Source: Lingula anatina | Taxonomy: Eukaryota > Animalia > Brachiopoda | DNA: 64,000 nucleotides | Reading direction: 5' to 3' | Assembly (NCBI GenBank): GCA_051362555.1 | Contig: CM120643.1 | Location: forward strand, 25,734,848 to 25,798,847 | Shown: positions 1 through 64,000 of the stretch, in pieces | Numbering within the stretch: position 1 is the first letter of the stretch | Layout: the number at the start of each line of letters is the position of its first letter | Program-made: the position numbers and the translations under genes | The notes under the pieces: model-generated | Told to the model about the DNA's origin: nothing | The model's database searches: none | What the model saw: only the letters and a program-made list of their open reading frames with translations

Positions 1-100
1 GGTTTCAGGCCAACAACTGGTTTACTGCTCTGTTCACAGAGATCTTCACTGACAGTAGTCTGGCCATCTCTCACACAAACTGCTGAGACAACCTGCTCTC
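1..100 (-). CDS. ADAMTS16/18: ADAMTS16/18-like exon 19 (cut by window edge), TSP1 repeat
   Basis: GEQVVSAVCVRDGQTTVSEDLCEQSSKPVVGLK; acceptor tacag in the expected phase 1. Confidence 0.9.
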
Positions 101-661
101 CTGTATTAACAAGTCATAAAATATATATATATATATATAACAGGCCTTATCACCTACTCTCCTATATTAATACGTAACAGACATGACAGGCCTTATTACT
201 CTTTTCACAGTCAATCTTTTTCTCAGATCTACATGATTATGAGCCTATAAAGCAAACTTGCAACCTAATGCTTCCTTGTTTAGAAATATTATTTCAATTG
301 AAGTGTTTGACATGAACATTACTTAAGCTTTAACTTGTTATTTTTATTTGTTACATACTTCAAATAGTAAAATAATACCTCTTTTGGCCAATGTGTCACT
401 GAATTTACAAAACTTATGTTGACAATAAATATTCAGTATATCAACCAAAATCAAAATCTGGATTTATGCTGGAATGAACCAACGAGATCCCTGACATAGA
501 TAGAGATTTTTGCCTATATCATAAGCCTGAGTAACAAGAATTCAGGAAATGTAAAGATTGCTCTATATCAGGGGTTCAAAAGGGGGGGGTCAATACCCAA
601 GCATCCTGATTTACAGATAAATCTGAATGGCTTTTGTATCTTATGCGAAAATAGCACCTAC

Positions 662-815
662 CTCCAGCACAAGTGCGAGAACATGGTGCTGTCTCCACTC
701 TCCAGCTGTACCCTGTGGAGGTCTGGATGTTGTTATTGTGAACCTCAGGAAGTCGGGAGGCCAGTGGTGACCTATACTGCCACTTCACACCAGGATTGGG
801 GCCTCTGATCATCAC
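662..815 (-). CDS. ADAMTS16/18: ADAMTS16/18-like exon 18, spacer end and start of C-terminal TSP1
   Basis: VMIRGPNPGVKWQY..YSWRVETAPCSRTCAG; tccag / gtaggt. Confidence 0.94.
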
Positions 816-1202
816 CTGGAGTGGAAAAGTTTGGATATTACACATGTATTGTCTGTTTAAAAACTACAGTTGAATTAATTTGTAGCAATTTTTACATCTT
901 ATTGTGCATGATTCTTTAAATTTACACTGTTTTCCAGTAATCTGTTGATTTCATATCTATTTCTGCTGCAAATAATCATTTAAAATCCTGTCCAATTTTC
1001 ATAATAAGATTGAAAAGCAGGAGGTGAAGGGTTTCCATTGTTTTTATAACTCCATGTACCAGGAGTCAAGGGCAATACTGACAAATGAGACATGAAAGAA
1101 TTCTACAATAGTGTATTATTTGCATCATGGTATATTTCCCAACATTTATGTATCTAAGCTGCAAAGAAAAAAGAAAAAAATTATTCATTATATTTTCCTC
1201 AC

Positions 1203-1447
1203 CATAATGACCAAATCCTCAGTGATGGGCCCTTTAGCCTCTAATCTCTCAGGATCTTTGAAAGACCTGCTGTAACTGAAGGTGGTGCCACCAAACTGAT
1301 AGTTTCGAGACCACTGGATCTGCCAATCCCCATTGAGGTAGTACTTGCCGCGAAGGTTACGCACAGCTAAAAAACTGGCTGAGATCTGCAGCATATGAAT
1401 CTCTATTTCCATTGAGCCTTTGGGGATTTTGGTCACAAAATGGTAGG
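1203..1447 (-). CDS. ADAMTS16/18: ADAMTS16/18-like exon 17, spacer domain
   Basis: YHFVTKIPKGS..FLAVRNLRGKYYLNGDWQI..GGTTFSYSR..ERLEAKGPITEDLVIM. Confidence 0.96.
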
Positions 1448-1721
1448 CTGAGGGAGAAAAATTAGTTGTTGAATAAGATTTACCTTAGGTAAACATAGAT
1501 GCATAGTTTTTTATATAAATTTAAAAAAAAAAAAAAAACACAAGATATGTAGTTTAAATCTTCAAAATTTCTATTCGGATTTTGGGACCTAAAGGACAAA
1601 CGTCTGAGTTTCATGTCCTGACTTGACCTAGTTAGGTGTTAGCATATTTAGGGCAACTTGACATTGAAAGTAATTGAAGTGGAGACAATTGACATTTGGC
1701 AGTGTGCTACATATGATAGCA

Positions 1722-1870
1722 ATGTGTTAGATGTGGCATGGCACTGTTAGATGTGACACAGTGTGCTAGATGTGACAGAAATGTGTTAGATGTGACAGAG
1801 ACTTGTATGGCATGGTATTGTTAGATGTGGCATAGTGTGTTAGATGTGAAACAGTATGTTAGACAGAAAT
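1722..1870. repeat. Degenerate ~20-bp minisatellite (core tgttagatgtg)
   Basis: About 7 imperfect copies in the intron after ADAMTS exon 16. Confidence 0.8.
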
Positions 1871-1915
1871 GCATTGGTTGTATCTGGTATTTTACAATAC
1901 AAATGTTCAACTTAC

Positions 1916-2039
1916 TATGAGGTCTGGCAGGTGTGGTAAAAGTCCCTATGACTTTATCACAAGTGTTGTTCTTTCCTCCACATATGCCACAGCTGTCTTC
2001 CACAGCTCCAGAGTCCAGAATACCATCACAACCAGGGAT
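1916..2039 (-). CDS. ADAMTS16/18: ADAMTS16/18-like exon 16, end of cysteine-rich domain and start of spacer
   Basis: IPGCDGILDSGAVEDSCGICGGKNNTCDKVIGTF; acceptor tttcccag (present in 12 tandem copies), donor gtaagt. Confidence 0.93.
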
Positions 2040-2633
2040 CTGGGAAATATATCACATATTACATAAAAACTTACATCACAACCAGGAATCTGGGAAATAT
2101 ATCACATATTACATAAAAACTTACATCACAACCAGGGATCTGGGAAATATATCACATATTACATAAAAACTTACATCACAACCAGGGATCTGGGAAATAT
2201 ATCACATATTACATAAAAACTTACATCACAACCAGGAATCTGGGAAATATATCACATATTACATAAAAACTTACATCACAACCAGGGATCTGGGAAATAT
2301 ATCACATATTACATAAAAACTTACATCACAACCAGGGATCTGGGAAATATATCACATATTACATAAAAACTTACATCACAACCAGGGATCTGGGAAATAT
2401 ATCACATATTACATAAAAACTTACATCACAACCAGGGATCTGGGAAATATATCACATATTACATAAAAACTTACATCACAACCAGGGATCTGGGAAATAT
2501 ATCACATATTACATAAAAACTTACATCACAACCAGGGATCTGGGAAATATATCACATATTACATAAAAACTTACATCACAACCAGGGATCTGGGAAATAT
2601 ATCACATATTACATGAAACTTACATCACAACCA
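2024..2633. repeat. 50-bp tandem repeat, 12 copies plus a partial, spanning the exon 16 splice acceptor
   Basis: Unit catcacaaccagggatctgggaaatatatcacatattacataaaaactta starts at 2024, 2074 ... 2574; copies nearly identical. Confidence 0.98.
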
Positions 2634-2845
2634 TATTGTAAAATAAGAAAAGTAAGCTTTGGCTTTCAAAAGTTATTTTCTATCACTGGATAAGTGTAAA
2701 TATTACTAATAATTAGGTATTTTATAAAAGTATATCTTTTCAACACCAAAATACACCACAACACATAAACAAATATATACACTTACCAAAGAATAATATT
2801 TTTTTAAAATTGTAAATACAACCTGAAAGACACATGTGTGAGAGG

Positions 2846-2988
2846 CTTACCCTGCATACCCCCTGTACACAGACCCCCCTGCTTACCCTGCATACCCCCT
2901 GTACACAGACCCCCCTGCTTACCCTGCATACCCCCTGTACACAGACACCCCTGCTTACCCTGCATACCCCCTGTACACAGACTCCCTG
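2846..2988. repeat. 36-bp tandem repeat, 4 copies, spanning the exon 15 splice donor
   Basis: Unit cttaccctgcataccccctgtacacagacccccctg; encodes GVCVQGVCRVSR in frame on the minus strand. Confidence 0.97.
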
Positions 2989-3089
2989 TGGGTTGTAGAG
3001 ACATTGAGTGCCATCCCCTGCCATGGTAGACATCTGATAGTAGAAGGAATAACGCTTGGCCTTGCAGTACAGCTTACACTGGTCTTCCT
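2959..3089 (-). CDS. ADAMTS16/18: ADAMTS16/18-like exon 15, cysteine-rich domain (first of four possible donors)
   Basis: EEDQCKLYCKAKRYSFYYQMSTMAGDGTQCLYNPQGVCVQGVCR; the donor gtaagc recurs at 36-nt intervals. Confidence 0.92.
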
Positions 3090-3454
3090 CTGAAGTGGTC
3101 ATCATGACATTTAGTTATTTGTAATGGCTAATAATAGGTATCTGAGGTATAGGTTCAACAATGCAGTAAAAACTGTTGAAATAATTCTCAAGCAATGCTG
3201 GCAACTGGTTATAGCTACAGTAACAAATATTTAATATTTTAGTCTTCAGACATGTGAGGACATTTTTTCTGTTGCATAGGTTAACGTGTAAATTTAACAC
3301 ATTCTTTTTTTTTTTGTTAAAAATCAGCAAAAATACTCATGAAAGGTGTGAGTAATTTGCATTTCAATGTTAAAGTATCATAAATATCTTATGAGGAACA
3401 AACTTTTAACCAAACAATTAGATTTGAGATACACTTTATTAAGAAGACATTTAC

Positions 3455-3563
3455 CTGGAACTTTTGTATATGGTTCCCATTTGTAGTACCATCCCCTGAA
3501 CTTGATGTAGTTACGTGAGGTACACTGTAATGCCCTATAGGTGGAGCCAATAGTTGGACACCT
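3455..3563 (-). CDS. ADAMTS16/18: ADAMTS16/18-like exon 14, cysteine-rich domain
   Basis: RCPTIGSTYRALQCTSRNYIKFRGWYYKWEPYTKVP; ttttcag / gtaaat. Confidence 0.95.
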
Positions 3564-4000
3564 CTGAAAAGACAAATTACATGTTCCTCATTACTTCTTA
3601 TAGGTGCACATTCATAATCATAACATTATCTAAATATCAAAAGGAGCAAATTATACCAATGTTCATAGCAATCTAGAAAAATATAGGAAATATGAAGGTG
3701 CAAAATGGTCATTTATATAAAATTCATATATTCTAAGTTATTTTGAAAACCATGTTCAAACACTCCTTTTATTCAAACCAATCAATTTTTGAAATCTATC
3801 AATTAGATCACTATAATATATTTCCTTACATGAACCCATGCAACTTAGAACCCATTCAGTTTAGAACCTTCGACCAATTTTCCTGAATATTACTTACAAA
3901 ACAATGTTATGAAGAAACATTTCATTAATTTCATTCGAACTTGGCAAGATATTACAATAATTTTCAAATAAAATTGATGTACCAGTATTCAGCCACTTAC

Positions 4001-4064
4001 CTCAGTATTACACAGTTGATACATTGTATCATTCCCAGGACATTGCTCCCCACCAAATTTGGGC
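4001..4064 (-). CDS. ADAMTS16/18: ADAMTS16/18-like exon 13, end of TSP1
   Basis: PKFGGEQCPGNDTMYQLCNTE; ttccag / gtaagt. Confidence 0.95.
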
Positions 4065-4231
4065 CTGGAAACAATTGGATCATATTTTCATAAACTGAAT
4101 AATATAAGGAAAAACAGAATTTAAGATTCAGTTATCATATGACTACTGTAACGCTTAACAAACAACATTCTGAAAAGTATATTTCAATGAAAAAAAAATT
4201 AATTTAAAAAAATTGCCCACGTCTTCATTTT

Positions 4232-4390
4232 CAGGGACAGATAGAGAAATATTTTCTGACTGTCTTCCAAATTATCTTTGTTGATTCATCCACCATTTTT
4301 GATTTTTCCGACAGAAAAAATAGATGCCCATACGTGCAAACTTGAAATATTCTTCCAGAAGACGGCCTCCACCCTCCCCTGAATTTCTAA
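4232..4390. mobile_element. Degenerate interspersed repeat, same family as 57162-57337
   Basis: Shares gtcttccaaattatctttgttgattcatcc..ccgacagaaaaa..ccagaagaYggcctcca..aatttcta with the second copy. Confidence 0.75.
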
Positions 4391-4420
4391 GAAGTACGCA
4401 TACAGTTACCCTCCACTCAC

Positions 4421-4569
4421 TTAGGGTTGTTGCAGTCCCTCTTCCTGAGCTGTACGCCACGCCCACACGTCCTGGAGCAGAGTGTCCAGGCTGACCAGTC
4501 AGACCACTGGCCATCTACGGACTCCGGCCCTGAGTCTCCCTCTGGTAAACACAGACCCTTCAGGCACCA
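4421..4569 (-). CDS. ADAMTS16/18: ADAMTS16/18-like exon 12, central TSP1 repeat
   Basis: [39 protein letters not shown] (WxxWxxW, CSRTCG). Confidence 0.97.
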
Positions 4570-4859
4570 CTGGAATATAGCAGCATTTCGTTACCCCATT
4601 GGGATTGTTAAAATCTCATTTCTTTATCCTTATACATGTAGTCAAGGCAGATGAAAGACATTGACTGAATTACAATATACAAAAGAAAGAGTAAATTTCT
4701 TACAGTTTTGTAACAAATAAAATACTCTTCCATGTCAATGCAGTTTGCACAGTCACATCGAAAAGTATTCCTTGCCAAGTAAAATATTATGATAACATGA
4801 CATTCACTTTAACACAGTGGCATTACTGTATATGGCACAGAGGTATAACAACGCCATAC

Positions 4860-4955
4860 CTTTCCAGGTGCACATCTGGTGCCATCTGCAGCAGGTAGAA
4901 ACTTAGTTTCACACTTGTAACCCACAGTATGACACCACAGGTACTTACACATCTC
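4860..4955 (-). CDS. ADAMTS16/18: ADAMTS16/18-like exon 11, disintegrin-like domain
   Basis: EMCKYLWCHTVGYKCETKFLPAADGTRCAPGK; the CETKFxPAAxGT motif points to the ADAMTS16/18 clade. Confidence 0.96.
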
Positions 4956-5263
4956 CTGGAATGGACAATTGACTATTTTATAATATCTCATCAAAATATG
5001 ATAATTTCACTGTTAACAGACCATAATCACTCAATCAATCATCATTCCATTTTCACTGGTAAATAGTGATAGATTATTTCATTTTCCTTTATAGCATTAT
5101 ATTAACAGTTAACTTCATATAAAAGAAAGGTGATGTATTTGGTGAGTAAGGGAATGCTTCTTAAAGTCATGCTTTAATTCTTGTAAAAATTGGCTAATTT
5201 CTGCACCATAAAATGTAAATTCCAGTTCTAGATGACAAGTGGTAATAACATACACACACCTAC

Positions 5264-5420
5264 CCTACCAAAGTCAAAATTACAAAGACTCGCAGACGAC
5301 CCGAACTGCCACTTGCACTGAGTATCAGCATCGTACATTTGTCCCGGGAGCTTGTCTGGGAAACTGTAATCAGCCGCCATCTTGGGTTCATCTTCACTGA
5401 GGCAGCGTGACTGATGTGAC
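5264..5420 (-). CDS. ADAMTS16/18: ADAMTS16/18-like exon 10, disintegrin-like domain
   Basis: CLSEDEP..YSFPDKLPGQMYDADTQCKWQFGSSASLC, close to the vertebrate ADAMTS16/18 sequence as recalled. Confidence 0.96.
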
Positions 5421-5660
5421 CTAGAGGATGACATCATCATCACATACCCATCATTACTGTTTTAAAATAATCAAGTCACTATGACAATCGTCAAAGACCA
5501 GCTTAATTAATTTTTTGAAATTATAACAATAACTGATATATCTTATAAACTTATTTCCAAAGTATACCACAATATTAGCAAAACAAATTCTACATAGATA
5601 TAATGTCTTATGACCAGACTAAAAAACAGACAGACATTGGACAAACAGAAAAACAGTCAA

Positions 5661-5701
<41 letters not shown>

Positions 5702-5777
5702 CATATAGACATACAGTAAAACACTGATAAATGTGCACACACACGCACACACACAAACACACACTGAAGCTACTCAC

Positions 5778-5918
5778 TGTAGGAATTTCTGTAGATATTC
5801 CCTGCTGCACACTGACCACTTGAACACCCCATCATTCCCCACTGACAGCGTAGGGGACATGATGCCACCATCATACTTGCTGCAGTAGTTCCCCTCTCCA
5901 TCATGGACCATCCCAAGA
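5778..5918 (-). CDS. ADAMTS16/18: ADAMTS16/18-like exon 9, end of zinc motif and Met-turn
   Basis: Completes HEVGHNLGMVHD (HExxHxxGxxHD), then GIMSP Met-turn and WSVCSREYLQKFL. Confidence 0.97.
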
Positions 5919-6118
5919 CTGGACATTTATAAAATATTATGTGGTAATTTCTCACAATTTCTCACTAATATTACGAAAGAAAAGCACAAATAATCAAAAT
6001 CTACTAGAACCCCCATTTCCCATCATTACTCATTCTGAACGTTTAAAAAAATCCAATAATACTAGTACTGTAATTGCCTGGCATTGTTCAAGTCTTTTTC
6101 CATTTTAAATACACTCAC

Positions 6119-6224
6119 TTATGTCCCACTTCATGTGCAATGGTAAAGGCTACCCCCAGTCCTGTGTCTTCATTGATGGTACAGCTACGGCGGCTACTGC
6201 ACATACCCTGGATGGGGGCAAAAC
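6119..6224 (-). CDS. ADAMTS16/18: ADAMTS16/18-like exon 8, first half of zinc-binding motif
   Basis: [35 protein letters not shown]; acag / gtgagt. Confidence 0.97.
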
Positions 6225-6461
6225 CTGTACGCAAAAATTACACAGTATGGATGAGCAGACCAGGCACTCGCCACACCTTTTTTTCCGATAATCTAGTGCT
6301 TAATGCAACCAATGGTTTCTCCCTCATGCATTTGATTTTTGACACAATTGTGTGAGCCTCTATTAAATCTAAATCTAAATCTTCCACAATTTAATCTATG
6401 ACATAGGAGAAGGAACCTATTTCAAATCTACATCTTCACAAATTAAGATAGATCAACTTAC

Positions 6462-6621
6462 CCAGAGTATCACAGGGGCCGTACTCATTGACACAGAGAT
6501 CTGTTGCAGTCAGCAGTATGGCATGATCATGGTGGAAGTTTTCTCTGTGCTTCAAGGCTGACTGCCACTGACAGAAACTATCCAGGGTTTTCTCTGCATT
6601 TTTGCCTATCCTCAACCCAGC
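6462..6621 (-). CDS. ADAMTS16/18: ADAMTS16/18-like exon 7, reprolysin domain
   Basis: AGLRIGKNAEKTLDSFCQWQ..HHDHAILLTATDLC..PCDTL; ttag / gtaagt. Confidence 0.96.
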
Positions 6622-7044
6622 CTAATAGTAGAATACAAATAAATTTAGTCAATTATCAAAGGATTTCATCCACTGTGTAGTTCACTATGGAACCAGATAT
6701 ATACTTCTTTTCACAGAAAGGGTTAAAATATGGCTTAGCATTGAAAAGGTTTTATCCTAATGAAATAATCATGTAACTAAGCCAAGGGAAAAGGCGGGTA
6801 TCCAACCACCAAACTTTGTAAATGTCCCCATGAAAAGTATACATTTTTATAGGAAATTGGTCTTCATTAATGCTTTCTAAAAACTCACAATTTTTCAAGA
6901 TAGGAATATTACATTGTTTGATAAAGAATACTTTGATATTCAGCCATCTTTTCCAAAGTTTTTTTTTACACTAATCTAATTCATTAGTTTTCATTAATCT
7001 GACAAGCCAAATCTAATATTTATAAACTAAGATGATCCACTTAC

Positions 7045-7128
7045 CTCATCTCCCTCTAGTAATACTAATGCTGTAAGGACTATATTAATCTTCTCTCCTA
7101 TACTGTTATCATGGAATAACTTAGAGAC
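7045..7128 (-). CDS. ADAMTS16/18: ADAMTS16/18-like exon 6, reprolysin domain
   Basis: VSKLFHDNSIGEKINIVLTALVLLEGDE; tttcag / gtaagt. Confidence 0.95.
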
Positions 7129-7380
7129 CTGAAACAAATGTACAAACAATATAAACATAACATCATGCAGATTTACCTGAATACTTAAACACAGTAAACA
7201 ATGCCGTTATTGTCTAATACTGAAATTATTAAAATATGTACAAAATAATACAAAAAATTACAATAAAGAATATTGTTTTGTATGATTGTACTGGTAATAT
7301 GTATAATTAAACTAAAATTATATTTATATATATTCAAATATATACAAAATATAAATTCACAATTTCATTGATTTATTTAC

Positions 7381-7658
7381 CATATTTAACACTGTGAGGG
7401 TATAAGTAGTAACATTTTTATCGCCATGTGCATCTAGCATGTTTTTGTCTATAACCACAAGGGTTTCCAAATTCCTCAACTTTTCCTTATTCTTTCCATC
7501 TTTTACACGACGCTGATGCTGATGGTGACGATGACGTGCATATAATGCTGTTGATCTCTTATATCTTTGGTTTTTATGAATGAGATGATTTTCTTTATCA
7601 CCGTCATTATCTTTTTTGTCTTTTGGTTGCTGGAATGGCTGTAGTTTATTGTCTAAGG
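7381..7658 (-). CDS. ADAMTS16/18: ADAMTS16/18-like exon 5, furin site and start of catalytic domain
   Basis: RYKR furin motif, then RNLETLVVIDKNMLDAHGDKNVTTYTLTVLNM; tttacag / gtaaat. Confidence 0.95.
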
Positions 7659-8868
7659 CTGTAAAAAATGACAAAATGACAAAATGCCCTTTGTGACACT
7701 TCTTTGTTAATTAAAAGTTATTAGATATATTTTTGTCCCAAAACTTCAACATGCAATTTTACAGATAGCAAACTTCTTTACAGAATCCATGCACCACTTC
7801 TTTAAAATTGACTTTAAATTTCTAAAACTATAAGTCAATTAGATTTTAAAGGAAGAAATCAAAGCCTTTGAGCAAAGAGACAGCAAGCTTGACACAAAAT
7901 GCTTCAAACTCGCATGTTCCTCAACAAACACAGTCATATACAAATAAACACAATGGAAGATTGCAGTAGTTGAGACAGTCACTAGAACAATACAACACAA
8001 CTGCTACTTTCTCAACTACAGCAACTGAACACAAGAGTTCTATTAAGAGGCAGATTCAGCCATCACACCCAGAGTTTTAGAGGTCAATGAAAACTAGCCT
8101 CTCTAATATCTAAGACACACTAGTAATGACTGAGGAATGCTGATAGGAGAGAGCAGTTTTCAGTGTCCTCTGAAATTCAGGATGATCCACACACAAACAG
8201 ACCAGTCTCTCAAAAAATGCAGTACCAAAAGCATCATCTTAAATTCTGACTTATGAGAACAGAAGGCTATATCAATCTGTCTTTTATAATGTTCACAATG
8301 AGTTTTCTTCTTGTAATTTTTTCCTGGACAGGTATCTGTTGGGCACTAAATTATACACTGTAATATAGACACCTTTTCAATGTCAAATGTGTCATCATAC
8401 ACCAAAGAGTTACCTTTCATAATACAGTGTTTGTTATTTTAACTTTTTAACCTCTAATATCAGTGATCATTAGCTGGGTCTAACACACCCAGAGGGAGAA
8501 AAGGGGCAGGGTTCAGTTTACAATAAATATTAGTCTACATGCTGAAAATATGTGCCTTGATATAAATACATTATTTTGGAACAACATTAGAAGGTTGCAA
8601 CTAATTTCCTTATTAATTTTTTTCACAGGGGATATAAAACATGAATGAAGAGATGATATGTTCTGCTCTGGCAAATATAACATTTACATTTTCAACAATA
8701 AATGGTTCATTATTACCATTTCTTTAATCACAATGACAAAGAGAAGTGACAGAGCCATCCTTCCTAATGATAGTGTACCATCCAGGTATACAGTACTTTA
8801 AAATCATTCAGAATCACAAAGCAAGTCATCCTCTTTAAATCAAATAAATAAAAAAGTAACTCCCCCCA

Positions 8869-8871
8869 AAA

Positions 8872-8910
<39 letters not shown>

Positions 8911-8915
8911 AATAA

Positions 8916-8962
<47 letters not shown>

Positions 8963-8963
8963 A
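8869..8963. repeat. (TAAA)n microsatellite
   Basis: Long, slightly interrupted TAAA run. Confidence 0.95.
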
Positions 8964-9050
8964 CTCAGAAGAATTGCTCTCCATACTAAAAAATCAACAT
9001 AACAGCCCACAATTAAGACTTAACCCTTGAAATCAATGTTAACAACTCAC

Positions 9051-9261
9051 CTTTAAGATGATCACTATTATTATTGCTATGACACAGGTGGTTAGTCCCA
9101 TGTGAGGAAGATGAATTAAGAGAATGGAGAGATGACTTCATATATATAACATGTGGGTAATGAGAAGCGCTGGCATGACTTGTATTCACAAAATGGCGAT
9201 GGAGATGAGATGGGAGAGGCTGGACGATATACTCAGCCTTGGAGGTGCGGAGAATCCCCAT
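9051..9261 (-). CDS. ADAMTS16/18: ADAMTS16/18-like exon 4, prodomain
   Basis: MGILRTSKAEYIVQPLP..HVIY..HLCH; tttcag / gtgagt; phase 0 to 1. Confidence 0.93.
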
Positions 9262-11709
9262 CTGAAATACAATTGAGAAACATATATGTATTAAACCAGA
9301 CATGAGCCCAGGTTTTAGAAAAAAAAAACTATGAACATTTATTGTGGAACCAAACAACTTACGTAAATGTTTGGGGCTTTAATTACTCTTGGGTCATGTA
9401 AAAAAGCTGAATTCTGTAATTCTGCAGAAAAAGCTCATGTCTGTTAAATGTACAGACTTTGAGTTGCATAACACATACATCACCAATCCATAAACAGGGA
9501 TTCAATTGGGTTGAAATAAAATGTTTTGAAATAGAAATATATATATATATATATATATATATACACTTGATAAAGATATCACTGACGAACCAACCTATTA
9601 ATTCATAAACACTTAATTGAAATGACGCAATTAATATAACTACATAAAACTAATGAAAAATGGAACTTAAGTTGGCAAAGCATCTAGGTATTAGATGTGC
9701 CTTTTTCAAACACACTAGCATCCTTGTTAAAATTTAAATTATTCAAGATAAACGCAGTACCACAAGGCTTTTTATCAGTTTCATAAATCATTGGTCAGTT
9801 AAATGTTTAAAAAAGTAAAACTGTCAAATGATTTTCAATGGATTCTGGACTAAAACAAACATCTTCTATCCCAGTGTTACTAAACACACCCTATCTTTTT
9901 CCCTAGCTTGAATTCCAGAACATAAAACCTATTGAATGACCAGTTAAGTCTCTGAGATCATAGGCTAATCAATCAGCCAATAAACCAATAAATCCTTCAA
10001 AAAGTACCCTTCAATCAAAGGGCAGATTTAAGTGGTCCTCAATTAAATCCCCTCTGGCTTCAAGTAGGCACTAGAATCTGTAGTCATAACTGTGCCCTTG
10101 GTCGTGTTTGGAAGAAATACAACACAAACGATAACAGGTTCAAAAGAAACCCAGTGACATAGAAGTGAACCCTGTGGTATTGATTGGAAATACACACTCA
10201 GGAACCACTTAGGATTTCAAAATGTCCATAAATTTTAGCATGTGGTTTATTTTGAGAGCTTATTAATATAATTCATATGCCATCTAACACTGTCTAGCAA
10301 TCTGTAAGCATTTTAGCTAGCACAGATAGGCCAGCCATGGAAAACGTCTGTTTTTTGAATCAAGGCCAAAAGCAGCAGACAGATATTCATGATGTTTCAA
10401 CAAACAAATTCTCAAACATCCCATCTAAATTTAGCCTTGACGACACTGTTATCCTGTTGCCCCTTTCCTAGTGCTCAAGGCTTAAATTGTTACATAACTG
10501 CTCGAAAACACTTCTACAACTAATCAACGTGTTATGACTGCCTTAATTCCGCTGACAGGATCACCGCTGGAGTCACATTTGATGGGGAAACACAGACTCA
10601 AAATACTGCCCTGAAGGATGTAACGAATATGAGGTATCTTCTGAAATAACATGGCTATTGAGACCAATATTTTGATTACATTTTACTCTTGGTTGTCTCC
10701 TGTTTACGATAAACAAAGTTGTCCAATTTCGTTCTTTTTTATTTGACAGTGGAGTACTCAAAGTGTCCCTTTCTCTTTTACGCTAGAGAGTCAGTTTTTA
10801 CCAGAGATTATTTCATTATTCCCACTTTATTCAACATAATTTGAAGTTAAACACTATTCAACAGCTGAATGTTTTTATAAAGCACATATTATCTTTCTCC
10901 CAATTCTTTTTTTATTATCCCCTCTCCTCTTCTCTCTATCCATCAATTCTTAAACAACAGTCATTTTTCCATACATTATAAGACATAGTACCTGCAAAAT
11001 AATCTCACCTTCAATTTCCCAAAGCACATTTTCCTATAATTTCCAATCACCCAAATTATAATCTTGTCAAAAAATAGAGCTTTTAAGCTTCCATTGATCA
11101 CAAGGCAAAGATGTAAGATGTTCCATCAGAAAAAAGACCCTGCCCTGCCTCCAAATAATTGGTCTCCTCTTTATTCCTTGTTACCCTTGACCTCCTCTTA
11201 CATGTGAATAGGTTCAGTATACAGAGAATTTGACACATCAAAGGCAATTATATATTCTTAATGTTTAAATGATACTAGTTTTATATAGTTCACTTGTATA
11301 GTACCAAGTCTTTCAGTGCTTAGCTGCTCTTTGTTTACCACCCTTTAAAGTTAAGATTTGATGTGCTGGGTATTTCCTTCACAGCAGCTTTATTTTAAAT
11401 TCCCATCACTTAATTATCTTCATTCTAGAAATGTCTCCATAAAATACTCATCTTTACACACATCTCCCTGAAATAAATTATTCCAAATACTTACTCTTTT
11501 TTTTTTTTGGCATTGAGCAGAATACAGAAAAGCTGGTGATTATACAAGCACGGTGGAAACAACAGTAGGCATGTCAGTGTGTTAATCTGACTGTATTCAG
11601 CAAACAAAAAGTCCCTGTGGAGTAAGTGAGCAGTAGCTGTGAAGGGTCCCTTAAACTGAAAACACCCATGTGACATCACCAGTTGATCAGCTCACATAGG
11701 AACATCCAG

Positions 11710-11855
11710 GGCTCCGTATCTCGAAAGGTTCGCTATGTTGCGCACGTGCACAAGTGTCTCGATTCCATAACCGATTCTATTTCGAGATACGGGGCCATGG
11801 AATTGAGACACTTGCGCACATGCGCAACATAGCGAACCTTTTGAGATACGGAGCC
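11710..11855. mobile_element. 146-bp palindromic MITE, PIF/Harbinger-like, CAG TSD
   Basis: ~58-bp TIRs (ggctccgtatctcgaaaggttcgctatgttgcgca.. / ..tgcgcaacatagcgaaccttttgagatacggagcc), flanked by cag on both sides. Confidence 0.9.
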
Positions 11856-12192
11856 CAGGTCAGCTTTACACCTGAGCACACTAATTTTTTTATCCCAATT
11901 GGTCTGCTGCTGTCCTCCGATTATTAATAACTTAAAAGTACTCAACCCTGAATGCGAATTGAGAATTTTAGGTGTGAAATATAAACACCTTGTAGTGTTG
12001 AAAAAGAATCTCCCCAACATCCCACCATGAGGATACTGGAACAAAGCATTCTCAGTAGTGTGAAACAACAGTGCACAGTTTGGGCAGCCTATGTTGTTCA
12101 TTGTGGCACTGGGGACTTGGGTAATTTAGCGATAAATTACCAAATTATTTGCCCTGCAAGTCAAAACATACAACTGCTACTTGTGTGTTCTC

Positions 12193-12420
12193 TACAATGT
12201 ATCATGTTGTGATGGCTACAATATATCATTTTGTGATGATTTCAATGTATCATGTTATGATGGCTACAATGTATCATGTTGTGATGGCTACAATGTATCA
12301 TGTTATGATGGCTATAATGTATCATGTAATGATGGCTACAATGTATCATGTTGTGATGGCTACAATATTTCGAGCTGTGATGGCTACAATGTATCATATT
12401 GAAGGAATTGCAATGTATCA
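12193..12420. repeat. 24-bp minisatellite (tacaatgtatcatgttgtgatggc), ~9 copies
   Basis: Direct tandem copies; the source of three overlapping repetitive ORFs. Confidence 0.95.
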
Positions 12421-15400
12421 AATTAAAGGGTGTTTTGTGACTGAAAAAAATCAAATGACCTAATATGCCACATTTAAATAATTCAAATAAACGTTTATTC
12501 CTATTTTCCATCTTTCTCTCCATCTTTCTTCTTCATATGACTTTTGTGTTGCTTTGGTACTGTAACTTCCCAACTGGCAACTGAAGAACTCCTGACAGCA
12601 TGAAAATTAATTTAACATTCAATTTAACTCAAATTTCAAAATATAATTTCCATAACCTCTGTTTGCCTGGGGGTAGGTTTACTTGACATGATGTTTGACA
12701 TATTTCTTTGTCTTCACTGGCATATAAAGAAAAGTAATGGCATGAGATCAATTGACTATCTAAAGGTTAATATTAATGACATAATATACTGTGCTGCTTT
12801 CAAAATAAGTTGACAAGTGTAATGTACAAGTTAATAAAACAGGTCAGGAAGTGCAATACATGTACCATATGGCAATTTTTCAGAACTCATTTTTATAAAT
12901 GGTGTCATCAATTTCCAGCTCAGCAGGAAAATGGAAGATTTTGAATTTGTAAAAAAAAAAAAAAAAAAGGCTTATTGCTACAATGTGTTCAAAAATCTTG
13001 AAAATTTTGATAATGGAAATGGAAATATGAGCGCAACTATGTCAAACAAGATACATTAGAGAAGGTATAAAGTAAAAATCAAAAAGCAAAGAAATGAAAT
13101 AAATTAAGAACAAATAAGACTCCCCACCACGTTTCTAAATTAGCCAAAGCACCAAAGAAATCCAACTCTTCATCCTTCTGTGGGGTCAGCAATCCATCAT
13201 TAACACCCCGCCATCTAACTCCACATAACAACCTGTAACAGAAGACCACTCCACCTCAGTTCACCTGAGTTTAAATCAGTTTCTGGAAATTGATACGCAC
13301 AATGGAAACGATGGGCTAAAACCCAAGTTACTTTAGATGTCTGTGCAATCCTCCGTGCGGTCAGTTTCTGAGGTATAAGTGTGATTGTGTGGTTATTTTT
13401 GTTTCCAACGAACTGATCTAAAATGCTGATCAGATTTTAACCTTATCTTTGTGGTATTTATTTGTTTTGTGCAAAAAGGACTTTTATTTCACACATTGGG
13501 TGGAACAAAATAGCAAAGTATACTCTTCGGGGCAATGATTGTTGACCTTCCAGTGGGTAGGTAACAGGTGAAGAGTAATTAAATGTTAAAAGACTGGATG
13601 GGGATGTGGTCATTTAATTCTTATTTGTCCAATGAGAGAGAAAGAGAGATTTTATTAAAGGGCAATAAGTTCATAAGGGGAGAAAAAAGAGTAAAAGTGG
13701 GAACTGAAAACAATTTTAGTTTTGAAGACAGTGCAGTAGTTAAGTTATGACATCTTCTCCTGACCTCTGAATGCACTAGAAGTTTGCAGTTATGATTAAA
13801 GGCCATGTTTTACACCAAAATTTGGATAACTCCCCATGTTTTCCTTTTTAACATCAAGTTTGATCATGTTCACTGTCAATCATGTCTGCAACTGATACAA
13901 GGGACTTCCTACATACTGGCCAGCTGAATTTTATAACCAGTTCAAAAAGATACAAGTGATCCAACACTGTGCCATGCAGGTTTTGTATTGTTCTGCTAAC
14001 AAAAACAGTTTCTTATTTGTTTTCATATTTTTTTATAATTTCATTCTTCCCTTTAAACAGTATCAAAATAAAAAGAAAACTTTCCTTGAGATAGAAGTAA
14101 TATGGCTATTTGCAAACTACCATCTAGGACAAGATAATAGTACACACCTTACTGCCCTGCATTGTACCTTTTTCTTACATGCTTTAAATAGTTCATAAAT
14201 ATCTCTTAATAATATCTTAATACTGCACTCCTGTGGTTGTCAGTAGTCCATGTGTTTTAATTTACTTTTAATTTTTTTTTTTTTTTTTGTTGATGAAAAT
14301 CTTTGACCACTTAACCTGCTTGACCATTGTGTTGATGTATAACTTCCATACACTGACCAGCTACTTTTTGTCTGTTTTTTTTTCTAAACCTGGTGCATTC
14401 CCACAGTACTACTTTGTTCAAATATAAATGTACTATATGTAATAAAAATTAAAGCATGCCATAAGATATACAAACATATATACATACAGATATATAAATC
14501 ATTCAACTCATCGTTCAACCTTTGTTCAACTTTTTCACAAGTGCATCTACATGTAACAATTACAAGGTGATGTTTTCTAGCTGTTTCTCTTTCTCATTTC
14601 CTGCAGATTTTTTGCTTCTCATTTCCTCCAGATACCACTGTCTTCTCCATATAGGTATAACTTTTCTCATACCATAATTTGTTACATATACATTAACAGT
14701 TCATCACATGCCTAGCTTGATAGAGCAAAAACCAATGCATCATCAATAGCACACAAAAGGGGGATAGTAAGGGTGCTGGTCCCTGTACCAATTCTCAAGT
14801 ACAATTTTAATAGATATTTAGTGACTTCCTGAGTCCGGAGGTTACCAGGAGAGCATCTCTGGTGGCCGAGTAAGTGACAACTCCACACAGTGATTATCAT
14901 GGTTGATAGTGGAGTCTGTGGCGTCTCTAAGCTGATAGTACATCACCTGTGGCTGACGTTTTAACCTGGCAGGACGTCCCCCGGCAAAGATCTAGGTCTG
15001 ATTTTGTGGTTACTTTCTTTCTGATGTGTACAATGTGTAGAAAAAGACTGTACTTATAAGGTTGAAGCAGGATGGAGGGGCAGATGTATTCAGATAATTC
15101 TGTCATCTGGATCTACAAGACGATGGTCTTCAGAATGGCTAGAAAGTGATCGTTTAGGTTTTCCAGAATGAAGTCCATTTTTTTTTTTGCAAATTAAAAA
15201 GATATTAAGAACTATAATAGCAAGGGGAAGGGGGAGGCACAAACGGAAAGATGACTGCCCCCTCTCACATACTAATACTTCTATATATCCTCAATCTGTC
15301 TGTGCATTATCCAAAACCCCATCAGTGAATATATACATACTATAACATGTACAGTTCACAACTAATATCAGTCCATCTACCAAATTCTTTGCTAGAATTA

Positions 15401-18192
15401 TGCCAATGATAATACATTCAAGGAAAATGAACATGATAACATTGCACAACAGTCACAATTAGCATTCCTAACACATTGTAGCTATATACCAAATATTTGT
15501 GACAAGAACCTTTTATGTACCAAATAGAACCATTTCATTAAAAAAAAAAGATCCTAAAGAAGGCAGAAGTTGGTAAGTTCCATGAAAAAACAGCTCTGTG
15601 CCACACATGCATGCACGCACATATGCATCATGCAAGCACACACACACACACATGAATCATAGCCATCACAACTAACATAATGTATAACTATCTCACAAAA
15701 CCATTAAAAAATATTCAATTACAGTTCCACATCTTACAAGAAAAAAACTTCTCAAAATACAGTCACAATACTGCGTCATCCAAGCCAGTCAACTGTACTG
15801 AATCTTTTCTTCGTTGTTTATACTTCATAAAAAAGCACACGCTGTCTGCCTTCTTCTGGTGTCGCGGCCAATCAGCAACTTAACACTCAATGTGAAATCC
15901 GCCACAAATCAATGTTTTCAGTTATCATAGCTAATTATGTGTCTCAGTTTGTTGTTGGCCCTGAGTGCCTAAAACAACAACCCTTGGCAGTGGCGGTTTG
16001 TGGTGTGGTGTGATTGTTGTGCAGGCGATGGCAAGTTAAAGTCAACTTTTGATTTTGGAAACAGAATCAGGAACCCCAAGGCCATTTGGCAACCAGGGTG
16101 TTCCAGTTTAGTTTTTCCTCTTTTTTTTTCAGAAGACAATGGCTCCATGCTGCCCAACTAGCCTTCAAGTGTTCGTACTATACTTAACTGAAAGGTATTA
16201 CTATAACTTTTAGTCCTGCTTTTAAAACTGGAATTCTTTTGAATCTTGTTGGATTATTTAGATTTTAGTTTTTGAACTTCACCTGAAAATATTACATACT
16301 GTATTACAATATGTAAAACAAAACCATTATCATCCAAGACCAGCAATTACATCAAAACGGTCAGCCTTAATATGGGTTTTATATGAAAAGTGATTTTCAT
16401 ATATGAGCTAAGCATTTATTGATGCTACTGAGAGGCCTGTCACTAGTTCTTCATTTCAGGAAGTGCAAAAATGGTAAGCGCACACAGACTCCTTCATTTT
16501 GTTTGTTTTTTTTCCCAATTTTAAATGGCATATCAAAACTACTTTTACTCGACAGCAAGTTCTTGAAATCATTTCAGATGAAGGAGTATTTTGATTATAT
16601 AACTTACCTAACACAATGTATTGTTTAAAAAATTGAACCCTCATATCCAGTAAAATAGTTCTCACATTCCTGAATTGCGTGTGCAGCACTGTTGTTTTAA
16701 ATTCCCCACATTAACCTTTAAAATATTTTTTAGTTTTGTCTCTTCAGGCTACAAGATGTACAGTTCACTTTCTTTTTTTCTTTTAGAATTAACATTTTAG
16801 TACAAGAGGGCCTCCTAGCATTATAAGAAGAAAAAATCTATAATATCAAAATAACTCAGGACTACACAATCATGTAATTTGACATAGTGGCCACCATAGT
16901 GCTCCAACCAATATCTTCCTGGATCATGCCATACTGCATAACTCCTCATCTCATATCCTTCAGAAATTGTGTAAAAGGGGACATTTCTTTCCATTTTTAC
17001 TTCTGAACTTGAATCCTATTTCATAGGTAACCTCCCCCCTATCCACCCTTCCCCTGCCCCAAGTTCTTTTCACATTTGTTGCAAAAGTCAACAGATTTTG
17101 AAACAGAAATGATGCCTTCTACCTTATCTTTTTTTTTTTTTTAAATCCTTTTTTTATCAAGAAAAAGAAAAAACACTACATAAAATAGCAATGGTCACAT
17201 ACCCTAAACAAACTTGTCCAGATAAAGTGCTGTTAAGATATATAACACAGAGCTTTAGTTTAAAAATCCATAATCAAAATCAAACCCTTTAACAGTTGTT
17301 TATTGTCTCTTCATAATGTCCACACATTCAACATTCACATGTCCATAAAACCAACTGAACCAGTCACCGTGGAATAAATAACCAATTCATAGAGACTGAC
17401 ATAAAATCAACACTGTCTCCCTACTTCCCCTCACTGCCAATACTACTGCTGTCTTTATAATGATGATGACAGATTCATTCACAATTAAGACTAAGTAAAG
17501 AACATCAGGAATGAATAAGCTAAAAAGTCAGACAAAGAAATAGCCAACATATTAGAGAAACAACCCCAAATCAGACCAAATAAACAATATAATAAACATA
17601 ATAAATAAACAAAGTCAAAATAAATATCCAATAAATCAAATCAAATATCAGCGCTAACGAGGAGCTGATAATGTGATTTTTTTCCTGTCTTAAAACATCA
17701 AAGAGTTCAACCAGGTATTCATGGAGGGTGGGTTAGATTAAAAAACCAAATAAAGACAATTTAAGGGCACACTTGTTGAAAAGTTTTGCCTTGCATCCAG
17801 ACTTGAGACAACTGTTTATCCTAACAGAGATAAACTACAAGATTTAGGGACCAGAGCCGCACAACATTAGCCTGGAGTGCTTTTACAATCAAAAGACTTT
17901 GGGATGGAAAGTTGGCCTTTATTCTTGCACCACAAATTATTATCTGTCCTTGCATGTGTGTGCAAGCAACCAGTTGACAACGTACGTAATTCTTTCCCTG
18001 CCTTAAGTTTGTGGTCCCTTGCATGTGTGAAAAACAGTGTGCACGAGAATTTACACTTGCCCCTGTTTTGCACTAAATTAAATGCATGTGGGTGATTAAT
18101 ATGAAATTTTAATCTTTTTGTTTTTTTCATAATTTCTCATTCTGAAGTAAGACCAGAGCTAAGTCACATTGTCTACAATCAGTGCTACTTAC

Positions 18193-18524
18193 CATACCGT
18201 TACATACACTGACAGCAGCATGAGATTCAGTTGAGTGATGAGACAAAATAGTCCCTGTATAAATGCACTCCACCATGGGAGAAGCTGGGACCCTCTGCAT
18301 TTCTTTCCTTCTGTGCTTTTTTCTGTATATTTGAAAGCTGGGAGCAAAAAGTTTATAATTTGGTTGTAGCTGTACATGGAACTGTTCTCCAAATGCTGTA
18401 ATATTGTAATACAGTGATGATGTCGCCGATGAGGTGCTTCGCCTATTGCGTTGCTGTGGAGACAGGTCATGTGACACATACTGGCCATAGTGGTCTACTT
18501 GGAATGGTAGTGTAACTTCGAAAT
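18193..18524 (-). CDS. ADAMTS16/18: ADAMTS16/18-like exon 3, prodomain (Pep_M12B_propep)
   Basis: DFEVTLPFQVDHYGQYVSHDL..RNRRS..LYYNITAFGEQFHVQLQPNYKLFAPSF..CIYTG..AAVSVCNGM, a typical ADAMTS prodomain. cag acceptor, gtaagt donor. Confidence 0.95.
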
Positions 18525-19263
18525 CTGTGAAAAAATGTAATATTTATTAAAATTCACAAAAGAAAGATATGCTAGTATACTACTCATAAACTCAAAAAAT
18601 ACTAAATTGAACACTAGATGTTAAGAGCTAGGGAATCTGTACATCTTATTTGTATATCATGTTACATGATTGTATGAAAAATTTGGTACTAAGTTTGTAA
18701 ACAATACATTATCATTGTTTATAAAAGTGAAATGTAAACCATCTCAGGTAAAAATGTTCAAATAAATTAATGTGCAATGTTTCAGACGATGCTTAAAGAA
18801 ATAGACACAAAATTCTTAAGGTTGTAAATTTGATTGTAAATTTTATTCTTGTTATATCCATGGACATCTATCAATTTATGCTTTCCACCCATGTTGTGGC
18901 AATTTTAGGTCTCTGTAATAAACGATAAGGAAAAACTCCTGCACTGGATTTAACATCCAAATCTCAGTGGTAAATGACAAAAGGATCATTCAACACAACA
19001 GACAAAGACACATGGCACCCATAAGGCAAAGACAACCAGTGGGTATCTTCACTACAAACTGAGCTGTGGAGAGAAAATAATCATAAAAACAGGGGGTATT
19101 CTCCCATTATTTCCTTCTTCAATAATAAAACCATACAAGTTCAAACACAGGTCATCATTGTTTCAGTCATAAAAAAACTGAGATAATATTTTGCTGGTTA
19201 AGGGATCTTGGATATTAACGAAAAAGTCCAAAACTAATGCAGCTAATGAAATTTCCTATTAAC

Positions 19264-20780
19264 TTAAAGAAAAGGTCTAGCAAGCCAAACAATTTTTCAA
19301 AGTTTGTAGTCACAGTGTAACACGAGTGACGTAATATCAGCGTTTTGAGGCTAAAATTGTCTTTTTTTTAATCAAGAATTTCTCTTAAACAAAAAGCCCT
19401 ATTAATACGATTGAAATAGCTATCTAAAGGTTAGCACAAACTCCATTAAACTCTGTCAGGATTTTCTCTTTTTATTTTTACTTTTGATTTTATTTTGATA
19501 AAACGTGAATTTTACGAAATACATATGGACCTTCCAATTTCAGTATTAATAACTTCAAAAATAAAAGGTCAATCCAAAAACCAAGACTCAGACGACTAGA
19601 TATTATACTGAAACAGAGACACATCAAATTTCATGTCAATCTGACAGTTACAGAATGAGATATGGGGATTGAAGTTTAGACTATGTTATCAATCTTCAAA
19701 GCTGAGAAATCGCTCCTAAACCATTTTGCTCAGGTAATTGGGCTATTTAAGCAAAATAATTGCACCTCCACCTTACCTGTTATCATCTTGTTGATCGGGA
19801 AGGTCTATACACCATTACGTGTTAAAATTGGGTTGTTTGTTTCTATCTAGATGCCAGAAAATCTTACTTTTGTACGCAAACTTATTCGTACCACGAAAGT
19901 CGCTCTTCCCTGGGAAATGATTGACAGCTGAGTAGGTCTACCTACTCTCGTTTCACTGACGTAATTAATCATAATTGTGCCTGACGCAGTAGGAGTCTGT
20001 GCACTGTCTAGGAAGTGTCTAAGGAAGCGCTTACAAACAAAAAGAGGATTACTTGGTGTGCCAGCAGAGGACAATGCCACCCGTCGTGCATGGGCGCCGC
20101 TCTACACACCAAGACGCGAAAATTGAGAAAGTAAAGCAAGATTTACTCCGAGAAATGGCCGAATGTGGGTACGTATATGCCATGATGCCACAGAGTGCCA
20201 AGACCGTAATATGCGAATTTGAAAATGTTTTGGGTGGCAATATTACTTTAAAACTTGCTTGCTATTACAATCTTTATTGTGCATAAAATGATTGCCTAAC
20301 GATTTTTTTCTGACAACCCCAGACGTTGTACGAATACTCAGCAGTTCAAGTGTGATCTCGAGTCTTTACCGCGGGGTTTCTCCATCCACCAGAAGCACTC
20401 TCTTTCAAAATTCTCTTGCTTTCCTCGCTCATCCGTTTTCTCACGTCTTTCTTTCTTCCCATGACTGTGCATATATCTGTGTTCTGCTTAGCTGGCGTAA
20501 GACTTATGAGCTGCCAGGACACGCGTAACAGCTTAAGAAGTTAGACAACCATTCTTGCCCCGCCCCCCATAGTAACGGTGCTTGACAACGGAGGCGGAGC
20601 CTAAAGCCTGCCACCCGTACCAGTCAGGACAGGTAGAAAAACTCGTCCAAATGCATATTTTTAGTCCGTGTTTCTCAAATATAACTTAATTGAGTATTAG
20701 ATACAAAATTGATTATTTCTAACGTATAAAAAACTAAAAATCGAGTTTTAGACGTATTTTTAATATCCTAGACCCCTTAA
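19264..20780. mobile_element. Putative ~1.5-kb non-autonomous DNA transposon flanked by TTAA (Kolobok-like)
   Basis: Left end ttaa-agaaaaggtctag, right end ctagacccc-ttaa (short imperfect TIR). The interior is much richer in CpG than the host intron and has GC boxes and short convergent ORFs. Confidence 0.55.
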
Positions 20781-20963
20781 ACACATCCCTCACTGTGAGG
20801 TAACCCCTGCGATATTGCCCCCCTGACTTTCACAGGTTACTGGAAACTCAGCACGCCTCTGCTATTTTTAGTATCAGGCTAGAGACATTCTGATAACAGA
20901 GGTGAGTTTACATTGACCTCTTGACACTCAGGGTGCTCTACTGTGACTGGTAAGTGAGACTAG

Positions 20964-21194
20964 GGGTGCGTTCACAATGAAACTATCGTATCAGATAGTT
21001 CAAACTGAAACTAACTCAGTCTCAGTTAAAAAAAGATGCGAAAAAGTTCCAGAAGCCCAACATACACAAAGGTTAACAACCCCCCTAGTTGCTCAAGGAG
21101 GTGTATCATTCTGTTAGCCTGATTGCATTCAACAAGGGTCTCCGCAGAGTTGGATCGTTCTATACAGCACCAAAATTTTATTGTGAATGCACCC
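20964..21194. mobile_element. Degenerate Harbinger-type MITE
   Basis: TIRs gggtgcgttcacaatgaaa / ttttattgtgaatgcaccc; TSD not preserved. Confidence 0.65.
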
Positions 21195-24140
21195 TTTACC
21201 TCTCTTTCAAAAGACACAGGCAAGACTCTTTCATTTTTATGTGGAGATAGATACAGAAGTTTTCTATTAGTTCCCACCTCTAAATGACCTTATCAGATTG
21301 TGTGTGGTGAGGAAAATGCTGACATAATAACCTGGCAGTGGTCTATATGCGCCTTTCTCTATGGAGGCCCTTATCTGAGTGTGCTGTTTTTTCCATTTTT
21401 TCTCTGATAGTGAAATAATTTTAACTTCTCATTTTCTACATGAAATTGTTGAATTGCTCTTCAAATTCAAGGGTCATTTTATATGCTGCATGATTGTGCA
21501 AAAGGTATAATTTTCAGTGATTGCTAAAAATCTGTGAACATATCAATTTTTGAAAGAAGGGAAAAAGTAACTCTTGATATTATCTATGATGAATGGTTTC
21601 ATTGGTGATTCAAAATTATCACACTTATTTACAGAAAAAGTAAAAAAAATTGATATTCAGTACATTATATTATTTGAGTTCTGATCTCTGATACACAGCA
21701 ATAATAACAGCACAAAGATGAAAACATTTATTTCGAATCAGTAATGTTATCTACACTGCTTCGGGGCTATACTGAAAAGAACAAAAATGTGAATGGGAAA
21801 AAAAGATACATAAAAGTCAGCATTAATGAAAAAACTGTTGTAAAAATTTGAGAAAAAACACCTTTATACCATGACCCTTAAACTTCCTCAATTGTATTTA
21901 AGTGCAACTCAATTATAGTATCAAACAGTTTAATTGTGCGAAAAAAGGGTTCACAATGAAAAGATGCGTGTAAGAGCCAGAAGATAAAGAGTTTTCCTAT
22001 TCACAGTCACACCTCAGAAATACTTTGGTGCAACAGCACTTTGGCTAGTCACCTTGAAAAGAAGTATGGTAAAATGATCACTGAATTAAAGTTGAATGAA
22101 TGAAATATAACAGGCAAAAGAGGTTTTATCCACACACAAAATAAAATAAAATAAAATAAAATAAAAATATATTATAATAATTTCCATCTTACATATAAAA
22201 TATGGCAGTTTTAAAAGAAGTACTGTACTACACTCCCTAAATTATTCAACTCCACTGAATGAGTGAATGAATAAATGAATGAATGAATGAATGAAACATA
22301 ACAGGCTCAAAATAAAGCATGCACCAACGTGATGACAGCAAATCTCTGCACTGCCAGCTTTGTTTCTTAAAACCACTTGTAAACTATAGGATCCTCTCAG
22401 GTATCTCAGCAGCTCTGACAGGTAAGAAAGCTTGTCCATCACAGGTAACCTAAGGAGGCCGAACACTTCTGCGGTTATGCAACAGGTGAAGACAGTCTAG
22501 GTGTGCTTACAGGTGATCAAAATGATTTTTATAATAGAGATGTTATGTTACCATGGTGATATGTGTTTTATTTGGTTTTGGGGATGTTTTTAGGTTTTAT
22601 CTCGGTATGTGCATCAAATAATATATTGCCACCCTCTTGCGATATACACCTAGAACACTTCATGCTGATGCTCCAGGCATCTATGCCTTGCATTGACAGT
22701 GTATTATCTCACATCTAACAGCTAGTACCCTTCTAATTCTACCTCTGAGAGTAATGACACATATAACAGTATTATTTTAATCCAGATCTTAGTAATAAAT
22801 TTGCTTTTTTTTTCAGTACTAAAATCCCAAATTCTCATTTTGTAAAACTCTTATGATTTACAGAGGCCATACAATAAATACCCTATCCTCTTTTATAAAA
22901 ATCATAGAATCAGGCATAAATAAATAGTTAAGAGTGGCAGGTTTCTGAACCCTCTGATTGCTATTGTTCTCCCCACTTCAAACCATGCTGGGATCTTGAT
23001 GAGCCAAGGCATTTACCCATACAAGAAAAAAAGACAAAAAAAAAAAAAAATGTTATATGGTAATCATTTCCATTTCACAAGAAAAAAAGTTTTATTTGTT
23101 CATGTATGCCACAGTAAAAAAAGTTGCCAAAATAAAAATGTCAAACTTTTTTACACTGCAATGTAAAGAAGAAATAAACATCATTTTCCAACATGGCCCT
23201 CACCACCATAGAGATGACAAAGACCTCCCAATTCTTCTCCATTTATCATCCCAAGACCTATTACCATTATTAATTACATTGTATACAACCTCACAGTAAA
23301 GATTCATTTTGGGTAAGAAAATTGGGATTCCTCTGCGCTCACTGGTTCTTTGTTAGTGTCCAGCCAGTAGACCCCAGGTTCCAGTGGGGCCAGGTATGGT
23401 ATCAGACAGTACAATCCCATCCGTCAGGTGGGCCACCAACGTGTAATTAGGGATTTGATAGGCACCCATCATGCTATCGGATGTTATCAGATGCCCAGTT
23501 CTATTTTTTCTTGATTCTTTAAATCTTTTCCTATATCATAATTCTTGCCATTCCTGCAGGTTTCAGATAAGATTTTTGACCCGTTCTATTTATGTAAATT
23601 TTTCTTTTATCTGTAATCCTATACCCCCCCCTCTCTCTCTTTTTTTTTTTTACAACAGGACATATGATATTACAGCCTACATAAATTCAGTGAATATGTT
23701 CCATCAATAAATCAAATTGCACTTATGACACTAAAACCTAAACAGGATACCAAATATGTGAAGGCATATTCACCAAGTCATTATAAAAAAATCATATTAA
23801 AAACACACCTCTTATCAGTGATATATATCTCATCTAATTTCATCCAGCTGACACTGTGGAAATGACCCTCGCTCCACCTTTAATCATCACCAGTGTTATT
23901 CTAATAATGAAAACCAATCTGGTCCAGTCACAATAATGAAAAATGCCAGGAGGTAGTATACAAAAAGGAGAAAAAACTTGAGAGAAATGTTGGAAATCTT
24001 TGCTGGCCCGACCAATTACCATCCCTGGCCACAGCAGGGTTGCCTAAATTGCTATCAAACTAATGAAGTCTGCGTCCAGTGTGGTCTGGTCCACCTGTCC
24101 TCTCTGCTGACCACTGGACCTGTAGGCATGGACCACTGGT

Positions 24141-24495
24141 GAGAGAGAGAGAGAGAGAGAGAGAAAGATGGAAGAGATGGGAGGAGGGAAAGAGAAAGTG
24201 TGAAAGATAGGAAGAAAGAGAGATGAAGACAGACATTGAGAGAGAAAGGAAGGAGAAGAAGAAATAGACAGAGAAAGAGGAACAGACACACACACACACA
24301 TACACACACACACACACAGAAAAAGAGAGGTGAAGAAAGAGAGGAGAGAAAAAGAGATAAAGAGAGAGGTAATAATGAAAGAGAAAAGAGAGAGAGAGAG
24401 GGGGAGGGGAACTAACATGGGAATAAAACTAATATGGGAAAATAACAGACAGACAGACAGACAGACAGACTGACAGAAGTAGGAGGGGGAGGGGG
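24141..24495. repeat. Purine-rich (GA)n / (CA)n / (GACA)n low-complexity tract
   Basis: Compound microsatellite sequence. Confidence 0.9.
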
Positions 24496-25218
24496 AGAAC
24501 ACAGCTGGTGCAGTTGGTTGTATCTAGTACTCCTTACTGTAGGTTTCTTTACAAAACTTCCCATAGCTGGTGATAAGAACAGCTGCCACACACAATACAA
24601 TACAATAGCAACTGAATGAACTGATGGTTATGATACTTATACAATAACAACCAAGGGGGCCCACCCAACACCCTGTCATATTGTATGAAAACAGAATAAT
24701 TCATCGTCATCTTTACATTATGTAACCAGTTCACTTAACATGTAACAGGTCTCAGAGAAGGAAATTTGGTGACAGCCTGTTTGAAAAGACTGACACAGCC
24801 CATGTTCTTTACATCCTCTCTCACTTCCTCCACTGTGACAGACATTCGTCACAGCAGAAATCATTACATCATATATTTCTATAAGTAAACCAGATTTGGT
24901 CCCAGATACTATTTCCACTTGGAACCGATTTTATTTGGCAGTTGGTAAATTTCAAAGCCAGGAACTGTGGACCATTAAATCCCATAGCGTGCCTCGTATA
25001 ACCCAGTATTATACAGTGATGCCTGCTGTCATTTCTCCAGTGCACTTTGTAAAATAATACTTAGTGAAATAATATGAATAATTTGAGTTTGAACAATCAG
25101 AAACATATCAAGTTATGTCGTGCTGTGCTTGGTATGCACAGCCACTTCAAATACAGATCTCTAAAACTCTGATTTAAAATTTTTGAAAATATGAAAACCT
25201 TAATGTAAAAGAGACCCC

Positions 25219-25223
<5 letters not shown>

Positions 25224-25272
<49 letters not shown>
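25224..25272. repeat. Poly(A) tract of about 49 nt
   Basis: Uninterrupted A run. Confidence 0.9.
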
Positions 25273-25274
<2 letters not shown>

Positions 25275-26003
25275 GCAAACAAATATTTTGTTACAAGGAA
25301 CAAAAATCATGACATAAATGATTCACAAGAAAACTATGAATAAAAACACGAAGGAAAAGGCAGGAGAAACCAACGGAAAACATGCATCAACTATATGAAC
25401 AACAAACATTGAGTTTTCAGTTCATTGCCACTGTTTATATAGTATTAGCAAACTTTACATTTCTGCACGAAGGGCATGCGACGGGCCTTTCTTGGGGTGA
25501 AGGGACCATCATCGCGGCTCAAAGCAGATTATCACAGCTCTCTCAAAGGAAAAATTGAGAGGTTCTGAGTAGGATTAGAGTAATAGTGGTTTAATTGACC
25601 TTGTATGTACAGAGGAATTACGATTTCCTTTGAGTTGTTATGCTTATTTGAAGAATAGCTGATTCAGGTTACAGCAGCCAGTGAGTGCAGAGGAAAAAAA
25701 AGGGGCGAGAGATTTTGGTATGTTTTGGTGAGGATCGGTGTCACTGCCCCTAGTTGTAAGGATACTCGCTGCAGGGTGGCACCATTGTCTGGAAGTAATG
25801 GGAAGAAAAATCACCCCATATCCAGTACTAGGATGTAGTTTTTGTTACACTAACTTCTTTTCTGTAAGGGATTGTTCTGAGAAGTGTCTGCTATGACTGT
25901 TCTTGTAAACTAGTTTGTTATTGTGCATGCATGCGTCATGAAGTGTGTGTGTGTGTGCGTGCGTGCGTGCATGCGTGTGTGTGTGTGTGTGTGTGTGGTT
26001 GCT

Positions 26004-26172
26004 CAGGCCCGTAGCCAGGGGGGGGTTCGGGGGGTTCGAAGGAACCGCCCCTTTTGCTGAGAAAAGGTCCACTCTGGGTAAATTTTGGTCTAGGTACATA
26101 AAGTTTTTATGGGAAAAGGTCCACTTTTTCAGAAAAAGAACCCCCCTTTTGAAGTTGCTGGCTACGGGCCTG
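26004..26172. mobile_element. 169-bp MITE with 15-bp perfect TIR and 5-bp TSD (hAT5-like)
   Basis: ttgct|CAGGCCCGTAGCCAG...CTGGCTACGGGCCTG|ttgct. Confidence 0.9.
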
Positions 26173-29100
26173 TTGCTTATATATGCAAGTGCAAATCTGC
26201 GTGTGCTTGCATGTGTGTTGCGTGCATGCGTATGTCTGTACACTATAGTATGCCCTTGGTACGCGTTAACCAACCCTAATACATGTGCATGCGTGCTCTT
26301 TCCCATCCCTCAGTCAATAGTGTATTTTTTCACACAATGACAAAATGACCTGGCCACCCTCATCTCAGGGTGAAAAAAAGTGAAATCTAAGACAAAAATA
26401 ACTATAGGTTTAATGTGATTGCCTACACGAGAGGCTTAAGTTAAGCCACACAGCAAAGTTAACATCAGGTAAAGGATGGTCAAGTTATCACCCAGTACGT
26501 GAATACGTCTTCACCGCATGTATCAACAGCACTCGGCAAACATCACTGATACACACACAAATGATGGTAAGAGGGATAAAGTGGAAATATTCAAAGACGC
26601 CAGGATTCCTCGGTCAGCCCTACAAAACCAATGTACAAACATATCCCGGGATCTCTGGCTACATCCTTCAGCCACTTGCGCAGGATCAAAGAAACACTCT
26701 TCGTAAAACCTATTGTGATCAATCTATTGGCTTTCTTCTTACAGAGCCTACATTTCCGTAAAAGCACTTGAACTGAAATGTACACCTACAACTTGTTCTG
26801 CTGGAAATTCTGAGAACTTTTTCATATGACTGAATTTGCTGCAAATAAACACATCTGGCTGTCATTATGTAAAGGGAATTTTTACATTTTGCTATATATT
26901 TTCAAATTATCCTATTTCAAGACCCCATATAATATATGTCACATAACATATATATTTATTACCAAGTGAGTTAAGAAAAAGGATAAATAATTGGAAAGAA
27001 CATAGTTTCCAAGCCCTTTGAATCAGGTACAGGATAATAACTTGAAAGAGAACTGATGATTTATCCCAGGCCTGAGTGTATACTTCCCAGCAGAAAATCC
27101 CATACAATAAACACATCCCTTCCCTTGTTCACCACAAAACAAAGAAGCACACAAAAGTCACCTGTTTGCCGTATTAACACCCCTTTGATGGCATTATGTT
27201 CTCCAGTTCTCATTTCATAACAAAAATGGCATCAATAAAAATATGAAACCCTATGCAAAACGGGGCTCAGTTTGAAGGGCATTCTTATGCCATTTCCTCC
27301 TCCTTGCTTTCCCACTCTTTAAGATATTTTTGTTTGTATTGATATCATAACCCCTCGACACTCTGAACTATTCTGATGAACACGCCCAAACGCACTTCAC
27401 AGTGTGCCGATGCCCGTGGGGGTTCTAACAGGCAAGATTTGCGGCCCAATTTACTTCCATTTGGTTTGTATTCCGGTCCACAAGTCGCTAATAATGACAT
27501 CATCAAAGTTTGTCCAACAGAGGGCTTGGTAAAGAGAAAGGCTGAATGCTGCAATAGAGACCTGCCTTCAAAAGAGGTCTCCGTACCTCAATGTCTCCCC
27601 ACACACCTGTGACACTTACTGAAGCTTACCCCCATCTTGCAAAAGTTCAGTTAAGTGCATTTTGGACCCATTCAATGTATACATGTGTGTAGTATATCAC
27701 TGCATATAAGGGTGCATCAAGCCCAGTGTTTTTTAAAAATCATCAAAACTAAGCACCCATAGACCTACAGCAAAACCAACACTCCTATAACATAGAAACA
27801 ACTCAAGATATAATTGGCACTATGATCAATATCTAACACCTTTATTGCACCCTGAACAAATAGATTACTTATCAAAAACAGCATGCTCCAGAAGAAGACA
27901 AAAACAGGTCCTTGTTTTCAAGATTTCTTTTCATTTTTAAAACACACACATGTTTACTCCATCAATGGTTTTCACAATTTATTTTTTTTTGGCTGATGTC
28001 ACGAATACCACAATTTCACTATCCAATATCTCCATTGGCTGAGAGAGCCTGGTTCACTTGGCTAACTTTCATCTGACACTTCATTGTACTTTACTGTAAT
28101 CTAATGGTAAAAACTGAAAGGGATTAGCCAATTTTTTTTTTGTTTGTCACAAATGGCGGCTTTTTACTCATGACACATTGCAAGTAACAACAAAGTGAAG
28201 CTGGTATGTCATTTAATACTGCCAACATTAACAATTACCACAAGTTCCATGGTGGAGGAAACACTAGGGTCTTCATACTGAGAACTGAACTTGATAAAGA
28301 GAGGAAACAATGTAACAAGTTTGGAAATAAAACCATGCCCCAGAGGTGTAAAATGACTACAGTTGAACAAAGCCAAGAGAACTGGAGTAGTTGGAAGACA
28401 ATTCACAAAGAGTTATCCATTATAATTGCTTTAACAAACCTTCACGAGTGTATGGTGTGAAGTATTAGATGCACATTCTAAATATAAAATAACATTCATA
28501 TTTACATTGACTAACTAGTAAAAATATCAATTGTGTTTAATTTATTTAGGCTGGAATATTATATGTCTCATAGTGCTTGAGTCTGGTATTGATTTTTCTT
28601 AAAAGTCACAAAAAAAGTAAATTACATATTAAGCAATCAAAAAATGCCATGCCCGATTTCAAAAGAAAAAGTACCATACAAGTATGTGTAAATATGATTG
28701 TCACAATAAACAATGCTCCTCATTAAGTATCCAGCCTCCAAAATTAATTGTCATGCACTACAATTATTTTCAAGCAAATATGTATCTATGACTCCAAATT
28801 CCAATCCCCATAAACAATTTTTTTTTATAATTAGTTAAGATTTCCCATTCATCTGTAAGGGCTTCAGATACACCTGTACCAGTCTGGCATGAACTTTTCC
28901 TGCTTAACAAACTTTCCAATCACACATGAAGGCTTGGCATGCAGCCCCCCCTTCCCCAATCAAAGGCTAGAACAAGAATGCATGTAATCCACAATGTCAG
29001 TCATGTCAATTCCCCAAATTAACCAGGCTTCCAGGTATTCCAAGCTTCCAATTATTCTCCAGTACACTTCCAAACCTGGCACATGCACCAGCACAGGTGA

Positions 29101-29563
29101 GACCTTATTAACAGAGGAGTTAAAAGGTGGTGTTAAGGGTCAGTGGATAATTATTAAACGATTCCATTATTCTTCATTTGTACTACCTGCCTTGTAAAGG
29201 CACCTAATAAGTGCAGTTTTCACTGAACTTGGACCCTGTGCTGACTCCACATATATTAGGACTGAATAGAAGCTGTGTTAAGTGGTGCAGTAATCTGCTT
29301 GGATACAGAGATACAGGCACACAGCTCATCTTCAGCAAAAGAAAAAAAGATGCAAAACTTTGTTCTAAGGTTAAGAAAATACTAATTAAAAGTGTATTTG
29401 CAACAGCTTTGCCTCTGCCTGTTTTGATAATGCATTGTTTTGTAGATATCAGTGGCTCATAAGAGAAATTAATTCACTGATACCGATATATATATATTTC
29501 AATTAGTAACCTCTTGCCATTAATTGAACAATTTTACTTGAATTTTTCCCCAAGATAACCAAC

Positions 29564-29569
29564 TCTCTC

Positions 29570-29656
<87 letters not shown>

Positions 29657-29685
29657 CATGCATACACACACGTACATACACACAT
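29564..29685. repeat. (CT)n(CA)n compound microsatellite
   Basis: Direct inspection. Confidence 0.95.
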
Positions 29686-32607
29686 GCTTCCAAACCTCCA
29701 CCTACCAGCCCAGACTTATTCCTGAGAACAGCAGGGTAGGAAATATATGACATAAGGCTACATGTGTCCTGCCAAAATATAGACACTGCCAAAATAAACT
29801 TGTACTAATACATACATCTCAGGTGTGTATGCTACTGATATCTACCAAATGAACTTTTTTTTTCAAAATTATCTTTAAAGGGGACACCAAAATAAATATT
29901 CAAAGTTCTAAACACAAATTTGAGAGATATGATGATTAGGAATTAAGGCATAATTTTGATTATAATTTTCAACCATTTGTGCCATTATAGTTATATGCCT
30001 GAACGGTATTTAGCAAACAAAACATTTAAAAATCATTCCTTTGCCACCCTCAAATTGTTCTCTACCCCATGAAGGTTATTTCTTGATTCACTTATATCAT
30101 TAAAAAGATATTTTGAAATAAAACTTTGCTGAACAAACTCAACATATGCTGCTTCTCATTCTCGTTAATCACCAGACGTACCTTTTTTGGCAGAAAGACG
30201 TAACTATTACAGAGTGACACATGTACATGTAACACACAGATGTGCATTCCACTGCTTCCGACACTTTCACATATTTTCTGCTAAGTATGTGGTTTAAAAA
30301 CCCAAAATTACATGTCATGACAACCTTTGCATAATCCACAGCCTGTGCTGCTATTACATTTTGTTTATAAACACTGCAGAAGCAGACAGGCAGAAACCAG
30401 CTGTGAAAAATTTAGACTGTGCCTTACTGAGACTGAACATACATCCATCACCCTGAGTTCCTAAGGGTATTTACCATCTTTACTGAGTTTTTGGATACAT
30501 ATAGACATTATAAGTATAAACTGGTGTCACTGCTAACCCAGGGTGTAAAATAAGCTGTTCAGGTTGTGAGATGAAATATGTGCTAACATTGAAAAGGTTT
30601 TTGAGGTAATCAGTTGTATATGTGACTAATAATGTAACCATGTAAAAATAACATTGAGGTTAAAGCCATCATGATAGCCTATTTCAATAAAAAAAGGAGG
30701 GGGGAGGGTCCAAGCAAATGGAACTTGTGTTCATGGCTGGAAAAAGATCTTCATGTCCACCTCATCCTAAAAGTTCGATATAAAATTATCCCCAACTTAC
30801 TGTTGAAATGTTGATTGTGTTCACAGCAAAAATGCCAGAATTACATAAAGATAAAAAAAGTTCACATTTCTACAAAACATCTGCTACTGTCTGACAATGT
30901 GCAACACAGACTGATAAAAGCTCCATCTGATATGTATCATAAGTCCTCTAAAAATAATCTGAAATATCACATGTAGGAGATGCCCATCTGTTATTGTACA
31001 GTCTCTACTCATCTGTGTACATTCTGATAACCACTTTAAAATTGGCAAAATAAGATGTTGTTATATGTTTGTAAATGTTACTAAATAATTCATTTATCTT
31101 ATAACCAACAGAATATTTGATAAATACAGCAAAAGAAAAAGACAATCATCTCATCAAAAATAAACTGTCAACATTATCTGCCTTATCTTACTATCATTTT
31201 TTACTTCATTTTAGCAAAACTATCAATCAGAAGCCAATAAAACTCCAATACTGGGAAAAGACATAGGGCAAGCAAAAAGCTTATCATCTGTTGAAATGAA
31301 CTGATATATATCACCTGCTACAAGTTAGGATCTCATTCCAACACCATGAGCCAAAACTGAGGTAACACTACCACCCAAAGACTCTAAATGACTCAAAGGT
31401 CCTATAATTCAACAGTAATACTGCCTTAAAACAAAGTCATTAATTATCAACCGGTAAAATAATGATCACCTTACAGCACATATTAGCAATCAGCATTCTT
31501 TTAAGACAGCAACTGAAAAGTGCCACAAAAGTTAACTACTATTTTCATGTATGAAACAATTTTTCTTTTCAGCATACTTTTCAGTTAAAAAATGTTTAGC
31601 TAAAAAGAATTGATTTGCCTGTCAATCTACTTCCAAGGGTTCATAATCCAATGAACTGAAGAGATATGAAGTGTCAAGCATGCCAAGTCATCCTCGTTAA
31701 CCCTATGGACAGTATGCCTCACCAATGACACCGCGACGCCCCGAGTTGAGATCTAGTTGTGGTTCTGGGGCTTAATATTATGTGACTCAGCTCTGGCAAC
31801 CTAATCTAACCTTTCACACAGCAAAATTACTCTTTCATTAAACAATGTCCTCATAACTTTCAGTGACTTTAACAACTTCTTAACCCCTACTAGGCACAAG
31901 TTTGTTTGCAATTGTAATCGAGGGTGAAATTGGCCTACTGAGTCAAAAAAAAAAAAAGTTTCATCGAGGTAGCACTGAGCAGGATTAGAGGAGAGAAGTT
32001 CACATGGTTGCTTATATGAAAGCCTCTAAACTGGTCACAAGCTGGTCAAATGCACCAACATGGTATTTGGCAAGATTCTGTCATCTAGGCAGCTAATCTT
32101 TCAAAGCCAATACTGAGTTCACCCATTAAACACTAAAGAAGTAATTTCTTTTATAATTCACATGTATAAAGAATCTAGACCAAATTAACTGTAATACTCT
32201 GTAATCCTGTAGTCAATGTAATGGCAAAAAAAGTTAGTTAAGATCCTTATAGGGGTTAAAAACAGGCTTTGTTACAGATAAAGAGTACAAAATTAAAAGT
32301 AGAAGAAAGAAAAGTAGTAGAAGAAAAAAAAAACTAGAAAGGAGATAATCAGCTCGTTTGAAAAATTACTGCTGAAACTCCAATACGTTTTATTCCAAAA
32401 TTGTGCCTTGGGACTTTAATTTTATAATAGAATGCAACAGGAATGTGTTACAAGAGCTGTGAGCCAATATTTTTCTATGCCAAAGGTAAATCAAACCCAT
32501 GATGTGAACTGGCCATGAATCATAATGGCTAACATTGGAACTATCAAAATTTAAAGTTTGGACCTTTAAAAAAAAAAAAAAAAGAAAAATTAACCCCATG
32601 AATCTAC

Positions 32608-32692
32608 CTTGTATCGTATGGCTCCAGTGTGTGCTCTGCTGTAAGAACTTGGCCACTTCCACATGCGGGACCTCGAAACCAATGACGACATG
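32608..32692 (-). CDS. ADAMTS16/18: ADAMTS16/18-like, probable coding exon 2
   Basis: Strong acceptor (ttctttttttccttttag), HVVIGFEVPHVEVAKFLQQSTHWSHTIQ, donor G|gtagat. Phase 0 to 1 exactly bridges exon 1 and the prodomain exon. Confidence 0.7.
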
Positions 32693-33761
32693 CTAAAAGG
32701 AAAAAAAGAACAAAAGTTGCATCAGATACATTTCCAGTGGAAGACAAACCTACAAAAACATTTACAATGTATCAGGACTCCTCATCCCATCAAGCTGAAA
32801 GTTTAAATAAAGCCTAATTATCCATGTGCTAATTGAAAACTAAAACCCAGTGCAAAAACAAGACGAAATACTGTTATCAGCAGCAGTAAAAGAAACGACT
32901 AAAACAATGGCTATCTTGTATCAAGGCCCTTACAGCCAATCGCCAGATGCTTTAAAAGTCTGCTGATCAAGACTTATTGCAAAATTACGCCTATAAAAAG
33001 AATAGAAATATCGTATCAGGGTCCTACAGTCCACCCCTGAAGGAGCTCCTTGAGTGCGCCCCAAGCCAAGCTGTCACAATGAGTGTACTATGTATAGAAA
33101 TTTGCTAAAACTTCTTATATGGATGGGGTGCCTGCTCTGGTAACCCTGCGCCAAACTTACACTAAAAGCGACCAAATGTAATTTTCTTTTGTCCTATTCC
33201 ATTACTACATAGAAACAATGTGTGAAATTCACACTTTCCACTGTGGAGCTTTTTCTCACTCAGGCGGGATTTGTTCGCTAGGGTTGAAAGGCGTCTACAT
33301 TACAATTGCTGCTAGCAGCCAACAGAAAGCCTCCACTAAAGAGCTTGTTCAATGGAAGAGCTCTTGTAAAATTGTGCAATTTATAAATATTTGGAAAAAA
33401 CTACTTTTGATTTCAAAAACCTCCTTTTGCGAACATTAAACACTTCATGAAACAAATACAAGCTAAGCATTTTAAGTGTTCTTTTTCTCAGAACATCAAC
33501 CTTCAGCTGCTGGAAACAAAACACTTCATGATGGAAATTGTAAATAATTTTCAACTAATGCAATTCAAATGACATAAGGACCAATCAATGGCAATAGGCA
33601 TTTACCAACACAAAGTTTCAGAACTTTTGGTTAGAGAAATAAAAAAAAAAATAATTGTAACAACATTTGGTGTCTAAATTCTATCTCAGCAATATATATA
33701 TAGATATTGAAGTTGTTGAGATATCCAAAGACATCTTCTTCAGATAAGTTGTAATACTAAC

Positions 33762-33860
33762 ATTGAAACAGGTTTGCAAAAGCCAATAGATCCAGAAAAG
33801 CGTAAAACCAAATCTCCTGCATCTCTGCAGCACTCCAGGCAACCAAATCAGGGAGCTCAT
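33762..33860 (-). CDS. ADAMTS16/18: ADAMTS16/18-like, probable coding exon 1 (signal peptide)
   Basis: ATG at 33860 reads MSSLIWLPGVLQRCRRFGFTLFWIYWLLQTCFN (basic residues then a hydrophobic core) and ends at a GTTAGT donor in phase 0, matching the next exon. CCAAT and GC boxes lie ~530-600 bp upstream. Confidence 0.7.
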
Positions 33861-34384
33861 TTTATTTTCTTTTCAATTTTCTTTCCCTTGTCTTTTTCTT
33901 CTATGTCAATTTCTTCAAAGAAGAAGTCCAGCCATTTGAGACAACAGAACTGATCAAGGCAAAACAAATAATAAAGTTGCCATAGAAAGTTGCAACACTC
34001 AAAGTCTGATATCCATATTTTAGAGGGTGATCCTGCTCTGCTCAGTTTCAAGGATGCCACAAAGATTCTCGTATCAGCTTACAAAAATAAGCAAATAATG
34101 ATAAAAATTGTCTTCAGACAACATCCATGATCAGCAAAATAAATCAAGCCTTTTAATATCTTATTCTTCTCTTATCCGTCAGCTCTTGCAGTACTGATGC
34201 TTGCAAAATTTCCAATATTTGGAGAGTAACTTTTTCTCTTCTGCTTGTTCTCTCACAGACACTAGTTGGCTGCCCACAGTGTAGATATCCACACACACCA
34301 CTCACTCCAACCATTCAATGAATGAACACATTTGTTAAAGCAGAGGTGGTCTAGTGTGCATTTTGAGAAGACCATGAAAAGAGA

Positions 34385-34470
34385 CTTGACCAATCAAAAC
34401 CTGCTGTCCACTTCACTGACCAATCACAAGAAAGGCATCAAATCTGGAGACCAAAGGGGTGGGGCCTGGC
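34385..34470 (-). promoter_or_regulatory. Candidate ADAMTS proximal promoter: two CCAAT boxes and a GC/GT box
   Basis: GACCAATCA with CCAAT at 34390 and 34420 (30-bp spacing) and GGGGTGGGGC at ~34456, upstream of the inferred start codon. Confidence 0.45.
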
Positions 34471-35109
34471 TGTCAATCACCTAGAGTATATAATACTACC
34501 TCTATTCAAAGACTCTTTTTATGTACTATTATTGGTAAACAAATTGCTTCCTCTGTAAAGAAACTCAGCACTCATTTTACTACACCCTGTAATACTGTCT
34601 CATGCTTTTACGCTCACATAGTATTCCACCTGCAATAACTAATCTTAGTATTCATTCACCTTCACAAAACCAGACTTATGCGCCTGTGTAGCATAAGAAC
34701 AAAAAATCTGTTATCAATTCAAATTAATTCACAATAGAGATAAATTGTAATCTAATGGGGATAAAATGAAAGAAATGTGGTTTTGTTCTTGTGCTGTTTC
34801 TTTTTACTCAGTAAAACCTCTGCTGTAATGTATACTGTGTGCAGTTACATGATATGATACATGTACAAAGTACATATATATATATATATATACATATAGT
34901 ACCTGTAGTGCTAATTCAACACTGTCTGATGTGCCTCTAGGCCTCTAACCAAAGCCAACCTCAACCAATTAGCCTTATTCATTAATTAAGGATAATAAGT
35001 TCACCCCTTTTAGCATCATCATAACACAGGCAATCTTTGGGTAATTCTACTTATGGTAGGGGCTTAGAGAATTCCTCTCATAAATGGAATAGAGTTAGTC
35101 AGTGGTGAA

Positions 35110-35110
<1 letters not shown>

Positions 35111-35145
<35 letters not shown>

Positions 35146-35252
35146 TTATGCATGGATACATGCACGTGTATATGCAGATGCATGCGTGCTAGTGTAACGT
35201 GTATGCACGCATGTGTGTGTGTGTGTGTTTGTGAAAGAGAGAGAGAGAGAGA
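35111..35252. repeat. (TG)n and (GA)n microsatellites
   Basis: Direct inspection. Confidence 0.9.
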
Positions 35253-37329
35253 GAAACAAAAGAAAACAAGCAAAAACAAAAAGAGGAAAATTAGATAAGT
35301 ATCAACCACTTATACAACAGACACTCTAATTGAACATCAACAAAACAGATCTCAAACCAATCCACCATAATCCCCATCCATGTTTCCACCCATCCAACAC
35401 ATGTGTACAGTTTATACAGCCCCAGACAAACTCGCCAGAACACTTGTACAGACATTACCTGCTGTTGTCTCCAGTAATTGGAAGAAACCAGTAAACTCAC
35501 CACAATCACTGCAATCCACTAGGAGAGCATGACATGGCAGCTAACTTGTCACAACTGAGCATCTCAAACAGACGTTTACTTGACCAACAGTTTGTCTGCA
35601 AAAACTGGGGATGACAGACATACAGACGGAGGAACAGGGGCGTTTTGAGCTACTCTGTTTTTTAAATCCTTTTTCAGATTAAGCCAGAAAAAGCGACAGA
35701 GAAAGGCTAAACTTATAGACTATGACACAAGAAAGGTTTTCTGTTTAAAAGTCTGTTTTTAAATTTGTTAGAAAAAGGGACAATTACAGGGCCTGTTATT
35801 GTTTCAACAGTAGCCAACTTAAAGCACATGCATTATGTATGATGGGTCCAAGTTAAGAGTTTAGTTAGTTATTTATTACTAAAACTTTTTGTCCACGCAA
35901 AGCAGGTACAATATATTACAGTGTGTATAAATTTAAATATTGTTCACTGACCAATGTGATCTCTCTCTCTCTTTTTTTAGAAAAAAATAAGCACGAGAAA
36001 AGTCTATGTCAATGTAAGCTGAGGATTTTCGTGACTGTTCATTCTTTGCTGTGACAGAGTTTGTAAGAATCCAAGCAAGGAATAATCTCATTTATTATCT
36101 CATCCACACTTCAGGACAATAGTCTGTAAAAAAAAAAAAAAAAAAAAAAAAAGAAAGAAAGGAAAAAAATAAAAAAATAAAAACAAAGGTTATTTGACTG
36201 CCTGGTCTCCCAAAATTAGTCAAACAAGGGAATATTACAGTCCAAACAGTGATTATCTAACCAACAATTTGTCCAGAGAAAGTAGCAGTGACAGCAAGAT
36301 GGCAAGGGTCAGTTTTTACATCTGGTACGCCTGGTCAACTGGTCAGCCATTAGTCTGGACAGCCGTTGGAAGAAACAAGAGGCTGAGACATAGTATGTTT
36401 AACTCAGCCAGGCATCTGACTTTATTTTCTCAATTTATTTCTCTCATTTCAGACTGTTATCAGTTCCACTGTTGATTGAATAATTAGCTTTTCCATTCTA
36501 ATCGGTCTCTTTCATCTTATTTTTCGTCTCAGCACAGACTAGGAGCCCTCTTATACCACTTTATTCTTGGCTACAAGACCCAGGCACAAGTTTACCGTTT
36601 GAAAATATTATCTAATCTTGTTCATATATATCAAATACACATTAAGTGTAAGCTTCATTAGATTGATTACAGAATAACAAGCTCTGGTTCTCGAGTTCAA
36701 ACCAAGCTGCAAGGGAATTTAAAATATGCTAGCGGTAGATTTATGTACTTGTAAATTATAACAATTAGCCTTGCACAGTACATGTAAATACCCTGAGCCA
36801 ACAGCATTTTCTAGAACAGCTGATAGATATGAAAATGGTGTCTTATTAATTAATATAATTTTTTTCTCTTCAACAAACAAAAAAAAACATGGCCAAAATG
36901 TAAAAAAATCACAAAGGGATTTATGGGAGGGGGGGACAGAGAGAGAGAAGAGGGACAAGCCTAGCCTAATGTTAGCATATCAAATTCTTGCCAAAGGCTA
37001 AAGATAATTTACAGTGGTTAAAGAAAATGAAAAAAATAATAACTAAAGCAAATTTCCATTAATTTGATGAAAAACTACAAGATGAGCTTTAGGATTTGTG
37101 ATTTAGTTTTCTCAACCAGACTGAGCAATTTCACCAAAGACTATTATTCACTATGTACTTACCTGATTGATTAATAAGATTATATTATCTTTCAAAGCAT
37201 ATAATGATTTTAAAGTGGAAACTTTTGCCCAATTAAGGTGCATTCACATTCAAGTTAGTCCGAACCTTCATGTTACATCAGTGCTTTGATTTCCTCAGAC
37301 CAAGATGGGCTTGCCATAGGCACCTGCTG

Positions 37330-37501
37330 CAGCTCCATATCCAGGGGGGTTGAGGGGGGAGGGGTTGAAAGTACCACTCCATTTGCTGGGAAAATGTCCC
37401 CTTTGGGTAAAATTTGATCTAGGTGCATGAAGTTTTTATGTGAAAAGGAGCACTTTTTCAGAAAAAGAACCCCCCTCTTGAAATTGATGGCTATGGGCCT
37501 G
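37330..37501. mobile_element. Older copy of the same CAG-ended MITE, 5-bp TSD
   Basis: tgctg|cagctccatatccag...gatggctatgggcctg|tgctg; interior aligns with 26004-26172 (cactttttcagaaaaagaacccccct). Confidence 0.85.
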
Positions 37502-40500
37502 TGCTGTATTTACTGTTTTTCTCTAAAACTGATCATGTACCATCACCAGGAGAGAGAGAACAGCTAGATTACATTTGCCGCCTGTGGTTTACTTTGCTAA
37601 ACTAGAAGGTTTTGCATAATAGGGTGGCATCAAGATATATATATATATATACCTCTTGATGACACCCTATTGTGTGTGTGTGTGTGTGTGAGTGTGTGTG
37701 TGTAAATGGGCCTTGAGAGTGTCTCTGAAAAGTTACTCTTACTAAATTGTCTTTGTATTTGTTTCATTGTAAAATCCACTGCAGTCTTTTTCATTGATGG
37801 TCTCTTTTGAAAGTTAGGTCAGAAAATTCAAACAGAAACAGTAAATTTCAGAAATTTCAGAATTATTAGACATCAATTTGTGTAAAAGAATAAAATGACA
37901 CGGATTTAGATGAAAATACCACACACTCTCACAAATAGTTTAAATTGATAATTAAATCTAAGTTAAATCAAATAATTAATGTAATATTAAAAAAAAAACA
38001 GAAGAGAAAATCATAATTTCATTTGCAGACATGCTCAACGAGCAAAAGATTGAAATTGTGTCTCATACATTCACTGCTACTCAAAGGTGAAAGAGAATCA
38101 AAAAACAGATTAAAGGGTCAACTAATCTTCTCTCCCAGAAGTTTGTGCAGTGGGCACCTAAAGTCCAGTTACTTTTATCTGGCTTGGATGCTCAATGTAA
38201 TGAAATACCCATTAAATAAGTTGAAAAGAAAACTCTCATCATCAGATAATCAGTGTATTTTTCATTAGCCTCAAAGTTAAGTTTCTCCATTTATTTTCTC
38301 TAGAAAGGAACCCCTAAATATCAAAGAGTCAACCTGTTTTCAGTGAACCTCAAACAAATCAGGGGCCACCAGGAGCTAAAAATGAAACTTCATTTTCTTT
38401 AACTTCCCACCAAAGAATACATCTTAGGAGGTAGTTAGAGGTGTAGAGGAGTCCCAGACAAAATTACTTTATTAGATGCTATTTGTGTTCTCTTGGTGTT
38501 AAACAAAGGTGACAGGTGAGATATTTTTTTCTCTTTCTCTATTTCAAAACCAGAATTTGTTGTAGCCAAAAGGAAGCAAGCACTGGTATCTCTACCATAG
38601 GCACATGCACACACACACCTTTTACATATCTAGATGATAAAACAGACTTCAAAAAGAATCTATTCTAAAAAGAGACCTAATTTTGTAAAAAAAATTTTTA
38701 TTAATTCTTAGTATTGTATTTCAGCATTGGTTTGATCTGTTTTTTATCTTATAATTATTACAACTTATTATAAAAAATAATAAATTAATTATTAGTAAAA
38801 AAAAAAAAAAATCCAAAGGCAGAACATTTTATCAGTTAAATAGTAAAAAAAAAAAAAAGACTGGACTACTTGGAAAAGTAATCTCATTGTTTCTCCTCTG
38901 CATACAACACAAGGAAAGGAACAAGGCACTGACACTTGCACCCGCGTCACCCCAGGAATTCCTACTAAGTGGCTACAAACTGACCCCAAGTCAAAGTCTT
39001 CACCTGGACTGGGGGCTTCAATCCCAGGAATTTTGAAGTTTGCTGACCTTTTAATGATCCACCCATGACAGAAAATCTGCTCCTAAAATACCAAATAAAG
39101 AAGTGCATAAACTGGTTCTGGATCTGATAGACAGGGGAAAAAAGACAAACAGACCAAGTCTTGGTAGGTGTTTGTACTTACTGACATATGACTGCCTGCC
39201 TGCAGATAAAGTTATAGTGAAACATGCACCACCCCTTCCCTTCATTGCAAAAAATCACTTTGAAAATTCTATAACCTGAAACTCTTCCATGTTCAATAAA
39301 ATTTATAAGCAGACACACCCACGGGGTGACCTTGACTTTTGCAATGGTGCGGGGAGGGGGGGGGGGGACAAGATTGAAAATTTGAAACAGTGAGAATAAT
39401 TTTACTTTATATTTGTGGGGTTCAGGTTGAGAGGGGTTCTGTGCCTCCAAAGCTAGGGGGGAGAAGAGAGGGGGCAAACGTGCCCCCCCCCCCCAGACCT
39501 CCCCCATCACACAGTCTGACACTTTATTTATAACAGTTCTGTGTCAGGAGTGCTGCTGTCAACACTTATGTAGTTACTGTCACTGCATCTCATACATAAT
39601 AAAATGAAATATACTACAGATACTAGTAGTTTTATATACTTCACTGCTTCATTTGCATTTAAACATCATTCCATACATCCAAACTATGAAATTTTACAGT
39701 AACATATTTAAAACAACAATGTTATTCCCTTTTCAGCTTTCCAAACCATTCATAAACATTGATACACAGAGAAAATGTTTATATGCTACATGGTAATTTG
39801 CAGCAGGTGCAGATAGGATAAAACAGATCCATATTGAGTGAAATCACTCACCAAAATGTGACATAATCAGCAATAACGATGTGATAAAAGATCAACCTTA
39901 AAACCTTATGAAAATGGCAAATTCTTATGTGTTATCAATGGAACACATTTACTGCATTAATTTTCCTAAAATTGATGATGTACATATTGGCTTGTTGTTG
40001 GGCACATGTTTCAGTGACTACAAGTCAAATTTATTGATAAATGCTATACCCTGGGGATTATTGCTGCTTTAGCAAGGCATTTTCAGATGATGATGATGAT
40101 GATGATGATACAGGTATTGGAACAATTAAGATCAATGCCTGAACTACCTATTTCATTACCATAAACTATATGATCTGATGAAACTTTAATAATGGGATTT
40201 TTTGGTTCTACATTTTTTATTCACTTCACAGTTATTACATTTATTTTAAGATACAATGAGTATTTTTTTTTCTGCCAAAGAGCAATCACAATTTTTCAAG
40301 TTTCATAGAAGCAGGAAAAAAGCTAGCAGTTCTTCACAAATGACCTCTGCAAAATGAAGGCAGGGCAGCTGTCTTTCTTTTCCTGCTTTTTATGAGCAAA
40401 TCCTCCGCCCTTCTATCAAATCATTGACAAGAGAATAGCTAAATGAACCAGTACTGTCATGAAACACAGTTGGATTATTCCGGTGTAAAGCCTTCTGATT

Positions 40501-42664
40501 TTTGCCATATGGAGATGATGGCAATTCCAGCATGGTCAACTAAACCACCACTCTCCCGAAAACAATGTTTCAGATGTGTGCAAAATTGCATGTTCGTATT
40601 CTTAAGACAATCGCTGAAGTTACCCAAAGTTAGACATAACAAGCCCCCAAAACAGTTCATCATTGAAGAAATTCTGTCAGATAATCCTGATTTCTGCCAG
40701 ATGAGAAGGAAGCGGGGAAAAGAATGCCTCTTTGATCCAAACTAGTGCCGCTGTGAAGGAGGGGATAACGTGAACGATATGGACCCATCAGACTGTGCAA
40801 GTCTTATTTTCTAGAACAATATCCTCAGAATAAGAAACCATTCCCACTTCATGTAATCAATTATGAGGGCCAGTGTCACTGTTGATTTTATCTAATGTGG
40901 GAGGGGGTTAGAGGAATAATAAGTTTTATGACATGCTTAGATAGGTCTGAATAGTAAGAACTTTGTATCTTTTTATTCACATAATGGTGACAGGGTGAAC
41001 ACTTGGTGGAGATAGGTTTAAAATGACCTTAATTGGTCATTTCCTTACATCTTTCTGGACTCTAGAATAAAATCTCAAAAATGTGAAACAGTCGGTTGCA
41101 ATTACACTGATAATAATTCTCTCCCTAAAACAAGTTTTATCTATTGTTTCCTGAGATTTGGTCTGTTAATAAAAGACAAAAGTGACCCCTATGGCTGATG
41201 TCAAGATTATTCTGGTCCACTATAGCCAAGCCAACAGGTGCTCTGAGCAAAATACAGGCTGTGCAGAAAGTATATGTAAAATGATTTAATAAAAAATAGA
41301 TGCCAATCTGAAAAATAACTGCAATAACTGGATCATGTCAAATTATATACGTATCCAGCACCATATTGTAATACAGAAATTATCACACATTTTTTTTGCC
41401 ATTTCTTAATTGACATGATCTAAAACACTTCTTTCTGTTTTTTCACAATTAAAAGCTAAGATGAACCCATGTGCAATCTGACCCATTCTCTAATTTACTA
41501 CACAGGCAATTTTTCAACAAAACAGGACTGGCTAATCAGCATTCCAACTGTGGTCTCGTCATGTTTTCATATACCTGGGCCACTGGAATTGAAAACAAGG
41601 ACAATGCAAGATTCCCACATTAAAGATGATAACTATAGATGGAAGCAAGCTACCAAAACAACTTTAATGATCAGTAAAGTAGGCATCAAAGGTACCATTC
41701 CCCCTGCCAGGCATATTTTTTTCACCAAGAAAACAAACAGATGTACTCACTCATGAATGTAAGTTGTATCTAAATAAACTTATGCCACACTTTTTGGTCT
41801 TTTTTTTTCAATTTTATGAAAAAAGATTCCTTTAAGCAAGGCCTATTTGGATATTAAAACACAGTTACAGATCAACTTGGAAAAGAATCTATCATTACAT
41901 ATAAGACTCTAAGTAAAGATGTAAGATGAACATGGGCCATTTGAGGTCTTTAACTGATATAATTATGATTTCATTGTTTATCAGGAATTAAGAATGCAAT
42001 GAATAACAAAAGAGAGTAAGACTCTTGCATGAAATTGTGCCTTGTAATGTGAAAAAACCCCAACAGACAATGGTAATGACTTGAATTTTTCAATGGGAAA
42101 ATTAATTTTACAGATATTTTATTTTAGTTTAAGTCATAACTTCTTAAAATTAGAAGATTATCATTCAATGAAAGCATAAAATCCAAAAAGCAGGCTATAG
42201 TTCAATACAATACAGTAAAATAACCAAAATGCTACACAGAAATATCAATTTTAATGATTCCAAACTATGTTTCTGAAAGATAAATAATTATACCTAGTGA
42301 AAGGACGGAGTCATTACTGTACATAGCATACTACAAACACAATGGCTTGGAACAACTCCGGCTTCTCTGTCACAATCAGCTGTAGTCTGAATACTGTGGA
42401 GGTTGCAGAACCACAGATTAATTATTCGTTGTTTTCTTTAACACGATAAAGTGCAGAAAAGTGCCATCAATTAACCAGAGACATATCTGTGAATATCTAG
42501 TGAAAAAAACCAACAGTTGACCCAGGAAGAAGGTGGGTAGGAAGAACAAAACGAAATAAATTTAAAAGAAAATTTACAGGACTAAAAACAGTAAGCTATC
42601 AAAGATAGATTAGATACAACAGGGACAGTGGGAGATAGGAGAGTAGAAGAATGAAGAGATACTT

Positions 42665-42865
42665 GGGGTGCATTCACATAAACCCAGCGTACTACATAGA
42701 TTGTTCCACCAATAAATTGGCTCAAATGTCTGCCATGCCTCCTCGAGCAGCTAGGGGGTAATTAGGCCTAGGGCAGACGAAAGTTAATTACCTTCCCTAG
42801 CTGCCCCAGGAGGCATGGCAGACAATTAAGCTGATTACACTGATTGCACTTTGTGAGAACCCCCC
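42665..42865. mobile_element. Degenerate MITE-like element with a strong internal inverted repeat
   Basis: Ends ggggtgcattcaca / tgtgagaacccc; internal arms tgtctgccatgcctcct..gcagctaggg (42727) and ccctagctgc..aggaggcatggcagaca (to 42824). Confidence 0.6.
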
Positions 42866-45137
42866 GCAGAGTTAGATCGACCCAGCTGGTTTGATATCTG
42901 AATCTGAATGCTGTTTTAGAGTATTAAGAAACCCTGCATGTTGCTTCTAACTGTCACTTTATACAAAACATCAAATCAAAACTACATTAAAATTCACACC
43001 TACATTTGCAGGTGAAATTCTTAAATTGAGTCGTTAATCTGGTTTACATTTCACAGACCTAAAGAATTGGCTGTAATTAGTGTAACTAACATCCTGAGCA
43101 CTGTTCTCTGTTCATTAACACCTCAGGTACACGATGTACTAACCACGAGGCACACGGGGGAGCAGAAAGTGCGTGGGGGTTTACAGACTAAACATACAGG
43201 AATTTATTACAGGTTAATCTGTAAGGCATTCAGAGAGGATGTAACATACACTATCACTTGTGTTTAACTTCAGGTGAAGAATATATATAAATGTGTGGCA
43301 GTGTGTTATGGTGATTATCAATTTGTACGTTGCCATTTTATCTTAAAATTACAAATTATACAAGCTTCCTTGAAGACTGGAGAGAAAGTACTAGTGCATT
43401 GCAGAATGTTTTTTGAAAAACAAAATGCAATAACAGTACAATTCACAAGAAGGAATTAAAGCAAATCTCATAGTAAATCTAAGTAAAAAAAATTTCAAAT
43501 TAGTTACATGCTACTTTTTATGTGTGTTTGATATTTTTGCAAAAGTCATCACTGAAACAATTTTCTAAACACCCCTTACCCAAACAGTGGAGTTATATCT
43601 ACCAGTAGCGCTCACATTTCTGATTAGTTCTAAACCACTGCCATAAAGACGAGCATTCATGCAGTGTGACATGTTTTTCCATCCACAACATTAGTAATCA
43701 AGACTTTCATTAAGACTTCTTCTTAAATGAACAGTTCCGTGACATGTACGCCCAGGAAATGTCATTCTCTTAAAAACACTGTTCTGCTTAGTAAATTAGT
43801 TTCTTTAAATTGCCCTCAGCTGATCTGTTTGTTTCTTTCTAACTCTATGTATATATTCTATGTGTGAATGTATATATAAATAATGAGAAACTAACGCCGC
43901 CTGATGTTTCAAAATATTAATCAAGTTATGATCGAGACTTAACTAGTTACTGGAATTTATAACCATTTTTATTTAAAATATATCCTCTCTGAAACTGAAA
44001 TATCACACTGTGCCCAGAGACTTTCCAGACAGTAGGAAAACCATCTCTCCCCTAACATCCACTTATATTTCCCCATTCTGGAACATATGACTAAATATTC
44101 TGCAACTTTTGTAACTTACGTATCTGATGCAAAGAGGATATCATCCAACATGTGAAAAAAATCCCATCTTTAAACTTAGTTTACAAAATTAAATCCCATA
44201 TTTGACTTTTATGTTACAACATATTGTAAAGCACTGCACTGCATTCTGAATACATATTTTTTTATAAATGGATTTCTTATTACACTCTCTTTTACACACA
44301 CACAACACACACACACACATACACAAACACACACACACACCAATCAGGGCATCCTGTGTCTCCAGGTCTATTTGTACTAGTAATGAAGATGGTGTGCGTT
44401 AAGTAGAGGGAGGTCACCTTCAGCACCCTGTAACTCAGGTTTACAACATTTCCTTCACATCAATTATAAAATGCCTTATAAAATGGGGGGGGGGGGGGGG
44501 GGGGGGAGAAAAGGAGGTTCATCAAGGTTAATGCTCTCTGTAAACCCCCCCCCATGACATGCCTAGAAGACAAAAAGATAATGCACTGAAATAATAGTAG
44601 ACAGATTACATCAAAACGTGAATCACTGTGGTAATCTCATGTCAGAGAATGAGACATCTTATCATGAACCCTGCAGCCATAATGTAACATAGAGACTGCT
44701 TCAGTACTGGATTCAAATATCACCAGCCCTGTACTGTCCAGAGGGGGCCTGATATGAAATGATCATATTTCATACGGAATCTAAATATATACTAGGGATT
44801 TGGCTGTTGCTAAAAAAATTTATATGTACTGACTTGCTGAAAACTAGTATAATTTTTTTTTCATTCTGAAGACTTTTAAATTGTGACTGGTAAAGTCCCA
44901 AGTGTTGGGGCAAAAGCTTTCCAGGTACACTTTCAGCTTATTGTATAGAAATTGAACTGTTTTAGATTTCATCATTATGATCAACGCTACTACACAGATC
45001 AACTTTCTTCAAAAAATGAAAATTGCAGATTTCATGACTATAAAGGGCTATTAAAATCTCGAGTGAAGCTGTTACATGTGCACATTCACATGCACACAAA
45101 TGCAAAAACATGCATAAATGCACATGCATACATGTGC

Positions 45138-45166
45138 CCACACACACACACAACATATATACGCAT

Positions 45167-45199
<33 letters not shown>

Positions 45200-45215
45200 A
45201 CATATATACACATGT

Positions 45216-45248
<33 letters not shown>

Positions 45249-45268
45249 CACACCATATATACACATGT

Positions 45269-45320
<52 letters not shown>

Positions 45321-45363
45321 CATATATACACATGTACACACACACACACACACACACACATGT

Positions 45364-45436
<73 letters not shown>

Positions 45437-45469
45437 CACATGTACACACACACACACACACACACACAC
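45138..45469. repeat. Compound (CA)n array with recurring catatatacacatgta interruptions
   Basis: Higher-order repeat of CA runs; source of the CV-repeat and HT-repeat ORFs. Confidence 0.95.
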
Positions 45470-48400
45470 CAAGTGAAGGAAAAACTATTACCACAGGTGA
45501 ATCCAAACAATTTGAGGGTTCTTTAGACTGAAGGTTTTTTGCAATGACTTTCTTCCTTTTATTCTTCCTTCTTTCTTTCTTTTTATTTAATTACAGCATA
45601 TAATCAATAATCTGGGCATTTATACATGTAGGTCCACAGGCTCATAGTTCAAGACTGAAACATTAAAAGACTTTTGAAAGCTAAGATTCCATGCACTGAT
45701 AGTTCATAAGTCCAAAACTACTATTCAGTAAAAAGTTAAAAGTCCAAAAGTTAATTCAATAGACACTGTTTTAAGACGATCACGGGTAGAAACTATTCCT
45801 GTTTTGCTTATTTTTCTAATGGCAGTTGCTATTTAACCTTTGGGACAATGAAACCTGAACAAATATTTAAAAAAAAAATCTGGACCAATGAACCTCTAAG
45901 AGTAAAATTAAAGCGAGCCATCAAACCAAGGAGCCAGTGGACTAATAATGAACACTCGGGCTATCTAGAAGCATCTCTCTGCTATCTGCACCAAAAACCA
46001 TCCAGGTGAGAGTTTATTTACCTTGAAGTTATCAAAGGACCACAGGTAAACCTGCTACCTGCATTAGATCCACACTGCTTAGTCTATCACCTGAGCCACC
46101 AGATTACCAGGATGATGATAAAAATAAAAAATACTAGACAAAACATGGAAACTTTTACAGCATGTTGCAACTGTAGCATTCCACCACAACATCATTATTA
46201 TGTGTCGCTGCATCTGTCTGGACAGATTGGCTGATGAGACCTGTTGCCATGGTAACTGGCCTAATCAACACGTTCAGGAAAACTTTCATGGCATCTCCTT
46301 GGTATAATTGAGATATTTGTACCTGTCTGCCATTCCATAGCCCTCCTCTCCCCCCCCCCTCCAATCCTCCCAATACATTGAGGGAAACCCTCAAAACATG
46401 TTTCCAACATAATTAAGATGCCTGAATCCACATATCTTCTCCACCCTCTTCCTTTTTTTATCTTCTGGCACATAAATTTCATAGTATTCTGTGATCATGC
46501 ACTATAAAATCAACTTCAGTAAGGGATCCCATAACTTTTCACTCTCTTGATCATTGTGATGAATATATATTACCTGATCAAGCAACTGATGACAACTAAT
46601 TTTGTCACTTAATTAATACTACATATTTATGAATGGATTATGGCCTTTATACTTTAAAATGCAGATTCAAAACTGTTGCCATTGCAGATTTTACTCTATA
46701 ATCTGCAAAAACAAGAGTTGTGAAAATATGTATTTCTCCTGGTTATTTCTGCTGTATAGGAAAATATCGACAAATGGAATAAATTGACATGGAATATAAA
46801 AGAATTATATATTTTCATCCACCTTTTTTATTTATAAAAAAAGTTTATTCAAGTGACTACTTAAATAAGCAGTTAAAATATATGCAAGTATATCAGGCAA
46901 AAAAAAAAAAAAAAAAAAAAAAAAACAGTCTCATAGCTTATCTTCTTCTTAAACTTCAGAATCTGTTTTATATGCGATTTCAAATTAAAAGTCTCTAGTC
47001 ATTTTCATTAACTACAACAAAATACCATATAAAAAAATCTATTGCATACTCTCACCCAAATCAATATATTTCACATTAATCTTTTCTAAACAAGGTATCT
47101 CCCACTATGTGTAAACTATTCAGTTTATCTTTCAAAAGCCAATGCATTTCTAACCTTCAGTATGGAATCCACTCCCCACAGAAACAGAATACACAGTTTT
47201 ACACAGGCAATCTTCCTGCATCCTCGGCTTACCCAGCACATGGTGTGTGGACCAGAGTGTCTGCTCTGCTTGCTAAGAACTCTCCCCCAGCAAACTACTA
47301 CTCCCTAATCACTAAACACGATACAGCAGGGAAAAAGCACTGCTTACTAAATAAGAGCCAATTAACAATCCAGGTTTCTGGGCTGTCAATAATTCATCAA
47401 TGGCCAACACACTGGACAGTGAAAAGGAATTATGTGGCATTCATCTTGCCAGGCTGATGAAGTCTCATTCTAGGCCATGACTCTGGATAGTGATAAAGTG
47501 GAGCTCTGCTACCATAATGTATACACACAAAAACATGCCATTTTCAAGACAGTTCCATGAATTGGATTGGTTAGCTTCTTCTTGTCCAGGTCCTATCCCA
47601 GCAAGGTATTCAATGTATTCAATGTATTCAATGTACCACTGCCCTTGAGAACAGTACAATAAGAATAGTATTTATAAAGCATACACCATCACTACAAACC
47701 ACTCACTTTGTCTTTCTTACCTTTTAAAAAAGGTCTTTTGCCTAAAAATAATTATTATTATTACTGTTATTAGTGATAATGAGAAGTTAATGAAAGTAAA
47801 ATTAGTGCTTTGAAATAAGCAATGAAATATGATATGAAAAAATAGCTTCTATAACTTTTGTTGAAAAGAATTTTAAGTAGTGCGGGCATTGTCACTGGCA
47901 GATCAGAACATCTAGAGGTATTCGGGAGGGGGGGGAGAAGGGGCATTTTGCAACATTTTGCACTGTCAAGTACATGAACCATGCATTTTTCTGTAGGACC
48001 CATGACCAGTGTATGTTTTTTTTTTTTGTTTTTTTTTACCATTTTGGTATAGTAAACCTGTAGGTTGAAGTGGAAATTTTGTTTCAGGTTAAGGGGTCCA
48101 AACCCCTCAGGTATCCCCCAGAACCATTATTTATATTTTCACTAAAGAACATCCACCTGAATCAGTAAGTACACTTTGCTGATGCTTTTTATCTTTTTAT
48201 TTTTTGCAAATACGTACTTAGTTACCTTCAATTTCTTATACTACTTATCAACGTCTGCATCTTTATCTTTTATTGCTTCCTTTTATCAATAATCATATTA
48301 GTATACATACAAGGGGGAATTCTTCAAATAATGTAAAAATAAAATAACCTGCATACCTGAACCCTTTGTTTGTCACAACACAAAACATTTCATGAGCCCC

Positions 48401-49049
48401 AGGGCAAACAAGTGAAAAAAGTGTTCGCTTGAAGTTCAGTCTCAATCATGAGGGGCATAAGTACGAAAATGATAATATTATCGCAGCATTTTTATCAAAC
48501 CACCTGCACTTGATGGTATCTTCACTGGTTGTGTTCATCTGTTAAATCTATCAAATAAAGATAAGTAGAGCTTTTCAACTGAAGGTGGTCCATATTTGTC
48601 CAAATGCAACAAATCTCTTTAGAACAAGTATCACACATTGTCTGATTAGACATTCCTGCACTGGGAGAAAAAAAGCACTGTCCCTCAAGCCCCCAGGGGA
48701 AAACGAACTTCATTCATAGCTTAGCTTATTGCTATGTATAAGAAGGGTTTTTTTCAGTGGGAATAAACAAATAATAATAAACTTAATTCAGAAATGACAG
48801 AGACATAGAAGAGACAAGTCCTGCTATTTTTAAAGTTTTGAACAGAAAATAATAGATCCACTATGAATAGTATTGTCTTAGAAAGAAAAAGTTATCTCTA
48901 TATACAATAAATCACTCCATATATCTTATCTTTTACACGCTATGAAGAAAGTATTACATTGAGGATGTGTTCACAACCAAGTTAAACCACAGCCTAACTA
49001 AGCCATGGCTCAAATATGACATGACCCGCTTGAAGCACATAGAGATTTA

Positions 49050-49603
49050 TACCCCATTCACACTACAGTTGCAAAAATGCGCATTTCTATAATTCGGATT
49101 TTTCGTGAGGAATCCCATTCGGTATTGCGTTCACACTCGCGAAGCGATACCGAATCCCACGTTGAAAATTTCAGGTTTCTTTTCCTGTTTTGAACACTCG
49201 CGCATACGCCGCACAGGAAAACTCAAAATACCAACAAAAAAAAGTGACGGCAAATGTATCTCAAAAAGACATTCCAGCATTCTTGGGAAGCATAAGATGG
49301 CAAAATAAGTTTGTTTCCTCATGTTGTAGTGAGTGGTAACCTCCAAATACATTTGGTGCAATTGCTAAAGTAATAAACAAGCGTTCATAGATACCCACAC
49401 TTATCTGCACACATGTGCAGTAAGATCTGTACAGGTGTCGATTCCGGTAAGTTATTCGGATCGCGCTTAGAAATCCACCTCGCTTGCAGGATTTTGAAAA
49501 TTCGCCTTACAGAAATCCTCTTGCGTTCACACTACTGCATTTATTCGAACTGTGACCTAATTCGCAACTTATCCAGATAACTGAGCGTAGTGTGAATGGG
49601 GTA
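49050..49603. mobile_element. 554-bp non-autonomous PIF/Harbinger-type element, TTA TSD
   Basis: tta|taccccattcacactac...gtagtgtgaatggggta|tta (17-bp perfect TIR); CpG-rich interior with internal gcgttcacact motifs. Confidence 0.88.
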
Positions 49604-49759
49604 TTAATTACACTTGCAAGGATGGTGCACATCAGTGGTGGAGAATCCATAAAGAGATTATGGGTCATGCTTACAAGTGCGGGCCATATTTGAGCCACAG
49701 TACATTTAGGTTGCTGTTCAACAACCTAGGTAGTTTAGGTAATTGAGAACAGAGCCTAA

Positions 49760-49934
49760 GGTCGCATTCAGAACAGTGGACTAACTAGTCCCATGGTCAA
49801 ATATGGCCGACCCACTTGAATACTTTCCCATAGGTAATCTATTTAGTGTTTATTAGTGGATTAGATATCAAGCTTTGTAGTGGGCCACCATATTTGACCC
49901 TTGGACTAGCTAGTCCACTGTTCTGAATGTGGCT
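49760..49934. mobile_element. 175-bp Harbinger-type MITE, TAA TSD
   Basis: taa|ggtcgcattcagaacagtggactaactagtcc...ggactagctagtccactgttctgaatgtggct|taa. Confidence 0.88.
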
Positions 49935-50464
49935 TAAGTCTTCTTTACACAGACAAAGATGACAGTACGTTGGATAAGTGCAAGTTATTATTCAGTACAC
50001 TCCTGTCCTGTCCTCAACACAGGCTAAGGTTATTTTTGCATCAGAGTCACACAGTCAGAATATCAATTCATATTTGAAACACCAGCTCACATATGTTTTT
50101 AGTTACATTAATAGTAATAAATAGACATCTTAATCAGCTACTGATGACGGACGCCAAAGCTGGCAACCCCTATTATACAGTGGTCAAGTTACAGTTTACA
50201 AATATTTACATTAGCAACACTGCTCTGATTTGTGTGCATGCACATGTGCGTATACAAAAGATATACTGATGCACATGAATGTGTATGAATGCATATTTCT
50301 ATGCATGTCTGTGCGTATTTATGCAAGCAAAACACATATATACAGTCACTTATATACATATACCTAGCAACCAACATGATTTTGCTTTTTGACACGGATA
50401 ATTAACGATACACAATTTGTAATAATTTTGAACCAGTTGATCTAGTTAGTAATATTCTTTTCAT

Positions 50465-50505
<41 letters not shown>

Positions 50506-53500
50506 TTTTTTTTTTTTTAGGTCTAACAGATTGCAGCAAATGAGTGAATTCATGAATGAATGAACACATCTCCTTTACCATTAAAAAGACTTCAGCTGAC
50601 CTTGAGCCATCCAGAACTGGTTCAGATTACAACTGGGTGTGTGAACTGATTCACGAACAGCACATTTCACATAAAATTGTCCCAATACAGTGCCACCCAT
50701 TATATGGTAATACAAAAACTACGGGAAAAAAATCATTTGCAAACCTACCATTACTTGCCCGCATCATGACAAAGTACTTGGCTAATTGTGTGTATTATTT
50801 GACAAAGGTTGCCTAGTAAAAGATTTGCTTCTAAGTCTCGGAAATGAGGTCTGTATTCGGCATCTTGGGTGTTCGGACTTTGGGGTTTACTTTCTGAACT
50901 CACCAGGGCGTTAGAGTGGTAAAAATTAGAAAATAAACGCTGAATTATTTCCATTTTATTAAATGTTTGCATCACCAAGCTCATTATGAAGAAGTTTAGA
51001 GGTATTCTGTTGGACTGGGAATTTCTGTAACCATTTATTACACATTAAACTTATTTTTGCTTTAAACTAAAATTTATAAAGGCCTGCAGGACAAATAAAA
51101 ACCTTCAGTTCTTGTCAAGCAAAATTTCTGCCTCTACTTGATCATCATTTTCAGACATTTTCTTGTTCATGCAGTCTCCCTTCTCTTCGCTCATGCAACT
51201 TCAAATCCCCCCCCCCCCCCCCCCCATTTCTAACAGTAACTGTTGACTAGAATGATAGATATCAATACTGCTGCAAATATCCTGGCAAAAAAGTGTTGGG
51301 AAGTTCTTCCACCTAGGCCAGCCCAGAGGGTGAGAAACTCTTTATCTCTGAAGGAGGAGGTGCAAATTTAATGGTAAGATAATTGGAAGACTTTTTCTTT
51401 CCAATTGACAACAACACACATCAGGCCAAGAGGACAGGTGCCATGACACTTATGATGTCCTGAACTCAAATGGGAGCAGACAACTTGTCAAGGTTTGCTA
51501 GTAATTTTTTTCGAAGTGCTGCATGTTTCCAAAAGGGTAAGCAAATGCAAGAAATCTTGCCTTCCTCATGAAGAAAATTCAAATACTATCATTACAATAT
51601 GCCCTGAATGTCAAGAATTACTTGCCAAGATTTACTAGACTAGTAAATTTCTTTTAAGTGCTGCATATTTTCCAAAAGGGTAAATAAATGCAAGCAATCT
51701 TTCTTTTGTATAAGAAATCATTGAATTCTATCATTAAAATATACCCTTGATACTTATATCTAAATTTATATAATAGAATAGAACATTAACAATCATCAAG
51801 CAATTTTTCATCATGAAATGTGTTTTTTTTTTTGGGGGGGGGGGGGGCATAATTTTTCTGTAAAATCACAGTCTACTAAACACATCACTCTTCACCACCC
51901 TGCCATAAATAAAAGAAACCATAGAACAGCTCTTGAAACTACTCAGTGACTAAGCATCACTGGGATTTCCAGCCAACGCCCTTGATTTCAAAGCAATCTT
52001 CTGTGGGAGATTTTCACCATTGATACCACACTGCAGCTCTTTAATCTTTCAAGCCCCACTGATTACTGTTAAAAACAAGGTCGGACTGTTAAATTTGGGA
52101 ATGCCCCCAACACTAAAAAACAATGCCCCACTAACCACAAGAAGGGTGGGACTAAAAATTATAGGGTTACTATAAAAAAGCACTCTCTTGAGGTCATTAT
52201 TTTGCGATTTTTGGAAGAAAAAAACTTGTAGTGGTTTGTGAATGTGGCTGCTTTTAGACCACTTATAAAAATGGATTCTGTAGAGAATCTCATGAAAAAA
52301 TGCATAACAGTATTGACATATTCAGAACAACGTAAAGAAAAACATTTTGGAACTTAATTCTAGCAATAGCTTTTTAATCATTTAATGTTTTTCAAAAATA
52401 TTTTTTTGCCAGTGACTTATGTTCCTGCTTTGACTCACAAAATTAAAAACAAAATAGTATTAGACCAACTTCTGTTAATTTATCTAGAGGAATTCAGTTT
52501 ACACTAATAAAAAATCATTAAAGTCTAAAAAAATGTCGGAATGAGCCAAATAAGACTGTAGCCTGAAGTGATGCACTAAAGATGTTCATCTGTTGTAAAT
52601 ACAAACACAAAGAGAAACCCTACACTGTGCATTTCCAATGGGAACTATCATTCAGCCATTAGTGTCATTAGGGTCTCAGACATACCATGCAATGTAAACT
52701 CACTCCGCTGTTCTTCGGTAACAATAGATATCTCCATTGTTGCTTACATTTATTACATTTACCATTACACAAATTGCTTCACAATAGCTGATCCAGGGTT
52801 AAATTACTCACTTCTTCATTGTGGGAGGCTTTTATCATCCCAAGTTCAGTCACAATTTTTAAGTTTCCTGATGCTCTGTGCACATGTTTCTGTTCTGAGA
52901 TCACGACCAAATACAAAGCTAATTATGATGGGAGTTACGACAATATTTTAAATGCGTAATTTTCCCCTGTAAATATGTCGCTTCAAGGTAAGTTTATTCG
53001 CATTCTCCATGGAAACATGCCCATACAAATTGGAATTTAATTCGCAGGTGTTTTCAATTGTTAGAGCTACCTAGGTGTAATTGAAACTGATTATGTCTAA
53101 AGATGTCTCCAAAAGAGTTCAGTAACAAAGTAATTTGATGCGCCAAAATTCGTCTTCAAACATTTGACTCTCTTTGAGCATCCAAGTGAGATTTCCTGTA
53201 TTATTTCAACAATTGTAATTTGTTGTCAAAGATGTGTCCAAAAAGATCCTTTTGAATTTGCACTGACTTCATAGGCTAGAAATGGTTTTGTTAATGTCAT
53301 AAATTAATCAGACTGCTGAATCACTCGTTTTTTTTTGTTTTTTTTTTGGTTATTTCCTGTGGTGGTGTGAAGTCAGCTGAACTATTTAAAGTTTTAGTGA
53401 GAAAACTTCAGTTTGAAGATCATACATCCCAGCGAGAGCAACTGCAACTGTGCTGAAGTTAAGACACTGACAACACACCATTCCACAATGACATTTATAT

Positions 53501-53507
53501 ACAATTA

Positions 53508-53580
53508 GGGCCCATCCATTTTCATCACTATTTTCACAACACTTTGTAGACTAGTGAAAATGATAAAAATGGATGAGCCC
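53508..53580. mobile_element. 73-bp mini-MITE, TTA TSD
   Basis: tta|gggcccatccattttcatca...tgataaaaatggatgagccc|tta. Confidence 0.75.
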
Positions 53581-54399
53581 TTACAAAGTATGTTTTAGTG
53601 TGTAATTTGGTAAAGCTGTATGGTTCATCATGGCAATGTACACAAAAGTCTACTGCTAAAAAAATTAATGTCACTTTGAATAATGTGAATGAATTCCTGA
53701 AAATTTTCACTGAATAAATTTCACCACATAAGCTGAGAAACTAGACAAAAAATATAGAGTCTTACCTGGGCCTGGTGTCATCCTGACAGAGACTCACTCC
53801 TTCACTCCATCCAGCAGTAGCAGTTGTTGTTGATCATCTTCCAGCAGAAGCAGTTGTTGTTGATCTTGCTGCAGTTAACATTCCTGCTGATGCCGTATCA
53901 GTAATTGTTCAGCTTGATGACACCTGAGCCCATTTCTCCAAGTCACTGATTTTAAAACCATGGTATACATGGATAATCATAATGCACCTGGTTTTGCAGT
54001 TGGCTCCCAAAAAAATCACAATCCTTTTCTTGTCACAGACACCACAATACATTGCATTGACATTTACAGTCATTATTTGTTCTAAATTTATGCATCAGCA
54101 ATTTTTAGCAACAACAACTACATCAAATCATAATCAAAACTAAAAGACAGCATCCATCATTGTTAATCTTGTCTGTTCTAGATCCTCTGACTGTTCACAT
54201 TAAATCTGGTGGTTGACTATATATAGTTTCATTCCGGACAGCCATCTTAGATTAGACACATTTTGTGATTTAGTAACAACTCTTGGAATATAATGGCACA
54301 TATCTGTAGTTGTGTTTCAAACAAATGGACAATCTTCAAAATGGCACTTGTATTTAAAATTAGGTTAACGTGGAAGTTTCTCAGCATGGATTATCAGAT

Positions 54400-54495
54400 C
54401 TACTCCAGGTTTGTCCGTACGGTCAGCGTCATAGACAGTGGAATGTGGTCAGTCAAGGAAGCCAACTGGCTGATATAGCGGTATTCTTCAACATT
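54400..54495 (-). CDS. SMPD3: SMPD3-like last coding exon
   Basis: NVEEYRYISQLASLTDHIPLSMTLTVRTNLE* (catalytic TDH); stop TAG at 54400-54402. Confidence 0.95.
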   Translation of the reverse strand, partial: NVEEYRYISQLASLTDHIPLSMTLTVRTNLE

Positions 54496-54946
54496 CTGAA
54501 AAAATAAATTTACAAAATTTAATTCAAAGAGAACAATTATTAAATAAAAGATTTATATGTAAAACAAGATTCATAGCAAGAAGAATGGCAGGAATAATAA
54601 TCATTATCTTAACATAGTGTGACTGCGTCCCCTTCTATTTATTTTTACCACACTGGATCTCTGCTTGACAGTTAGTAAAAGGTAAGAGGCAAGCAAATAC
54701 TACTAGACTTATGAATTACAGTAATATTAATATTTCTTGAAATGCCATCTAGACTTATTTTTTATTGGAAAAACAATCTGGTACTTGTATTTAAAATCAA
54801 TATTTCTTGAAATGCCACCTTAGACTTGTTTTTTATTTGAAAAACAATCTAGTTATACTGCTGCATAAGATTATTAGCAAACGAAAAGAAATTTATCTAT
54901 TTAGGCAGGGAGTTCTGAAGTCTGAGGATGCATTTCTAGGGTATAA

Positions 54947-55121
54947 GGCTCTATTCAGAATAAGGGATTAACTAGTCCGAGGGTCAAATATGGCAACCCA
55001 CTACAAAGCTTGCAATCTAATCCTCTAAAAGACACTAAATAGATATCCCGTGGGGACGTATTCAAGTGGGTCGGCCATATTTGATCCTTGGACTAGTTGG
55101 TCCCCTGTTCTGAATGGAGCC
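54947..55121. mobile_element. Second, inverted copy of the 175-bp Harbinger-type MITE, TAA TSD
   Basis: taa|ggctctattcagaa...ttctgaatggagcc|taa; interior is the reverse complement of 49760-49934 (attcaagtgggtcggccatatttga). Confidence 0.88.
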
Positions 55122-55129
55122 TAACTCAC

Positions 55130-55289
55130 CAGTGTCATATTGGTCTCTATGTGATCATTGCAGTAGAGAAGATAATCAATTCTCCTCCTGCCATTGGCTT
55201 TAGGCAAACTGGAACCACTAACACTGTCTTCTTCCTTGATTATCACATCTTCGACATATTTTTTTATTCTCTCTGGGTCAGTCAATATC
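55130..55289 (-). CDS. SMPD3: SMPD3-like coding exon 6
   Basis: ILTDPERIKKY..NGRRRIDYLLY (RRIDY motif); ttttgtag / gtgagt. Confidence 0.94.
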
Positions 55290-55951
55290 CTACAAAAATA
55301 CATAATTGTATATATATAGGTAAAAAGATCATTTAGACCACATTAACAACAAGTCTGCAGATCAAAATACAACCCACTTGAATGTTTGTGGAGTAATTTT
55401 CACAGGGAATCTATTCAGTGTCTATTAGGGGATTACACTGCAAGCTTTTATGTGGATTGCCATATCTGATCTGCACACCAGTTAGTCTGCTGTTGTACAT
55501 GAGGCCATATACTAAAATAATATTGTCACATCAAGAAGGACTTTTACATTAGTCCAATCTGAATAATTATAACATATTCTATGACGCTAACACCCCAGCT
55601 TTTATTTACTGTCAAAATTTTAAAATATGCCGTGCTTGCCAAAATAATAAAATTTACTGACCATCAAGTGTACTATTTTTAATTTTTCTAAGTAACCTAT
55701 ATGCAAGCCATTGAAAAACTTTGGGCTAACTTGTGTTTTGTTTCAATCAAAATTAATTTTAAAATATGTTCACACTTTGGATCACAAGTTTCTTTTTTTA
55801 CCGCTTATGAATTGATTTCAATTTTAATTAAGTTTTTGAAATGTCTGACAGCTACTGTTACAGTAATGTCTTTAAATATTTTAGCCAAAATAATTTCTTA
55901 ACTGTCAATTTCACAAACTTTACACGAAAACTTAAAAAAAAAAAAACTTAC

Positions 55952-56003
55952 TCTGTAAGTTCCTCTGTATCTACATAAAGTTTCTTTTGATATATCTCTG
56001 TCC
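55952..56003 (-). CDS. SMPD3: SMPD3-like coding exon 5
   Basis: GTEIYQKKLYVDTEELTE; tttttag / gtaagt; phase 1 to 2 bridges the neighbouring exons. Confidence 0.85.
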
Positions 56004-56851
56004 CTAAAAATAAAAGCCTTGCGTACACAATGATAACATTTACATGAACCATACTAATGATATGGAATAATATAAAACATTGAAAATATGGAATGAAATA
56101 TCCATGGTCTAGTGGCATAAAGGAAAATAATCCATACTTTTTTACAGGTAAATTGGACTTTTTAAGGGAAGTTAAACAGAAAAAATGCAACCGCACATGT
56201 TGCATACAGTTTTTAAACTCAACAATATTGGTATTATTTTACATGAAACTCTTCCCTCAAAACCTTCCAAAGGACAGAAGTTCAATGTTTTTTTTTTTTT
56301 TTAATCAGTAGCAAATAAATATATAATCTTACATTTTTACATTTTTTGACTTATGAATAGCACACAAACACCCACACACACACACACACACATTTACATA
56401 CTTTCTCTCTCAGTAAAAAAAAGGTTGTACAGTTACAGTAGTGCATAAACGGGTAGAGATTGACAGTTCATGTTGTTAACATTACAATTGAATTCTAAGA
56501 GATATATCATCAGCTGGTTGCTTGTCAATTAAGTTGTAATATGCGATCAATATTTTCCCATTTTCTTTTAACATGTTGTTGTTTTTGGTCGGTATACATA
56601 TATAAAGAATATAAACAAATATTTCTATAATAATTAACGTATTGTCTAGTTCCTTCCCATGTTGGGATATCTGTTTTCGTTCTACATAGACTAATATATT
56701 TCTTAATTATTAAGATAAGTAGATAAAAACCTTTTATGTCATATGATTGCACAAGCCCGCAGAAGTTCAATGTTAGTAATATTGGTATTGAACTCTTTCC
56801 TCAAAACCTCCCCAAGGACCAAGGAGAGATACAGGAAGAAAGGAGACTTAC

Positions 56852-56941
56852 CAAGTGCCCATGACTGATCCACACCAGGTGTTACCCTGCAGGGGTCCTG
56901 ATACTTCTGCAGCAATGGATGTGTGTAAAATACTCGGTCAT
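56852..56941 (-). CDS. SMPD3: SMPD3-like coding exon 4
   Basis: DDRVFYTHPLLQKYQDPCRVTPGVDQSWALG; ttccag / gtaagt. Confidence 0.94.
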
Positions 56942-57064
56942 CTGGAAGCAATGAAACCATTATAGCCATGCACCCATTCAGGATGGGATAAAAAGAAACA
57001 ATTTATTATTTTTTGCCCCTTTCTGGTGAGTACATAATTTTTAAAATTCATATCACACAGGCAT

Positions 57065-57065
<1 letters not shown>

Positions 57066-57130
<65 letters not shown>
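57066..57130. repeat. (CA)n microsatellite
   Basis: Pure CA run in an SMPD3 intron. Confidence 0.95.
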
Positions 57131-57132
<2 letters not shown>

Positions 57133-57161
57133 TGGTAAAGTTGATGTCACCAGGGGAAGAT

Positions 57162-57337
57162 CCAGGGACATTTTCTGGCAGTCTTCCAAATTATCTTTGT
57201 TGATTCATCCTTCATTTTTGACCATCTTCCGACAGAAAAATTTGATGACCTTCCATGTATACTTGAAAAAATTTGACCGTCTGCTGGAAGACCCAGAAGA
57301 TGGCCTCCATCTGCCTCCAGTCACAGTAATTTCTATG
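57162..57337. mobile_element. Degenerate interspersed repeat, same family as 4232-4390
   Basis: Direct similarity to the copy in the ADAMTS intron, same orientation. Confidence 0.75.
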
Positions 57338-57349
57338 TATAGTACATAC

Positions 57350-57490
57350 CAGTTGACATGTTGTCAAAGTTGAGGTCACCACACAGCAGGTCAAACAGGA
57401 TCCTTTCCTCTGGATTCCTGGTCTTCAGAATGAACTCCTCTATCCACTGCAGTGTGTCACTGAGCTGCTGAGATCTGATGTCTTTTGCAC
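57350..57490 (-). CDS. SMPD3: SMPD3-like coding exon 3
   Basis: IRSQQLSDTLQWIEEF..LFDLLCGDLNFDNMS (catalytic GDxN motif); AAG acceptor, gtatgt donor. Confidence 0.93.
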
Positions 57491-57555
57491 CTTGATTTCA
57501 ATACAATTCATTTTAAAATTTCCTAGATTAACAACTGAATACATATGATCATGAC

Positions 57556-57640
57556 CATCATCATAATTATGAGATTAAGTGTTCTGCTGTTGGACAAAGG
57601 CCTCAGCATGCTTCTTCCTGTTCATCTGTCTTGGGCTTCA
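57556..57640 (-). mobile_element. Possible 3' end fragment of an RTE-type LINE/SINE
   Basis: Minus strand reads gaggcctttgtccaacagcagaaca...atgatgatg, resembling RTE 3' ends with a (TGA)n tail. Confidence 0.35.
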
Positions 57641-57804
57641 GTTATATAATACACAATATGATTTTAACAATGTACATTCTCCCCAAAAAGTTTAATTAAA
57701 GGAAAAACTGAAGGGTTTGTTTTATTTCTGACGTTGTTTATGTACTAATTAATCTATCAATTAATGACAAATCAATTAATATCAATTAATGAAAAGTGCC
57801 ACAC

Positions 57805-57880
57805 CTTGAGAGGCCTGGGTATGAGTGGTTGCTATATATCCTGCAAATTTCTGCCCTTCTGCCGATTTCCCAATGTTTAC
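57805..57880 (-). CDS. SMPD3: SMPD3-like coding exon 2
   Basis: VNIGKSAEGQKFAGYIATTHTQASQ (conserved TH); ttctag / gtgtgg. Confidence 0.92.
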
Positions 57881-58328
57881 CTAGAATTACATAACACAGT
57901 TCTGACAATTAAATCTGATCAGTAAATAATCACAACACTTAAACAGCCATAAGAATATTAACTGATTAGCCTATATATGTCTTAAATTTGATAACAGAAA
58001 ATTAAGGAATACTGTTACAGTACTAAAATTTATGCCAGAGAAAATTTCTGCTTGTCACGAACAAGATCTAGCTCAAGTGAAATAACAATAGATACACATA
58101 AAAAGCAAAGAAAGCATTTTCTTTCATTCAATCTATTTTCACATGCAGGTTAATCCATGCAAGTATTGGTTAATTTTAATAAAAATTCTGGATCCTTAGT
58201 CTACACACTTATGGAACAAACCGACACAACTTTAAAGAGTTTAAGTGGGAGATCAGAGATTATATATATATTGCTACATAATTATGTAGCACAAAATCTA
58301 AAACTGCATATTAGTAAACTGCCAGTAC

Positions 58329-59669
58329 CTTCACCATTAGTAATCCTTTAGAAGCCAGCCTATCCACCCGTATACACTGCTGAAAACACTTAAACTCTGC
58401 CTCCTCTATGGGGTACATACTGGCCAAAAGAAGTCCACTATTTAGCACCGATTGACCTCTTCTAAAGTACACCCCAACATCATGAACAATGTAGGGGAAG
58501 TGTTGGTGGAGTTTCTTTACTAGGGTATGGCTAGCTCTTCTATCAAAAACTTCCTGAAGACACAGAAAGTCCAAGTCTGCTGGGAAGTGGGTTGATACAA
58601 AGCATTTGGGGTCACTGTGACATCTCGGGTCACTGTGTTTTGTGTCAGGTTTGTGAGTTCCTAAATCATGTGATAAATTAGACCTACTGTTATCGGTCAA
58701 TTCTTGAATTTCAGAACTGTCATCAATATTCTCAATTTGGCAAATTGTGTGGCCCACTGCTACATCAGGCAATTCTTTTTTGGTTATTGTTTTATCTGTT
58801 AATTCATTACTTTTCATTTTATCATTTATTGTACCTCTATGACAATACTGTGCAGAATTGTCAGATGTCTCTGACAATATACCATATCCTTCAGAATTAA
58901 CTCTTTGGGGGGTTTGTTCTCCTATGTCACTGTTAAGTAGAACTGAATTCTCAGTATCATTCTTTGAAAGATTTTCTATTATTCTACTCCCAATTGTTTT
59001 AGCCCGCCATTGTGTATTAGAAAGGTTATTAATTCTGGCGATGAATTCTGGCATAAGGCATACGTTTGCTGTGGCAACAGTAAATCTTCTCTCAAACCTT
59101 CTCTGTGTTGTGCCCTGGTTTTTTGTGATAACATCGTCATGCGTGCACCTGCAAGCAGAGCTGGAAGGCTGTGGTAGAAAAGGCTCATGCACTTTTACCG
59201 ATTTTAGATCACTTTGGGATACATCAATACTGTTAGGAGGATTATCACAGTTGGCAGCCATTTCTAAATTTGATAATGAAGATTTTCCTTGTGACACTCT
59301 AATTCTGTCAGCATCATTATGGACATCAATAGCATCTTGCTCATTAAAGTCATGCACTGAACTATGACTAGAATACCTAAGTGAACTACGACACTTTTGC
59401 GTGGGCACCCATATCAACAATCCCAGCATGCATAGGGGTAAGGTGATAACAATGAAAGCAAGCAAAACTGGGGCAGCAAATGTTATGATGATGTAGTGTT
59501 CATAACATGGTTCTTCCCAACCTCTGCGACTCCTCTCTCGCGAGGTCGATATGAAGAGAGACAGGAGTTTGTTGGTGAACCAGTATGTGGGATAGATCAT
59601 GCCCCAGGAGATGTTGTACAGCACTCCTAAACATATGGAGTTGTGTGTTCGCTGGGAAGGGGGCAACAT
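58329..59669 (-). CDS. SMPD3: Neutral sphingomyelinase 2 (SMPD3)-like, large first coding exon
   Basis: MLPPSQRTHNSICLGVLYNISWGMIYPTYW resembles the nSMase2 N-terminus. Two hydrophobic segments, ATANVCLMPEFIARINNLSNT, FPADLDFLCLQEVFDRRA, NSGLLLAS, DRLASKG. Acceptor at 59685-59686, donor AAG|gtactg. Confidence 0.96.
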
Positions 59670-60039
59670 GCTTCCTTGCTGCACCTGGAACAATAAAGGG
59701 AATTGTCATTTTCATTTTTGAAATTAATAATTAAAGAATATCACTTCAGGCCCAAATAACCATTTGATGACCCCCAGACACTTGTTATCCTACTGGCATT
59801 GTCCACTTTTAAGTATTAGTCAAAGATAGCATTGGTGCCAAAGATAATTGTTTGGGGTCAGATTTGGAAAATCAGGTACATACAGTCAGTATACCAATAT
59901 ATGTATACACACAATCTTGAAAGGTTTTTATTATCCACTGTTGTAATCATCTTTTTATATCACACGGTCAAAAAACAAATGTAGCAGTAAACATGAATAG
60001 AAATACTAGAAGCACAGGACTAGAGAAGGAAAATCCAGG

Positions 60040-60499
60040 GTACCCTCTCGACTCTATAGTCTCTGCGCCTACCGGCGTCTACCACACTCTCGAACCTTGG
60101 ATCGCATGCTCAGTATAATCTTTATTAAGTGTCCTCTGAGGGAAGACAGTTACTCTTTCGTATACGTACTCACGGCTTCAGCAGCTTTAAGTAGCCTTTA
60201 TTAAACCCGTCACTTGGAAGTGATCGACTCCATGTGCAAGCCCATTCCAAAGAACTCAAAACAAGGAAGTACTACATAAAAAGAGGAATATTGATGACAG
60301 AGACTACTTACAGGAATGTACAGAATTGGGCAGTTTTTAAACACTAAAAGATTTTTTTTAAATATTGAAATATATATTTTTACAAATGCAAAAATATAAA
60401 ATGACTATGTAGACAATCTAGCCGAGAAACATTTATTGAGCGTTCCGGATTATTCTTTACGATGAAGCCAGCCAGTAAATTTCCGAAAAGTTGTTGACG
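60040..60499. promoter_or_regulatory. Bidirectional promoter / 5' UTR region shared by SMPD3-like and ZC3H3-like genes
   Basis: Divergent start codons ~830 bp apart; visibly more CpG than the flanks; minus-strand donors gtgagt (~60173) and gtaagt (~60311) could end non-coding SMPD3 exons. Confidence 0.6.
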
Positions 60500-60545
60500 A
60501 TGGACGAAACGAATGCTCTTTTAAAAGAAGTGGAATATTGGACAA
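60500..60545 (+). CDS. ZC3H3: ZC3H3-like CCCH zinc-finger protein, exon 1
   Basis: MDETNALLKEVEYWT then A|gtaagt; with exon 2 (KLIHAHK) it resembles the ZC3H3 N-terminal helix (MEEKEILRRQIRLLQGLIDDYK, recalled). Confidence 0.75.
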
Positions 60546-61031
60546 GTAAGTGACTTGATAAAACTTTATACGCTTTTTTATGTTTATCGAAAGATCAGAG
60601 AGTTTAAAAAATTGTTAAATCATCAATAAATTGTTTAAAATACTTCTATTCAAAAAAAAAATCTGATTCATGATTCGTGACTCGCAAGTCGGGTTGAACA
60701 AGTCGAGTTGAAGACGAAGTAGAAAGAGAAAAATAGTTCAACATAGAAGGTTTAAAATGTAGAATGGCTCAAATGGGTGACTGTTAATTACATCAGATCT
60801 TATCATTTTGTTAATTTTCTAACCACAAAAATACCCTTCGCTAATTTGATGGAAAAAATAGTCCAAACTTGAAACTTGGGATGACTTCTAATTGTATATT
60901 CTGACCATTTTGTCAATAAAACCATCAGTGTGGTGCAATCGTGTGCCATTATTATTATCACTATTATTATTGTAAACTTTTATTCTGATACTGTCAAGTG
61001 AAATAAAATACAAATTCTATTTTAACACCAG

Positions 61032-62486
61032 AATTAATCCATGCTCATAAACAGAAAGGGGGCACACAGTCAACATACAGCAGAGACAAGGCATTCAACA
61101 GAAACAGAGGAAACAAAACATGGATCAACAGAAACAGACAGATAGTGCCACCCCAGGGAGGCAGCATAGAGAACCCCAGTGTATCCACAGCACACCACCC
61201 TACCAAGTCCAGGACAGTGGTAGCACCTCAAAACACATTCAAGTCCACGTCATTTCAAGGAAATAGTATTGCCAGGAAAGTGAATACTTTAGGAAATGCA
61301 TTTTCTGATAAAAGCAAACCATCTGAGAAAGTAGTCATTTCAAAGAATGTAGTAAAGAACACCTCTCATGGAAGTGGCCCTTCAGAAAGAGGTGGGGCTA
61401 AAAAACAGATTTATGATTTTAATACTCAGCCAGGTGCTAATATTTCTAATGGTGCTAATAGTAAGAGGGAAGTGAAGTATAGTGCCACAGAAACAGTTAC
61501 CACAGGTGCTCAAACTTGTAGCCAAATACATTCCAAAAGAACTGTCAAATTACCACAGACTGTTAGCAATACCAATCCAGGGGCATATGTGAAGGAGACC
61601 GTTCTTGCAGGTAGTGCCTTTCTAAAGAAAGGTAAATATAGTTTAATAAAGAAAACCCTCTCCACTACTGCCAAGAAGACAGAGCATGGTTTGCTATATG
61701 ATACATCACTTGTTGATGTCCGTCCAGGAAATGCCCCTGTGAATGATAAGATTTCAGGATTTTCCAACATAACTTTCAATAACCAAAACTCAGGATTCAA
61801 TTATGGTGCTGTAAATCAAAAAACGAAATCTCTGGAAGATGCAGATCTTATAATGTCTGACAACAATGCCAATACTCTCAATGTATCCTCCTCAAAGCCA
61901 TCTAAGAGGACAGTTGTGAACCCCAAGTACACATGGGTGTCTGGGGATACTCGAGCTAAGAGGTCAGGGAATAGTGGAAAAAAGGTGGAAGGTCACACAA
62001 CTAAACACTCGGCCAGTAAGCTAGGACACAGTCTCAATAGAAGCCTTTCTAACAGTAGCTCTGGTAGTAACAGCAAGGATTCCCCAGCACAGACTGTGGC
62101 CAGGGGACTGGTGTCAAAGTATAAGAAAATCAACCCAGGATACAAACCAATAAAACAACTACAACAACCACACACTGGAAAAATTCACCAGGCTCTTTTC
62201 TTTTCAAAACACAAGAATCACTCATCTCCAAGTATATCTGCCACAAGAGACAATAGTCCAAGAGTATCTAAGTACAAACTAAACAGAAAAAATGAAAAGC
62301 CAAGTCAACAGGAAGTCCAACATATTCAAGGGAATAAATCCCTCATTGTGAACAGGTCATTGGTGGTAAAACGGAGTAAATACTCCCTGGTCAAGACGAG
62401 GGTCACTGGTGGTCAGGGTAGTGGTAAGAAGCAGGGCCAACAGAGGAAAATGTCAAAATACAGCTGGACAAATACAGGAGGTGATG
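61032..62486 (+). CDS. ZC3H3: ZC3H3-like exon 2 (long, basic, S/K/N-rich)
   Basis: ~1.45 kb open frame with repeated (S)KY[TSK][WL] motifs (KYSL, KYTW, SKYKL, SKYSW). The donor could be at 62480 or 62486, both phase 1. Confidence 0.8.
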
Positions 62487-62776
62487 GTAGGTTCTGAAAT
62501 ATTGGCCAGATATTTTATTTTATTGTGAAGCAGGTTGTAGTTCAATTTATTGTCAGTTGTTTTTGAAGATAGAACTGATATTAAGCTTTTCCCAAAAAAT
62601 AATTCTTTATCTGGTTGTAAAATTAAATTTAGTGTGCCAGTAGGTTTAGTGTAACAGTAACACCAGAAATATTTGGATAGTTAAAAACAGCAGAGATAAT
62701 TGAAGGAACACTGTGAAAATTGTGTCATTTGAATGTTTGTGAAATTTCAGCTTATTAGAATATTCTGTAATTTCAG

Positions 62777-62936
62777 ATCGTGTTGTGAGCATCAACAATA
62801 TCTTAGGGAGAAAAGTGAAGAATCTCAGTAAAAACCGATACAAGTTCATACAAGCTCAGACTTTCCCCAAGCTAACACAGAGGTTTATGTACAGACAGCT
62901 GACACATGGGGCAGCAAGAAGTCCTCAGAAATCACA
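62777..62936 (+). CDS. ZC3H3: ZC3H3-like exon 3
   Basis: tttcag acceptor, RVVSINNILGRKVKNLSKNRYKFI.., gtaagt donor; phase 1 to 2. Confidence 0.72.
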
Positions 62937-63124
62937 GTAAGTAGAAAAACTAAATAAACAAATTCACTCATTTCTATGGTGAACTATTTGCCTGATAGTT
63001 TTCATCAACTTTTAAGTTTACAAAGGATTTACAGTGTGAAAAGCATTTCAGAAAGAAATCTTCATTTTGCAAACATTTGGTGGCTAAAAATCAAAAATTT
63101 ATATCCCATACATTTCCTTCTTAG

Positions 63125-63333
63125 GTTAAAGCTGGATCACAGAAACCCTCCAAAGAAATCTTCTGATGTTGCCAGCAGGTTCCAGGGAAGTCAGAGATTG
63201 GTAGTGATAGGTGGATTAGTCTACAGATCATCCAGGACTAGACTAAATAAGACTAGCTCTGTAGACTCTACTACTACAAAACAGCACAGAAACCCATGCA
63301 TTGTTAAAAGTAGGTTACTTTTAAGTGCTACAG
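63125..63333 (+). CDS. ZC3H3: ZC3H3-like exon 4
   Basis: LVVIGGLVYRSSRTRLNKT resembles the ZC3H3 motif V.IGG..Y..S..KL.KT. Donor ambiguous (63309 or 63333, both phase 1). Confidence 0.72.
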
Positions 63334-63574
63334 GTATCTCTGGTAGTGCTTTACGTACAAATCTCTTTATTTAGTTACAGTCAATATACAAAATTTTATG
63401 TTTCTAAATGCCAGTGATGTAAACCCATATAACATGACTGCAACCAAATTGGTCATTTGTTAGTAGAGGGGGGGGGGAGCTAACTTTGTTGTTATTGTCA
63501 ATAATTAGATTTCTTAACTTAAGTATGTATTGAAAGATTTTTTTATCACAGACAGAAAAAAATATTTTTTCCAG

Positions 63575-63676
63575 GATTGAATACCAGAAAGATGAAGACC
63601 ATCACAGTGAGGGGAGAGAAATTCAACATGGATCCCAGTGGAAAAACTCTACACAGAATTGACTTAAATGCAACGG
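63575..63676 (+). CDS. ZC3H3: ZC3H3-like exon 5
   Basis: ttttttccag acceptor, MKTITVRGEKFNMDPSGKTLHRI, G|gtaatg donor. Confidence 0.78.
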
Positions 63677-63968
63677 GTAATGTAGTGTTTGTTTTATAGT
63701 CTGTGATTAAGTAAATGTTCACAGGTGCTCTGTTTAAAAAAGCATAAAAATTACTATAAAGAATTTATTTTCTCATCAAATTAGATTTTATATTGAACTT
63801 TATTTAAAAGCTGTTATGAGTAAGAAAATGCTATACGCTAGATCACAGAAACCCAGTGAAAACTTGTTTTCAAGCTCCAGGACACGTTAATGTAACCAGT
63901 ACACCTGATTTTTTGCTGGATATACAGTTGAAAAAAAAAAAAGGAAATGTTTACTACTTATTTTCCAG

Positions 63969-64000
63969 CCTCACCAAAGAAAGGAGACTCGAGGCCCAGG
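63969..64000 (+). CDS. ZC3H3: ZC3H3-like exon 6 (cut by window edge)
   Basis: ttttccag acceptor, open in the expected phase (SPKKGDSRPR). The zinc fingers would lie beyond the window. Confidence 0.55.

What the first reader, a model, noticed from the sequence alone, without database searches (positions are those of the whole stretch)
2024..2633. 50-bp array that reads as 11 extra acceptor / 15-nt microexon / donor cassettes
Seen: on the coding (minus) strand each unit is gtaagtttttatgtaatatgtgatatatttcccag (35 nt, consensus GTAAGT start and the real acceptor at its end) plus ATCCCTGGTTGTGAT (15 nt, IPGCD, the first five codons of exon 16). There are 12 near-identical acceptors (AG at 2040, 2090 ... 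2590). Read-through from an upstream acceptor hits TAA in the second unit, but splicing at the GTAAGT after 15 nt keeps the frame. Two copies (2074, 2224) share a variant, ATC>ATT, which is synonymous. An 11-bp microhomology (tggttgtgatg) between intron (2623-2633) and exon explains the duplication. Inference: the array could give variable IPGCD microexon inclusion, stepwise re-splicing, or NMD-coupled control of ADAMTS level. A 35-nt intron is below the usual metazoan minimum, so 85-nt or 135-nt skips are more plausible.
Basis: partly seen in the sequence, partly recalled or inferred. Interest (0 to 1): 0.85.

Follow-up and report, generated by a model that had tools for sequence, protein, structure and literature searches.

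The report
Splice-site "mirage" repeats in ADAMTS intron
The end of one intron and the start of the next exon of an animal ADAMTS protease gene are copied twelve times in a row, with a second such repeat at the other end of the same intron; the few RNA reads found skip all the extra copies, so this is likely a harmless, variable-length repeat of a kind already known from lancelets.

Summary
The array is real: 12.2 copies of a 50-bp unit holding the intron-15/exon-16 boundary of an ADAMTS18-like gene. It occurs in 3 of 3 DNA runs laid, at roughly 3-4x, 8-9x and 8-11x flank depth, so it likely varies in copy number. RNA does not support the microexon reading. In the one run with junction coverage, 6 of 6 reads join exon 15 straight to acceptor 2040 with no extra 15-mer. 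No read lay inside the array in 5 of 5 RNA runs. Counts are small: inclusion below about 40% is not excluded. The 35-nt spacers are likely too short to splice, carry no UGC motif, and the protein spacing at the junction is fixed in 35 of 40 homologues. This fits the known "mirage" minisatellites of amphioxus (PMC3087553) and human F7/CBS junction repeats. The scan has noted this repeat type on other DNA several times. Verdict: new member of a known kind, low interest.

The parts
2024..2633 (-). 50-bp acceptor-spanning minisatellite, 12.2 copies; unit = 35-nt intron end + first 15 nt of exon 16
   Evidence: repeated contig in DNA runs X3, X1, X2
2040..2041 (-). Authentic acceptor AG of intron 15 (last of 12)
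   Evidence: 6 of 6 X15 junction reads; 4 of 4 annotated proteins; junction fit 29/29 aa
2075..2589 (-). Eleven 15-nt exon copies (IPGCD), each between a copied AG and a GTAAGT; decoy microexon-like cassettes, not seen in RNA
   Evidence: sequence; no RNA depth
2590..2623 (-). Most upstream unit, 34 nt, differs from the other eleven; same form in run X1, 35-nt form in run X2
2623..2633 (-). 11-nt word shared with exon 16 nt 6-16; likely seed of the duplication
   Evidence: role inferred
2845..2986 (-). 36-bp donor-spanning minisatellite, 3.9 copies; four GTAAGC donors at 2958, 2922, 2886, 2850, all in frame (each extra adds 12 aa with two Cys, no stop)
   Evidence: run X1 contig skips 72 nt = two units
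2959..3089 (-). ADAMTS exon 15 (131 nt, cysteine-rich domain); first donor used
   Evidence: RNA
1916..2039 (-). ADAMTS exon 16 (124 nt; Pfam PF19236 weak hit, E 1.2e-4)
   Evidence: RNA depth 5-6 in X15
3..33860 (-). ADAMTS18-like gene, exons 1-19 of a 1229-aa protein (continues beyond the window start)

Best explanation
Intron 15 of this ADAMTS18-like gene carries a tandem repeat across each of its splice sites (12 acceptor copies, 4 donor copies), both likely variable-number 'mirage' minisatellites that are likely spliced out whole, first donor to last acceptor, leaving the normal protein. Origin (inferred): slippage or unequal exchange between an 11-nt word shared by intron end and exon start made a ~50-bp duplication, which then expanded and contracted. 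Site choice (inferred, exon-definition logic from general knowledge): only the last acceptor has a donor at a normal exon distance (124 nt). Each upstream copy is closed off 15 nt later by GTAAGT, giving an exon too short to define without microexon enhancers, while the spacers are too short to be introns. At the donor end the most upstream site is used, as in human F7.
For: RNA: 6 of 6 X15 reads crossing the exon-16 start stop at 2040 (bin depth 1.53 x 51 = 78 = 6 x 13) and their loose letters are the exon-15 end, agreement 0.99. These letters differ from donor 1 at two synonymous third positions; one (2989) is a DNA allele in run X2. One X16 read stops at 2959, donor 1 (read from bin depth). 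No RNA depth in the array: 2041-2100 in X12, X15, X18; 2540-2910 in X16, X17. Annotation: 4 of 4 cluster proteins join CVQGVCR to a single IPGCD. DNA: repeat-to-flank depth 8.2-9.3 (X3), 8.0-11.1 (X1), 2.6-4.0 (X2); X1 lacks two 36-bp units. Geometry: branch-point-like A residues lie 11-23 nt from the copied donor against about 50 nt needed in human systems (PMC6692369, passages); the smallest of this gene's 18 introns is 200 nt. No UGC in the unit. Three residues separate Cys and GCD in 35 of 40 homologues (5 did not match the pattern) and in ADAMTS13 chain 6qig_A. Precedent: BflGb6 acceptor mirage with 6 and 3 units on two haplotypes and regular splicing (PMC3087553, passages).
Against: Junction evidence is six reads from one run, possibly three fragments, plus one read inferred from depth. 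X12 had no read on exon 16 and X17 none at the donor, so they say nothing on the junction. The genotypes and tissues of the RNA animals are unknown; they may carry short arrays. By mismatch count alone the loose letters fit donors 3/4 as well as donor 1 (2 differences each); donor 1 is preferred for the reasons above. The copied donor is of ordinary strength (outscores 10 of 18 real donors in a small in-gene matrix), and the 15-nt and 36-nt pieces both keep the frame, so leakage would give protein. UGC is not strictly needed for SRRM4-type inclusion (bioRxiv 2024.09.17.613571, passages). Contig depth is a rough copy measure only. The homologues are nearly all vertebrate ADAMTS18 and not independent.
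Confidence: 0.82

Rival explanations
1. The cassettes leak: a minority of transcripts include one or more IPGCD microexons (via 85- or 135-nt skips) or use a downstream donor, giving in-frame Cys-bearing inserts in the cysteine-rich domain, in proportion to copy number or in one tissue.
For: All inserts keep the frame with no stop. The copied donor scores mid-range. Human 6-16 and CBS junction minisatellites use two pseudo-donors besides the real one (PMC1557585 Introduction). 66% of intron-modifying tandem repeats in one human survey also had the alternative transcript (PMC2812944, passages).
Against: 0 of 6 junction reads; zero RNA depth on the extra donor units in X16 and X17; no UGC; fixed spacing in homologues; frame-keeping has a 1-in-3 chance per array.
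Confidence: 0.11
2. Upstream acceptors are used often but the products are destroyed by NMD, so array length tunes ADAMTS mRNA level.
For: All 11 upstream acceptors lead to a premature stop. Steady-state RNA would hide such products. The acceptor is the weakest of 18 in this gene's own matrix (0.7 bits).
Against: No array read in 5 of 5 RNA runs; a rough bound is under 5% retention for a 12-copy allele or under 18% for a 4-copy allele at steady state. Amphioxus mirages are reported not to give aberrant mRNA (PMC3902484, passage).
Confidence: 0.05
3. The copy number 12, or the array itself, is an assembly artefact.
For: Eleven units are 98-100% identical; no laid contig spans the array.
Against: The unit is a high-depth repeated contig in 3 of 3 DNA runs from 3 studies, with both array ends joined to the right flanks. 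Two units carry a private variant.
Confidence: 0.02

Closest known systems
Amphioxus 'mirage' minisatellites (globin BflGb6, BflGb9; Adh3; troponin C; PGBD5). Seen: passages of PMC3087553 and one passage of PMC3902484. The Adh3 paper (PMC117041) was not held and is known to me only through these.
   Same: Tandem copies of intron 3' end plus exon 5' start (BflGb6), AG/GT kept in the copies, copy number differing between haplotypes (6 vs 3), regular splicing reported; both 5' and 3' boundaries can be duplicated; PGBD5 has repeats over both kinds of site.
   Different: Here both ends of one intron are arrays, and each acceptor unit happens to close with GTAAGT after a frame-keeping 15 nt. The organism was not identified; it is likely not a vertebrate (inferred from 45-53% identity to vertebrate ADAMTS18).
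Human F7 intron-7 37-bp VNTR and related donor minisatellites (6-16, CBS intron 13, LMNB2, PDGF). Seen: abstract and Introduction of PMC1557585.
   Same: Polymorphic array whose first unit spans the donor; identical pseudo-donors follow; the most upstream is used. Direct match to the 36-bp array.
   Different: F7 unit holds only 4 exon bases; here extra donors would add 12 aa in frame. The main 50-bp array is acceptor-side.
Human CBS 844ins68. Seen: passages of PMC2630376.
   Same: Duplicated intron 7/exon 8 junction; the distal site is strongly favoured and normal mRNA results.
   Different: One duplication, not an expanding array; no donor closing the copied exon piece is described in the passage seen.
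SRRM3/4 (eMIC)-dependent neural microexons. Seen: passages of bioRxiv 2024.09.17.613571.
   Same: 15-nt, frame-keeping piece between AG and a good donor.
   Different: No UGC, no inclusion in the reads seen, no conservation, flanking spacers of 35 nt.

Membership tests
Mirage minisatellite | Tandem repeat whose unit spans an exon-intron boundary of the host gene | tested here: met
   for both arrays
Mirage minisatellite | Copies keep AG/GT splice signals | tested here: met
   12 identical acceptors, 12 GTAAGT, 4 GTAAGC
Mirage minisatellite | Copy number differs between haplotypes or individuals | tested here: met
   Depth ratios about 3-4, 8-9, 8-11 vs 12 in the window (rough); 72-nt skip in X1 for the 36-mer
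Mirage minisatellite | Regular splicing of the host mRNA is kept | tested here: met
   6 of 6 junction reads in one run; no array reads in 5 of 5 runs; minor forms not excluded
Mirage minisatellite | Boundary unit left out of homogenisation | tested here: inconclusive
   Unit 1 differs in the window and X1 but has the common form in X2
Mirage minisatellite | Somatic length instability (reported for Adh3) | not testable with these tools
   needs single-molecule reads from one animal
SRRM3/4 (eMIC) microexon | Short, frame-keeping exon with AG and donor | tested here: met
   15 nt, phase 0, open
SRRM3/4 (eMIC) microexon | UGC near the 3' splice site (74-79% of human cases) | tested here: not met
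   0 TGC in the 35-nt spacer
SRRM3/4 (eMIC) microexon | Inclusion in mRNA | tested here: not met
   0 of 6 reads; tissue unknown, so neural inclusion is untested
Recursive splicing (ratchet point) | AG directly followed by GT (definition recalled, from no call) | tested here: not met
   AG and GT are 15 nt apart
Intron gain by tandem duplication | Duplicated segment is spliced as a new intron of workable size | tested here: not met
   35 nt with donor-to-branch distance 11-23 nt; no such joint in RNA

The most novel reading that the evidence does not exclude
One intron with variable repeats at both ends acts as a genotype-dependent combinatorial switch: up to 4 in-frame donors times optional IPGCD microexons give a ladder of Cys-bearing inserts in the ADAMTS cysteine-rich domain in some tissue. 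Or, the copied GTAAGT is what silences each upstream acceptor, so this array is self-muting and can expand at no cost, a natural test of exon definition with 12 identical acceptors.
Probability: 0.08. Interest if true: 0.6.

Novelty: new member of a known kind. Interest (0 to 1): 0.2.

Why it matters
As it stands it is a tidy extra example of a known repeat type, with population and RNA evidence that it is tolerated. Its use would be as a natural substrate: alleles with about 3 to 12 identical acceptors and 2 to 4 identical donors on one intron allow a direct test of how the spliceosome picks among identical sites, the acceptor-side question that F7 answered for donors. If minor in-frame forms were found and regulated, it would show a microexon array being born from a polymorphic repeat.

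Tried and rejected
No whole genome was held, so I could not count such arrays genome-wide or test whether two arrays on one intron is beyond this genome's background; a crude post hoc estimate for both units covering a splice site is 0.002, but three minisatellites cluster within 1.3 kb, which suggests local instability. The look-up of sequencing runs listed no indexed RNA holder; this is not evidence either way. My first exon-boundary script failed on an indel and its output was discarded; one search replaced it, but its frame test started one base off, and one search corrected that. RNA folding gave nothing that separates the last acceptor from the copies. A mobile-element origin of the units found no support inside the window: neither unit matches elsewhere in it. 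No related-species DNA was available, so the ancestral single-copy state and the age of the 11-nt word are inferred only; an alternative, that this word is the stump of an older unit, is not excluded. Two papers were not held (PMC1783408, PMC117041). I saw no report of both ends of one intron being arrays in the listings and passages from searches; that is a thin search. No supplements were read. The scan held no note on this genome or sequence.

Full report
Observation. Tandem Repeats Finder gives a 50-bp array of 12.2 copies at 2024-2633, 98% matches, score 1192. On the minus strand there are twelve acceptors ending at 2590 to 2040 in steps of 50. Each of the first eleven is followed by 15 nt encoding IPGCD and then GTAAGT; the twelfth continues as exon 16. 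Nine of eleven full units are identical and two carry a synonymous C>T at 2237 and 2087. The most upstream unit is 34 nt, not 35. The 11-nt word at 2633-2623 equals exon 16 nt 6-16; at the other 17 acceptors the longest such shared word is 4-8 nt.

Host gene. A spacer-domain exon found one cluster of four proteins. Mapping them gave 19 exons from 33860 to the window start with GT-AG junctions; 17 of 18 junction peptides match P0004 at 29 of 29 residues and one at 27. Exon 15 is 3089-2959, exon 16 is 2039-1916, intron 15 is 919 nt, phase 0. Introns range from 200 to 14083 nt. Most of the 40 other hits, the best included, are named vertebrate ADAMTS18, at 45-53% identity over residues 640-860 for the top 35. 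All four cluster proteins join CVQGVCR to one IPGCD; these are gene models and only weak evidence.

A second array. The same intron has a 36-bp array (3.9 copies, 2845-2986) across its donor. It gives four GTAAGC donors at 2958, 2922, 2886 and 2850; each later one would add 12 residues with two cysteines and no stop.

DNA from other animals. Three DNA runs from three studies were laid on the flanks. X3, which differs from the window at 1935 and 2019, has the 50-mer as an 80-nt contig at depth 969 against flanks of 104 and 118. X1 has it at 910 against 82-113, with the 34-nt first unit, and its contig skips 72 nt, two units, of the donor array. X2 has it at 121 against 24-47, with the 35-nt form next to the unique intron. 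Ratios are about 8-9, 8-11 and 3-4. Contig depth is a rough measure and one run may be the window's source, but the array exists in 3 of 3 runs and likely varies in length.

RNA. Five of nine raw-read RNA runs of the same species label were laid, 6-25% of each. In X15 six reads cross the start of exon 16. All stop at 2040 (depth 1.53 over 51 nt = 78 = 6 x 13) and their loose letters are the end of exon 15, agreement 0.99, with no 15-mer. The last seven letters differ from donor 1 at two synonymous positions and from donors 3/4 also at two positions; one of the donor-1 differences, 2989, is a DNA allele in X2, so donor 1 is the better reading. One X16 read stops at 2959, judged from bin depth. 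No run shows depth in the array parts laid, nor on the extra donor units. Against this: X12 had no read on exon 16, X17 none at the donor, X18's single read ended near 2029, six reads may be three fragments, and the animals' array genotypes and tissues are unknown. The 95% upper bound for inclusion is 39-63%, and the rough bound for array retention is 5% (12 copies) or 18% (4 copies) before NMD is considered.

Why the copies are likely silent. Branch-point-like adenines lie 11, 16 and 23 nt from the copied donor, while about 50 nt is needed in human systems and 35 nt abolishes assembly (PMC6692369, passages); whether this species has the same limit is assumed. So neighbouring cassettes could not be joined; 85-nt skips could. 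The spacer has no UGC, a feature of most but not all SRRM3/4 microexons. In a small matrix from this gene's own sites the acceptor is the weakest of 18 and the copied donor is mid-range, whereas the matching spot in exon 16 scores below all real donors. The last acceptor is therefore the only one that opens an exon of normal size. That this is the cause is inferred. At the protein level three residues separate the Cys and GCD in 35 of 40 homologues, five not matching the pattern, and in ADAMTS13, so extra Cys-bearing inserts would likely be harmful. Re-splicing cannot be traceless here, since AG and GT are 15 nt apart.

Comparison. The scan's earlier notes pointed to amphioxus 'mirages'; I checked the paper. 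BflGb6 has tandem copies of an intron end plus exon start, 6 and 3 units on two haplotypes, with regular splicing by RT-PCR, and both boundary types can be duplicated (PMC3087553, passages). PGBD5, Adh and troponin C are further cases (PMC3902484, passage). Human F7 has a donor VNTR where only the first site is used, while 6-16 and CBS use two pseudo-sites as well (PMC1557585, abstract and Introduction), which keeps leakage plausible. CBS 844ins68 duplicates an intron/exon junction and the distal site wins (PMC2630376, passage). Four mirage features were met, one was inconclusive, one untestable. The microexon, ratchet-point and intron-gain tests each failed on a defining feature. The scan has similar notes from other genomes; they are unchecked and are not used as support.

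Verdict. A real, likely polymorphic, likely silent pair of splice-junction minisatellites: new member of a known kind. Confidence 0.82; interest 0.2. The bolder reading, regulated in-frame inserts or a self-muting acceptor ladder, gets 0.08.

Noticed in passing
window 2845-2986: 36-bp in-frame donor array at the other end of the same intron; four donors here, two in DNA run X1.
   Followed up: yes
window 1703-1849: Degenerate 19-20-bp minisatellite in intron 16; third repeat within 1.3 kb, suggesting a local hot spot. X18 has two or three reads there on the opposite orientation.
   Followed up: no
window 2634-2660: Just upstream of the array a T-rich tract ends in ACAA, resembling a lost acceptor; the array's first 11 nt may be the stump of an older unit. 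Matrix score is low (0.4 bits).
   Followed up: partly
window 12192-12401: 24-bp x 8.8 minisatellite inside intron 3, not at a splice site.
   Followed up: no
window 47155-47241: Alternative first coding exon of isoform P0002, about 13 kb upstream of the P0001 start.
   Followed up: partly
window 61007-62494 (+) and 58314-59705 (-): Two long open frames (496 and 464 codons, stop to stop) with no Pfam match at E 0.01; possibly mobile-element remnants or an unannotated gene.
   Followed up: partly
window 7380-7660 (exon 5): The His/Arg-rich stretch before the catalytic domain differs from P0001/P0004 by substitutions and a short in-frame indel, so the window is a different allele from those models.
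   Followed up: no

What the first reader, a model, noticed from the sequence alone, without database searches (positions are those of the whole stretch)
2024..2988. Both ends of one intron independently amplified: candidate combinatorial splice-site array
Seen: the two most homogeneous minisatellites in the window sit exactly on the 5' and 3' splice sites of the same phase-0 intron (intron 15). Their units are unrelated, and both give frame-preserving, Cys-containing additions (12 aa and 5 aa). A third, degenerate minisatellite follows exon 16 (1722-1870). Inference: 4 donors times variable microexon number could diversify one junction of the cysteine-rich domain, or this may capture intron/microexon birth by tandem duplication. 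It may equally be neutral slippage tolerated only because frame is preserved.
Basis: inference. Interest (0 to 1): 0.8.

Follow-up and report, generated by a model that had tools for sequence, protein, structure and literature searches.

The report
Double-ended splice-site minisatellite in ADAMTS intron
Both ends of one intron in an animal ADAMTS protease gene have been copied in tandem (4 splice donors, 12 splice acceptors), but the few RNA reads that cross it all join the two true exon ends, so it is likely a tolerated, variable repeat of a kind already known from lancelet and human genes.

Summary
Intron 15 (phase 0) of an ADAMTS16/18-like gene carries a 36-bp x 3.9 array over its donor and a 50-bp x 12.2 array over its acceptor. 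One correction: the 50-bp unit is not frame-preserving by itself; only its 15-nt AG..GT piece is, and read-through hits a stop. The RNA at hand shows no combinatorial use. In run X15, 6 of 6 reads crossing the exon-16 start and 4 of 4 crossing the exon-15 end (probably overlapping sets) join donor 1 to the last acceptor; one X16 read also ends at donor 1. Depth is low, so alternative use up to about 35-50% is not excluded. All 123 proteins retrieved keep the C-x3-GCD spacing. Other DNA samples carry the arrays, apparently at other copy numbers. A third, older boundary duplication sits at exon 19. This fits amphioxus 'mirage' and human F7-type minisatellites, which the scan has noted many times on other genomes. 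Small extras: both ends of one intron are hit, and there is a hint that the copies exchange sequence with the coding exon.

The parts
2959..3089 (-). Exon 15 of the ADAMTS16/18-like gene (cysteine-rich region, ends ...VCVQGVCR, phase 0); its donor at 2958 is the one used
   Evidence: RNA reads stop at 2959
2845..2986 (-). Donor minisatellite, 36 bp x 3.9; three extra donors at 2922, 2886, 2850; each extra unit is an open 12 codons with 2 Cys
   Evidence: no RNA depth at 2900-2947 in X15 and X16; array pieces also in DNA runs X2 and X4
2983..2983 (-). Synonymous exon site inside the duplicated part; one allele matches copies 3 and 4; it forms all four combinations with site 2989 across haplotypes (hint of copy-to-exon exchange)
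   Evidence: tables 3 and 8
2024..2633 (-). Acceptor minisatellite, 50 bp x 12.2; 12 acceptors, of which the last (2040) is used
   Evidence: RNA; collapsed 80-nt unit contig in DNA run X2
2075..2589 (-). Eleven AG-15 nt-GTAAGT pseudo-microexons (IPGCD) separated by 35-nt spacers without a UGC motif
   Evidence: no RNA depth at 2044-2120; no microexon letters in the loose ends
2623..2633 (-). 11-nt microhomology (same letters as 2024-2034 in exon 16) at the outer edge of the acceptor array, running into a GTAAGT; likely seed of the first duplication and source of the internal donors
   Evidence: sequence; seeding role inferred
1916..2039 (-). Exon 16 (starts IPGCDGILDS)
   Evidence: P0001-P0004; RNA depth starts in the bin beginning at 1916
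1703..1849 (.). Degenerate 19-20/39-bp minisatellite in intron 16, not built from a splice site
91..196 (-). Older, degenerate duplication of the exon-19 acceptor (copy at about 152-196; its AG lies 61 nt upstream of the real one)
   Evidence: score 47.5, reached by 2 of 2000 shuffles; third best of 36 sites in a 30-mer test (34 against at most 25.5 for the other 33)

Best explanation
Two tandem repeats, likely independent in origin, have copied the donor and the acceptor of intron 15 of an ADAMTS16/18-like gene, and the RNA reads that cross the intron join the outermost donor to the outermost acceptor, so both arrays are spliced out and are likely near-neutral. Shown: the arrays, the canonical junction in the reads at hand, the arrays in other DNA samples. 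Inferred: the 50-bp array began by microhomology-driven duplication between an 11-nt intronic stretch and the same 11 nt in exon 16, which also supplied the GTAAGT that makes each copy look like a microexon. The 36-bp unit looks like a 35-bp duplication plus one G slipped into a G-run. Copy number then drifts by slippage or unequal exchange. The first donor likely wins by the upstream-first choice described for F7. The last acceptor likely wins because it alone opens a normal 124-nt exon, while the others open 15-nt exons inside 35-nt spacers.
For: RNA: in X15, 6 of 6 reads crossing the exon-16 start stop at 2040 and continue into the exon-15 end (bin depth 5.44 = 6 x 29/32). In X15, 4 of 4 reads crossing the exon-15 end stop at 2959 and continue as IPGCD-GILDS with no microexon, and one X16 read ends there too (depths 2.17 and 0.54 match). 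The X15 reads carry exon alleles at 2983/2989/3007 that also stand in exon-anchored DNA contigs, so they come from donor 1 and not a later copy. Proteins: 4 of 4 database proteins of this gene use the canonical junction; 123 of 123 retrieved keep C-x3-GCD, as does ADAMTS13. DNA: X2 has a 47-nt donor-array contig at depth 448 against flanks of 58-118, where the window allele predicts at most 2-fold for so long a piece, so its array looks longer. X4's summed depth (72.8 against 32-40) suggests a shorter one. The X2 acceptor unit (969 against 104-118) suggests about 9-10 copies against 12. A third boundary duplication exists in the gene. Precedent: mirages do not disturb splicing and vary in length (PMC3087553, PMC3902484, passages); F7 uses only the first donor (PMC1557585, abstract and introduction).
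Against: Only about 7 informative reads, from 2 samples of one study; mates may overlap, so as few as about 4 molecules. The upper bound on alternative use is about 35% for 7 reads and about 50% for 4. Tissues are unknown, and only about 6% of each of these runs was read. The RNA donors' introns were not seen, so they may lack or differ in the arrays (X15's exon haplotype equals that of X2, which carries both). Both possible additions are in frame, and both variants among the copies' coding-like parts are synonymous (chance about 0.05). In human CBS and 6-16, two pseudo-donors are used besides the true one (PMC1557585 introduction). Contig depth is only a rough guide to copy number, as the tool itself warns.
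Confidence: 0.8

Rival explanations
1. Leaky but unselected: most mRNA is canonical, but donors 2-4 or single microexons are used at a few percent, as in human CBS intron 13, giving in-frame products with extra cysteines that escape decay and are tolerated as noise or slightly harmful.
For: All four donors share the same 9-mer; the additions are open in frame; CBS and 6-16 use two pseudo-donors (PMC1557585 introduction); RNA depth cannot exclude up to 35-50%.
Against: No alternative junction among about 7 reads or in 4 of 4 database proteins; the 35-nt spacers have no UGC.
Confidence: 0.14
2. Functional combinatorial array: 4 or more donors times a variable number of IPGCD microexons diversify the cysteine-rich region in some tissue, with a repertoire set by repeat genotype.
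For: Both ends of one phase-0 intron, both additions in frame; the donor unit reaches 36 nt only through an extra G; 2 of 2 copy variants are synonymous (P about 0.05); the junction lies between the Adt-1-like and ADAMTS_CR_3 Pfam matches, near the CA/CB border by recalled ADAMTS13 numbering, where an insert might fit.
Against: No RNA support; spacing invariant in 123 of 123 proteins; the CB subdomain is highly conserved and held by disulfides (PMC4885070 section 3.6), so extra Cys would likely mispair; copy number seems to differ between samples; a homopolymer slip also marks the non-coding part of the acceptor array; adjacent microexons would need 35-nt introns.
Confidence: 0.04
3. Assembly artefact: the arrays exist only in the window's assembly.
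For: Near-identical copies; no long read across either array was seen.
Against: Repeat-junction contigs at several times flank depth occur in DNA runs X2 (both arrays) and X4 (donor array) of two other studies; the copies hold internal variants. Only the exact copy number in the window could be off.
Confidence: 0.02

Closest known systems
Amphioxus 'mirage' minisatellites (globins BflGb6 and BflGb9, Adh3, troponin C, PGBD5); PMC3087553 and PMC3902484, passages read
   Same: Tandem copies of an intron/exon boundary, both 5' and 3' boundaries, AG/GT kept, length differs between haplotypes (BflGb6: 6 and 3 units), normal splicing, several per gene (PGBD5, Adh3), proposed as raw material for intron gain.
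   Different: Here both ends of the same intron are amplified with unrelated units, and the acceptor copies carry their own GTAAGT, forming AG-15 nt-GT cassettes. I found no such case in four paper searches, but the Adh3 paper was not held.
Human F7 IVS7 37-bp VNTR and related donor-spanning minisatellites (LMNB2, PDGF, CBS intron 13, 6-16); PMC1557585, abstract and introduction read
   Same: First unit spans the exon/intron boundary, identical downstream pseudo-donors about 36-37 nt apart, polymorphic copy number, most upstream donor used.
   Different: The F7 unit holds only 4 exonic nt and is not a multiple of 3; here 24-28 of 36 nt are exon-derived and in frame, and an acceptor array faces it.
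Human CBS 844ins68; PMC2630376, passages read
   Same: Duplicated intron/exon junction at an acceptor; the distal site is favoured and normal mRNA is made.
   Different: A single 68-bp duplication, not a 12-copy array.

Membership tests
'Mirage' / boundary-spanning minisatellite | Tandem unit spans an exon-intron boundary | tested here: met
   (donor 15: 3 extra copies; acceptor 16: 11 extra copies)
'Mirage' / boundary-spanning minisatellite | Copies keep AG/GT splice signals | tested here: met
'Mirage' / boundary-spanning minisatellite | Length differs between haplotypes | tested here: met
   Rough, from contig depth: X2 donor array longer, X4 shorter, X2 acceptor about 9-10 units (calibrated); no long reads
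'Mirage' / boundary-spanning minisatellite | Regular splicing is kept | tested here: met
   about 7 of 7 junction reads canonical; rare isoforms not excluded
'Mirage' / boundary-spanning minisatellite | Somatic instability | not testable with these tools
   needs single-molecule data from tissues of one animal
F7 IVS7-type donor VNTR | Only the most upstream of identical donors is used | tested here: met
   5 of 5 reads end at 2959; zero depth at 2900-2947
F7 IVS7-type donor VNTR | Pseudo-donors work when the authentic donor is mutated | not testable with these tools
   needs a minigene
Regulated (SRRM3/4-type) microexon | 3-27 nt, frame-preserving, AG..GT | tested here: met
   15 nt; size range from the abstract listing of 10.64898/2026.05.02.722430
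Regulated (SRRM3/4-type) microexon | UGC between branch point and AG (in 74-79% of cases, not strictly needed) | tested here: not met
   no TGC in the 35-nt spacer; figures from 10.1101/2024.09.17.613571, passages
Regulated (SRRM3/4-type) microexon | Included in mRNA of some tissue | tested here: inconclusive
   0 of 6 reads at the exon-16 start and 0 of 4 at the exon-15 end show it (X15); tissues unknown
Regulated (SRRM3/4-type) microexon | Conserved across species | tested here: not met
   123 of 123 proteins lack any insert at this point; close relatives of the organism were not among the hits
Intron gain by tandem genomic duplication | A new intron is spliced from the duplicated segment | tested here: not met
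   the arrays leave with the old intron 15

The most novel reading that the evidence does not exclude
A splice-site VNTR on both ends of one intron acts as a genotype-scaled isoform generator: in some tissue (for example neurons with Srrm234), later donors and IPGCD microexons are combined in frame, so the animal's repeat genotype sets a family of ADAMTS variants with extra cysteines at the CA/CB border, while the intronic copies also rewrite the coding exon by gene conversion.
Probability: 0.05. Interest if true: 0.75.

Novelty: new member of a known kind. Interest (0 to 1): 0.25.

Why it matters
As it stands it is one more tolerated splice-site minisatellite. Its modest value is as a natural test bed: 4 identical donors and 12 identical acceptors in one intron, both in-frame-capable so that decay cannot hide mis-splicing, and copy number that seems to vary between animals. 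It could test upstream-first donor choice and exon definition in one minigene. It also shows how microexon-shaped cassettes can appear in one step from a microhomology. The four-combination pattern at 2983/2989 hints that intronic copies can feed changes back into a coding exon. If regulated use were found, it would be a new way to make isoform diversity.

Tried and rejected
No RNA holder was listed by the index; RNA came from same-species raw-read runs, of which 4 of 9 were laid (X12, X15, X16, X18), and 2 of the 11 DNA rows (X2, X4). X12 (8 reads, exon 17 only) and X18 (one read inside exon 16) did not cross the junction. The stretches laid (1180-2120 and 2900-3619) held only about two units of each array, so no joint across the whole intron and no full copy number could be read; two loose-end rows and 20 contig rows were not shown. 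I considered that the X15 reads used donor 3 or 4, because their last 31 letters are 2 changes from either; rejected, since they continue into unique exon-15 sequence and DNA contigs show the same letters as exon alleles. That the degenerate minisatellite derives from the exon-16 donor: no good alignment. A PDB search with exon 15 alone gave only chance hits. Pfam found nothing for five frames at 56.7-59.7 kb. The Adh3 mirage paper was not held and is known to me only through citing papers; supplements of the globin and PGBD5 papers were not read and may show double-ended cases. No structure was predicted. Searches of earlier findings by place and by sequence returned nothing.

Full report
Gene. 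The minus strand of window 1-33860 holds 19 coding exons of a secreted ADAMTS metalloprotease: exon translations match Reprolysin, ADAMTS_CR, TSP1 and spacer models, and four database proteins of this gene (P0001-P0004) map along it. They differ from the window by a short indel, so they come from another haplotype. The exon model gives 932 of 941 residues identical to P0004 and makes the intron in question intron 15, phase 0, 919 nt; the shortest of the 18 introns is 200 nt (the script misplaced the exon-16 donor, which P0004 and RNA depth put at 1916).

Observation. TRF finds 2845-2986 (36 bp x 3.9) and 2024-2633 (50 bp x 12.2), both 98% matches, the most homogeneous minisatellites in the window. 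The first gives four AGG|GTAAGC donors; each extra unit is an open VSRGVCVQGVCR. The second gives 12 acceptors, 11 followed by IPGCD and GTAAGT. The 50-bp unit is not frame-preserving by itself: all 11 upstream acceptors meet a stop after 22 or 47 codons unless the inner donor is used, and neighbouring cassettes are 35 nt apart with no TGC.

Origin (inferred from sequence). The acceptor array begins with 11 nt that recur in exon 16 (2623-2633 and 2024-2034), and in the intron these 11 nt run into GTAAGT. One microhomology-mediated duplication therefore explains both the array and its microexon look. The donor unit equals a 35-nt exon-end duplication plus one G in a G-run; the acceptor array also shows a T-run slip between its first and later units, so such slips need no selection. 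The two units are unrelated. Any duplication across a splice site leaves the outermost copy as the intact exon end, so the array is harmless if outer sites are chosen, whatever the frame.

RNA. Four of nine same-species RNA runs were laid. In X15, 6 of 6 reads that cross the exon-16 start stop at 2040 and go on into the exon-15 end; 4 of 4 that cross the exon-15 end stop at 2959 and go on as IPGCDGILDS. The two sets come from the same records and probably overlap. One X16 read ends at 2959, judged from bin depth. Depth is zero at 2900-2947 and 2044-2120. The X15 reads differ from the window at 2983, 2989 and 3007, all synonymous and present in exon-anchored DNA contigs, so they use donor 1. 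X12 and X18 did not cross the junction. With 7 reads the one-sided 95% bound on alternative use is 35%; if mates overlap it is about 50%. Tissues are unknown, and the RNA donors' introns were not seen.

Protein constraint. All 4 proteins of this gene use the canonical junction, and 123 of 123 proteins retrieved keep exactly three residues between the cysteine and GCD, as does ADAMTS13 in 6qig. The CB subdomain is described as highly conserved and held by two disulfides (PMC4885070, section 3.6 read). That the junction lies at the CA/CB border rests on recalled ADAMTS13 numbering.

DNA. Run X2 has an 80-nt unit contig of the acceptor array at depth 969 against flanks of 104-118, about 9-10 copies by the simulation, against 12 here. 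Its donor-array contigs reach 448, 206 and 194 against 58-118; the window allele predicts at most 2-fold for a piece of 47 nt, so X2's array looks longer. X4's summed depth, 72.8 against 32-40, suggests a shorter one. The tool warns that depth is no copy number, so this is rough, but it shows the arrays are real in other samples and likely variable. Haplotypes read show all four combinations of sites 2983 and 2989, six bases apart (window; X4 records 11 and 12; X2 and X15), while 2989 and 3007 go together. Site 2983 lies inside the duplicated part, and one of its alleles is the letter of copies 3 and 4. Copy-to-exon conversion is a likely cause; recurrent mutation in a G-run or a crossover is not excluded, and X4's two contigs sum to only half its flank depth.

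Chance. Placed at random, two such units hit both ends of one intron with P about 5e-5 in the gene or 1e-3 locally. But a third, older duplication sits on the exon-19 acceptor (2 of 2000 shuffles), so 3 of 36 splice sites are hit; given that, a double-ended intron has P about 0.09. This rate comes from the same gene, and the genome-wide test could not be run.

These are weak against the RNA and conservation results but keep low-level use open.

Known kinds. Amphioxus mirages are tandem copies of 5' or 3' boundaries that vary in length and leave splicing normal (PMC3087553, six passages; PMC3902484, passages). Human F7 IVS7 has a 37-bp donor VNTR where only the first donor is used (PMC1557585, abstract and introduction); CBS 844ins68 is the single-copy acceptor case (PMC2630376, passages). 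The name 'mirage' reached me through earlier scan notes and the listing, and I checked it in those papers. The scan has noted 13 such arrays on other genomes; these are unchecked AI notes and are not counted as support. I found no paper on both ends of one intron, but the Adh3 paper was not held and supplements were not read.

Verdict. Real, a new member of a known kind, most likely near-neutral (0.8). Interest 0.25: the double-ended layout and the hint of exchange with the exon are small extras; a functional combinatorial array has about 0.05.

Noticed in passing
window 91-196, minus strand: Older degenerate duplication of the exon-19 acceptor of the same gene; the copy's AG lies 61 nt upstream and is followed by 8 nt and a GT; an (AT)n run has grown between the copies.
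   Followed up: partly
window 2983 and 2989: Four-combination pattern of two synonymous exon sites 6 bp apart at the edge of the donor array, across the window, X2/X15 and two X4 contigs; suggests exchange between intronic copies and the exon.
   Followed up: partly
window 47155-47241, minus strand: Alternative first coding exon used by P0002 (29 of 29 residues identical), so the ADAMTS gene reaches at least 47 kb into the window.
   Followed up: partly
window 1703-1849: Degenerate intronic minisatellite; three X18 RNA reads lay on it on the opposite strand at 90-95% likeness, probably from a related repeat elsewhere.
   Followed up: partly
window 12192-12401: 24-bp x 8.8 minisatellite (84% matches) deep in intron 3, not on a splice site: a counter-example showing that repeats here also arise away from boundaries.
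   Followed up: no
window about 56700-59700, minus strand: Exon-like frames, one ending ...DLLCGDLNFDNMS, recall a neutral sphingomyelinase-type phosphodiesterase (motif recalled; Pfam gave no match for five frames).
   Followed up: partly
window about 7520-7545: His/Arg-rich stretch after the furin-like site differs by a 2-residue indel between the window and P0001-P0004.
   Followed up: no
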